Shown in pieces: positions 1-64,000 of a stretch of 64,000 nt of DNA (within the stretch, counting starts at the first letter, position 1; each line of letters opens with the position of its first letter). This DNA is from Phoronis australis. Lineage: Eukaryota > Animalia > Phoronida. Below the pieces are notes generated by a model. That model did not search any database. It was not told the DNA's origin and saw only the letters and a list, made by a program, of their open reading frames with translations. The DNA lies in assembly GCA_002633005.1 (NCBI GenBank), contig NMRA01000632.1, forward strand, positions 1 through 64,000. Direction: 5' to 3'. A program made the position numbers and the translations under genes.

Positions 1-3000
1 GTATCCTGGCAGCAGCCGAGTAGTTGCCCGATTTTTCGTAGTACTTCCACAGTAGATCCCAGATGGCGCAGTTGTCCGGCTGAGTGCTGGACGCTTTTTT
101 CAAGTAGCTCTCCAGGTACGGTGACTGAACCTTAAATAGCAAGAAAAGGTCAAAGTTCAAGGCAAGAGAGTTAAAATGTTGAGAGCTGTCTGTCATGCAT
201 CCATCACAGCAAAGTTTTTAATCATATTTTTGGTCAAATTTGACCCAATCGTGCCCGAGAACTGGTGAACGTCTGTTTTATAAAAATCTCAACATAGAAC
301 AACTTGGAATCTTGACAGTGATGATCAATATGGGCTCTGTCAAACACCAATTTAGTTCTCAGTAAGAACTTGAAAACAGGAAAACATCCAGTGGCACTCA
401 ACTAAGCGTGATAAAATCTTAGCAAGAACCTTGTGAAATACGTCACATTTGAGGCGTGGTTTTGGCCAATGTTACCCATATCTGCCCATTGCCAACTCGT
501 TTAAACATGAAGGACACAGCCAAAAACGAGTTTGGTATGTCAGAGCCCTATAAGAGTCTGAAATGCATGTACTCATTGTTTGTTACAACTACATCGCTCT
601 AGACTTGAGTTGGCACAAATAGATTGCAGTCCAAAGGCAGCATTTCGAGTCCAACCGCAGAGGAAAACATGTAATCAATATATTACTTCTTTAAATTTCA
701 ACATTATCATTTAAATCTAACAAAAATGAGCTGAGCCACTAATGTATGAGTTTGGCATTATCACAAAGAACAAAATCGGACAAACAGACAGAATGACATC
801 ACCCCAGAGTGTTTAGTGTTAGACTTAGGGCTATCATGAGGGTTAGGATTAGACATCAGTCAGGTGACGTCCCTTCCATCTGATTATGATGAAACCTCAC
901 CAATTTAGGACGTACGACGTAAGATGGGTGAAATTTTATTTTCTCATTTTTTCTTTAAGTTAGGTTGCATCAAAATAATGCGTCATATTCAAAGTTCTGT
1001 ACCATATCCACACAACAGACAATATTTTGATAAAATTGCGCCCCCTCTCTGCAATGTTAAAAGACATTGAAAAATGAGAAAGTGCAGTTTTGGCAATGAT
1101 TTTTTGTCCGAAATTAGTGAGATTTTACTGTATTGTTGTTGTGATAATCTTGAATCAGTAGTTTATTAATTAATTTCACACATAATCACTTCCAATGTAC
1201 ACTTCACTATATAAAACAGCCTAGACTTTAAAGAATATCTATTCTTCTTTTTCATGTGATCAATCACAGAATTTAACAGAGCTCCACTATGGTTACATCG
1301 CAACTAATTTTTACATCGACTAATTACCTGAAGTAATTGATCTATGAGCCCGCACAGAATGAGCCAATCATAGAAGGCTATGTGGAACATTTCATCATCT
1401 GTCTTGAGACATAGCTGTATGATCTGTTCCACCTGAAAAGAGTAAACACAAACAACATTCAATACCAGGTACATACAGTAAATTTACCAAATTATGATAT
1501 TTAGCGACAAGCTTTGTGAGCTTGAATGTGTGCAAGCGTGCATGAATGGTTTAAACCTGCTTGTCTTTATTATCTACACATAGTTTTCTGAAGATATGCA
1601 CACCTTTTGATATGCCCACTGTGCGTATGTAAGAAAAATTCTTCACAGATGTGCCCAGTGAATGCATAAACAAGGATGACTAAATTGGAAAATTTTCACC
1701 AGTTTCACGGCAAATGGATACCGAAAATGAAACCAGAAGTTAATTTTCAACAACAAACTCTTATGTGTGGGGACAATCATGCACAGACAATGTTGTGATT
1801 TGACTCTGGGTTTCAATTAGTGCACCAGTTACTGTATTGACACACCCTAACATATATTCGTCACTTACAAGCATATAAGCCCGGGTGTATATTTAGATGT
1901 AACTTTTGGTCTTGAATGTTTTACGAAGTACCCCTTGGTTTTTCTGCGGAAAACCTACTCATTGCTGCCAAGCATAATCGAATCGTGATATGACAAGCAA
2001 AATGATGCTCTTTGTATTTATCTTGTAACATTTCTCGATTGACTTAACACTTTTTCCCTTTCGACAGATATTCATGCATGGAAAGTGGATGTCATACAAC
2101 TAGAATCCAGGGGTACCGCAGTAGTCAAAATCTTTCGAGTAATCTAATGTACACCACTCCAGCGTACTTTAAAACCAATCAATCAAGATGATTGACTCAC
2201 GTATTGCTCGGCTTCCAAGTTGGTCAGTCTGTCCGGGTCCGGGGGAGGAGGAGGTCCAGGGGTCTTGGGCACGTTGGGGGCCTGGGGGTGGGATGCACTG
2301 ATGTCCATCAACTGTCGCAGGATGTCTGTGATGTTCCTATAGCAACCCATCCTGAAGCAAAAATGAAAAACATGTAGTGCAGAATAGTACATTATTTTGC
2401 AAAAACATTCCACTGGTGACAATATTCAAGTTCCAAATTAATCTTGACTAAAACCAAAATTTAGTTGGAGTGGGCTTGAGACAGGATGTTTGCTTTAAAT
2501 GGCATACATGAAAGTCTATCATCACCACAATTTTTAAAATAAATTTTCACTTAATTGCCACTTTCTCGTCAACAGGAGAATGCAGGCTGCTTCATGTCAC
2601 CTAATTCGTCAGCTTTCTGATTATTACTTACAGAGTTGATCAAGTTTCACATTTAAAAAAGATTGTTATACACAATACTACACAGTTTGCTTGTTAATTT
2701 GTGAATTTTCTCTACTTAATCACTTAACTGGGGTCTCACAACTTCTCAATGGCTTCAATTATCGTACTAGCAGTGTGCACAATACAAATATACAGTCTGT
2801 AGGTTTGTGTCAGTGCAACGCCTTTGTTAAGAACTACCACCAGTGTGGTGTACGCAATGTGCGACCTTATAGAGGCGCTGGTGTACGCAATGTGCGACCT
2901 TATAGAGGCGCTGGTGTAGGCAATGTGCGACCTTATAGAGGCACTTGCGTACGCAGTGTGCGACCTTATGGAGGCGCTGGTGTACGCAGTGTGCGACCTT

Positions 3001-6000
3001 AAAGAGGCGCTGGTGTACGCAGTGTGCGACCTTATAGAGGCGCTGGTGTACGCAGTGTGCGACCTTATAGAGGTGCTGGTGTACGCAGTGTGCGACCTTA
3101 AAGAGGCGCTGGTGTACGCAGTGTGCGACCTTATAGAGGCGCTGGTGTACGCAGTGTGCGACCTTATAGAGGCGCTGGTGTATCGAGCAGCATCAACATG
3201 GTATCAAAAGTAACTAGATTTTGGTAAGTTCATCACACCTTGCCCTCGTGTGGAGGGTCAGCCTTCATGGCTAAGTTTACAATTATGAATCATGAGTCAA
3301 AAGAGATAGAAGTTGCTAAGTCCCTACTGAGAACTTGTCAGACATTTCATCAAGTCATTTTTATAAGGATGTAAATAAACTTAAACTGACCGACTTCAGT
3401 CTCTAATTTCAGTCCCATGTATTTTACCACCAAGAATAAAGCTTATAATATAGCATTCTCAGCAGCAGTTGTGTGACAGCTGTTTCAAGCAGGTAAGTAC
3501 ATAACTAAACAGCTATATGTCTTCTAGGCCTTTACTGCAACATTAATGTAGTCATGACCTGGGGGGTGACACCTACCTCAGGGCAAACATATGTGCCCCC
3601 TGCACATCCTCCGGGGGTTCACCGCTCCTGTAGTAGTGCAGAGCCAGGTTCTGAGGGTCGCACTTTGTGGCCGCCACGAGACACAGGTCAACCACGCCCT
3701 CGTAGTACCGGACAGCCGAAAATTGGGCACAGATGTTGGCAAGGTCAAGGTTGAGTGTGATCTGTTTGTAAAGCTACAACAAACATGTGAGATTAGGGAT
3801 CAAATGTACCAAATTACGGTAAACTTTCCTCAAATTTGAACAAATATTAAAGCCAAAATGGTGTTTTTTTTCAATTTTTCAAATGCTCACTGTGATTGCA
3901 AACATATTGATTGCGTGCTTGTTAATGACAGTGATATACACAGTTTACAAATAAACAAGTAAAACTGTCTTCTTATTTACTAAGCAAGTAAAATTGTCTT
4001 CTTATTTACTAAGCAAGTAAAATTGTCTTCTTATTTACTAAGCAAGTAAAATTGTCTTCTTAATATTTAGTAAGCAAGTAAAATTGTCTTTTTATTTACT
4101 AAGCAAATAAAACTGTCTTCTTATTTACTCTTGTTAAAAAAATTTTCATACCAAAAAATTTTCTAATCCGAGTAATGATGTTTCAAAATATTAAGTAATA
4201 ATGAAGACACCATGATATGACAAACGGAATTCAAGGAATCTGACTTCTTTCACAGAATTAGAGAATTTGAATGGAATTTATGTATTTCAACAGCAGGTAT
4301 ATAATTCTATGTTTTTGGTTTTTAAGTACCAAAGAATATCAAAATTTAACAATTCTGGCCACACATCAATCGATGATAGTTTTGTGGCAGACACAAGTAG
4401 TTGTTCATTCTCTCTGAAGCCGGTGCTGTTCCTTTTGTTTCGAAAAAAAAATAAAATGGCACGCGGCAAGGTATCGCTAAGGGCTGTTCCAGTAAAATCC
4501 GTGTGGGAGGGGGGGGACGGCAGTAGAAATAAAAATTCATGGGTGGTGGTCTTCAGAAAAAAACTCAAATTATGGGTGGTCGTTCCTGTAAGAAGTGATG
4601 CATTAAAAATGGGTGGTGTTTTTTGACCTGTTAATGTCAGATAGGTTGGTTACTTCACTCAAAAATAAATGCAATAGTCCTAACTTATCCAAATACAAAA
4701 AGCCCATATTGCCAGTGAACAGAGTGTAATATGTTCACTAAGCCATTAATCAAGTCATGGGCAACTCGATTTGAGCCAACCCTTTGTCTGCAGTCCTATT
4801 GAATTGAAAAGTTATGCAACACTGAACTGGTGTTAACACATATAAGAAAATTGATGATTTTTAAATAAAAAGTATGAGGAGTAAGATAAACAAGTTCCAA
4901 TATTCACTTGACATAGAAGTATAGAAGAGTTCGTGGAGACAGTTTGAGATTCATAGATCCTTATAAATGAAAAAATGTTCATTCAAATTATAGACACATG
5001 GTGAACAGAGACACCTGGTGGCTGCCAAAAGTATTGCTTACAGGCTACTTTAGTTTTTGACAATATTGGACAAGACAACTAGTTCTTGTCTGTCAGTCAT
5101 CTAAGTTCTTAACAGGTCCTCCTGGAGGCAATTTGTTTGCAAGTGTTGGATATTATATTTTAACCTATTAAAAATAATTAAAAAATTATGGGTCATGGGT
5201 TGGAGAAATAAATGAAAAATACGGGCGGTGGGTATGAAATAAAAGTGCCTTCCCCCCCTCCCATACAGATTTTGCTGGAACAGCCCTAAAGAACTGCGGC
5301 ATAACTAAGTGGTGGAAATGCAAGGTAATTCCCAGAGCATTCTTATGTTATTTGAATGTTATTTATCACCCTGAAATAGAATAGTAATCTCCTCATAATA
5401 TACAAAATGGAAAAAAAAACGAATTTCCCTGCTTTTGAGAACAAAAAACAGGGTCTCTAGAGAATTGTTTATTCTTGACACGACCCTTTGAAACTCATGG
5501 ACTAACACATACTGTTAATGTTTCCTTCAAAGTCTTTTCTTTCTCCACAGCATTAAGTATACTCTTGGTTGACTGTAGCATCTCATTGGCCTTGGAGCAC
5601 AGCACATCCTCTTCACTGTAAAGTGACGGGCACACTTCTCTTAGACGGCCACTGATGGCGTCCGTGGTGGCATTGTCGCCAAGGTAACGGTTGATGAGGC
5701 AGTCGATGAGAGCCTTGCACATCTGAGTGAGAGCACAGCAGAAAATTGTGATTGACGTTACTAACTGAATGGCACGATAGCCGGGACTAGAACAAAATGT
5801 TACCAGAGACCAAACTCTGTAACTGACCAGTTGAGTAGCACACTTTCGACACTCTTCCAAATATAAGACAGTTTAGTCTTGAACAAAGTTTGGTGCCTCC
5901 TGAAACTTTCTAAATCTGTGAGCTTTGTAAAAGGAGGTGTAGATTCACTAAATAAACTTAGTTGAGGATACATGTTCATCACGCATGCAGAAATTGACAG

Positions 6001-9000
6001 ATCACTTACAATGTGATATTTACAGGGGGGAACTATAATTGTAACTTTGGTTGTTTGACCAGTTCAACAAGATGGTCAATGTTCAAAAACTTCGTAACAT
6101 ATCCAAGTTCCAACTTGCTTGCAGACAGTCACGCAGATTAATACACACAAAAGAACATTACAAAACTCCTCGACAGGTAACCACATGGTCAATCCAGGTG
6201 TCCTTACTCGGCAGTCATGTAAAATTGAAGGTGGTACGAGGTAAATCAAAAATTAAAAACATCAGAGCTAACCTGGTTGTACCAATGCTAGTGCTTGTCT
6301 CAAGCCACCTTTAATTATTATTATTACAACCATACAGAATTGTAATAAGTGTTTCATTTACTAACAGACAACAGTTGACTTTGTATCACCAAATGTCCAG
6401 GGTCTGATCTTTGTACTTGAAAACAAAAATTTACAACTTCCTTAATTTCCAATTCAACACAAACTCAAGACAAGATGCCTACAGTACTGTTTATGTGTTC
6501 CTTATGATTTCATGGATGGTTGTCTAATCCTATTTGCACTTGATGACCCTAGCATTAAAGCTACAAGTTCCGAGTCCACATTAAAAAATTTAAGCTTTTA
6601 GTCGAAATCTCAAGCATTTACTCGAGTTTAAAGCTTAAATTTAGGGGTCATCGAGTGCAAACTTGGACTAGAAATTCATCCGACTGGCGTGTAAACCATA
6701 ATGAACTCGAGCATAGAACAGTAGACACTTACATGTACCTTGAGCTCATATTAAAGCAGGACATAAATGTCCAAAATAATTTTGAGTTTGATTTCGAGTA
6801 GACCCCTGACCCTGGTTAAATCAAAACGTAAATCAATGCACACAGTATATACTCACATCTCTACCACAGGCCACAAGTTGTCTAAATGTCATCGACCGCA
6901 GCTGATTTTGGTGTTCCTGAAAATAACAACCATTACTTCATCTGTGTTTTTAATTTACCTCTGCATTTCCCCAAATAAATTCACCTTCATAGGAGTCCCT
7001 CTCGGAAAAAAATAACGCAAAGCATTGAAAGGAAACCAAACTTATTGAATAGGTGATGTATCACGAAAACTTCTAGTTTTTGGTAACTTTTACAAGTGAA
7101 CAATAACTGAACAACTATTTTGAAAATAACTGAAGGCTACAAACTGTCCAGTTGAACACTGAAATGAACAACAAAGTATGTCAAGAAGGCTACCCTAATC
7201 CAACACTCAACTGGTATCCGCCCACTTCCACAATATACCTCTGTATCAAATTTCACCAAAGTCCATCAAGATATTTTGATAATGTTGATGGACAAGGGAT
7301 ACCATGTCAAAAGTTTTAATCATATCTTAAACAGGGGGTGCTTAAGGAGTTAGATCCATCTGGTGTCACCCGATGCCTGCAGAACTGACATATCGCAAGC
7401 TCCGCCCCCTTGCGTAATGTCGACTAAACAATAACCTGGCAACGTGTTGTTTGTCGGGTAAAATGGCGGCTTGGAAACGAAGGTGTGTCAATAATGCTGT
7501 GTTCTAAATGGTCACTTAAGCCGTCACTCAAAATCCTGGCGATAGGTCAATTGCTGATCGTTCGTGACCTTTAACAGTCCTACACTTTCCACCACCATTC
7601 ACTACTCACCACAGGCAAGCCCCAGGCAATGACATGGAACTGGTGATCACTCAACACTTTCCACAGTCCTATAGTTTCAATCACTATGCCAAGAAATAGT
7701 TCCAAGTTCTGTAGCGATGCTTTCTCCAAAGCTTGTGCCTCCACTTCATTTCTTCGCCGAGTGTGCTCATCCACTTGACCACCAGGATCGTGTCGTGATA
7801 CCGTTCTCTGCCCAAATCTACACACAGACAAACACCGGCATTGAATATGGATATCCTACAGACTTTGAGATCTTGTTTTTAAGAATCGGCAACCAGAAGC
7901 CCAAAACTGGCACCAGAGAAACAACAGTTCAAACTGTGTGGACGCATGCATTTGCGTTGCTTGGGTTGGCGTTAAGATTATGTTGGACCCCGCCGGTCTT
8001 GATGACCAGATCTGACTCTGACTCCTGCCTGTTAAATTCATGCTGTTGTTTGAGCATGTGCACTTGGATATGTGCTGAGGGTGGCAGAAGTATTGACTTA
8101 ACGAAACAAATAGAATAATAGTTATTAAAAACCAAACGTATTGCATTTGAATTTTTCAATTAAATTTTAATTTTTGGAAGACACCACAAATTTCGAAGCA
8201 AATTACAATTGAATTTTTTCTCCTTATGTGGTTGCAACTCGCAAAGATCCAGGGACTTTGTGGCAACTTGGGACTTTTACCCAGTCGCCAAACAAAATCT
8301 GACGTTGCATTGGCGAGCTGCAGGCTGCCAAATCGAGCCCTGCACTCATGTGTGTCCATAAATCACGCACAAATTACACCACTGGAATAAACCTTTCACT
8401 TGCTTGCAGGCTTGAGGTCAGATCATAAGCCAGCTGACAAGGCAATTTCCAAGCTTTCAATTATGAATATCTTTAGACAGTGCAGCAGACTGCCTATCTG
8501 CAGTCTGTCCTGATACCATGTGAACACAATTTTATTGTACACCTACCCCGCAGTCATGAGTGGTGATGCGAACTGTGAGTTGACCTTCATCCAGTCATGA
8601 AGGCTGGTCAGCTGATCGTGGAACAAACTCAACTCATCACCAGTCAGCCGGCTTGTCATCTGGAACCAACAGAGGAACAACACTGAGGAATTGGAACCAA
8701 CAAATGAACAACACTTACTATTTGTTCAAACAGTGAGGAATTGGGACCAACAAATGAGCAACTACACTGACTTAGTTATTAGACGGAAAGTGACCAAATG
8801 ACAGAAAGTGGTGTACTAGCCACAACTCACAGGCAAAAAATGCCACAAAATCAAGATCATAACGATTTTGTACATACATTTGGTATGGATAAGTAGAATA
8901 TTGCGTGAGGAAACAGTTGATAATCCGTGTGCATTTTGAAAAAAAAATCAAAATAAATTGGATTTTTTGAAAATAAAAAAAAACCGATACTTAAAAAAAC

Positions 9001-12000
9001 GAAGTTCAATAAAAAGTTCGATTTTTGTCACTTTCAGAGTCATTTCTAACTAGTTAAAACCCCCTTTTTTGCGATAGGAACCTGGAGATTTGACCAGTGT
9101 ATACACCCCCCTTAACTGTCAAAACAGTGCATTTTAATGATTTTTGAATTAAGACAAAAGTTAACAGTTTCTCCATGTTATCTATCTGCACATTCCTGCT
9201 TTTGAGTGTCTTGCTTTCTGTGTTGGTACGTACCTTGATGAACTGTGTCTGACCTCTGCTGTTTGTGTAAGGCAGGTCTACAGCCACTTTGTAGTCCCAG
9301 AGTGGTCTAAAACAACGGACAAAATTTATCAAGTGTAAAACAATTGTGAAAAGCCCTAAGTCAATGGCAAACACAGCTGCTTCTGAATGGAACTAAATGG
9401 CTAAAAAATGCCTGCACAACAAAATAATTTCCAAAAGCATTGTGAAAATTAAAATTAAGTTCCAGCAAAGTTCAAATTTGTTTAGGAAAATACCACGTCA
9501 CAGGAAATTTCAAAACTTTGATAACCTGAAATTGTATTGCTGCAAGCTTATTTCCGACTATTGACTTCAGGGCCAGATTCCTAATCTTTGTACTCAAATT
9601 CAAATTTATTATTTTTCGCTTTTTTGTACAAACTCAAAAGAAGAAGAGTCTATTATCCTATATTTGAGTATATGATGGTTTACATGGGCGACCATCTAAT
9701 CCCAGTTTTCACTTGGTCACCCCAACATTAAAGCTATCAGACAGAGTCTGAACTCAAAACCTTGAGTATCTACCAGAAATCTCAAAGTTTTTGCTCAAAT
9801 CTAATAATCATCAAGTGCGAACGTGGACCAGTTACTCATCTCGGTAGCCCATAAAATAGTCAAGCACAGAATAATTGGCAATTACTTTGAGGTCACATAA
9901 AATAAGAGAGGAAAAAGTAAAAATAATTCCGAGTACAAAGATCACATCACAGGCCCTGGATTCAAGAGAAGTGATACAACAATTACACAAACAACGAAAA
10001 AGAGACACTTACGCAAGAATGCGACTCATGTACTTGCAAAGACCATTGTGTTTGCCCGAGTAGACAACATCTGTGGCCACAGTCGATGGCTGCATGGACT
10101 GGTGATGTAAAGCTGTAGCTGGCTGTAGCTGAGGCTGCTGTGGTATATAGCCAGGGTAGGGGGTTGACATCTGGTGAGGTTGTGCGCCTGTTCGTGGCAA
10201 AAATTTGCATCATTACAGAATTGTACACTACACACTACACTGCATCACAACACAACTGTACACTACACACTACACTGCATCACAACACAACAGTACACTA
10301 CACACTACACTGCATCATTACACAACTGTACACTACACACTACACTGCATCATTACACAACTGTACACTACACACTACACTGCACCATTACACAACTGTA
10401 CACTACACACTACACTGCATCATTACACAACTGTACACTACACACTACACTGCATCATTACACAACTGTACACTACACACTACACTACACACTACACTGC
10501 ATCATTACACAACTGTACACTACACACTACACTGCACCATTACACAACTGTACACTACACACTACACTGCATCATTACACAACTGTACACTACACACTAC
10601 ACTACACACTACACTGCATCATTACACAACTGTACACTACACACTACACTGCACCATTACACAACTGTACACTACACACTACACTGCATCATTACACAAC
10701 TGTACACTACACACTACACTACACACTACACTGCATCATTACACAACTGTACACTACACACTACACTGCACCATTACACAACTGTACACTACACACTACA
10801 CTGCATCATTACACAACTGTACACTACACACTACACTGCAGCATTACAGGACTACACACTACACTGCACCAACACCATTCGACTAGTAAACAATCACCAA
10901 TGCTGGATTAATATTATACAAAAGAGCACACTGTACAGCACTCTTCAATTGTTTTGATGTCACACCATAGCACATGCAGAGCCGCCCTGGGACAGCAAAA
11001 CCTACATGTCTATTCAACTGCAATGACACAAAGCTGACATTTAAAAGAAAGCAGAATGGAGAAACAAGAACTCTTAAGTTTCCACTTCTGAGCAGCAATG
11101 CTCATATAAATAAACTAGTCTAATTGCCATAACTACCAAAATCAAAAAAGCACTAAAAACCATACATCAAAACATTGACAATATGGCGCTGAAATGTAGG
11201 CAAACAACGCAAGCCTAGGAAGCCACCAATATGAGGAAATTACACATACCAACAAGCACTGTCCAAACTTGATGGGCAATGCAGTTGTCATCTGTACATT
11301 GCACTTTTTGGTTCACATTGCTTAGTCTCATTTGGCATGCTGATTTGTATGTCTCCACGACTGCACCCGTTGTTGTTGCTGGTTCCGCTGGCTAAGACAT
11401 CTGATTGGTCTATAAACCGAAAGTCATCATCGAGAACCAATCAGATGTTTCAGCCGGTTGACCCAGCGTATTCAATCAAGTACATGAAATCTCTCAGTTT
11501 TAAGCTGTGTTGTATTGTCTCACTATTTTTTTAGTCGTTTGCATTTTCATGTCAATCAATGCTAAATAAATCAATCAAAACTCAACATCACAGCGGACAT
11601 AATTTATTTTTTAGAACCTTTTAAAACATTTGAAACATTTAACAAGCTGCACGATGACAACTTCCCATTCACAAGGTGGTTCCAAAGTTTGAAGAAAGGC
11701 CCCTCCCTTTATCACCTGAACAGACTGAATTAAGCTGTTCACAAGTGTAGGGTCATTTGCATGATTAAGATCTCATGTGACTGCCTAGATGCGTGTATTA
11801 CTACACGTAGAACTATTGCTTCGACCACTAGTGCCATCTAGTGAATTTTGATTTCCTCACGTAAGGAATCCCAAGGTTTCTCTGGATACTTTACCTGGGG
11901 CAGGTGTGGGGAATGCCGTTGAGTTGAACTGTGGCACAGGTGAGCCGATGGCGGACATGTTATTAAACGTACTGTGCGACGGGGAGGTAAAGCTCTGCTG

Positions 12001-15000
12001 CGAAACTGTACAAACAAAAGGAACAACACACTCACACAGGTGACACAGTCCTAAAGAGGCGAGAATCAATCTGAATGCAGCGGCCATATTGTGGAAAAAC
12101 GACTGAAATAAGAATGCAAAGAAACTGGCCACGGGGTTGATAACCTCATTTAAAAGGAGCCTTACATTCAAATGTTAAGAGTGTAAAACGGTGGACACAG
12201 AATTGAGTTACCAACTGAAACTGAACAGTACAGTTCATGGTAAGTACAGCTAGTACTTTGCCCAGATTTAGTAGTCAAGGAGCTTTTGCCTGTTCACAAA
12301 ATCTACAATATTCTTTGGTATCAGCGTTTGCCTGTACAAAAAAATCTACTATCCTTCTGTTGAAGTTTTTGCCTGTTCAAAATATTCTTAAGACAGAAAC
12401 TTTTGCCTGTTCAAAATATTCTCAAGACAGAAACTTTTGCCTGTTCAAAATATTCTTAAGACAGAAACTTTTGCCTGTTCAAAATATTCTTAAGACAGAA
12501 ACTTTTGCCTGTTCAAAATATTCTTAAGACAGAAACTTTTGCCTGTTCAAAATATTCTTACGACAGAAACTTTTGCCTGTTCAAAAATAGATATTCTTTG
12601 GCAGAAGCTTATGCCTGTTCAAAAATCTACAATATTTCATACACGGCATATTGCAAAGGGTCGTATTTTTTCCATTATGCATCAACGTTCAGACTGAGCG
12701 AGAATACAATGAAAGAGGACAATCACTGGCTAAGCCGACAACGTTTCTTTGTTTGCAAGACACACTGGCTATCACAAAAGGGTAATTCAGATGAGATCTA
12801 TAATCACATCAAATAATTGTGATATGGCAAGCCCAAGGCCACTCTCTTCAAAGCATAATAGTACACAAGCATTATAAGGTGAAGCCTCCAACACTACCCA
12901 GTGATTACTACACAGTGGTTAAAGGCTACATAGGACCCGAGAAAAATATCCAAATATGTCTAACTTCAGAACTTCATATTTCATGTACTAGGCTTTATGC
13001 GCAGTTCTTCAAAACGCAGCAAGGAATTAATTTTAAAATGCACCACTTTTGCATGATGTGCTCTCAAAAACTAGGACTTTCTCTATTCTTACGAAAAATC
13101 AAAAATTGCATGAAACAAAAATGAAGAGACGATTGAGAGAACTTTAACAGTTTTCTAGATTTCACATAGAACATCAATATCAAGTGCAAATTGGCCATGT
13201 TATTGATACCGTTGTTTTGCGAGGGATGTACAGATCTTTGTTGATTAATTTCACTAATTGAAAAGACATGGTCACCTGACCCAATTAATAGAAAATTGGC
13301 CAAAAGTCAATCATCAAATTCTACAGGCTTTTCGCAATAATTTCCCCAATTAAAATCCATAGTTTTGAAGAGATTTGGCAATAGGCAGACATGTTGATAA
13401 AGTCCTACATAACCTGAAGTTTTAGCTGCAGACAATTTTTGCATTACACCAATGGAAACCACGAGAAAAACAGACTGACAAACAGAGGGATAAATGGTAT
13501 TCAAAAGCAAAGCAAGAAGTGTTAATTACTCAAGAAGCTTCAACATTTTTAGCAAAAATATCAACAGAAACAAAACTGGACATAACAGAACCGACACAAA
13601 AATTTAATTTGACAAGACTCACAAAAAGATGATCTTCGCAACCTCCTGGGATGCTTTAAAGCTAAAACCACATCGTTCAACAAACACAAAATGCACAACG
13701 GTCAAAGTTACACATGCTGATAACACCGGCTGAGTACAGTTGATATAACTTGGTGTGATAATGACCAGAAAGACGGTTGAAAATGGTTTGCTATACACAT
13801 TGTCAAGAAACAACTTTCCAAACACATTAATTTTTCTTCTCTAGGAACGACTAAAAAATTAACGCTAGAAAAAATTACAATGTAAAAACCACTTGGAATA
13901 AACCAATCAATAAGAAATACTGTAAGTCCAAATAAAAGATAAAAACTCACAAAGTAAGATGGCACAATGCATGCATCTATAACTTATACTGCAATTTGAA
14001 GCAGTCACTAAACAAAAGCATCCGGCTTTTGCAACAACCGAGAATATAATCAGAGGAAAACCAAACAGCAAATTAATATTTATTACATGCCTGTGTTTAG
14101 AACAAACTCGGACTTACCAGGGGATTGATACGACACAGCGCCGAAGGTAGGTCCTACTGTTGTTGTGGCAACTGGCGGTGAAGCAACACCGTTCACCTTG
14201 GGTTCACCACCGTACATGAAAAACGCACGAGTGGCCCACTCGGCAACCTGAGGAGCAAATTAAGATACTTGTAATACCTGTCACGTACACGATCATTGGG
14301 ATATACTGGTGCATTAATCCCCTCCCCAGACCATCCCCGTGACAGCAGAAGACGCAGAACTCCAGGGCTAATGTTGCCTGTAAGCATCTGATTTGACAAC
14401 ACTCGGACACGGCTTTTCTTGTGACTCTTAGCAGCATGGCCATAAATAATACCGGCAAATTAAGAATTGACAGTCAGTGTCGTGCCGAGCTGGAGAGTGC
14501 ACCAACAGTATTTTGAAATCTCAACTTATTGAAGATAAGTAACATTAATGAATATCATGCTGCATGTTCTATTGGAGTGCAACAACAGTTTCAAACTGAC
14601 GTGAGTTTTTGCACATTCTCATTGATGCGATTGAAAAAAATCCATAATACCCACGATCACATACTCAAGTGACTATTCACAGGGTTCAATTTGGTAACCA
14701 TAGGTTGTATTTGCCGACTTGGTATGAACCCCAAGTTGCCACTAAGTTGTCGGTTAACCCACTACCAGAAAAAAAACAGACGGTACTCAGACTTGTTTGA
14801 CGCAAACCTGAGGGGACCGACCATGGTACACGCGCAAACAATGTTTTCTGATCATGACCACCAGAGTACTAAAACTGGCTTTCTCATTCGGATGCCGCAT
14901 GCTGCAACATGCTAAGACGTTCCCAGTTTTGGGGACCTCATTTCCTGTTTGGTGCCCTAGGAATTTTGCCAGGTCGCATTTGGCATGTTGGTGGCTATGC

Positions 15001-18000
15001 TAAATGTCGGCCCCTGATTCACAAGATAAATGATTTCAGCTTTACTTCTAATTATCAGATTTGTCATGGAATGGTTTCCACAGTTTGAGTTCAATCCAAT
15101 ATGTCCTTGTTAACTTATATGTTCCATTACAATACCACATCTCCCACAGTTTTAAATTAAATTCTTTTCAAAGAAAATCAGAGGGAAGCAGACCACAACC
15201 TCAACATTGTACGTTCCCATCAAAACTGCAAGCTACATTGCCATCCATTACCTGACCTGTTTATCCATAGCCAGTTTGCTATCCATAACCTGACCTGTTT
15301 ATCTATAGCCAGTTTGCCATCCATAACCTGACCTGTTTATCCACAGCCAGTTTGCCATCCATAACCTGACCTGTTTATCAACAGGCAGTTTGCCATTCAT
15401 AACCTGACCTGTTTATCTGTAGCCAGTTTGCTATCCATAACCCGACCCGTTTATCTATAGCCAGTTTACCAATCATGACCTGACCTGTTTATCAATCGCC
15501 AGTTTGGAGCAAGCCAATATGAGACATGTGGCACAGGCCTGTTCATCACTGGACAACTGAGTGAAGTAGGCCTTAATCTCCGGCTGATCTGGACCTTGCT
15601 TCTCTAGCAACAACTGTCGCAGCTGGTCGACGGGTCTAAGCTTGGACACCAGGTGGCTCCCCTGCGCAGTGAGTAGTACAAATCTGCGGATGGGTTCCAG
15701 GTGCTGAGTCACCACCTGCGGAGGATCAGCACGACGTGCCAACGGTAGGTCACTGGGATCGATGTAAAAGTTGGTTGGCGCGGTCGGAACCTCGGCCACG
15801 GCCCAGGTGTGACCATCAATAGCGTTAGTGTTCTGTAATTAATCATACAAAATGCTTACCATTTTTCATGACGAAGAACTTAAACATAGATTATGTCCCA
15901 TGTAAAATGCTTTACTCATGGCATAAACAATTTGATGTATGTTCTGATAAACATAATTATGTACTGTATGTTCATTGAAACAAGAACTGATTGATGAAAG
16001 TACTTTCAATTCATGAAATATGACCAAATACTACACTCAGTGACTCAGTTTTACATAGAATGTCGTAGACTAGGCCCAAAAAACAAATAACAATAACAAC
16101 GAAGAACCAGTCTCCCCACAAATCCCAAACCCAAACTATTTACAGTTATCGTAGTTTTCAGAAGCTATTAACATTGACGCAAAAATTGGGAAGAAAACCA
16201 GCAAAACATTATTCGCAAATCATTGAAAATTCAAGCCAAAAATTTTCACTACAACGTTTTTGACATGATGAAAGCAATGATCCCATTGTGCTGCTTAGTA
16301 TACAAGGAATGAGCGCAAAAAACACTGTTAAGTAAAGCATGTTAAAATCAAAATTGGTCACTTACAAACACCTCCATCAAGCTCTGTTGGAAGGGGAAGG
16401 AGTCAGGACTAGTGGTCCACAAGAGGTCGCTCTCGTTAGCCTGGGAGGCAGACATTAACAGGGTACCTGGACACAATAAAAGACTCAAAGCAATTTTCAA
16501 GGAGTTGACGTATATTCAAGAAGTTAGGGAAAAGCTAGTCCCGACACCTGACTCCAGTTTAAATATTGTGTTGAATGTGATTTGCTTTTAAAAACCAAGC
16601 AGGTGAAGTAAAACTTGTTGGATCAAACATAACCACGAGATTTCATCCATGTAAGGCAAAATAGCACTTATCTAAAAGACCGAAAGCACGAATTAAAGCA
16701 AACAGTGGTTCTTTCTCAAAGAGTCTACTGACTAAAAATGGCTTAGCCCGTTTCACAAAGTCAGACTAAGGTTAAAAGTCAAAAAATCTTTCTACAACTC
16801 GAACCCAAACGACAGAAATCCATAGCCTGCTTGTGAGCAGACAAAAGGTCAAAGTCAAAAGACGAAAAATTATTATAACTTTTTGCTATATGCTCTTTGA
16901 GAAAGAGGCCCCTGGAATGCTGACTTGTCCTGAGCAAGGAAAAGATCCAACTTAATACGCATGTCTCACTTATTTGAGTTCAAGCAACCTATCATCTACA
17001 TGTCATATGTATGCAACACTGAAGATCAACATCTTTAAAGAAAATCCCAGAGGAGTTAATTATTCATCTTTGAATAACCTTGATTATGAAGGTACTGAGT
17101 TGAAGGTCACCACGTTGCGTCAATTGCCAATGTTTGCTACAAATTTCCTTTTTAAGCAAATTAAAGATTCTTCATCTTCAGACCAGCTTTTGTTATTGGN
17201 ACCAAATACTACACTCAATGACTCAGTAAAATTACCTTATATTAGATAGTTTACATAGAATGCCGTAGACTAGGCCCAAAAAACAAATAACAATAACAAC
17301 GAAGAACCAGTCTCCCCACAAATCGCAAACCCGAACTATTCAGTTATTGTAGTTTTCAGAAGCTATTAACACTGACGCAAAAAATGGGAAGAAAACCAGC
17401 AAAACATTATTCACAAATCATTGATAATTCAACCCGAAAATTTTTGCTCCAACATTTTTGACACGATGAAAGTAATGATCCCATTGTACTGCTTAGTATA
17501 CAAGAAAAGACCGCAAAAAACGCTGTTACGTAAAGCATGCTAAAATCAAAATTGGTCACTTACAAACACCTCCATCAAGCTCTGTTGGAAGGGGAAGGAG
17601 TCAGGACTAGTGGTCCACAAGAGGTCACTCTCGTTAGCCTGGGAGGCAGACATTAACAGGGTACCTGGACACAATAAAAGACTCAAAGCAATTTTCAAGG
17701 GGTTGACGTACAATCAAGAAGTTAGGGTAAAGCTAGTCCCGACACCCGACTCCAGTTTAAATATTGTGTTGAATGTGATTTGCTTTTAAAAACCAAGCAG
17801 GTGAAGTAAAACTTGTGCAAGTTGGATCAAACATAACCACGAGATTTCATCCATGTAACGCAAAATAGCACTTATCTAAAAGACCGAAAGCACGAATTAA
17901 AGCAAACAGTGGTTCTTTCTCAAAGAGTCTACTGACTAAAAATGGCTTAGCCCGTTTCACAAACTCAGACTAAGGTTAAAAGTCAAAAAATCTTTCTACA

Positions 18001-21000
18001 ACTCGAACCCAAACGACAGAAATCCATAGCCTGCTTGTGAGCAGACAAAAGGTCAAAGTCAAAAGACAAAAAATTATAATATAAAATAACTTTTTGCCAT
18101 ATGCTCTTTGAGAAAGAGGCCCCTGGAATGCTGACTTGTCCTGAGTAAGGGAAAGATCCAACTTAATACGCATGTCTCACTTATTTGAGTTCAAGCACCC
18201 TATCATCTACATGTCATATGTATGCAACACTGAAGATCAACATCTTTAAGAAAATCCCAGAGGAGTTAATTATTCATCTTTGAATAACCTTGATTATGAA
18301 GGTACTGAGTTGAAGGTCACCACGTTGCGTCAATTGCCAATGTTTGCTACAAATTTCCTTTTTAAGCAAATTAAAGATTCTTCATCTTCAGACCAGCTTT
18401 TGTTATTGGTGGAGAACAACTTCCCGCAATTCTGACGAGAAGCTTGCCAAGACACAAAGCTTACCTTTGTGATAGTGTGCCATGTGTACTTTATTCGGTC
18501 GTTGTGGTGAGGTGGTAGTAGCGAACCCTGGTGGCAGGCGTACATGAACCAGTGTCAACATGTTCGGTCGGCCACCATTGGTGTTGAATGGGTTGGTCGT
18601 GAAGTACAGGCGGACACCTGTGAATGACAAGACACACTGACACACATGACACATTCTGTTTAGAAATTGAACGTGGTAAGCATTTCTCAATGTAAGGTAA
18701 TGGATGATATTATCGACTAGTCGGCGTATTTATCCAAATACCTACAAAACTGCTGGTTGCAAGAAACAGTCCTAAATAGGTACTCAACTAAGTTTCCTAA
18801 ATCTGCATAACTATGGACAAGTGAAAACTCTGATTGTCTTTTCTTACACTGTTTTAGTTTGCTGACTAAGTCAGTTTTTGGTTATGATATAAATCGAGAG
18901 TAAACTCTCAATATTTCCTAAAATAAGTATAGACATCTTTTCATGCAATGCAATTTATGAACTAAGTCCCTATTTTTCACCGAAAAAAGGTTCAGATTTA
19001 CTTATTTATTAGAAAATGTCATTAGACAACGAGGAGCTCATAATAAAGACAAAATGATAGAAAAGGATAACAATCTATGCAGAAGATGTAGGGAACTTAG
19101 TTGGGTGCCTATTTGGGACTGCTTAATGTATCTGGGCACAGTACCCCCACTCGTTTACTTTCACATTACTGCGGTGAATAAATAGATAGATGTAAGTGTA
19201 CCCTATATCTACCCCCTCTGATCAAGGTCTGAATCTGCACTTGCAGCCTTGCAGCATACAAAATGTCAAGAAACCCCAACAGTCTACTCTAGACAAACTT
19301 GATACTTTAAATCAGATAAATTCATTTGTTAATTATCCACAGTGTATCATAAAATCCCAAACATAAGGCCATGCCTTCATGTAAGGCAACAACTTATAAT
19401 TTAGCTATAAGACTGAGGCCTTACACAAGGGATCATTACATTTTAAGTGTTCCTAAAAATACACAATTTCCTCTCTAAGGTGATGACTTAACTTGACAAA
19501 ACATGCTGTAACATATTTGTTTTAATTGTAAAGTTTATTTTTCCTGAAGTGGTTTTAGCCAACCAAAATTATTAATCATCTTTGGCTGCAAGCCATTGTG
19601 GTAATGGCCGGAGGATAAAAAGCACAAGAAAAATAAAGACTAGCAGCTTTGCATCCAAATAAACAGTATAGATTTGTGTACAAACTAAGGGTTGTTCCAG
19701 CAAAAAATGTATGGGGGGAGGCACTTTTATTTTGTACCCACCGCCTATATTTTTCATTTATTTCTCCAACCCATTACCCATAATTTTTTAATTAATAGGA
19801 ATTGAAACATAAAATCCAACACTTGCAAACAAATTGCCTCCAGGATGACGTGTTAAGAAATTAGATGATTGACAGACAAGAACTAGTTGTCTTGTCCAAT
19901 ATTGTCAAAAACTAAAATAGCCAAGAGAGTGGTCGAATCAAAACCAAAATGACTTTTGTCAACGCATCCATCCCTGCTATATATTTTGTGCCAAATTTCC
20001 AGTTGTGCCCAGCACTTTTTGAGATAATGAACCTGTCTTGTCAAAAACTAACGGGGTGCCACAGTAGTTGAATCCAGTGTCAAAAACATGACTGGTGCCG
20101 GCATATTCTTGCGATATACTTCTATTTTGAATTTCACCATGATCAGTGAAGCTGTTTTGAGATAACATACAAGGAATGGCTTGTCGAAAACTAAAGCAGC
20201 CAACATGGGGTACCAAGCTTGCCAAATCCGTCCAGAAATTGACTGGTGCAGGCGCATCCTTGCCAAGTACCTCTATACCAAATTTCATCATGATCCGCCA
20301 AGCGGTTCTTGAGATAATTGATGGACAAGAAATGATAATGACAGACGGACGGACCATAAAGTTTTTGTGGGTGCAGAAAAATTCCATGTGAGATCACAAC
20401 TCATATCAGTTATCAGAAACATGCTTTTCAAAGACACCTGTGAGCAATACTTTTGACAGCCACCAGGTGTCTCTGTTCACCATGTGTCTGTAATGTCAAT
20501 AAGATTTTTTCAATTTCATGGATCTATGGATCTCTAACTGTCTCCACGAACACTTTTAGATTACTATGTCAAGTTAACATTGGAGCATGTCTATCTTACT
20601 CCTCATACTTTTTATTTAAAAATCATCAATTTTCTTATACGTGTTAACACCAGTTTAGTGTAACAGTTGCAGAAATTTTCATTCTAATATGACTGCAGTA
20701 CAACATCTCCTTGTAATCAAGTTGCCCATGACTTGAGTAATGGCGTAGTGTACATATTGCACTCTTTACACTGGCAACATAGGATTGTTTTAGTGTTTCC
20801 GGATATGTTTGGGTATTTGTCAAGTGAGTTTTGGTGAGTTTTTGATTTCTTTTGAGATGTGATTGGCTGAAAATATCAACCTGTTGAACATTTTACAGAT
20901 CAAGAAATACCACAGAGTTCTAATGCTTTACTTCTTACAAGAACGACCACCCATAATTTGAGTTTTTTTTTGAAGATCACCACCCATGAATTTTTATTTC

Positions 21001-24000
21001 AACTGCCATACCCGCCTCCCATACAGATTAGCTGGAACAACCCTAAAGGACATGGCCTTATATTCAAAATTATTACATTCTTAAAGATGCTCTTTCCTAT
21101 ATATTCACCAATTTAGAACACAGGGCGAGTTTCGTCAGTCAGAAGATACCACTAAAATACGAACATTTGTCAACTTTCAGCTCCGTTTGTGTTTGCCTTA
21201 TTTCAGTGTTAATCTTTTAAAAAAAATTAAAAAGTGGGCGGGATTTCCACGAAAGCCTCATTACAGAGTGAGTACCCATAATGCATGAATCAGCTGTTAC
21301 TCATTAATGTGGCCATTTTAGGTAGTAGTACACCACCAAATCAAAATTAAATTAATATTAAAAGTCACTTAAATTTGAAAACATTTGGTCAGGAGCTGTA
21401 TTGAATGGGCATTATTTGAGCTTACGTTCTGACTGACGCAACTTACGTTGCGGAGTTTTTAACTGAACACAGAACACACTATTTCCAAGGTCTCATATGG
21501 GACTTTACAGTATAGTGACAAGGTATAAGTTTGTAGACAAAGTTCAAACTCCCTCACCGGCATGTGTTACTGCCACCAGGTGGATGTTGACAGACTCTTG
21601 TTTAGTGATGGCGGCTATGTGGACGATGGGCTTGAAGTTGGACCGGTCGATGGTTCTGCACAACATAAAGGTAGAGTATGAGAATGGGATTCCGAACAGG
21701 ATTCACAGATACGCGCCATCTGGTGGTAATACAGGACAACATCAACCATGATACTGAGCTAGATGATATACACCAGGAAAATATCAACCATGATACTAAG
21801 CTATATGATATACACCAGGATAATATCAACAATAATGAGATGCTACACATTATCTGATACTGAAGAATAAGTCAGGTCACAGTGAGGGAGAGCGACTATA
21901 ACTTAACGCAGGATTACATCACTTTTGATACTAAGACAATGAACAACACCGTCAGGTGGTATTGAGTAAAATGTGTTCTTGGACTCTAAATACAGTTTCT
22001 GCAATTCTCCATTTTGTACAAAAATTCCCAAAATCGCAGTTTTCTATTTTTCAAACGCTATTACATTAACTGCAAATAATGGACAATTCACGAAAGTTGA
22101 CAGCAGAAACCATGCTAGTAATGAACTAAAGCTTTTTCAATCTTTATTTTTGTGGAGACAAAATTTCACATATTACACACATTGTGTGCTAAATATGTGA
22201 AGAATTACCGACTGGCCCAATCTCAGACTAGTCTCCAGAAACGAGTCTCAGTGTTAGAGTATGAATTATCATTGTCGACTCTGTCATGTATTCATAATAT
22301 AATATACGTGTCACTCAATGTCTCCTGTCATTCAGGGTTCTACTGCACCTGGAGACATATTCAGAGACTACACAAAATTCTCACGATCCAAAACAGTGAC
22401 ATATTACACCATCACTCACTTGGCAACTAATGCAGCATTCTGTACAGTGGTGCTCTCTGACACCGCCGCTATGCGACTCATCCCTTTCCCATCCATGGCC
22501 ATGTCGAAGACTTGGATTGTTCCCTTCTCTGATCGGGTGTACACAATGTGGCGAGAATCGTCTATGCTTATTTGAACAAGTGGATCTGTAAACAAGAAAC
22601 CTAAATGCTGAAACCATAACTACATGCTGCATCCCTTAAGGGCAATGCTGGGGCGTTAACATGCGACTAAGATGCATAGAAAACAATATGTTTCTAACGG
22701 ACACTAGGAGGTGCAGCAGTCGTCAAATCTGCCAGAAAATTGGATGGTGCTGGCACACTGACATTATACTGAAAATCCCCTTGTCATGATGCTGCAGTGG
22801 TTCAACCTATTCCAAAAACAAATCGTTCGGTGCATTAACATCACATATGTCTGTGCCAAGTTTCGTTGACATCTGTCAATCAGGGGGCGGGGCAGATTGA
22901 AAAGTGGCATGAACCGTTCTAGTGATGCCCTTTACCACTGTACCAAATTACATTAAGTTCCTACCACCAGAGGTTATCGAGATGTTGAGCAGACATCCGA
23001 ACAACTGAACAAAGTGATGACTATAAGCGACCACGTATACATATGTGGCTGCATAAAAACAACAGTTGAAATATTTCAATTTGACCATTTGTCAACAGAC
23101 TTATTTTATAGCAGTCAAATTGTCAACAAAGTGAAATTTTCTTCTTGAAACATACAGATGGGGGGAGAAAGGTCCGCCTCAGAAAAACAAAAAGTCTGAG
23201 AAACGAGACAAAAGTCCACTAAAAGGCGCAGACACACAGTTCACAGTGTGAAGGTGGTACCCCGTTTTTTTAGTCCTCCCGCTTTTATAGTCAGCAAAAG
23301 GTCCACACCATAAGAAATTCGAGCCCCCATATTAAAGGCTGGGTGCGCGCATGTAATTGATTGTGCTGTACGCAGCCCTACAAACTTCATGCCCACCAAA
23401 AAGACCCTGTGAGCTCTCTTTTTGGCACAGTAAAATCAACGGCAGGGGCTCGTTCAGAAATCCCTGGCATTATTTTTGTCCGTAACTGTATTCTATTGCA
23501 GCACATATTGCTACCTTAAGTGAGTACCAGGTAAACACTTACCATCATCAGCAAAAGAGAAATTAAGAAATGATGGTATGAACAGCGAAAGTGCACTGGT
23601 AGAGTGGTTGATTTTTCGACATCTTCGACTAAACCACCCATCCTCTGCCTGAAATAAAAAGGTTAAATCTTATTTGTCTTTGATGTTAAAGTACTTATGG
23701 AAAGTCTAATTATAGTTTCAATTGAATCTGAGAAGCCACTTCAGATATCAGAAGCCCCGAACTAAGACAAATTTTGACATATTTTTTCTATGGATTACTC
23801 ATCACCACAGACTTTGTCAAAACTGCAAATTTTGTCATGACAGTAGAAAATCGCTCTGACTTCATGTTAGCTGAGATATCGATAGCTCTCTTATCAGTCA
23901 AATGTCCCTTTTCCAAGACTGGAATACTATGATTTTACATTGAAAAGAACTGACACAGTGCTCCAGATGAGGAATTGTGAGACATGGCCAGAGACCACCA

Positions 24001-27000
24001 CGTTACTAGAAAATTGACCAATTTGGCCTAATTCCTATTTCGAGCATGGTGATGTGTGTATGGCTAATTATTTATCAAATCAACTCTACAGTAACATTTG
24101 GTGATCTCGGGCGGGTAATGTACCTGATAAACCAGCTCGTAGAGACAGCCATCTTTACTGGCCATGAATATCCTGCCGTTGTCATCACCGTTGATGTTCA
24201 ACATATAGGCGTTGTCCGTCGGGATGGAGAACAGGGGCTCCGGCAACAGGTGCATCTCGCCCACGCCTTCGTATGCATCTGCAAAATCAACACCTGTCAC
24301 AATGGTGAAGGAATGATGGGTGTATACAGGGTGACTGAGGATCACTGGCCATTATTAAAGACCACAGTACAGTGGTTTTCAAAAACAAGTCGACTATTTT
24401 TCTTCTAGACAAAAATCGGAGAAACTGGGAAGCAAAACATATCTGGCTAATTTCCAAGCGATTCAGACAGTATTACTTTTCATTTGTTTTCTGTGTCGGC
24501 TTTCCAGATAACTTCGCCGAAGCCGGACGAATTTTGTCAAGCCCAATTTTTTCAAAATCACTATAGATGCAACAAGTAATCTCACACAATTCTGTTTCCC
24601 CCTTACAACGACTAATACCGTTTACGACAAAAACAACGGGGAGTGACTCATCAATTGCATGGGCAAAATCCGTACCGTAGAACGGCGTTTCCACCTCGCT
24701 ATCATTCTGGTAAATTCCATGCTATTCCTCGTCATGACAAATGAATACTAAATGACAGTGAATCTTCTTTATCTCGGGGGAATTTCAGATCATTTTGAGC
24801 GATTACTTTACCGAGCACCGTACGTTCTTATGCTCCGATGCAAATCCAATTTCCAGACTGTAGCATTCACTATACATCGAAAGCACTTAAAATAACACAG
24901 CACAGCAGATCCCAGGATCGCAAACAGTAAGACACACAAGCAATGTACTTCAATGGTGAGTCTTGTCTTACTTCGATTGTGCACTTGTTAAATGAGAAAA
25001 TTCTGAAACACGGCAATATACGATACTTTCCACGATTATACTACTAACAGGGTGGTGCTCACAAGAGACATTTTCTGTGTATAAACCCCACCCTCAACTT
25101 TTTTGTCTTTAAGTCTCAAGTTGCACGTTTTTGGGACTTTGAAAGGGCGCAGTCTTGTTTTTTTTTACAAAAACGCCCGCATTTCACCTTGTTTGAAAAG
25201 CAACAGAAAAAACGTTCTTGTTGATGTCAAGAAACACGAAAAAATTCTGAAAGATAAGTGTGTGTAGGTAAACTATCTATTGCCGTTCTGACAATACTTA
25301 CCTTTAGGCACGGCAAAGCTTACTCCTAATAACACTATATCCACAGGAGTAGCCAGGCAGAGTAAGTACTGAATGTGTGGTTGAAATATACCTGCAAGCA
25401 GAAAATTTTGATAAATTTGCCCAGCTCACAAGTATGCAAAATCTAAATGTTATGAAGACTATAATCCCCACTGAAACTCAAGAAATCAATCAGTTATGTA
25501 ATTTGTTAAACATGTTACGTGTTTTGAAAATTTATTTAATTTCCCTGTCTACACATACGCACATGCATGCACGCACGCACGCATGCACCAACCCACCAAC
25601 CCACCCACCCACACACCTGTACTGCTGTAAGCCCATCCCCTCACTTTTGGGGTACCTACCTACTTGGGTATAAGCCCACCTATAAGTCCATGTCAAATCA
25701 ACTTTTAACTTGCACCTTGTCGTTAAGTGTGCCTTAAAAACAGAACCCAACACTAACATCGAAAGTGTGCTGGCCGCTTATGGGCTAATCCACAAATCAA
25801 GCACATGGACTTATTCACGAAAGTCTGACATAAACCTACCAGGGTACAAGGTCACTCCCCTTTTTGAAGCTCCTCAATGACAAGCCAATCAATTTATACC
25901 TGAGTGGATACAGTGTATCCATTACCTGGTTTGTTTTTATGCACAATTCTAACACACGTATACTGTGTTACCTGGTTTGGGTTTCACAAGTCCAACGCTG
26001 ATGATTGTTTCACTGAGTCCATCAAAATACGCAAGGTCTCCTCTGAAATGAGGACAAGGAAAGAATTTTAAAAAGACGACAAAAATTTCTTCAAAGTTCA
26101 CAAATGAACACATGCAGTAACCTGAGTAAAAAGCCACCTAATTCGGTTACAATTACCAACTGATCATTTTTCAATAGTATTATTATGAATGCTAGCAATT
26201 TTTAAAATATTGAAAATGGTAAAATATTACTTTTGTACTTTTGCCACTCATTTATAAATTGCACAATAATGTGAAAATAAAAATTGCAGTCGTATTGTGC
26301 CTTCAACAGGTTAAACTTTACTGTGGTGTAAACCAAGCACAACAGAAAAAGCAAGATTGTTTTTGAGACCCTTAGCAACTTCTTACAACTATTTGCAACA
26401 AAAACTACATTTCTTGCGTGCACGACTGATGGCCCAGTGTCCAAATGGTACCGTGTTCCGTTGTGCAGACTGCACCATCAAGTTAATCACAATGTACAGA
26501 GGTCACGCTGGTACACCTACACCACTAAGGCGAGAAGACCAGGGACAGCTTTTCCATCATATTCCGTACAAGAGGGACAGTTGTTAAAGTTTTAATAAGG
26601 TAAATCCAGTTGAATCGCTCATAATACACTGTTATTGCCGCAAGTTGACTCACCCATCTTCATACTTCCACACAAATATGTCACTGTCGATAGACAACCA
26701 CGCTCGACTGATCTCAGGAAACAATCCCATCATGCAATTGCACTGCATGTGGCCGAACTGCTCAACAAGCTCGGCAGGCAAAGGTACTCGACGAACATTA
26801 CCAAGGACAGGCAGAGTAGACAGTCCACTTTGCACCTCAACCAAGTCAGGGTAGTCGAAGTCGTTGAGACCGCTGACACTAGGGTTCTCTGAATGACAGA
26901 TATTGCATAACATCACTTTTAAAATCTAGGAAGCCAGGGAGGCATTCCATAGATCTATGAAGGGCAATCATAAAAAATCAAGATCACACACGACACATAA

Positions 27001-27288
27001 AATCACGAGACATAGAGTCAAAGGCCAGTGTTTACCAAGTATGCTCAAGACTTTATTAACACAACCTGGAATGAAATGGCATCCAACAGGTTTTGAAATG
27101 AAGGTGCACAATGAAAGCCGAGGCACTGAAGACATGAACTTACTGTGTGTTGGCACTTTCAAAAGGTCAGAGAGGTCACTGTACTGTTTATCCACTGTTA
27201 GATGATGATCAATCACCTTGGTAGCACTCTCTAGAGCGACCTCTGCAGGGGAAACCATGAACGAAGGTCCACTGAGAAATGTGGCCAT
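1..27288 (-). CDS. NUP155: Nuclear pore complex protein Nup155, 5' part (23 coding exons; 3' end lies beyond base 1)
   Basis: Exons read by hand, all GT-AG and phase-consistent: 27144-27288 ([13 protein letters not shown]), 26654-26888 ([45 protein letters not shown]), 25972-26042 ([23 protein letters not shown]), 25302-25391 ([23 protein letters not shown]), 24124-24293 ([19 protein letters not shown]), 23543-23648 ([13 protein letters not shown]), 22420-22585, 21558-21655, 18465-18617 (GVRLYF...[10 protein letters not shown]), 17564-17664 (copy at 16366-16466), 15485-15832 ([12 protein letters not shown]...[10 protein letters not shown]), 14118-14247 ([16 protein letters not shown]), 11895-12005, 10013-10187 ([18 protein letters not shown]), 9234-9306, 8547-8659, 7610-7817, 6857-6916, 5513-5722 ([14 protein letters not shown]), 3577-3773 ([10 protein letters not shown]...[10 protein letters not shown]), 2201-2351, 1328-1432, <1-130 (DLLWKYYEK). 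These motifs match my recollection of metazoan NUP155. Confidence 0.97.
975..1135. repeat. Interspersed repeat, inverted copy at about 36380-36530
   Basis: ttttggcaat..tttttgtccgaaatt..tgagattttac matches the reverse complement of gtaaaatctcagcaatttcggacaaaaagaattgccaaaa. Confidence 0.7.
2846..3182. repeat. 33-bp minisatellite, about 10 copies
   Basis: Unit ctggtgtacgcagtgtgcgaccttatagaggcg. Confidence 0.95.
3952..4129. repeat. 29-bp minisatellite, about 6 copies
   Basis: Unit aagcaagtaaaattgtcttcttatttact. Confidence 0.95.
4481..5286. mobile_element. PIF/Harbinger-type non-autonomous DNA transposon (MITE), 806 bp
   Basis: About 35-40 bp terminal inverted repeats (GGGCTGTTCCAG.AAAATC.GT.TGGGAGGGGGGG), flanked by TAA on both sides (4478-4480 and 5287-5289). 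Confidence 0.85.
6495..6712. mobile_element. Foldback/palindromic MITE
   Basis: Arms tctaatcctatttgcacttgatgacccta ... taggggtcatcgagtgcaaacttggactaga; a related copy is at about 9665-9865. Confidence 0.65.
9665..9865. mobile_element. Diverged second copy of the foldback MITE
   Basis: Shares tctaatcc...cacttg.t.accc.a.cattaaagcta...gaaatctcaa...tcatc.agtgc.aac.tggac with 6495-6712. Confidence 0.55.
10206..10870. repeat. 35-bp minisatellite with a 117-bp higher-order repeat
   Basis: Unit tgcatcattacacaactgtacactacacactacac; variant units recur in a 35+35+47 pattern. Confidence 0.95.
12283..12630. repeat. 34-bp minisatellite (about 6 homogeneous copies plus degenerate flanks)
   Basis: Unit ttttgcctgttcaaaatattcttaagacagaaac. 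Confidence 0.95.
15240..15506. repeat. 38-bp minisatellite overlapping a NUP155 exon end and donor site
   Basis: Unit on the minus strand aaactggctatagataaacag|gtcaggttatggatggc, about 7 copies including the exonic one. Confidence 0.93.
16023..18409. repeat. ~1.2-kb direct duplication (16023-17199 / 17201-18409) joined by a single N
   Basis: Near-identical copies with scattered SNPs and small indels; N at 17200. Confidence 0.95.
19689..21043. mobile_element. Second copy of the same Harbinger-type MITE, opposite orientation, with a nested insertion
   Basis: TIRs GGGTTGTTCCAGC / GCTGGAACAACCC with TAA on both flanks. Internal sequence is the reverse complement of 4481-5286 (for example gacagacaagaactagttgtcttgtccaatattgtcaaaaactaaa), interrupted at about 19923-20437. 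Confidence 0.85.
19923..20437 (+). mobile_element. Helentron-associated (HINE/DINE-1-like) non-autonomous element nested in the MITE
   Basis: Three diverged internal cores (aaatttc....gatc.....gc.gtt.ttgagataa), an ACAGACGGACGGA microsatellite seed and a GC-rich 3' segment before an A-run. The segment is absent from the sister MITE copy. Confidence 0.55.
21740..21840. repeat. ~42-bp tandem repeat, about 2.5 copies
   Basis: atcaaccatgatactgagctagatgatatacaccaggaaaat. Confidence 0.8.
22590..23060 (+). mobile_element. Helentron-associated (HINE-like) element
   Basis: Starts AACAAG, contains ccaagtttcgtt / ccaaattacatt core motifs, and ends in an imperfect hairpin gcgaccacgtatacatatgtggctgc followed by ataaaaa. 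Confidence 0.5.
25553..25617. repeat. Compound (GCAC)n/(CCCA)n microsatellite
   Basis: Directly visible. Confidence 0.85.
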
Positions 27289-27428
27289 GGCTAATGATAT
27301 CAACCTGAAACACAAAACAAGACTCAGAGAAAAGCATACATATCAGTGCTTGAAACATTGTGACGCTATCTCTGCCATTCAGGAAAATAGAACTGTTCAA
27401 ATACCTCAGGAATTGCAATTTCTTTGGA

Positions 27429-27830
27429 NNNNNNNNNNNNNNNNNNNNNNNNNNNNNNNNNNNNNNNNNNNNNNNNNNNNNNNNNNNNNNNNNNNNNNNN
27501 NNNNNNNNNNNNNNNNNNNNNNNNNNNNNNNNNNNNNNNNNNNNNNNNNNNNNNNNNNNNNNNNNNNNNNNNNNNNNNNNNNNNNNNNNNNNNNNNNNNN
27601 NNNNNNNNNNNNNNNNNNNNNNNNNNNNNNNNNNNNNNNNNNNNNNNNNNNNNNNNNNNNNNNNNNNNNNNNNNNNNNNNNNNNNNNNNNNNNNNNNNNN
27701 NNNNNNNNNNNNNNNNNNNNNNNNNNNNNNNNNNNNNNNNNNNNNNNNNNNNNNNNNNNNNNNNNNNNNNNNNNNNNNNNNNNNNNNNNNNNNNNNNNNN
27801 NNNNNNNNNNNNNNNNNNNNNNNNNNNNNN
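27429..27830. other. Assembly gap (N run) in the first NUP155 intron
   Basis: Run of about 402 N. Confidence 1.
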
Positions 27831-28450
27831 GAGGGGAATATTTTGCTCGGAATGAAAAAGAGTAGATTGCAAGTCAATATCACCGAGTTATCATTGGTCT
27901 GCAAAAACCGTGCCAGGCTTTGTATTCACAGACCACTCAATGAAATGGTTCAATTGATTTCATATGACATCATACTTAAATTTATCAATTGGCAGATAGA
28001 TCATGTTTTGAGCGTAGCTGACACTGAACAGACACGTGCATAAAACTAGAAACTTGTCTATTACCCGTTGCAAATGAACTTCGGAAAACGAATCACATCC
28101 TAACCCTAACTTAAAAACCTTTTGAACATTAAAATGTCAAATATAAGCTCAAATACGATTAAATAAATGTCATATCAACAGCATTTATTTTTATCAAATA
28201 CATTAAATACAATCAGTTTCAAGTAACGCCAGCAGAGGCGATGGTCATTGCCTACTATTTAACTCACTCGTGACAGTCCGCGACTGGCCCGAGTCCTTCC
28301 ACATTCGTTCAATCAACATTTGAGAGCTGCTGTCTAAGTCAGTTATCTGACAGAGAAAAGAAAATTAGACTAAATAAGGGAGGGACATCGTTATGATTGT
28401 TCCTACGTTAGAAGAAAATCGATTATCACCAAATCCTCGTTTATACTCAC

Positions 28451-28510
28451 TCAACCGAAACTCCTCACAAAAACTGAAAAACTCGCGCCGTGTGCGCCGC
28501 CATTTTAAAG
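28451..28510 (-). promoter_or_regulatory. Probable non-coding first exon / TSS region of NUP155, with a YY1-like motif and a short uORF
   Basis: CpG-containing patch with AAAATGGCGG (CCGCCATTTT on +, YY1 consensus) at about 28496-28506, followed by a GTGAGT donor at 28450. The NUP155 ATG exon starts with an acceptor (tttcag at 27305), so an upstream exon is required. Confidence 0.6.
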
Positions 28511-31500
28511 TTTTGCTAAAACCATAAATAGAAATATACCCTGCTTTGTAGCTATTTTTGAGGTAAAAATATTAATAAGAACATGTTACTCTGTCACATT
28601 CTGAAAACTTTCATAAATTTATTAATTTTCAATTTTATTCTTTAGAAAGTGGTGATTTAAAACTATTTTTTGATAAAGTTTACATTTTCAGATTTGTATA
28701 AATTTGCTGGGTGCTACAACTTTAAAGTAGGTCAAGTAACAAGTAGCCTAAGGATAAAAGCATACAGCAGGTCTAAGTGTTACAGTGCACGCTGATCAAG
28801 GTCTTCCAATAGTAGAACTGTTGGTATCGTGAGTACTTTTGGCAATGCTTCTGGTAATTACAAAATTCAAATTTCGGTGCCGCCTGATTATGTCGTCTGC
28901 TTGCACATTAGCAGCATAATTATCAGACAGTTTGTGATTTCTGGTTCACATACTCAGACATACTGACACTAACTCAGTAACTGAGAAAACTACAAAAGCA
29001 TGTGCACAAATTCTAAGGAGTAGGCCTACTTGTGAATGCAAAAGATACTTATCTAACTTTTTTGTTTTTAGAAAATTATTAATTTTGTTCGGATTAAAAA
29101 ATGCGCCTCTGCAACGATTTCACGGGTTTAACCTGTGTATGTTTATAATTTAACATTCTCAAGTGAGCAGTGAGTAAGACTGTTAAGTGGCCCTTAAAAG
29201 GGCTGTTGCCGCTGTTGGTTGTACTGTGCATGAGCCTCAGGTATAGCGTGAAATGGTTCTTAAAAGAACTGTTGAATAATTCAACATAAATCACACAGTA
29301 TACCGTGTTCTATCAAGTAGGACTTACTGAAGGTGCTCTTCATTTAAGTTTTCATCTGGGAATTAAGGTTGGATGAAAACACAGAAGATGACAATATCGA
29401 TGACAGTTGTTACACCTTAAAGACATAGTCTCACACCAAAACAACTGCTTTTCAACACAAAAAATAACACTGTGTGAATCTGTTGCACAGGGCAGTTCTT
29501 GTCCACACAGCTTGGTTAAGGAGAAAAGCCCAGCAGTAATGACCTTATCCAACTTCAGCCGAGTCAATTCTGAGAACAGACATATGTGGTTACATAACCG
29601 TCTGTGATGTCAGACCAGGGAGACAGCTGAGTATTGCAATGGCTATAGGCAGTTAACCCTCCAAAATTTTGCTTGCTTCATATGATAATTCATGTCAATT
29701 CCATTTGTTGGCATAACTAGATTGTTTTTTTGCCAATCAGATGTAAAGACCAGTGTATCACAGATAATAAAGCCTAATACAAAATATTACAGTTTTCATT
29801 TTTTCATTTTAAGCAGTGAGTAGGAAGGATGTCACCTTTTAATTTAACTACATATATAATTGAAATTTGAGTGGATATGGCAATCTCAATGACAGAATTA
29901 CAAGAACACTTGAAATGGAAGTCTTCTGAACTTGGTTTCATAAATTAATGTGTTCATCTATTGAATTAATAATAAACCCAAGGCATCAAGAAATATTACC
30001 TGAAGATAACAGTGAACATATTATTTCAGGCGTTCATTATGGCAAGCTAATTCTACCGTGCTTTGGTCACTGAGTCAAAGAAATCAATGAACAAATCAGA
30101 GGACGGTTAATGATTTAATCCACAGTTCAAGTTAAAATCAAGTGCTTTCAGTCGGAATTTTATATTTGGTTTCTATAGTGAAAGACATTCAAGGTAGTTG
30201 AAGATTATATCTACACTACATAAGTCAAAACTGATTCATCTCAGTGTACAGTAAAGTTGATATGTAAGTCAAAATGATCTAATCTTTTACCAAAATAAAT
30301 AACTTAGAATGTACAGTACTTTAGAACATTTTATGGATTACAGACGTTATCCAACATCACGACAAATTTACATGATATGAAAGTGGAAATACCTAACTAT
30401 TACCATGGCGACCAGGTATTTCCTTACATTAGAATTCGACAAGCATGATTTGAAAAAATAAGAAGTTGCACGGAAAAAGGATTGGAGATTGGAAGCTTCA
30501 CAATCCAACATGGCCGATTACTCTAATTAAGAGCCTTTACATTTTGGGCCTTGATAACTTGAATTAAGAAAGCAAAAAGTTACAAAGGATGTACGTGTCA
30601 GTATGAAAAGAATGATTCGTATGTAAAATTTAGAAAAATATGAATTATGTTGTGACACATAATCAAACCTTGAAGCGTGATTGACTTTCAAAGTAAAAAC
30701 AATTTCAAAACTTTTTCAGCTATTTTTTAAGCTGAGTGTATGGTTAGCTGAATGGGATATTCACACTGCAATAATTAGAATATTCCTCATATTTTTTGCA
30801 CAAAAACCTAAACATTGTGCAAATTTGCTTTTTTGTAGCAGCTTTCATCAAAATGTATCAAAGTTAAAACTTCACCAAGTACAAAATAGCCGATTGAACA
30901 TGCACTTCAGTTCAGCATAAATCACCATGTTTTCGATGCTGCCGGAAATGAGACTAAGTCCAACGGGAATTGTGAGCACTTTTATCACTCAATAAGTAAC
31001 ATTTACTTGGCTGAAATCCAATCGAAAACTATTGAATCGCTCAGAATAGTAGCTATAGATCTTTCTCACTAAATTTCATTGTGAATTATTGGTGAAGATA
31101 ATTTTTACACGGTTTTAAACTCGTAACTTATGCCGCTGTTGTCCAATATGGCCGACCTGATCCAAACAAATGACCCAAATTTTGCCACCAAAATTTCAAT
31201 AAATGTGCACTGCTTAACCCGATTTTGATAATTTTTATTGAGTGGGATGCATTATCTTTCCGATTATATTGAAGTATTTTTGCAAATCGAAAAAAAAATT
31301 GGTTGGACAACCCTACTCTTACCGTTCATTCAGTCTAGCTACATGTAGCGATCGACTAGACTATAAAATTCAATGGAATGCAATGACAGGTAACGAGCAT
31401 CAAGCTATTCAGCACATCCACCTACAAACACTTACCGGTATGTTGCAAAAACTGTAATTCAAAAGAAAAACAATACACTGGCTACTTCTAGCACTAATCC

Positions 31501-31685
31501 TTTCTGACTGTGTCCGTCGATGCTATCCGCTATTTTGAATGTTAGGTTGTCAGTACTAGCTCAAGGTTCACTAGCTTTTGGAAAGCGACGGCATGTACCA
31601 TTTCGAATACTTTCTAAAAGTTCACTCATCCTGGTTTACAACTTAACCCGGATCACAGGCTGTCGCTCTAGAAGCGGTCCATACA

Positions 31686-31848
31686 AAATATGTTCGCTAC
31701 ATACTACCAAAAACGGCGACGCTCCACTCGTGGACTTCACAAAATCTTTTCACTTGCGATGCAGTCTTGGATCAGTGGGAAACTTGTGCAAAGGTACGCC
31801 CGCCCTTGGTGTATTGCCACAGTTTCCAACTACATAACGGCCAGGCAT
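31686..31848 (-). pseudogene. Decayed THAP (C2CH zinc-finger) domain, probably a DNA-transposon relic
   Basis: Reads MPGRYVVGNCGNTPRAGVPLHKFPTDPRLHRK*KDFVKSTSGASPFLVVCSEH; the conserved Trp is replaced by TGA. Confidence 0.7.
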
Positions 31849-32460
31849 TCTTCTTAAAATATTTACTCCAGTTTAAATCTAAAAATCCGTCTGCATTTGA
31901 AAAAAGTGCTCCTCTTGGCACAGAGCAATGGACACTGTGGACTCAGTCAGGCTGACTCTGCAATGATTGGATCACCTCCCTTCTAACTACTGTAAAATGT
32001 TTATGGCAACACACCAGACCAAGAGAATTAATGGGCAAAAGTTGCATAATAAACCGATTCTAATAAACAGAAAGATTACATTTGTGCCAGATAGTCCCAG
32101 TACAAACCTATGGAAAGACTCGGCAGTAATGGGGTCAGGTTCCTGGTGTGATGTGTTTCCGAAGATAGCCGAAGTTGAAAATTTTCTGTTCTCAAAATTT
32201 TGTGGGGAAGTGACTCTACAAAAGGGTGAATATCAAGACTTCGTGATAGAAAGTCCTACATTTATGTCGTATCCACTCACTATGGGTGGGTATCGTAATT
32301 TTCCAGTTGTACCCCTTACCAAAATATTAGTTGAGTACCCACGGGCTGAGACGACCTTCAATTCATGATATTGTGGGCAGTTGGAGCAAGGATTTTGTGG
32401 TTACAGTGGAACTGTCCTGCTGTATTTCTAACAAAGTGCCCCTTTAACTGTTTTCAGAAA

Positions 32461-32651
32461 ATGAAACGAGTCTGTGTGGTGGGAGCGGGTATTTCTGGAT
32501 TGTCGACAGCGGTGAGGATCCAGGAAAAACTAGGGGCTAATGTTGAGGTGACTATTCTGTCGGAGCAGTTCTCTCCTCACACGACCGGGGATGGAGCTGC
32601 GGGTATCATTGAGCTTCATGCTGTAAAGGACACAAGAAGTGAATTGATAAA
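32461..32651 (+). CDS. Second copy of oxidase coding exon 1 (probably the alternative haplotype)
   Basis: Same peptide as 35550-35740 with only synonymous differences; lies inside the 29265-32855 / 32857-35944 duplication joined by a single N. Confidence 0.75.
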
Positions 32652-34758
32652 GTAAGTCTTACCATAACAACTCTTACCATAGCAACCCTTACCATGTCAA
32701 CCCTTGGTAAATTTCTGATAGTTTACCACACACTTTAATTGGTATTGCCCTTTGTCTTGGAGTTAAGAAAACCCATTGTTACACTGGACTCATTTATGAA
32801 GTGTGGGGCTGATTCTAGGAACTATCTTGGAAAATACCACATCCATGGACACTCCNAGAACCGTTGAATAATTCAACATAAATCACACAGTATACCGTGC
32901 TCTATCAAGTAGGCCTACTGAAGGTGCTCTTCATTTAAGTTTTCATCGGGGAATTAAGGTTGGATGAAAACACAGAAGATGACAATATCGATGACAGTTG
33001 TAACACCTTAAAGACATAGTCTCACACCAAAACAACTGCTCTTCAACACAAATAATAACACTTTGTGAATCTGTTGCACAGGGCAGTTCTTGTCCACACA
33101 GCTTGGTTAATTAGAAAAGCCCAGCAGTAATGGGCATATGTGGTTACATAACCGTCTGTGATGTCAGACCAGGGAGACAGCTGCGTATTGCAATGGCTAT
33201 AGGCAGTTAACCCTCCAAAATTTTTGCTTGCTTCATATGATAATTCCTGTCAATTCCATTTGTTGGCATAACTAAATTGTTTTTGCCAACGAGATGTTTT
33301 CATTTTTTCATTTTAAGAGTGAGTAGGAAGGATGTCACCTTTTAATTTAACCACATATATAATTGAAATTTGAGTGGATATGGCAATCTCAATGACAGAA
33401 TTACAAGAACACTTGAAATGGAAGTCTTCTGAACTTGTTTTTTTATAAATTTATTTGTTAATCTATTGAAATAATAATAAACCCAAGGCATCAAGAAATA
33501 TTACCTGAAGATAACAGTGAACATATTATTTCAGGCGTTCATTATGGCAAGCTAATTCTACCGTGCTTTGGTCACTGAGTAACAGAAATCAAAGAACAAC
33601 TCAGAGGACGGTTATGATTTAATCCACAGTTCAAATTAAAATCAAGTGCTTTCAGTCGGAATTTTATATTTGGTTTCTATAGTGAATAACATTCAAAGTA
33701 GTTGAAGATTATATCTACACTACATAAGTCAAAACTGACTCATCTCAATATAGTAAAGTTGATATGTAAGTCAAAATGATCTAATCTTTTACTATAATAA
33801 ATAACTTAGAATGTACAGTACTTTAGAACATTTTATGGATTACAGACGTTATCCAACATCACGACAAATTTACATGATATGAAAGTGGATATGCCTAACT
33901 ATTACCATGGCGACCAGGTATTTCCTTACATTAGAATTTGACAAGCATGATTTGAAAAAATAAGAAGTTGCATGGAAAAAGGATTGGAGGCTGGAAGCTT
34001 CACAATCCAACATGGCCGATTACTCAAATTAAGTCCAACGGGAATTGTGAGCACTTTTATAACTCAATAAGTAACATTTACTTGGCTGAAATCCAATCGA
34101 AAACTATTGAATTGCTCAGAATAGTAGCTATAGATATTTCTCAGTAAATTTCATCGTGAATTATTGGTGAAAATAATTTATACACGGTTTTAAACTCGTA
34201 ACTTATGCCGCTGTTGTCCAATATGGCCGACCTGATCCAAACAAATGACCCAAATTTTGCCACCAAATTTCAATAAATGTGCACTGCTTAACCCGATTTT
34301 GATAATTTTTATTGAGTGGGATGCATTATCTTTCCGATTATATTGGAAGTATTTTTGCAAATTGAAAAAAAAATTGGTTGGACAACCCTACTCTTACTGT
34401 TCATTCAGTCTAGCTACATGTAGCGATCGACTAGACTAAAATTCAATGGAATGCAACAACAGGTAACGAGCATCAAGCTATTCAGCACATCCACCTACAA
34501 ACACTTACCGGTATGTTGCAAAAACTGTAATTCAAAAGAAAAGCAATCCACTAGCTACTTCTAGCACTAATCCTTTCTGACTGTGTCCGTCGATGGTATC
34601 CGCTATTTTGAATGTTAGGTTGTCAGTACTAGCTCAAGGTTCACTAGCTTTTGGAAAGCGACGACATGTACCATTTCGAATACTTTCTAAAAGTTCACTC
34701 ATCCTGGTTTACAACTTAACCCGGATCACAGGCTGTCGTTCTAGAAGCGGTCCATACA

Positions 34759-34921
34759 AAATATGTTCGCTACATACCATCAAAAACGGCGACGCTCCAC
34801 TCGTGGACTTCACAAAATCTTTTCACGTGCGATGCAGTCTTGGATCATTGGGAAACTTATGCAAAGATTCGCCCGCCCTTGGTGTATTGCCACAGCCTCC
34901 AACTACACAACGGTCAGGCAT
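34759..34921 (-). pseudogene. Second copy of the THAP relic
   Basis: Reads MPDRCVVGGCGNTPRAGESLHKFPNDPRLHRT*KDFVKSTSGASPFLMVCSEH, retaining C-x4-C, LHKFP and VCSEH. Confidence 0.75.
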
Positions 34922-35549
34922 TCTTCTTCAAATATTTACTCCAGTTTAAATCTAAAAATCCATCTACATTTGAAAAAAGTGATCCTCTTGGCACAGAGCA
35001 ATGGACACTGTGGACTCAGGCTGACTCTGCAATGATTGGATCACCTCTCTTCTAACTACTGTAAAATGTTTATGGCAACACACGAGACCATGTGCATATG
35101 TATCACATTTCAGAGAATTAATGGGCAAAAGTTGCATAATAAACCATTCTAATAAACAGAAAGATTACATTTGTGCCAGATAATCCCAGTACAAACCTAT
35201 GGACAGATTCGGCAGTAATGAGGTCAGGTTTCTGGTGTGATGTGTTTCCGAAGATAGCCGAAGTTGAAAATTTTCTGTTCTCAAAATTTTGTGGGGAAGT
35301 GACCCTACAAAAGGGTGAATATTAAGACTTTGTGATAGAAAGTCCTACATTTATTTCGTATCCACTCACTATGGGTGGGTATCGTAATTTTCCAGTTGTA
35401 CCCCTCACCAAAATATTAGTTGAGTACCCACGGGCTGAGACAACCTTCAATTCATGATATTGTAGGCAGTTGGAGCAAGGATTTTGTGGTTACAGTGGAA
35501 CTGTCCTGCTGTATTTCTAACAAAGTGCCCCTTTAACTGTTTTCAGAAA

Positions 35550-38500
35550 ATGAAACGAGTCTGTGTGGTGGGAGCGGGTATATCTGGATTGTCGACAGCG
35601 GTGAGGATCCAGGAAAAACTAGGGGCTAATGTTGAGGTGACCATTCTGTCGGAGCAGTTCTCTCCTCACACGACCGGGGATGGAGCTGCGGGTATCATTG
35701 AGCTTCATGCTGTAAAGGACACAAGAAGTGAATTGATAAAGTAAGTCTTACCATAACAACTCTTACCATAGCAACCCTTACCATGTCAACCCTTGGTAAA
35801 TTTCTGATAGTTTACCACACACTTTAATTGGTATTGCCCTTTGTCTTGGAGTTAAGAAAACCCATTGTTACACTGGACTCATTTATGAAGTGTGGGGCTG
35901 ATTCTAGGAACTATCTTGGAAAATACCACATCCATGGACACTCCTCAAATTTATCCAACTTTTTTGCTGTCGGATAAGTAGCAGTAAAACTTCACTGGGA
36001 TTGGATGGTCGACTTAATGCAGTCGAGAAAAACTTGAAGGTACAAGCAAATAACACGGGAACCTTCACTGGTGCAAAATGAGGCTAGAGAATTGTGTGAC
36101 TGATGTTGGCAACACGTTGTTGGGAAATAACACGTGACTGTCCTATTACCAGTCTATCATCACTAGGGTGAAAAAGCTTGCATGTGTGATGACCAGCTTA
36201 ATTTCCTTGTACTGGACATTGTTTGCTAGGACTGCACACTTTTCCGTGAGTCACCCACTGCCAGTTGTATTTGTCTACATAATAGGAAAGGGCAAAATTA
36301 TTGATTAATTGGAATTCTGAACTACAGACTTTACAAGAGAGTGTTGCCGCCAAAACTTCTTAGTTCAGCACCACCTGATTTATACGGTAAAATCTCAGCA
36401 ATTTCGGACAAAAAGAATTGCCAAAATTCCCCTTTTCCATTGTTCAAGGTCTTCTAACATTGTTGGTAATTCCCACATTATTTTGAATATTGTTTGGTGA
36501 TAAAGCTGCGGTACAGAACTTGAACATGAACTTGTGTAAACTATTAAATTTTATTTCTCATTTGGAAAATCACAAAGTTAAATACAATTATATTTACATA
36601 CTATAAAATGATGATTGATTAAATTCATGTAGACACTGTTTTACGCAGGTCTTACTTTCTGGAAAGAAGATTTTATTGATAGTATTTTGTACAAAGTTTT
36701 CTTTACAACGTATATCAGGAGATGGCTCAAAGAAACGTTTGACCATTGTCATGAGCTGTACAACAGTGAGCTGAGTCGGGAAGCTGGAGTGTGTTCTACG
36801 TCTGCCTATATGGTGGAGAGGCAGAAAACGGTGAGTATTAAAGTTTCTGTTTGTGCCATGGCATCCTCTGGCTGATCAAAATTCGACCCAAGAGTCAATA
36901 CTTACTACTCGAAATAGTCGTGATTTTTATTAGAAAAAAATTGTTGATAATTTGTTTGTTGAAAATCGGCAAAATTTAGAAGCAAACTTTTCTGGCTACG
37001 GAGTTTCCGCCATAAGTTTGATGAACTCGTTTGCAATTCTTGTTAGGTGTATGCACATTGTATTGAATTTCTGTCTGTCGAGTTCAGTACCATAAGTTTG
37101 GGGGTTTTGTCCACCATGCCTGGTTGTCAGACATTTTTCCATAACCATTGAATTTTTTCTTAAAAAACATTAAAACAAAGCACTGATAAAAATGAGCTAA
37201 CATACTAAGTGTTCAAATGGTAACTTACAACATAATCTCGTGAATCTTATTAGTCTGTTTGAGCCAGTGAGTGACGAATGACAAAGAAATTTTCAGTTAA
37301 TTAACGTATCTCGACAAGAGAGATTGCTAGTAAAAGTCAAAATGAATATTATTTTGAGAAATTGTCAACTTTGGCAAAAGTGCTTTTCAAAATGCACAAG
37401 ATATGCAGCATTTTATTGCCACCTCATATCACTACAGAAACGGTAAAAAACGTAGCAAATAATTAATATGTAAAGAAATGTATTGGTTGATATATATGGG
37501 TTGTGATGTGGTGTACCGTAATACCTCATATATAAGGCTATGGCCCTATATTCGAGAATGGAAGCATATACGATACCAAATGCCTTATAGTCGGGATAAT
37601 AATTGCATTTTAAATTTTTCCAAAATACAGCACAGTGTCATCAAAAATGTATTGCTGATATCCCATGTTAAGTCCTCCAATGACTCACAGCCAGCTGTAA
37701 CCTAATTCATTCTCGACCCGTGCTCCAGTATGTGCGATCTTTGTTCTAGATCATATGATTGGAAGTGAATACGGTAATAACTGATTTTTTTAATTCATCC
37801 AAAACTCAAAACAGCTGACGGGCACTTTGGACCATAGATTGCATCCAATCTCCAAGAACAGTAAAATTATTTCATGCAAGGACTTCTAGTCTTGCAGCAG
37901 TATCCTTTAAAACATGGCACATTCCTTATTATTGTGGGCTTTTTCAGGACCCCCTTTACAGGGATTTTCTCTTCGACTACAGATGGTTACCAAAAGACGA
38001 AGCCCATCGACACTTCCCACAGCTTAGCGATAAAAATGTGTGAGTTGGTGCTAATTGAAAATATAGCAGACTCTTGTTATCTTGTTTTTCCCAATTAATC
38101 CTTTCATACTAAATATAGTATTTTGACCACGTAAAGTATCACACTGTTGAACGTAATCACCACCTAATCTTCGCAAGGACTTCTGGTCATGCAGCAATAT
38201 CCTTTTTCAGCATTATGTCGAGTTGTGACTGGGGTGTAATAAGCACGTTATCATAAGCTTCAAACCGGTTTTCTTTTATGATCAGATCATTGTGTTTGAT
38301 GACTGATGAATGGAAATGAGATGGTGATAGAGCTGCCTATACTGCTTCCCGACAATAGATTGATTTAATGTCTACATAATGTTTGCTCATTGGATCTCGG
38401 ATCGTGGTCAGCCAAGTGTTATGGACCTATTCGTATTCTACACACTTATAGAGCCTAAAAATCACCATGCACGGGGCTTCAAATGTTATGGAATTTTAGC

Positions 38501-41500
38501 ATTTATTTCTCTTCAAGAAAGCAGGTGAAATATAAATGTATCAGTTATCAGCGTTTCAAAGTTCCAAATCGGTGAAGATTGGGAAAAGTGATGGAAATAG
38601 TCGAGAATGCAAAATCTGACCAATGAGACGTATCCTGAGTACCAGTATATACCGTATTCGCCGTAATAACCGCCCAGGGTGCTTAGAAAAGTTCGTTTCA
38701 GGGGGGGGCGCTTATTATAACCCAAGGCCGTTAAAATCCGGTCTCCGAAACGGGTGAAATCGGAAGCTAAGATTCATTATATTTACGCTCTGTGACGTAT
38801 CTGTAACCTATGAAAAGACTTTCTACAAGACCGTGGTGTATTGCTATCAAACTTTGCTGCTAAATTACGATCATTTTACAGAAAATTGTGATGAAATCCG
38901 AGGGCGAAAACTCACCGACTGCCTGCCTCGCAATCGTCGATATGGCGACTTGAATGCTTGAATACAGTTTCGACTAAGATTTTTAAGTTCGCGTGGAGTC
39001 GGGATCACGGCAGGTTTAAGTACAAATATGTGCTAGTACATCGAGCCATGTACATGTATGATCGGCAACATGAGAAAAATGTCTGGACAAACACACATGT
39101 TGTTGTCACATGACGTTTGTTTTGAAGATGTCTATAATTTGATTGGAGGCTACGGTGGCTTATTTACTCACAACTCAGAAATTTCATTCTCTGCTCTTTT
39201 CAGCCATATCTTGCATGTTACGACACTACTCTGTGAATGTCGCATGTATCTCCCGTATCTAATGAAGCTTTTCAAAAGTTCTGGTGGCAAGATAGAACAG
39301 CGAAAAGTTCACTCCTTCAGCGAGGTGAGCCATTGCAAAGAAGAAACCAGTTTAACTAAAAGGTAGTTTTGGGTCATTGAGGTCATGGTCAGCACTTAAT
39401 ATATGATAAAATCTCACAAATTTTGCCGGACAAAAACTATCGCTGGAATTGTTATTTTCTATTTTTAAAAAGTTTCTGACTCAGTCTGTAATTTTAATAA
39501 ATGAACAAAAATTTTAAGAATACTGTTTGTTGAATGTAGGATGTTTCTGCTGTATTATAACGTTGTGTCTATGAGAAGTCCACAAATTCAGTATACTGGA
39601 TTTAAAGATATTTTTAAATCAGACTTTAATAATTTCTTCAAGTGTGCTTGCTCAAACATTTCAGCTAACCGTCTATGATGTGGTCGTCAACTGCACTGGA
39701 ATTGGAGCTGGGCCGTTAACTCATGACTCAACACTACGACCTATGAGAGGTCAGTCATTCAGGGTGAGTTCTCTTGACTTCTAAATTCTGTATTCGTAAG
39801 AAACTTGAAGCTTGAAATCCTAAAATGTATCCGAGGAGCTAGATCAGCATGCCTTGGACAGGCTTAATGTTTCACTAGTCAATGTTCGAGCTTGTTGCAT
39901 TAATCATAATAAAAGCTCCTTGTTTGGTAAAACCAGGTTGGGCTCACCAAGTGGCATTAGAGAAATTCAAAAGATTTCTCCAAATCGATAGTGATCTCGT
40001 TTATAAGAGATGTTTACAGCATGCAAACACAACCACACAAACATTTTCACGAACATGAAATATTGCTAAAATATCTTTTCAAATGTTTTTAGGTGTAATT
40101 TTCTGTGCTATGATGCTTTAACTTCTAACATTGGCTTCTGTCAAAAAACTAATTTTCATTTTAGACGACTTACTAATATTAAAGAGTTGATCTTGACTAA
40201 CTAATTGGTGGTTTCTGCCTTGAAATCATGTTTAATTGGATTGAGCCGTCTGGTGTTGCTAAGTAATGCTAGTTTCAAGCAGCAGAAAAAAGCTAGTTCT
40301 TCCCATGTTGACCAAAAATAACTTCTAATTTGAGTAAGGAGCTTGAGATCAGATGTAGCTTTAAAAATGAATAAAATCAACATTTTTTTACACCATGCAG
40401 GTTTATCTGTACCCTTAAGGTTGGGCAGACCACCGTTTCATGAAACGTTTTTTGCTTGCCTTTGTAGGTGAAGGCTCCTTGGATCAAAAGCAGTATCATG
40501 TTTGGTGACCACTATGTTTTGGCATGGTATGAACATTGATTCCCAGTCATGTTCCTAGGAGCACTGTTCTTACTAATAGAATCATGGTGCTTAAAAGGAT
40601 GTATTTAAAGTTCCACGCTGTCTGAGAAAGACTGGAAAACTAAAATACAAGTTTCATAATTTATCCTCATGAGTGAGACTTAATCTGTGGATTTTTTCAT
40701 TAATACAATATTCATGTATAGTAAAATTGATTTGATTAAAAAATGACACTATAGCTGCAGTTCTTTTTTCTCACTTGCTCATATGCATGGAAAAGTTTTC
40801 ATTGTTCCCTTTGATTGACATCATGGTAGTCCCACGTAATGGAATATATTTTCTAATATTGGCGTTTCAAGAGATATACAAAGAACTGTCTCCTCATGAT
40901 GTAAGCATTTTCCATGAATATGAACAGGTGAGGAAAAAGGTCTGCAACAATGACTGTAGTCATGTTTTAATGAAATCTGTCGGAATAGTGGCTTAGAATA
41001 TTTAAGTCAGTTGTAAACCATCGGTGCCGTTTACTCACAATAGGCCTTTTGAAAGTAATATGAGAGGTCAATGAAAGTAGTGATTTGTGAACCCTGCACG
41101 TAGTCATACAACTGTCTCAGTTTATGGTCCTGGCTAAGAAGGTAATTGTTTTGTTAACCCTTATGTTTTTAAATAGCTAAGCCCCGAATGTGAATTCTTG
41201 ATAACGTTTTAGTGCCACCTAGAAAACTGCCTGGCTACATAAAGTTTAAGTCTCTGCTTTCCATTGCAAAAACTATGTTGTGATTCAAATCACTTAATGA
41301 TCTGAAATTGGTCTCAAATTGTTCCTTCCTCAAATTGGAGGTGATTTCAGGGCTTCCAAAGAATTTAGAGTTTGTTCCTGTTTGACACCAGGCTCCTGAA
41401 GTTGACATGTTGTAGCGTGTCATTTTATGGGCCGAGCATGGTGGCGAGGAATGACGAACTGTCATCTGTTTTCAAACTCCAAAATCACTTAATTTCATCT

Positions 41501-44482
41501 ATGTGCGGAACAAGTTGAGACCCAATTTGATAATGGAAAGTGGTTTAAATCAAAAGTTAAATTCTTGGTCGAGCACGAGTTTGTGTGGCCATTTTGAAAA
41601 ACCCAGTTTCATTACACATTTGATACAGGAACAATGACATCACGTTGTCACATGCCAGCTTGCTAGTTGTTGAACAATTTACATGGGTGATGTCATGCTA
41701 CAATGCTGAATAAGTTTTAAAGTTTTATGGTGATAAATTTGATGTTTATGAATATATCAATCTTAATATGGCATGGAAAACATGTTGCAAGCATTTTGAG
41801 TCTTGTCAGTATGCCATCTGTTAGCCACATCACATAACCTAATGAATATAAGTCTGTAAAGACTTTGATATGGTGTTTTATGATCTTTACTTTAGTGTGA
41901 TTGTTAAATCCCATCCAATGTATTTAGTTGGAGTTTCATTCCACTGCAGTGCCAATAATGTGATGGTCGGTGGCACACACCAGGAAGATGATTGGAGGAC
42001 AGAGCCATGTGACCGGGATGCAGAGTTCATATGGGAAGGTGCTTGCAAACTTGTACCAAGCTTGAAGGTAATTTAAGTAGTAGTTTAATTCGGTACTGAG
42101 TTCATGTACAAGAAGACTATTGTGTTATTCAGTGTTCCTGTGACTAAGCATTGAGTGGCTTTCTCTTCTTTGAAATGACTTGATGTCTTCAGTTTGGAAA
42201 CAGCAAGACAGCAGATCTGGAATTGATACAAATGTGTTTCCATGAAGTCAAAATTGAAGACCCATTTCAATACATACAAATTGCAAGAAGCCACTCACTC
42301 AGATATACTTTCGGACAAAAATAATCATTGTAAAAATTGCCCCTTTTTGATTTTTTCAAGCGCTTATAACATTGTTATGACTACCCACAATTTTTTAAAA
42401 CTTTGTCTGGTGGTACCTGTGGTACAAATCTTGAACATGGAAAACCAATAAATTCAAAAGGGGGCACTTATTCGGGACCATGGTGTTCAATTATCTCCCC
42501 TCTACGTGACAACCTTATCAAGCGTACGGCGGAAAATACTCCAGTTATGCCCGTCATCGACAAAAGTCTGGCAGACCAGGCTGAAACATCTGCTACCATC
42601 TGTCAATTTCAGTCTCTCAGTGATTTCGCTATATTTACCAATAAATGTCATCGAGAGACAATTTGATCAACTGTAGTATTTTCCTGTACATGGCATTAAA
42701 AACACAACTCCTTATACAACACCTTGTGATTTGCCAATATGTAAATGTTGACTGCTTTTGCCAACTCAGTGCCCTCAATATCGGAAACACACATGGAATG
42801 CTGGACAAAAGACTGTTGTGATTGCTTAAAAACTTTCGACTCTTAACCCTATTTTGGTGATTTCAACCAATCCGTGTTCTGTTACCCGCTAACGCATGGA
42901 TCAATGGTATCTCACTTGAGTGATGAAAACAGGATACAAGTGAAACTTGGTAGTCACTGAGTCATAGATAGGATATTATGGTTCTTGGTGGCTGGTCTTT
43001 CCTTACACTTTGTTGTTTAACTCGCCTAAAGTGTTGGTCATGCTTTCCCGTTTGGCAGATTTTGTAACTTTTCAAATTTTGCTCCAAACTTTTGAGGGTT
43101 GTCAAAGGATACAGAACAATAATTTGTTTCTGAGAACTGGATGGGAAAATCATTTTTACTATCTGTTCATATATAATTCCAAAACCTGGTTTGGTATAAT
43201 TTTAACAATAGACCAGATTGATATCTGCATTTTGAAAAACCCTCGTGTTTGTAATACTCAGTAAATGAGGACTGTTGACTTTGTAATGAGCCAGTATGAA
43301 ACATAATTGAAAGAGTCATCGTATGTCTTTAACATGAAACTTGTCGAAAATTAGGAGGGTAATCTGCAGGTCATAAATATTTTGTGGAACGGGTGGCTAG
43401 AAGGCATCGCTCACTGAAGAAGGTCATACACTATATACACCAGCTGTCTAGATGTCGGGGGTCGCACATCCAACGAAATGTTTGTGATGTTTGTCAAAGG
43501 ACTTAGTGAATGTACAATTAATTGCCAGTAGGTTTTAAAAGGTTTTGAGCAATTAAAAATGATGTGTCGTGCCTTACGCAACTTGTCAATTTTTTAATGT
43601 TAACATTGCAACTCACTGCAGAATCAAGAGTGGTGTTGTGCTATTTTGGGATTGTTACCAGAACTGGCATGACATAAGAGTGAATGGTCATGAGTTCATA
43701 TTGACCATATTGCGACTGGTCATGAGTCCATAATAACCATATTGTGATTGACCATGAGTTTGTAATGACGGTATTGTGACTTGTCTTGAGATGAAACTGA
43801 CCATACTGTCACTGGTAATGAGTTTATAATGATCTCACTGTGACTAGTCGTAAGATAATACTGGCTCCACTGTGACTGGTCATGAGATGATAATAATGGC
43901 CACACTGTGACTGGTCATGTTTTAATAGTTGTCCTATTTTGACTTCACACTTCAGCATGGTGTTATTGAACATCAGTGGGCAGGATTGCGACCTTACAGG
44001 CCATTCATTCGAGTTGAAAAAGAACTGATTCAGACTGCACAGAAAAAGTTACCAGTAAGTAATGACATTCATGGATAGTCTACTCATCAGTGCATGCTAC
44101 CTGAGCAGGCAGGAACCAAAAACAACCTTCTCCCCCATTTCCTGTCATCGCCACGGTTTTTAAAGTTTGAAATATAATGTGACTACTTTTCTTAATTTAA
44201 ATTTATTATTTCTAGATAAAATCTTTATCTATCTATCTATGTGAACGCATTAAGGGGTGTTGTGTGCTGCTTTTTTACTTTCTCTGCGGCAACTTCTTCA
44301 GTACAATGACTTAGAGTGAACACAGTCAGTAGTAAAAATACTTTTTATGCTATATGTATTTGTTGCAGGTGATTCACAATTATGGACATGGGGGCGCTGG
44401 AATCAGTCTTCACTGGGGGTGTGCAAATGATGCGTCAGATCTCGTTGCTGAGACTGTCAACAAGCTGTATGCGAAACTATAA
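35550..44482 (+). CDS. DDO: D-aspartate oxidase / D-amino-acid oxidase family FAD oxidoreductase, 334 aa, 9 coding exons, C-terminal PTS1 (AKL)
   Basis: Exons: 35550-35740 ([17 protein letters not shown] Rossmann motif; [11 protein letters not shown]), 36719-36830, 37948-38039, 39204-39324 (YLPYLMKLF), 39665-39763 ([12 protein letters not shown]...PMRGQ), 40468-40526 (VKAPWI), 41950-42067 ([10 protein letters not shown]), 43956-44054 (WAGLRPYRP), 44369-44482 ([19 protein letters not shown]...AKL*). They total 1005 nt with consistent phases. The DDO versus DAO call is less certain than the family call. Confidence 0.92.
42975..43205. repeat. Interspersed repeat, second copy at about 47778-47980
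   Basis: Shared attatggt.cttggtgg.tggtcttt ... tttggcaga ... aacttttgagggtt ... ggtttggtat...tttaa. Confidence 0.75.
43680..43920. repeat. Degenerate ~32-bp tandem repeat, about 7 copies
   Basis: Recurrent tgtgactggtcatgag...ataat.accata motif just upstream of oxidase exon 8. Confidence 0.8.
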
Positions 44483-44831
44483 ATTGGGCATTCTAGCTAG
44501 TTGTTAGAGCTTTCATCGTCAAAATGATTTTGAGCTTAATTCAGAGGATTTTGATTGCAATAACTATTCCTTCCCGGTGCATTAATCTACCTCAATTATA
44601 AAACACAGTAAGTTGCAGTTGTGTGAACAGGCTATTTGGAAGTGCTCCTGCCTGAATAGTGCAGAGCAATTGTAGCCAAAGATTGTGCCTTTTGCCAAAA
44701 GTTGTCATCCATTATCTCCCACAAAAATTGTGTCAGGTTTAGCAGATGTTTTACAGCGAAACCTTAACTTTCCTTAGTTAGGTCATCTCCGACCCTGCGT
44801 GTTTCCGTTTTTTTCTGCAGAAAGGAATATT

Positions 44832-44936
44832 TCTTTTTGTGGTTGTACTGAATGGACTTTTTATTGGTGGTTGGGCCGAATGGACTCTTTTTATTGGAGG
44901 TTGTACAAAATGGACTCTTTTTATTGGTGGTTGTGT
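44832..44936. repeat. ~30-bp tandem repeat, 3-4 copies, downstream of the oxidase stop
   Basis: aatggactcttttattggtggttg repeated. Confidence 0.85.
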
Positions 44937-47900
44937 TCAAACCAATTTATACGAGCTGAATTTTGTGATACAGATGTTCTGTTACTAGGTGACATGGTGC
45001 AACATTGCACATCAAAGAAAATTAATGTAACATTACACCCAGTCCAATCTATTTCTCACAGCTGAGTGAATTAGAATGAAATTTACATTAAAATTATAAT
45101 CAACGCTCATGGAGTGTAATAATGCATGTTGCTGCTGTGCCTGAGGTGTTGGTGTTTATGATTGCATGATATGAAGTAATGCATATTTTTATATCATATT
45201 TTATTCTTTCATGGTGAGTGGAAACAGTATATAAAATAATTATTTTTCAGACATGTAGACTTTCATTTTTTGTATTAAGGAACACATTCCATATTTTTAT
45301 ACAATCTACAGTCCCACTGAAGTCTTTCTTAAAGGATTGTTCCTTTGGATGCTTGTAGCCATATTTAGGTTACCTAGCAACAAATAACAGTACTAATTCT
45401 CCAGTTTGGGACACTGAAAAATTAAATCATTTCACTTGAATCAAATTTTAGAAATAGGCAATATTGGCCACCCCAAATTCAAAAATTACGATCAACAGCA
45501 GTTATTCAGCTCAACGTTCCACACTAGGGAGGCCTGAAAACATTGCATCATCGACTATTTTCAATGATTTTATGAACCGTCTTCTAGTGTATTTTCAGAC
45601 TTGGTTTCCAATTTTTAAGAAATATGATTAATGTCACAATGGCCCATGCCCAAATCTTCAAAGTCAAGAAAATTCAATTTTGGTTTAGTTTTTTTTCGAA
45701 ATTTTAGAAACTGTGTCTCAAACTTGAGACTTTTAACCATAAGTTTCTCAAGAAAACATGATTAAGTCGGTCAAATGTCCATCAGTCAAGTGATTCTTGA
45801 ACTTGACTTTCCGCCCGTCTGCGGAAGTTCATGATGACGTCTGCTTATTGTGTTACTGAAAATGATTTATATGTTGAGAGCTGAATGTTTGTTAGATACA
45901 GCAACAACTACATTTGGGAACATCAGAATGTTCTTGATGTAAAAATACGCTTGCTTTGTAGCTGCTCAGTTTAACCTGATCAGCCCAGTCTAGTCATATG
46001 CTGGGTGACAGTGGTGAAGCTGGCTAACAAGGTGACCGGAATCTTTAACCAACACCACTTGAAAGGTGTTGGTTTAGCTAGTAATTTTAACAGATCGACT
46101 TTTTATCACTTCTGCCTATGGCCTTGACTATGCTCTCGGTCCTGCACTAGAAGTCTTCAGTAGGCATGCAGTTGGGTTTTCTTGCAACAAAATGTGTAAA
46201 TTGGAGGTTTAACGAAATTCAATATTATAATATTCCATTTGTTAGTCATTGATATAAATGTGGCTTCAGCTTGACAAACAACTTTTAAATTAAATATTGT
46301 CTCTTTATCAGAACAAGTCTTCAATGTATGAACAAACTCTGAACAGCTTCCCAATCAACACAGTCCTCTTGTGAATAAACGTGTCCCATTGTTGGCAATT
46401 TTCCTGTATTTGGAAAACTGGATTGAACCCCATTGAGTGATGGATTCTAAATTTGGGTGTCGACACAGTAACAATTGCCACATGCAATTTATTGTATGCG
46501 TTAGTTTTGTCCCTAGCTGTTTGACTGTTGAAGCCACCGAAGCATGTGCTTTGAACATGGGACAATAAAACCCATTGTTTATTGTCAGATCTTAGTCTGG
46601 TTTGTTACGCTGCTGCCAACACATCTTAGTAGCCAAATTTGCATTGTGTTATTGCTCAAGGTAGGCTTCAGATTTTTTGTAATGTGTATAGTTTTTGATT
46701 TTTTTGTTAGAAAAATGGCAAAAATGATCCTCTGGGATATCGTTCAGAAGAGTAATCTTTGATGACTATGTCATCTGGTCTTCAGGGCACTTGGCGGAAT
46801 ATCAGAATGGTGAGTCTAGTGCAAGTGTGTAAAATTACGAGCTTACACAAAACAAATGTGAACAAGTTTTGGTGCTAGGATGATACAAAATGAACTTAGG
46901 TTAGAAAAAATATTGTAGTTCACCACTTTGGTGTTTATTTCTAATAGGTTATTCGTGAATGAAATGGCGCATTATCCATGTGCACTCTGTAATATGTAAT
47001 TCTTATAAAGTTGCCCTTTGTGGCATGTGTTGTTCTTTATTTTCAGACCAATGAATATTTTGTTTTATTGAATGAAATGTCTAAATCACGAGCTTTCATA
47101 GTCTACAGTGTAGTGTATCAATCCAGTTTTGTGCCATCCAACATGTAGCTGCAATTAAGGTATTATTACAATTCTAATATAAATCACAAATCGTTATTTT
47201 AGTAGTGATCTCTGGCAAATACAGTTGTGAATAAAATGAAAACACCCATTAGTTGTTATTTAGTGATCAATAGTCAAGTTCAGTGTTGCCAATAGACCAT
47301 TTTCATCAGGGCTTGGAATGACCAATGGCAAAAAAGGGAAGATTTTCCAGATGATGTATCGCTCCTCAAATAAATAGGCTTGTGTGACGGAAATATTTTT
47401 GGTGCAATATCTAAGTGAATAAAACATTTTGCACGAATGAAGTCAAAATAATGATAAAAAAGACATAAAGAGAGGAAATTGGAAATCAAATGAGAGGAAA
47501 CCAAAACCAAATAAGAGGAAAATTCTAAGCCCTGTTTCACATGCAGCACCCCCTTTGTTCCTGGATGTAGTTTGCCTTCGCTCTCCATAACAAACCTATT
47601 TGCCATCGCCAGCAACCATCTGTGTTCCCAGCCGGCCCCAAATACAAGAAGTCTTACATAAAAGTAAACATGCGAGTCCTTGTTCTGTCAACTGCCAATG
47701 CTTTTTCATTGACGTCAATCTTGAAAGATAAAAGAAGGAATCAACTAAAAACTGGTACCCCGCCTCACAAATTGGACATTATGGTCCTTGGTGGGTGGTC
47801 TTTCCCACAGCTAAAGGCGTAGGTCACGCTTGCCTGTTTGGCAGACTCTGAACGCATTTTCAAATTTTCCTCAACTTTTGAGGGTTCTCGAGGGTTACAG

Positions 47901-48412
47901 AGCATTACTTTGTGTCAGAGACCTGGATAGGAAAGTCGTTTTGTTAATAGGCTCAAACCAGGTTTGGTATCCTTTTAAAATGCAGTCGTGTAAAATGAGC
48001 TGTTAAACCAATGTTGCAACACGGGATGCATGTATTGTAGAGAATGTGTGAAAATTTAGTTTATAGTACAGTGTATATTGTTAAATGGATCAGGAGGCAA
48101 TACCCATCCAGACAAACTTGCGGATCAAAAACACCCAACTGCAGGTTATATTCCATTTTGTAAACACAGATATTTATTTTATTTTTTTTTATAAATACAA
48201 CCACTCCTGAAATATTCATAATAATCCAGTAACAGAGGATTAATTGGTTTTGAAAGTTGGATGGAAGTCATTGTCAATATCAGTATTCTGTTTATAGTTT
48301 TTGAAGTTGTTACAGACTGAAATAAAACTAGGCAAATGTAATATGGAAAAACTTTAATATTCATTGAATAGTATTCCGGAAGAAATTTGTTTCTTTTTAA
48401 TAGACTTCTGAA

Positions 48413-50135
48413 TCACTTTTCCCATGGTTTCTTTGGTCTCTTCATCTCAGACTCAGACACAGACAAATTTGTTGCCTGCACGTTCAGTTTGAGTAAACCA
48501 GGAATTTCTGCTCCCTCTTGCACTAGTCTCATTACGTCTACAAACGATGTTGGATACTGTGGTTGAGTCTCGTCAACATCAACACAGTCGTTTGCTGAGG
48601 TAGGGATCTGCGAAGCAGACGGTTCTATACTAGTGCACATGTCCTGTGACAGACAAGCCGTTGCGGCCTGTCCTGGATCCACGACAGAAGAGTCTGTGTT
48701 GGAGCCTTCGGGCTCGCCTGTAGATGGATTTTGAGAGCGCTTCCATGAGATGTACGTTTCTAAAGTGAGAGGTTGAAAATGCCTACAAACAAAAAACGAA
48801 TTCCAGTTAATTTTTTAAACTCACTGGTAAACGTCTAAAATTGTCTTCCACACTCAACACGACATTGAAAAGATCAACTTAGAAAATGGCACTAATGTGA
48901 TGTTGAGATAAATTTTCACTATGAGCAAGAAATTAAACAGTTGAGTGATATAAAATTTGAACTTTTGAGAAACAAAATACATTTTAGTGTACTGTACACA
49001 ATTCAGTAAATTGAATAATGAACCATAAAATCACCTGAAATAAGGTACTTAAAAATAATATTGCTGGCGATTTCAGAATTTCAGACACAAAAAATCCTTT
49101 TCCATTCCAACTGCCCATAGAAGATCTATCTAATGTACAGTCATGCATGTATCGATGCTTTGTTCAAAGTTTCAATAAACAATCTAGTTTCAAAGAAATA
49201 ACCGAAAAATTAGTCATGGATCTCCAACAAATATAAAAATATGAAGGCAACAAACTGTTGCAGAACCTTTTTGATTTAAGATGAAACCACCAAGCGACAT
49301 TGTTGAGAATTCGTCTTGTTGACCTCATTTTCAGCCTCTTGACCTTTGCTCAATGAGTAAACACTGAACTAATTGCCATATTCTAAATAAGAGTATTTCA
49401 CTCAGGTTTTGAGTGACATCACGAATAATTAAAACTGAAGTTATGATTAGCCAGTAATAATAAATGAGATTTTCCCTGTTCACATAATACCTAGTTATTG
49501 CACTTACTCTTCTCACATCGTTTTAGTCAACAAAGTGCCAAACAGTAATTTTGTTGCCCAACTGTGCCGGCAAAGTTCAAAATTATCAATAACTTTATTG
49601 TAAGACATAAAGATAGTGGACAACCTTCAGTAGGCACTTGAGATCCCATTTGGTGTGTTGAGCAACTAAAAGTTGAAGTCGCTTTCACTGACTGAAGGTC
49701 GGGCAGAAGTCACCACAGGTAATTTAAGGTCATAGTTGGCAAGCTAGTATTCACCAAATCAATAACAGCATTCAAGTCGGCAGGCAACAAATGGGAATTT
49801 CAAAATGACTAACACATTAATTCTAATATCAAGCAATTTTTATAAAAATTGGCATTTCCAGTCAATTGCCATTCAATAATTCTATTTTTGCAATTTTTAA
49901 GTATCTGTTAACTATTTTTGAAACCAACATTTTCTCCTGTGAGAACTTTCCCCTTATCAACTTACTTCGAGTAATAAAACAGCTTAGCACTAAATAACTG
50001 TTTCTCCACTTCAGTACAATCACTAAGCCTCTCTTTGATTTTATTCCAGCCATGTTGAAACACAGTGTCCTTATCGAAGTCGTAGTTATCAAAGTGGACA
50101 CAGATGTCTTTGAACGCATTATTATCCTCCTCCAT
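48413..50135 (-). CDS. PEX39: PEX39 / C6orf226 homolog (PTS2 peroxisomal import factor), 179 aa, 2 exons
   Basis: Exon 49966-50135 reads MEEDNNAFKDICVHFDNYDFDKDTVFQHGWNKIKERLSDCTEVEKQLFSAKLFYYS, with a gtaagt donor. Exon 48413-48782 reads HFQPLTLETYISWK...YPTSFVDVMRLVQEGAEIPGLLKLNVQATNLSVSESEMKRPKKPWEK*. The N-terminal FDxYDF...AKLFYY block and the C-terminal SF..VM.LVQ.G..IPG...KPWE block are the hallmarks I recall for the C6orf226/YJR012C family. AATAAA on the minus strand at about 48172-48185. Confidence 0.88.
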
Positions 50136-50226
50136 GATTTCAAACTTTTAAAAATGTCTCTATCTTCAATTCAAATCCTTCTAAAACTGTTGTAAATGTT
50201 CGTGAGTCACTGCTTATTAAGTCAGT

Positions 50227-52689
50227 CTACTCTTTCTGCAGTGCCTCTTTATAACGCTTGATGTAGATTTCTCGTTCACTTTCTGGAGGCATGTATGGCT
50301 TCAATCTCTGGCGACGCCTTTCTCTGGTCACACTAGCCTGCAAAAGAGCTTTTACCATGAGAGAGGGAGTTACTTCTAAATACTGTGAATGACAGCATTC
50401 CATGATTACCACTGTACTCAACATTAATTTCAGAGAGAACACTGCACAATCATGAGTTTAACACTGAACTGGAGTGGTACACTCTTTCAAGGAAACTGTA
50501 GGCATCAGTCCCAGTTGTCAATCGCTTTAAAGCAGTGAAAGTGAATTATACAAGCTTTGGACTACAGATACAAAAATGATGCACTGTACTGGTTTCAGAA
50601 AATCTTTTCTCTGTACAATCTTCAGACTATGATTAAAAGTGCCTCACCCCAGTTGTGAAATACATTACCCAAAAGTCTTTGCAGTTACGATAGTTTTGGA
50701 AATACTTTGAACACTTGTCACGGTCGTAGTCATGATCACCTAGACATTTATATGCCATTTCCTGCTCCTGCAAAAAAGTAGAAATACATAATCACCCGTC
50801 TACTTCAAACCCACTGAGAAAGCCATATTAAAACAAAGCCAACACTTAAAAGATTTGTTCAAGAGCACACAAACAACACACACATGATGTCACAAACAAC
50901 ACACATGATTTCACAAACAACACACACATGATTTCACAAACAACACACATGATTTCACAAACAACACACACATGATTTCACATCCACAGGCGAAAACAAC
51001 GTAATAATGGCCAGCTGCCAATTTGGGCAACTGAACAAACGAGTATTCGAAAAAAATAAAGTTTGACTGAGGAAGTACTGAGTATTAGTTCAAACTGGGA
51101 ACAGTTCATGATATCAACTGCCTCCTAAAGTCCAACTTTTGACCCAGGGCAACTGACACGGAGCAGCTTGATCGGTGTCACTAGCAATTTCATTAACTGT
51201 GACAAGATGGAAGTTGTACGCTGGAGAGTGGAATGCACATGCGCAGGTTTTCAAGTAGCGGGAGCTGCAGACAGAGAGGCCGTATGTAGGACATTGCACA
51301 AGCACAGTAGAGATGATCCTTTCCGCCTTGCCCCAGTTTCACGTTTAGACAATAATTGACACGGAGCAAGATGTTCAAGCGCAATTTGCCCCACCTCACA
51401 AACAGGTTGCAAAAGTTGTCACCGCGGTGTCAGTTTACTCCGTGTCAGTCCCGTTTACACACTGGAACATCCCGTTCTGAGTCAGCTGAACCGTGTCAAC
51501 TTTTGTAGTGTAAACGGCACTTAAGATGTCCCTCTACACACAAAATGACAAAACGTATTTATAGCAACATGATTTAATCAGTGTTTGGCATAATTCACGA
51601 AAAAGCTTCCAGCGTATGGAAGGACTGTGGGATGTTCACTGTCTCTACTGGGACCAGCTTAGACAGTGGTACTGTCTAGCTGTACCAAACTCACACTGCG
51701 AGTCAGTTTGAGGCCCTGGTTAAACAAGCCTAACTGATCCATAAGTAAGGCAAATTTGGAGTGAACATGTTCTGTTTCCTCGAGCATATAATGACCCGTC
51801 TGTCAGAGCACTCACGTTTCAAAGAACTCATGGCATACCTCCAGGAGCAGCTCACTAGTCCCAAAGTGCACACGTCCAAAGGACTACTAATAAAGTCGAG
51901 TCGTACAACATTAAAATGCATTTTTGTCGGCATTCTATGGAACTCAGTGAAACTATCGTGTGCATCAAGTCAATGGCCAGATACCTCAATTTGAGGATTT
52001 TGACAAATGGCAAAATTCACTCAAGTGACTCAAGTTTGTGCAAGTTTAACGAGCCCTCCCTAATTCGCAAACAACAACGATACTATTCACTTTATTTTCC
52101 CTCATGGCGAAAGCTTCTGGCAGTGCACTTTCAGACTACAGCCATGTAACCCCAGTAAATACTTATTTACAGAGGGTTGACGTGTCTATGAAACCTAGAC
52201 ATAACACGTCTGTACATAAGTTATTGATGCAACTAGAGAGTGACCGCCGTCTCGACTGGCCTTTGAGATATGACGTCATACCAGATGCCTCGTAGTGTTA
52301 AAAAAGATCAGTCGCCAATTTGGACAATTGAGCGAAATATTCCTGGAAACAAAGTTTGAGTACAGGAGCATTCCTTCGAGTTGGAAGGATTCAAGACATC
52401 GACGACCTCCGGCGTAAGGTGTCCCTCTATGCGCAATGATACAACAGGTATATTTTTCGCTTAGTGACTGAGGTTCTAATTAGTGTGAGGCATTCGCCCA
52501 AAAGCTTCCGGCGTATGAAGCGCCTATAAAAGCTTCACCGTCACAAAGGCCGGTCGAGACGGTGGTCACTGTCGGCTGTACCTTCACACAAGGATTCTTA
52601 TCGGGATGTAGGACGACATTGGATCGTGTAATTCTCGTTTGCTCCTTCTCCGTCTCAGTCTCGGGGCTTTTCTTAAAACCTCCGAACAT
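50227..52689 (-). CDS. CHCHD7: Twin CX9C mitochondrial intermembrane-space protein CHCHD7 / COX23, 105 aa, 3 exons
   Basis: Exons: 52582-52689 (MFGGFKK...HPDKNPCVK), 50669-50767 (EQEMAYKCLGDHDYDRDKCSKYFQNYRNCKDFW), 50227-50337 (ASVTRERRRQRLKPYMPPESERE...KE*). There are two exact CX9C motifs and the NPC...YDR.C..YF..Y.NC..FW...RR...KP.MP...ER pattern of CHCHD7. All splice phases are 0. Confidence 0.93.
50868..50982. repeat. 21-23-bp minisatellite, 5 copies, in CHCHD7 intron
   Basis: acaaacaacacacacatgatttc. Confidence 0.9.
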
Positions 52690-52949
52690 TACGCAGCTCC
52701 TGAAAATCAAATCTATCCCGAAACCTTTGCATGGGTACCGAAAAAGCACTTTCAGTAAGCTAGAACGGACCGCTTCTTCCCCTCATTTCTGAACCTTCTC
52801 TTCTTTTCAAAACGAGGCTGCACGGAAGGGGTTTCCCAGCATCTGGTGGAGCTGTGTCAGCGAAGGCAGAGATGTCTGGCAGAGACCATGGCTCATTGGC
52901 AAAGACCGTAGAAACGTCTTAGGTGAAAGATTGCAATAATTACCAATAG

Positions 52950-53520
52950 GTTTGGCAAAAGAGCCTCACATCAAATAAACGTTCTAAGAAGAATTGGACA
53001 CCACCTAACGACTTTATCATAAACGGTATCCTAATTGCCATTTTTCATCATGATTCTTCATCCTTTCAAATTTCAACTATTGTCCCCTCTCATGGCATTT
53101 TTGCTCGAAAGAAAATACACTCAAACTAAAAATACTTCTACTCAGAGCCCTACGTTTTGTTAACAACGACGACGACGACGTACGAACAACTAAGCCTACA
53201 AACCACCCCTTCATCTATACTACGCAGACTTGTCGACTTATTGCAATAGAAGTATTTAAAATCCTTTATGGCGAATCACCCAAGACACTTCTTTCACTTT
53301 TAAAGAAGCACGAAAACAATTACTCCTTTCGCTACAGCAATATTCTACATATTCCTCAAGTTGATCTGTCAAATATCAGTGGTAAAAAATCTTTTTCCTG
53401 CTCAGCTCGGGTCTGGAACAGTCTAAAGAATACTGGCCGGTATATTGCGCACAACAGAGTCTTTCTGATTCGGACCTGGACTGGCCCCGAATGCAGCGGT
53501 TCTCTTTGTAAACACTCCAG
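52950..53520 (+). mobile_element. CR1/L2-group LINE ORF2 3' fragment (decayed)
   Basis: Fragmented translation gives KRASHQINVLRRIG, FILSNFNYCPLSWHFC, RALRFV, RLIAIEVFKILYGESP, GKKSFSCSARVWNSL and TWTGPECSGSLC, which are typical post-RT motifs. Frameshifts are present. Confidence 0.8.
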
Positions 53521-56500
53521 GTTATGTTGTAATTAGTGTATACCATCTTTTCTTTTATGATTTATCTCACGTGTACCTCAGTATTATCCGGTTTATTCTC
53601 ATTAAACCCTAGTATATACTTTAGCGATTACGACAACATAACTTGTATTTACAACTATATCTCTGTGTTATTCTCCTGCTTAATTTTCATTTTCTTCATG
53701 TTTTTGTTAAATTTAATGTCGTAGAAATAGCTGGCTAATGTTAATGTGAATCAAAGGCAAAAATTACATCATGAAACATAAAAATAACCCTTTATAAGCC
53801 ACTATATAGGAGCACTTGAAACACACTTTCTCGTGCAAAATCAGATGATGACAAGTAATAAAATAAAAGAGAAAGTAGAAAACAGCAAAGGAAATTAAGA
53901 TTTCAATTTTGATCTCAGAACACCACTACATTAATGATTTTTTTTTCTAGAACTTCCACACAAAATATGGAGGTTTCAAGGAGAGTGCTGATCAATTCCT
54001 TGCAAGTACGTTCGTAAACCCAAACATAACTTTATTGCAGAGTCTGAAGCAATATGAAGGATTAAAGTACGCAAGAACAAAAACAAAAAGGTCACTAGAT
54101 TCGGATCTAGAATAATAAGAAGCATGGTCTATGTAATAGTCGATCGGATCCCCAATTTTACCTCTAAACTTGGTAAAACAATTCAATCAGACATCATTGT
54201 GGTTTCGTTGTGCTCCATAAGAGTTGATCTTTCGACCACAAATACTAATATTCATTTGCATCGATTCATTAACCAGGAGCACAAATATCAGAGACATTAT
54301 CAGCTTGGAAATTGGTTTGAGAAGCAGTCACTCAGGTTTCAGTAAAAACGGATGTTATTTCGTGGAAAATAGATATCTTTTCCAAGGTCGTATTTAAGAA
54401 GAATTTAAAATAAAAATGTATGTGTATTTTAGAAAAAACCTATTCCCAAGGAACACAACAATACACACATCTCGACGATAGGTAAATTTCAAACGAGTTT
54501 GGCAGTAAAATGAGTGACCCATCTATCCGTCTAGGCCTACTTCGAGAAACGTAATCCAAGCAAGCAACAACCCAAAGATCAAAATCGACCAATTACTGAA
54601 TACAATATTTGTATAGCATTTGCGTTCTCTCATTTGCAGCACCATAATAACGACCGAGAGCAAACCATACAATATCAGCATCAACTGCGAAAGACCAACA
54701 GAAGACTATGTATTAGCGACATTTCAAAGAGGGACTATATTATAAAAATAAACCTGATAGTAGATGAAGAGAAAGAAGATAATTAAAACAGTGCTCCCCT
54801 GGGCACATGTTTTAAAACACAATTAACAAAAATGCAAGATTTTAGTCAACTTACAGCCAGTCGGGTGACTGGCATGACTTCTTATTTGAGTTGCCTTCGG
54901 GGTTTCTTTTAGTGTTACCACTTTAATTACAGTAAGTCTGCTGGTCACAATTTTTTGAAAAAGGGCACACTTTTTATCATCAGGTGCGCCCGAAGGCCAC
55001 AGCTAGATTCAAACCCGGGGGTCAGGAATATCCCTGAAGCAGTCTTGCGTTCTGAAACCATCCCGAAGTCATCCAGTGATTGATTACGTTAATAGATACA
55101 AGCAAAGCATCAATTCCACATTCCTGTCTGACCCACAACCCTTTATTCTTCCTTCACACTCAACACCAGTATGACCTGTGGTTCCACCATCGACAATTGC
55201 AGTGATTGGTGTGCCCAGTACTCTTGTATTCACAGCCTCAACCTTTTTACCAATAGGCACCATTCAGGTGGACATTGAAATTACATGTTTTATATTCCTA
55301 GTGCATTGTATCTCAGAAATGGCTCACTGGATTCATTCGAATCTTGCTTTCTGGGTTGAATGCTCATACCGAGATTCAGTACTACGGTGAAGTATGTGTT
55401 TCTTCATTGATAAAATGTCCTCTCAAATGTCTTGAGTTAAATAAGGTGTCATTGTGAAATACGACTGTTAGCAGTAGTTGTCCAAAATATTTTCAAAAGA
55501 ACTCCGGAATCGAGAAATTGTGTTAAAACCCTGCAGTATTTTGTTAGTGTTAACTGAGAAACAATCTTTAAAATACAACAATTTGAAGCTGAGTGAATCG
55601 CTTCCAGATTTCTTGAAGCTCACCCATTTCCAAAGTTAAGACTGGGTGGCATTTCCAAGATCTGCAATAATATGTACAATCTGGCCCGTCGTATACTGCA
55701 CGTGAATTAGCGGGCATTGATTGGCAGTGGAGAAAATGTACCTTCCGGCAGGGAAACACCACAGCTGAAATAACCAATTTTTACCAGGCATGTTGCCAAA
55801 CACGCCTAGTGGAACTGAAAATTTCAAATAACCAAAAATTAATTGACTAGGTAACCATATCATTCGTAGACTGCCTTCGTGAATATCAGATTTATAAACA
55901 CTGACATTCGTAACTGTTGTGTATCTTACTTTGTCAAATAAAGTAGAAACTCCATGAACTACGCAGTGAAACGAACAGAATTGAACTGAACACTGAACTG
56001 ATTTATTCTACATATCATAACAATATATATACACACAACTACATAACAACATATGATGCGTTACCTATGACACACTTCCTATACTAGGAATCGCATGACA
56101 TAATACCAATTAAACTACTAAACTCATAAACAATAACAACCTACAAACATCCTGTTATTGTGTGACTAAGTACACAACAGTAACATTTATAGACAATGAC
56201 ACTGTTACACTTTTATAGACATTGACATTCGTAACACGCGTTAGAGTACAGGCTATTGGGGTTGCATCAATTTGTAAATGTGTAATTGGCTCAGTTCCTC
56301 ATTGCACTGCTTACCAAGATGGTATGCCGATTAGGTTTGAGTACCTGTCGAAGATGTATGCATAATTCTGTTTTTCATTTCTGTTCAACCATAGATAATA
56401 GTCTATGTTTCAACTTGGACACAGAGGACAATTCCATTATTTTAAGAAAAATACATTGCAAGTAGGCCTATCATTTTTTTTAATTTTAGCACCAACAGAA

Positions 56501-56739
56501 CAAGTCGCGCTGCTTGCAAAGTGTTCACTGGTGAGTCTATTGAATGTGAACAATTAAAGCGGCATTAAACTTGTGTTTTCTGCCAAATAACATGTTTCCA
56601 ATGCCAGTTACCGTTATAAAAATAGCCTTACCTTACCGTTTCAGTGATCTCTGGTTTCGGCAACAATCGGCTTTTCCGTTCGTCATGTCTTCAGATCATA
56701 AGGGTTTCATATCAATTAATCTGAAAATTTATGAACATG

Positions 56740-56892
56740 GGGTCCGTCCAATACACTGACTTAAACGTTCATTTTGGACCAAGTCTAAAACTTGTCTCAA
56801 CTTCAAAACTTTAACTTAAAAATTCGTTAACTTCGTCAAAATTAAGACAAAACTTGAGTCAAAAACTTTAGATCTGTCTCTTGGAACGGACT
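56740..56892. mobile_element. Short imperfect palindromic element
   Basis: gtccgtccaatacactgacttaaa ... tttagatctgtctcttggaacggac. Confidence 0.45.
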
Positions 56893-56929
56893 TGCTGTTC
56901 GCAATAGTGGCCTAGATCTGCGTGCAAAC

Positions 56930-57490
56930 ACAGTATTATGCTGTCGTTGCTTCCGGCCAGAACATTTATGAGTGCCACAATGCGCAACATTTACCGTCTG
57001 GGCTCATTGCAGGGTTTCGGATATGGACCGGTGATTTTTACCAGTTTAAAAGCGGGCCAAATGATTTTTCTTGAAAGAAGTCATATCAAACGGACGTACG
57101 AGGAAACACGTGACGTAGATCCGTCTATATTATTATTCTATGGAAACAGACTTCCTTCGCTGTGCATGGTATCGATGAAGAACTGCCATTTCTTTGTAAG
57201 ACCAAAAATCATTTCTTATGTGAGAAAGGAAAAGGCTGAGGTAAATTTTATAGCGGCAAGTGGTACAAATCATGCTCCTACGGAACACGAACAAACTTGA
57301 AGCAACATAGCGCCGTAGCGGTCTTCCTTCCTGATATTCGAGACCCTGGCGCACGATACGCATCAGATGAAAGCCATGGAAAGCTCCAATGAAATCACCC
57401 CCGTCCCTCGCTTCAAATGCGCTTGCCTGTTGAAGTTGCATCCGGCGTCTTTGTAGTAGAATTTCTATTTGAGCTGCTCGGTACATTTAG
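56930..57490 (-). mobile_element. Possible decayed Harbinger-like transposase
   Basis: 117-aa ORF at 57133-57486, followed by frameshifted remnants resembling Harbinger motifs (RKIIWP, HIRNP, WP/GSNDSIIL similar to WPGSxHD). Confidence 0.4.
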
Positions 57491-58119
57491 ACGTGGAGTT
57501 TTACTAGCTGTGTTTGAAAAACCTAGCGTCCATATGCCGTTAGTGGGCACTGTTTTTGCATTTTTTACTGTATTTTGACTAAAAATAGCGAAAGCTAGTT
57601 ATGACGCATTCACAGAAAAGTTTTAAAAAATTAACTTACAATAAAAACTAACCTTTTAATTTTTTCATTTTTGTTTCTAATGATTTTTTGTGTAGGCCTA
57701 ACATACGATAACTACGCTCCTGCTATATTGACCAACGTAATTTCTCGTAACAGTACTGAGTGGCTTAACTGAAAACTTGTTTTTGGACAAAAAGCACCGG
57801 GTTTAATGCCTCTTTATGAGGCACTGACCAGTAAAACTGAATCATAAATAACCCACCTGAGGTCAATCGTTTGGATTTTAAAAACCATGTTTCTGGAGTG
57901 TTGTAACATGCCGAAAATATACGAGACTTTTACATCTCTCTCCAAGGCCATGATTGACGGTAACAGGCGTGCGTTCAGTAACGCTAGGACCTAGCTAAAA
58001 TCTAGTTTTAGTCACGTGTTCTCATTCAAAATACACGGAAATGTCTCACGTAATCTCGCGAAGTCTTGCTTTTTAGCGAGATCCTAGCTTTACTGAACGG
58101 GAGGCAGGTCACAACTCTT

Positions 58120-58478
58120 AAGGCCCACTACTCCGAATAAACATGACTACTTTTTTTTCTTTTTTACTCTAGCTTTAAAATTTTTCTCCAAATTCGTGGA
58201 TGGGTTATTAATTTATTACTTAGTATCAAAATGCCCTCACAGAAACTTCAAATTTGGACAATGAAGTCCAGTGACTTAATTGTTTCTGTCCCTCCTACTG
58301 TCTTTGCAGTTGACGACTCTTGTACCGTATCGTCTTTGAAGTTCGTTTGATCAAAAGAAATATATCATATTATTGTTATAAAATGAAACAAATGTATTCG
58401 TAATTGGAGGAGGTGTGGGTTTCTTCGGAGTGCTGTTTTTTTTTTCGAAGTAGTGTTTTTTCCGAAGTAGTGGGACTT
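58120..58478. mobile_element. Degenerate MITE with ~25-bp TIRs
   Basis: aaggcccactactccgaataaaca ... tgttttttccgaagtagtgggactt; the left end is in TTAA context. Confidence 0.55.
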
Positions 58479-59748
58479 CGTAGTAGTACCTAGCTACAAA
58501 GTAGAGCAAAAACTTGAGATTTGCAGTTCAGACTCGAAGCTGGGTTTGTCAAATGCATATTAGAACAATTTTGCCACACGATTAGATACTGGGCCCAAAA
58601 GATTTTCAATACTCTGACGTCCAAGATTTGGCGCTGGTCCGTACTTCACACGGCACCACAGCATGTGGTATACGTGCAAGTTCCGCCAGATAAAATTCGG
58701 TTAATCAGCGTATTTAGCTAAGTATCTACAAAACTACAACTATTTAAACTCAGTAAAAGCATACATTTTTCAAAAACTACAGAGTATGTAGAATTTGATT
58801 TTGGACTAATCTGTCATTAAGTGGGTCACATGACTTGTCCTTTTCAGTAAAATTTAGTAGACCGAAAGAAAGGTACAATGACTGCTTATCAATGGAATCA
58901 ATAACATCATCAAATCTTATTAGACATAAATTTTAAAGTGAGTCTCAAAAAAACTCTGTTACAGTTTTCTAAAATATTTTAATTTCATTTTATGCAACCA
59001 TTTTTCACGAAAACATAAAAAGTCCTATATTGTTTGACAGTTCTTAATGCAAAATCGAAAGATTTTAATGACAGTTCCTAATAGAATTTTGGAGATCAGT
59101 GCGTATAAAGCATAGTATTTGAAAGTTTGATGTGAATCCGATTACCGGTTTCTGAAATATAATGTTCCGAAATTGGCCGGCACATTTGGGGATTTTCTGG
59201 GTTCTAAGAACTCTCGAAAAGCCAACGGATGTAAGTTCAGTGATCTCATAATATTCGATGTTCTTCGCGAAGTAACGCCGGGAAATAGAACGAGATATAA
59301 AGTGTGATGAAAGGGGGCTCTCCTGCGATATCCCAGGCGACCGGCGGTGGCGCTGCGCACTATGACTCCGTTTCCGTCGTCTGCTCCACTGTGCAATGAA
59401 GAAAGTTTACTTCATTTTTTAAAGAAAATGGAACCTGAGTGACGATGAAAAAACAGAAGCTGCTGGTAAAAAGTGAATTTTAATCGAAGTCTTAGTGAAT
59501 CACAAAGAAACTCATAATTCTCTCTTTGTCAAACCTTAACTTAAGACGATTTCCAAAGCAATCCCGTCATTATTGCCAACACGAAAAACGGATTTGGTCT
59601 TTTGGGCATTTTAAATACAACAAATTTGTTAAGAACCGATTGCACAAACTATAAAACGTGTAATAAACATTACAAAAAGAAGTAAGTTTCGCGTGCAAAC
59701 GCTGTGGACCATAAACAAGTAAGTGTCTTAGTATCCAAGTAGCAGTTA

Positions 59749-59818
59749 AGGCGTGGAGGTTTAGTGGTAAAGCATGCGCTCTCTGTTCGCTATGTTGTGA
59801 GTTCGAGTCTCTGATATC
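59749..59818 (+). mobile_element. tRNA-like sequence (SINE head or tRNA pseudogene)
   Basis: A-box-like ggtttagtggtaa and B-box gttcgagtc at tRNA spacing; the acceptor and anticodon stems do not pair well. Confidence 0.4.
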
Positions 59819-59889
59819 ATGCTTGCATTTTTCCTGTTTGCCCCTTTTCTTTTTTTTCTTTTGGCTTTTTTTCTTGGATAATACTTCAG

Positions 59890-60066
59890 GAATCAAGGAA
59901 AATGCTTGATTTTTAGAGGAAAAATTTCCTGGGCGGGAGGGGGCAAACCCCACTCCCGACCTCCCCCCATTCGGTGCTATGCGCATCTACAATCGTGGTT
60001 TGCGCAAATGCTTATAGCCGGACAAAAGGTTGGGACCCCCCTTGCGATATCCTAGATCCGCCACTG
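59890..60066 (-). mobile_element. Terminal fragment of a CAGTGGCGGATC-type MITE
   Basis: Ends cctagatccgccactg, preceded by G/C-run-rich internal sequence; I did not find the partner terminus. Confidence 0.5.
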
Positions 60067-63000
60067 TGTTTATATGTATGTGCGTGTTTTTTGCTGAACT
60101 CCCAGTCACACACAGCTCTGAGCTACCATGCACTGGCAGCTGGCTTCAACCACGCTCAGGGCCACTTCGTGCGTCATGCAGGCCGCCAGAGAACATCCAA
60201 CACGGAATATTCCGAATCGGTTCGGATTCCAACACGGGCTCGTAAATTGTATTCATCACAAATCCTTCCCATATTTACCAACAAAGGCACTATAACTATG
60301 CAGACGAACGGACCTCTTATGCCTTTATTTGTAAATCCCCCTTTTCAAAAGGAGGCAACACGGAAGGGGTTTCCCCATCCCATAATGCATCAGATCGATG
60401 GCCGCTGAAGGGATGTGGCGCATTCATTGAAACCATTCTGAGTGCAATATCTACCAAAGGTTTGATGATAAGCACATACAAGTGATTTCTATTTCGAAAT
60501 AGTGTGTTTGTGCTTTAATTTCTCATGTTAAATGTGTCATCATTCTTTAAAATAAGCACGCTTTCCTTATTGGTGCCAAATGTGAAATACCCAAAATGGC
60601 CTCCCAGCGAATATTTTGTTCGTGAGGCTCCAGTAACATGCGGTTAGGGGTCGCAGAGGGGTTTTCGAAAATGCATGTATTTTGCTCTTGGCGTGCGTGG
60701 TGGCCTGTTAAAATAACAGAAATGGTATAGACCAAAGGGCGTATTTAAATTTCTTCTATTGTAGAGTTGTGAAAATACGGACACATCTGTTCAAATTTGA
60801 TTAGATTTCATTCCACTGTGGCAAATTAATTAGTATCTCATATTTTCCCACCTCACCTACTACCGTTTCTAGCTCTGTGGCTGGCCCTCCGGCGCTAGCT
60901 TTAAATAAAAATGTTATAGGTCAGCAAACACTTGTCGTGTCTTTAAAAGGGCTCGCATTTGTTTCTAAAAAAGACAAAAACGAGTTTTTGACACAAACTG
61001 ACCAAAGTTGTTGTTAATTCTTATGATAATTGATGATAATTTTTGAAACTTCCATGTTTTACCTTTGTCAGAGAGCTAAGAAGATACTAGACATAGTTTC
61101 TGTGCAATTAAATGGTAAAGTATGAACATCTTATAACTTTTCCGGCATTCAGCTCTTTAAAACAAGTAATTTATAGCTCTTTAAACCTTGTCGACCCTCA
61201 CTAAATTTTCAGTGAAGTAAATTTTGCAACTCTTTTTTAACGTTTAGCTGCAAAACATGCAAGTGTGACTACAGTTTACTTAGGAGATTTACCACAACCA
61301 CAGTGAAAGCATACCAACAAATGATCACAATATGAATTGTCTGCCGCAGAGTGAGTATGTGTTTTAGTTGACGGAATTCTGTTTTTTTCTGAGATGCCAA
61401 TGATATTTAGGGACAGAACAGTTAAGGATTAATTGAAATTGCCAAACTGAAAGGGCCTAGCACAACTGTCTTTAAAGTGGCTGTAAATTTGCCTTCCATC
61501 ACAAGAACAATATTTGTCTGACCACTTACCACTGTGATATTGGTAATTGTTCCTAATATCGTGTCAAAGAAGTGTCCACTTGGCTCAAAATCCAACTGCT
61601 GCCTGCTGGTTTGGTAACTGACCCAATTTTGTTGCACACTCAGCAGAATTAATTAGGAACATATTATTGCAACATTAACCAAATGTTTTAGGTTGTAAAA
61701 GTCACATTCCTCGTCCAGCGAGTTTTCAAAATTCAAAATCCTAATCACGAACTATTCAAATATCCATATACAAACTTTCAATTTAAAAATACTATTGTCG
61801 CCTCTAATGTGTTTATGATAGCCTCATTATCTAGAGAACATCAGCAGCCTGAGGTGATTTAATTAACCACAACAGCATGGTGTCTTTGACCTGAACCTGC
61901 AAATTTTGTGGTGCGCAAACCGGTCGAGTTGCCCAATCTCGACCTGTTATGGTGCCAACGTAGCATTCTTTTCATGATAGTGAAAATAGGCATGATTTCT
62001 GGGCTTGGTTGGAACTGACAGTTTATTGTTGGTTACGACTGTGCTCTACAAGTTAATTGACAAATCAGACTGTATCATTTTATTCGCCGGTCACGATCTC
62101 CTTGGCATTATGGCGTTTTCCAGTTGATCCCAATTTGTTCGATTCTATAGCACATCAACAAGTTGGGAAGATGACCCCTGTAGCCAATATCTTACTCGAC
62201 TGATTAACTATATTCTGCCATTTATGGTTGGAGGTCTAGATCTCTTTTGTTCGATAATTGCTCTAATCTCCAATAAGATCCTAGCCTGACTGGGGTGTGC
62301 TGTTAAAAACAAAAGTTCAGTTATAACATATTTGAACATAAACCAATTGCATTTCTGAATTCCGCATCAAATGTTGATCATGTTTAGTCTTTGAATCGCC
62401 AAAATCGCCCAACTACAACCAATAATCTATTCTTTCGAACGTACCAATTCGCTCTGGGTTTGACTGTGTTCACACCTAGTCTGTAATAAGCCTGGTAGAT
62501 AATTGGCCAGCCTATTGTCATACCAGACAAAAGACTGTGTTTGGCAGTTAACAAAGGAGCTAGATGTTATCACAGGCTCACAACTCTCTACGTCTGGTAA
62601 AGTCACTGAACGGGAGAGCGCTGTAATGGAATAATCGGAACTATCAGTTCTTTGCAAGACCAAAATATTTTCTCACGTAGTGAGTGAGGAAAAAGTTGTC
62701 ACCAATTTTCTATTGGCAAGTGGTGCAAATCAAAATTTAGTTTCTTTGATGAAACGCAGGCTATGCCACTTTAATGTAAATGTTTTGTAAAATCCCAGGA
62801 ACGTCATACAAAGTGCTCTCAGAGAAAGCTTCCTTACTCTGGGTCTTTTCCTAGTGAAAAGTGTGTTACACATAGAAGGGTCACATGCAAATGGGCTGCC
62901 ACTACAAAATTATGGATTAGATTTGCAGAATTTATATTGTGATGTCGAAATTACGTAGTGCCCACTCAGTTGCATCTAATGTTTACATTGATTTCTGTTT

Positions 63001-64000
63001 ATTTCTAGGCTCTGTAATGATGAATAACAGTTTGGAGACTTTTGACATATTGTTGTGTAAGTATTTATTAACTCTAAAGGTACTGAATTGAAGTTGGGAT
63101 TTTCAGTATTTTGTTCATATCAATTAGCTATTTGCAATTTATAAAGCACCGGGGGATGAACATCATTGTCATCAAATCACCATCTTTTTGGCCAGCCCAG
63201 GGTTTCTATTTCTTATAATTGGTAGGGAGTACTTCCACACATTCAAAATATAGACCAATACCTGAGCAGCTAAATCTGTTGCCAAATGAGTAAAAACTCT
63301 TTCGTAGATACCACCACTATCATTACCATGAAAGTTTTAAAAAGATGTTTTATCTAGAGAACGATAACACCAGCAACCTAAGGGATGTAATGAGTTCTCA
63401 ATTAACTACAACAGCATGGTGTCTTTGATCAATGCAAGCAGATTTTGAGGTACAAACAATTCGAGTTGCTCAACTTCGATTGGTGAGGGCGTCAACATAG
63501 GGTTCTTTTCATAAGACTGGCTCAAATGTGATTCAGCACACCAGTAACTGCCAAGCAGCATCTCATGGAAATCGACAATATTTCATGAATCCGATTAAAA
63601 TAATAGCAAAGATCCATTTTAATTGATATTGAAAGCTTTGAAACTTTTGGTAAAAACTTAGTAACAGAACGGACCATTATAACCAAAGTTGTGAAACTGC
63701 TAATTGACTGTGTAGATTGAAATAAATTACTACAAGGCTGTTGTCTAATTGGGAGTCAAATGGAAGTTTGGTCTTAAAAAATGTCAGCCAAAAAAATTTG
63801 ACCAAGAGATATTGTGGCTACATAAAGCTTGTTTGCAAATCAAAATTCGTACTGAAAATTTTCAAGCTGGCCATTGTATCTTTCTACATTTTGTATAATG
63901 CTCTTTCCTAAAAGTCGAGTTGCTATAAGTGCAAATCATTGCAACAGTTGTTCAGAAACCCTCGGCCCAGGAAACTCCTTTGAAAATTTGACTATCAGCT

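Follow-up and report, generated by a model that had tools for sequence, protein, structure and literature searches.

In the analysed stretch of the Phoronis australis genome (hereafter the window; 64,000 nt), the stop codon of one minus-strand open reading frame, ORF1, lies only 91 nt ahead of the start codon of another, ORF2. The question is whether the two frames, assigned to CHCHD7 and PEX39, are carried by a single mRNA. A preliminary description had proposed such a bicistronic transcript, and its coordinates are correct: the CHCHD7 stop (TAG, 50229–50227) and the PEX39 ATG (50135) are on the same strand with a frame offset of 1, and readthrough from ORF1 meets a TGA right ahead of the PEX39 ATG. 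Its statement that introns in this genome are typically much longer than this gap also holds, since the median across 20 intron spans in the nucleoporin gene, some of which include unlisted exons, is ~880 nt.

ORF1 (ATG at 52689; 105 aa) is assembled from the exons 52689–52582, 50767–50669, and 50337 to the TAG. The first coding exon (52582–52699, with an acceptor at 52699) encodes the first cysteine of a twin Cx9C motif, and exon 2 (50669–50767) encodes the CHCH core, including the other three cysteines (Pfam CHCH, E 3.7e-6), and matches human CHCHD7. The third segment (50227–50337) supplies the last 36 codons and the stop codon. In the spliced frame the motif is complete (Cys34/44 and Cys55/65) and the Pfam CHCH score is above the cut-off. 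The nearest solved structure is that of human CHCHD7 (PDB 2LQT, E 1.4e-8), the sole other match having an E value of 0.93. A word-index protein search with exon 2 returned no match, which counts for little. These sequence comparisons support the assignment of ORF1 as a CHCHD7 orthologue. Proteins of the CHCHD7/COX23 family undergo MIA40-dependent import to the intermembrane space, and the predicted product of ORF1 would be a mitochondrial intermembrane-space protein.

ORF2 (179 aa) consists of the exons 50135–49966 and 48782–48413. The last exon (48413–48782) encodes the KPWE domain (Pfam KPWE_dom, E 2.9e-15) and the stop codon. The C-terminal (R/K)PWE motif that ends this DUF5572/KPWE domain is present, and the same motif defines PEX39 (C6orf226/Yjr012c) in the accessible text of the paper that first described the protein, in 2025 (PMC12339391). 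The first exon (49966–50135) encodes the start and the N-terminal region. It was matched at E<0.01 by 19 of 117 KPWE proteins, in their own N-terminal region, and the relatives include a fish 'C6orf226 homolog'. Neither exon showed Pex14_N or any further Pfam domain. The protein therefore appears to be the opisthokont form that occurs by itself with an additional N-terminal region, neither fused to PEX14 nor a PEX13; we infer that the N-terminal region corresponds to region 'X' as described in the accessible text of PMC12339391. Word-index protein searches with either exon gave no match, which again is weak evidence, and the alignment of the N-terminal region was too variable for use in scanning. 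Scans of prokaryote genomes gave 43 pattern matches and those of viral contigs 31, none of them a relative; Atlas matches to exon 1, solely unrelated bacterial clusters, were rejected. The domain and protein matches support ORF2 as a PEX39 orthologue, so that both gene identities given in the preliminary description are borne out. The defining function of PEX39, binding of PEX7 and aid to PTS2 import, is for ORF2 a prediction only.

Every intron of the two genes is GT-AG, and both spliced frames are intact. The spacer (50136–50226, minus strand) contains no AUG, no AATAAA or ATTAAA, no credible acceptor and no unusual structure. The lack of ATG and AATAAA had been pointed out before and is confirmed, but these features alone are weak evidence because 16% of the 91-mers in the window lack ATG and 88% lack AATAAA/ATTAAA. 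Ten AGs, one of them in the stop codon itself, were scored with an acceptor matrix built from cis-spliced introns, and the best reached 1.5 bits; the 24 real acceptors have a leave-one-out median of ~8.4 bits, and two of them score 1.5 bits or less. Ahead of the PEX39 start, the one strong acceptor is at 50337, where the last CHCHD7 exon begins (11.6 bits, itself part of the matrix training set), and the donor at 49966 that ends PEX39 exon 1 scores 9.5 bits. This agrees with the earlier proposal that the end of CHCHD7 and the beginning of PEX39 lie in one shared exon, 50337–49966.

A minus-strand CpG-rich patch at 52250–53300 is likely to represent the promoter and 5' end of both genes. The CpG observed/expected ratio is 1.04 over 52500–53300 and 0.96 over 52250–52999, as compared with 0.54 in the nucleoporin gene body and 0.39–0.49 around the PEX39 start. 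For the nucleoporin, D-amino-acid-oxidase, and CHCHD7 genes, a 600-nt patch with a ratio of 0.97–1.22 lies within 1.5 kb upstream of the ATG; upstream of PEX39 the maximum is 0.73, and 0.9 was reached by 28% of 151 random spans. As a proxy, the patch agrees with a start site at the upstream gene only. A non-coding exon further upstream is implied by the acceptor at 52699, which lies 10 nt ahead of the CHCHD7 ATG and scores 8.0 bits (98th percentile of AGs); candidate donors for this exon lie at 52944, 52970, and 53280. At the other end, 230 nt past the PEX39 stop, two overlapping AATAAA hexamers (48183 and 48178, within 48173–48183) probably serve as the poly(A) signal for the whole unit. The preliminary description had rightly noted these, but had missed a further AATAAA at 50045, within PEX39 exon 1. 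Other features absent from that description are a TATAAA at 50253 (within the CHCHD7 frame, 118 nt ahead of the PEX39 ATG), an AATAAG at 50218, five AUGs inside ORF1, and the acceptor at 52699.

Conserved adjacency had been proposed as a check, and three related loci were available for it. Two of them (L002 and L003) start with the last PEX39 exon or a little upstream of it and are uninformative on gene order; in the only one with upstream DNA (L001), from an animal-like genome of distant relationship, CHCHD7 lies directly ahead of PEX39. The L001 CHCHD7 is 40% identical over 62 aa (E 1.9e-13; best PDB match 2LQT, E 0.011), and its PEX39 is 27% identical over 203 columns. Intron positions match those of the window, with the same phase-0 boundaries at CHCHD7 exon 2, and the counterpart of the last CHCHD7 exon begins at 2076. 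No canonical splicing of the first CHCHD7 exon was found in L001. A strong-context in-frame ATG 82 nt past the CHCHD7 stop delimits a candidate 82-nt spacer, which has two AUGs and in which no AG scores above 4.0 bits as an acceptor. The PEX39 start is ambiguous there: the donor of the 82-nt model scores 4.9 bits versus 7.2 bits for a rival donor at 2290, and a separate acceptor serves the next PEX39 exon 607 nt past the CHCHD7 stop. Neither spacer folds better than its shuffles (z −0.99 in the window and −1.52 in L001), giving no hint of a structured internal entry element. The likeness of the two spacers at the DNA level was marginal (p ~0.015–0.018, with one scoring scheme and no gap-free motif) and was not counted as evidence. 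In a PEX39 tree of 32 rows, the window sequence joined no supported group, and L001 and L003 grouped together at 97/95. Names were obtained for 8 of 30 clusters examined, and neither the window sequence nor that of L001 had a near neighbour among them. The conserved gene order rests on two genomes, and linkage can persist without a shared mRNA. Likewise, the intactness and conservation of both frames suggest that both are translated, but conservation does not specify the mRNA that carries them.

From these sequence features, we consider it probable that CHCHD7 and PEX39 form one transcription unit, with a spliced mRNA containing both frames. The spacer without an acceptor, the CpG patch at CHCHD7 only, the gene order in L001, and a precedent in flies argue for it; the six undepleted upstream AUGs, the 105-codon length of ORF1, the AATAAA at 50045, and, in L001, the ambiguous start, the two spacer AUGs, the separate acceptor, and the absence of CpG contrast around PEX39 argue against it. 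A promoter at ~52.3–53.3 kb would drive a transcript spliced from the non-coding exon to 52699–52582, 50767–50669, the shared exon 50337–49966, and 48782 onward, ending near 48160. The six AUGs ahead of that of PEX39 are the ORF1 start and the five within ORF1, and no depletion of out-of-frame AUGs was detected in ORF1 (3 observed versus 2.15 expected, P(≤3) 0.88). The start context of PEX39 (A at −3, G at +4) is strong, as had been claimed, and that of ORF1 (G at −3, T at +4) is weaker, the difference being modest. ORF2 would be translated less than ORF1, and by ribosomes that return to scanning and reach the strong AUG of PEX39. Scanning might resume after the ORF1 stop, or after leakage past the moderate ORF1 start and translation of a short internal ORF (11, 3, or 24 codons). 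Reinitiation is a plausible route to ORF2; in the accessible literature it is described as falling with the length of the upstream ORF, here 105 codons, and as displacing exon junction complexes (PMC10275272, accessible text). The exon junction lying 261 nt past the ORF1 stop would be cleared by translation of ORF2, which would also protect the mRNA from nonsense-mediated decay.

A stronger version of the single-unit reading is doubtful. It holds that the bicistronic mRNA is obligate and ancient, was kept across deeply diverged invertebrate lineages so that CHCHD7 translation sets the dose of PEX39, and embodies a mitochondrial–peroxisomal link that was later split in vertebrates. The preliminary description had likewise suggested a coupling of the two organelles, for which nothing specific was found; published twin-Cx9C upstream ORFs precede unrelated, lineage-specific partners. 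Most likely, the pairing goes back to a transcriptional fusion between two housekeeping genes long ago and is not a designed organelle link.

The best-surviving alternative, which we regard as possible though clearly less probable than a shared mRNA, is that one promoter gives rise to two isoforms. The non-coding exon, implied by the acceptor at 52699, would be spliced directly to the acceptor at 50337 with skipping of the first two CHCHD7 coding exons, yielding a PEX39 mRNA, and CHCHD7 would come from full splicing. The AATAAA at 50045 could mark the end of a CHCHD7-only mRNA, although this hexamer coincides with Asn-Lys codons and has no counterpart in L001. The shared exon by itself has one weak AUG (21 codons, in frame with CHCHD7) before that of PEX39, which would permit efficient PEX39 translation; however, the L001 counterpart has five AUGs ahead of the candidate PEX39 start, and skipping would help less there. 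The CpG and acceptor results are fitted equally well, and FlyBase notes monocistronic isoforms arising by alternative splicing at dicistronic loci.

Two independent, overlapping units are unlikely. Transcription of PEX39 would then begin independently, within an intron, the spacer, or the last CHCHD7 exon, and CHCHD7 transcripts would be polyadenylated in PEX39 exon 1 or the next intron. The TATAAA at 50253 and the AATAAA hexamers at 50045 and 49599 could serve such units, as could the ~600 nt without CpG depletion between the CHCHD7 stop and the next PEX39 acceptor in L001, where there is no CpG contrast around PEX39. On the other hand, TATAAA occurs in 11% and AATAAA in 15% of 200-mers, those at 50253 and 50045 fall on codons, neither hexamer is found between the CHCHD7 stop and the next PEX39 exon of L001, and the window is CpG-poor and gene-body-like over 49666–50668 (0.39).

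A nematode-type operon, with cleavage of one pre-mRNA and addition of a spliced leader ahead of PEX39 by trans-splicing, is very improbable. The locus resembles the spliced-leader operons of nematodes and Hydra in its close same-strand genes and proposed single promoter, and the 91-nt gap resembles nematode operon spacing. Moreover, all three other genes examined have an acceptor 3–16 nt ahead of the ATG, as if trans-spliced. Such operons, however, need an acceptor in the gap, and neither spacer offers a convincing one; that of the window also lacks a canonical poly(A) signal, and the three 5' acceptors have ordinary donors upstream of them. An Rfam scan of the window was empty, which says little about the rest of the genome. 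The label 'operon-like' given to the locus earlier is thus disfavoured in the sense of trans-splicing. Least credible of all is a fusion of the two proteins into one chain through readthrough, frameshift, or hidden splicing: some deuterostome PEX39 models have long N-terminal extensions and PEX39-like domains are joined to PEX14 outside opisthokonts (in the accessible literature), but the two frames here are offset with stops between them, the shared exon has no donor above 4.0 bits before 49966, and the CHCHD7 profile was matched by none of 128 KPWE proteins (best E 1.5).

A shared mRNA of this kind would have parallels. Drosophila has 159 annotated dicistronic pairs, and the gaps at fly loci recorded solely as polycistronic range from −34 to 319 nt. 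One of those listed as only dicistronic, Ccdc56–mtTFB1, has a gap of 88 nt. Ccdc56 is a small cytochrome c oxidase assembly factor (COA3), and both products of that locus are mitochondrial, whereas the second product here would be peroxisomal. Twin-Cx9C ORFs recur as upstream ORFs of unrelated ORFs in flies and plants, according to the accessible literature. The Drosophila loci CG9865, CG30290/Ppcdc, and CG9288 (PMC2276209 and PMC4528330, accessible text) similarly combine a short twin-Cx9C ORF, an unrelated partner, a gap of tens of nucleotides, and separate stop and start codons. They differ in encoding other family members and in having cDNA support, whereas the present pair is known from genomic sequence and its two frames each span more than one exon and come together within an internal one. 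The supplements searched for the fly loci gave no match to 'CHCHD7', and flies lack PEX39 according to the accessible text of PMC12339391. In the Group 8 upstream ORFs of plants, arthropods, and nematodes, too, a CHCH-domain ORF is stably joined ahead of an unrelated ORF; the authors found CHCHD7-like proteins to be the closest clade and proposed transcriptional fusion (PMC2075485, accessible text). Group 8 is, however, a distinct clade of 51–74 aa, unlike the 105-aa CHCHD7 orthologue found here ahead of a peroxin. Green-algal leaky-scanning loci (PMC7896298, PMC11291117) share the out-of-frame ORFs, a gap below 100 nt, a stronger ORF2 context, and a canonical poly(A) signal past ORF2, but have few AUGs before ORF2, whereas no depletion is seen here. 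Under the criteria for bicistronic mRNAs in Table 1 of PMC7896298, a poly(A) signal should occur at the downstream gene only. L001 has a single AATAAA, 123 nt past the PEX39 stop, and no AATAAA or ATTAAA ahead of the PEX39 3' UTR; neither spacer contains one, and the window has AATAAA at 50045, 49599, and 48183/48178.

Such an arrangement is known but uncommon, and what is new is the CHCHD7–PEX39 pair, which judging from the two genomes is apparently old. We found no published description of the pair (C6orf226 included) in a search covering neither most subscription journals nor bioRxiv supplements, and the word 'bicistronic' is absent from the accessible text of the PEX39 paper (PMC12339391). 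According to the same text, PEX39 overexpression in human cells blocks PTS2 import, implying that the dose of PEX39 matters, and placing PEX39 second on a shared mRNA would offer an easy means of holding it low. If the transcripts are separate, a conserved close linkage remains, which is of modest interest. If the mRNA is shared, a class well studied in flies and algae would gain a multi-intron bicistronic locus that is conserved between distant animals, and with it a natural test of how ORF2 is reached after a 105-codon ORF1 and how such an mRNA escapes decay. Annotation that allows one ORF per transcript may drop either CHCHD7 or PEX39 in invertebrates, and may thereby distort maps of the presence and absence of the PTS2 pathway.

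Two spliced open reading frames were recovered on the minus strand, both at the positions assigned to them in the preliminary description. ORF1 (CHCHD7) starts at the ATG at 52689 and consists of coding exons 52689-52582, 50767-50669, and 50337-50227, encoding 105 residues with cysteines at positions 34, 44, 55, and 65 (a twin Cx9C motif). Its exon 2 matched the Pfam family CHCH (E 3.7e-6) and, among PDB entries, human CHCHD7 (E 1.4e-8; the sole other match had an E value of 0.93). An alternative in-frame donor at 50648, 21 nt past the exon 2 donor (9.2 versus 5.9 bits), would lengthen CHCHD7 by 7 residues. ORF2 (PEX39) starts at the ATG at 50135 (exons 50135-49966 and 48782-48413; 179 residues). 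Its exon 2 matched the Pfam family KPWE_dom (E 2.9e-15) and, in a full HMMER scan, 117 proteins, 19 of which also matched exon 1 at E<0.01; the homologue alignment continues across the splice junction. The named relatives include Lingula, Potamilus, Batillaria, Branchiostoma, Saccoglossus, Ptychodera, and Antedon proteins and a fish protein named 'C6orf226 homolog'. These matches fit the definition of PEX39 in the part of PMC12339391 cited here, namely a protein with the (R/K)PWE motif at its C terminus that stands alone in opisthokonts and has an extra region in invertebrates. The PEX39 models of Ptychodera (P0006), Saccoglossus (P0010/P0120), and Antedon (P0086/P0121) have in common a long N-terminal extension (roughly 130-290 residues) that matches no Pfam family and does not resemble CHCHD7; it may be a genuine fusion or come from an upstream gene merged into the model.

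The human CHCHD7 and PEX39 genes are unlinked. As previously described, the 91-nt spacer between the two ORFs contains no ATG and no AATAAA, the ORFs lie in different frames, and readthrough terminates ahead of the second ATG. These spacer features alone are not rare: ATG is absent from 16% and AATAAA/ATTAAA from 88% of the window's 91-mers, and the AUG-free stretch of 154 nt ahead of ORF2 compares with 4.8% of 154-mers lacking ATG. The unusual part is the short distance itself, since the neighbouring nucleoporin gene has a median of ~880 nt over 20 intron spans and the closest upstream exon-like stretch stops ~1.9 kb ahead of ORF1.

Splice sites were scored with matrices trained on 24 acceptors and 27 donors, mostly of the nucleoporin gene, picked by eye for matching phase; the underlying spliced runs are stop-free, and leave-one-out scoring of the real acceptors gives a median of ~8.4 bits. 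The interval 50337-49966, proposed earlier as a single exon, reads as one exon in agreement with these scores, because the sole strong acceptor ahead of the PEX39 ATG is 50337, at the start of the last CHCHD7 exon, the best of 10 spacer AGs scored 1.5 bits (only 2 of the 24 real acceptors are that low), and no donor between 50337 and 49966 exceeds 4.0 bits. The main rival to a bicistronic mRNA is an isoform in which coding exons 1 and 2 of CHCHD7 are skipped, yielding a PEX39 mRNA with one weak AUG left ahead of PEX39.

The fully spliced bicistronic mRNA is predicted to carry six AUGs ahead of that of PEX39: the ORF1 start (G-3, T+4), two in-frame internal AUGs, and three out-of-frame AUGs opening 11, 3, and 24 codons. 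Leaky scanning alone, of the green-algal kind (cited portion of PMC11291117), fits poorly because the out-of-frame AUGs are not depleted (3 observed versus 2.15 expected from 20,000 synonymous recodings). ORF2 is predicted to be reached by ribosomes that resume scanning after the ORF1 stop, or that leak past the first AUG, translate a short internal ORF, and then resume scanning; its output under resumed scanning would be low. According to the cited part of PMC2276209, reinitiation declines with uORF length, and conserved fly uORFs nonetheless average 70 residues. Since the ORF1 stop lies 261 nt upstream of the next exon junction, ORF2 translation would be expected to shield the mRNA from decay (cf. 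the cited part of PMC10275272).

Separate CHCHD7 and PEX39 transcripts have a foothold in an AATAAA at 50045 and a TATAAA at 50253; however, both lie on codons, such hexamers are common (in 15% and 11% of 200-mers, respectively), and both are absent from the corresponding gap of L001, a related metagenome locus. In this CpG-depleted genome (0.60 overall; 0.54 in the nucleoporin gene body), the nucleoporin, D-amino-acid-oxidase-family, and CHCHD7 genes all have a patch rich in CpG (0.97-1.22) that lies no more than 1.5 kb upstream of the ATG. Upstream of PEX39, CpG is at most 0.73, the random-span median, and 0.49 near the start. These values lend modest support to a single promoter at CHCHD7, and only modest because 28% of random spans attain 0.9; L001 showed no CpG contrast around PEX39. 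A 160-codon frame at 53054-53533 (plus strand) looks like the terminal part of a LINE reverse transcriptase, a resemblance that Pfam did not support; it overlaps the likely CHCHD7 promoter and raises its CpG count.

A trans-spliced leader within the gap is unlikely in view of the same acceptor and donor scores. An acceptor 10 nt ahead of the CHCHD7 ATG implies a non-coding first exon, the position of which was not located. Strong acceptors lie 3-16 nt ahead of the ATG in all three ordinary genes (27304, 32458/35547, 52699); either these reflect 5' UTR introns, or they hint at leader trans-splicing in the species.

One scan of metagenome contigs with a PEX39 alignment yielded three confirmed loci among 196 pattern matches. 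Two begin at the last PEX39 exon or just ahead of it. L001 (6030 nt, 49% GC), the sole one with upstream DNA, carries CHCHD7 upstream of PEX39 on the same strand, so that adjacency is conserved in this relative. Its CHCHD7 exon 2 (1510-1620) has phase-0 boundaries identical to the window's, and the last exon starts at 2076 with the TAG at 2250-2252. The two CHCHD7 proteins are 40% identical over 62 residues (E 1.9e-13), and the best PDB match of the L001 protein is human CHCHD7 (E 0.011). The stretch 1408-1509 has an ATG and the likely first cysteine (1417) in frame with exon 2; the 84 nt before this exon hold no canonical donor where Cx9C spacing would be restored. The PEX39 genes share a phase-2 intron; their proteins are 27% identical over 203 columns, which places the two animals far apart. 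An in-frame ATG (A at -3, G at +4) lies 82 nt past the L001 CHCHD7 stop, and a donor four codons past this candidate start would splice in frame to the next PEX39 exon, at 2860; the first AATAAA of the contig follows the PEX39 stop by 123 nt. Weighing against the match, this donor (2346) scores 4.9 bits, below another at 2290 (7.2 bits), and the L001 spacer holds two AUGs. Because the gene order recurs in L001, the one locus on which its conservation rests, an assembly artefact or chance proximity is very unlikely to be the source of the linkage.

None of the other window genes matched the three loci. L001 (3870-4830, minus strand) and L003, another of the three (700-2260, minus strand), have a spliced gene in common, which lies tail to tail with PEX39; we take it to be NDUFS6-like by its motifs, and it is absent from the 64-kb window. 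PEX39 in that lineage is thus flanked by two likely mitochondrial genes. In the window, the Nucleoporin_N gene (1-27304, minus strand), presumably NUP155, lies head to head with a D-amino-acid-oxidase (DAO)-family gene (32458-about 42100, plus strand), which is tail to tail with PEX39 (~6 kb apart) and has no match in L001-L003. The DAO family is peroxisomal. Tandem duplications at 29265-35944 (repeating the first coding exon of the DAO-family gene) and 16050-18409 (repeating a nucleoporin exon), each with 95-96% identity between halves that meet at a single N (32856 and 17200, respectively), are probably two haplotypes joined in assembly. Upstream of CHCHD7, a gene with small exon-like segments (54594-55959, minus strand; TAA near 54594, AATAAA near 54035) gave only a weak DUF7702 match in Pfam, below cut-off, and one trial splice was out of frame.

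In FlyBase, 159 gene pairs (2.5% of genes) are annotated as dicistronic; 82% of the pairs combine unrelated genes, and the gaps run from -34 to 319 nt at loci with a joint transcript only (cited part of PMC4528330). In the cited portions, fly loci with a twin-Cx9C ORF in the upstream position are found repeatedly (PMC2276209); in plants, arthropods, and nematodes, three unrelated ORFs have a CHCH group 8 uORF attached (PMC2075485). The CHCHD7-PEX39 locus is like these published loci in anatomy, and none of the defining features was refuted; it is a candidate member, because the criteria in the cited part of PMC7896298 demand transcript and proteome data. No description of this pair was found in the literature searched. 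A coupling of mitochondrion and peroxisome through this unit appears improbable. We conclude that the close linkage of CHCHD7 and PEX39 is real and apparently old, that the two genes likely share an exon, and that they may, with somewhat better than even probability, be expressed from a bicistronic mRNA.
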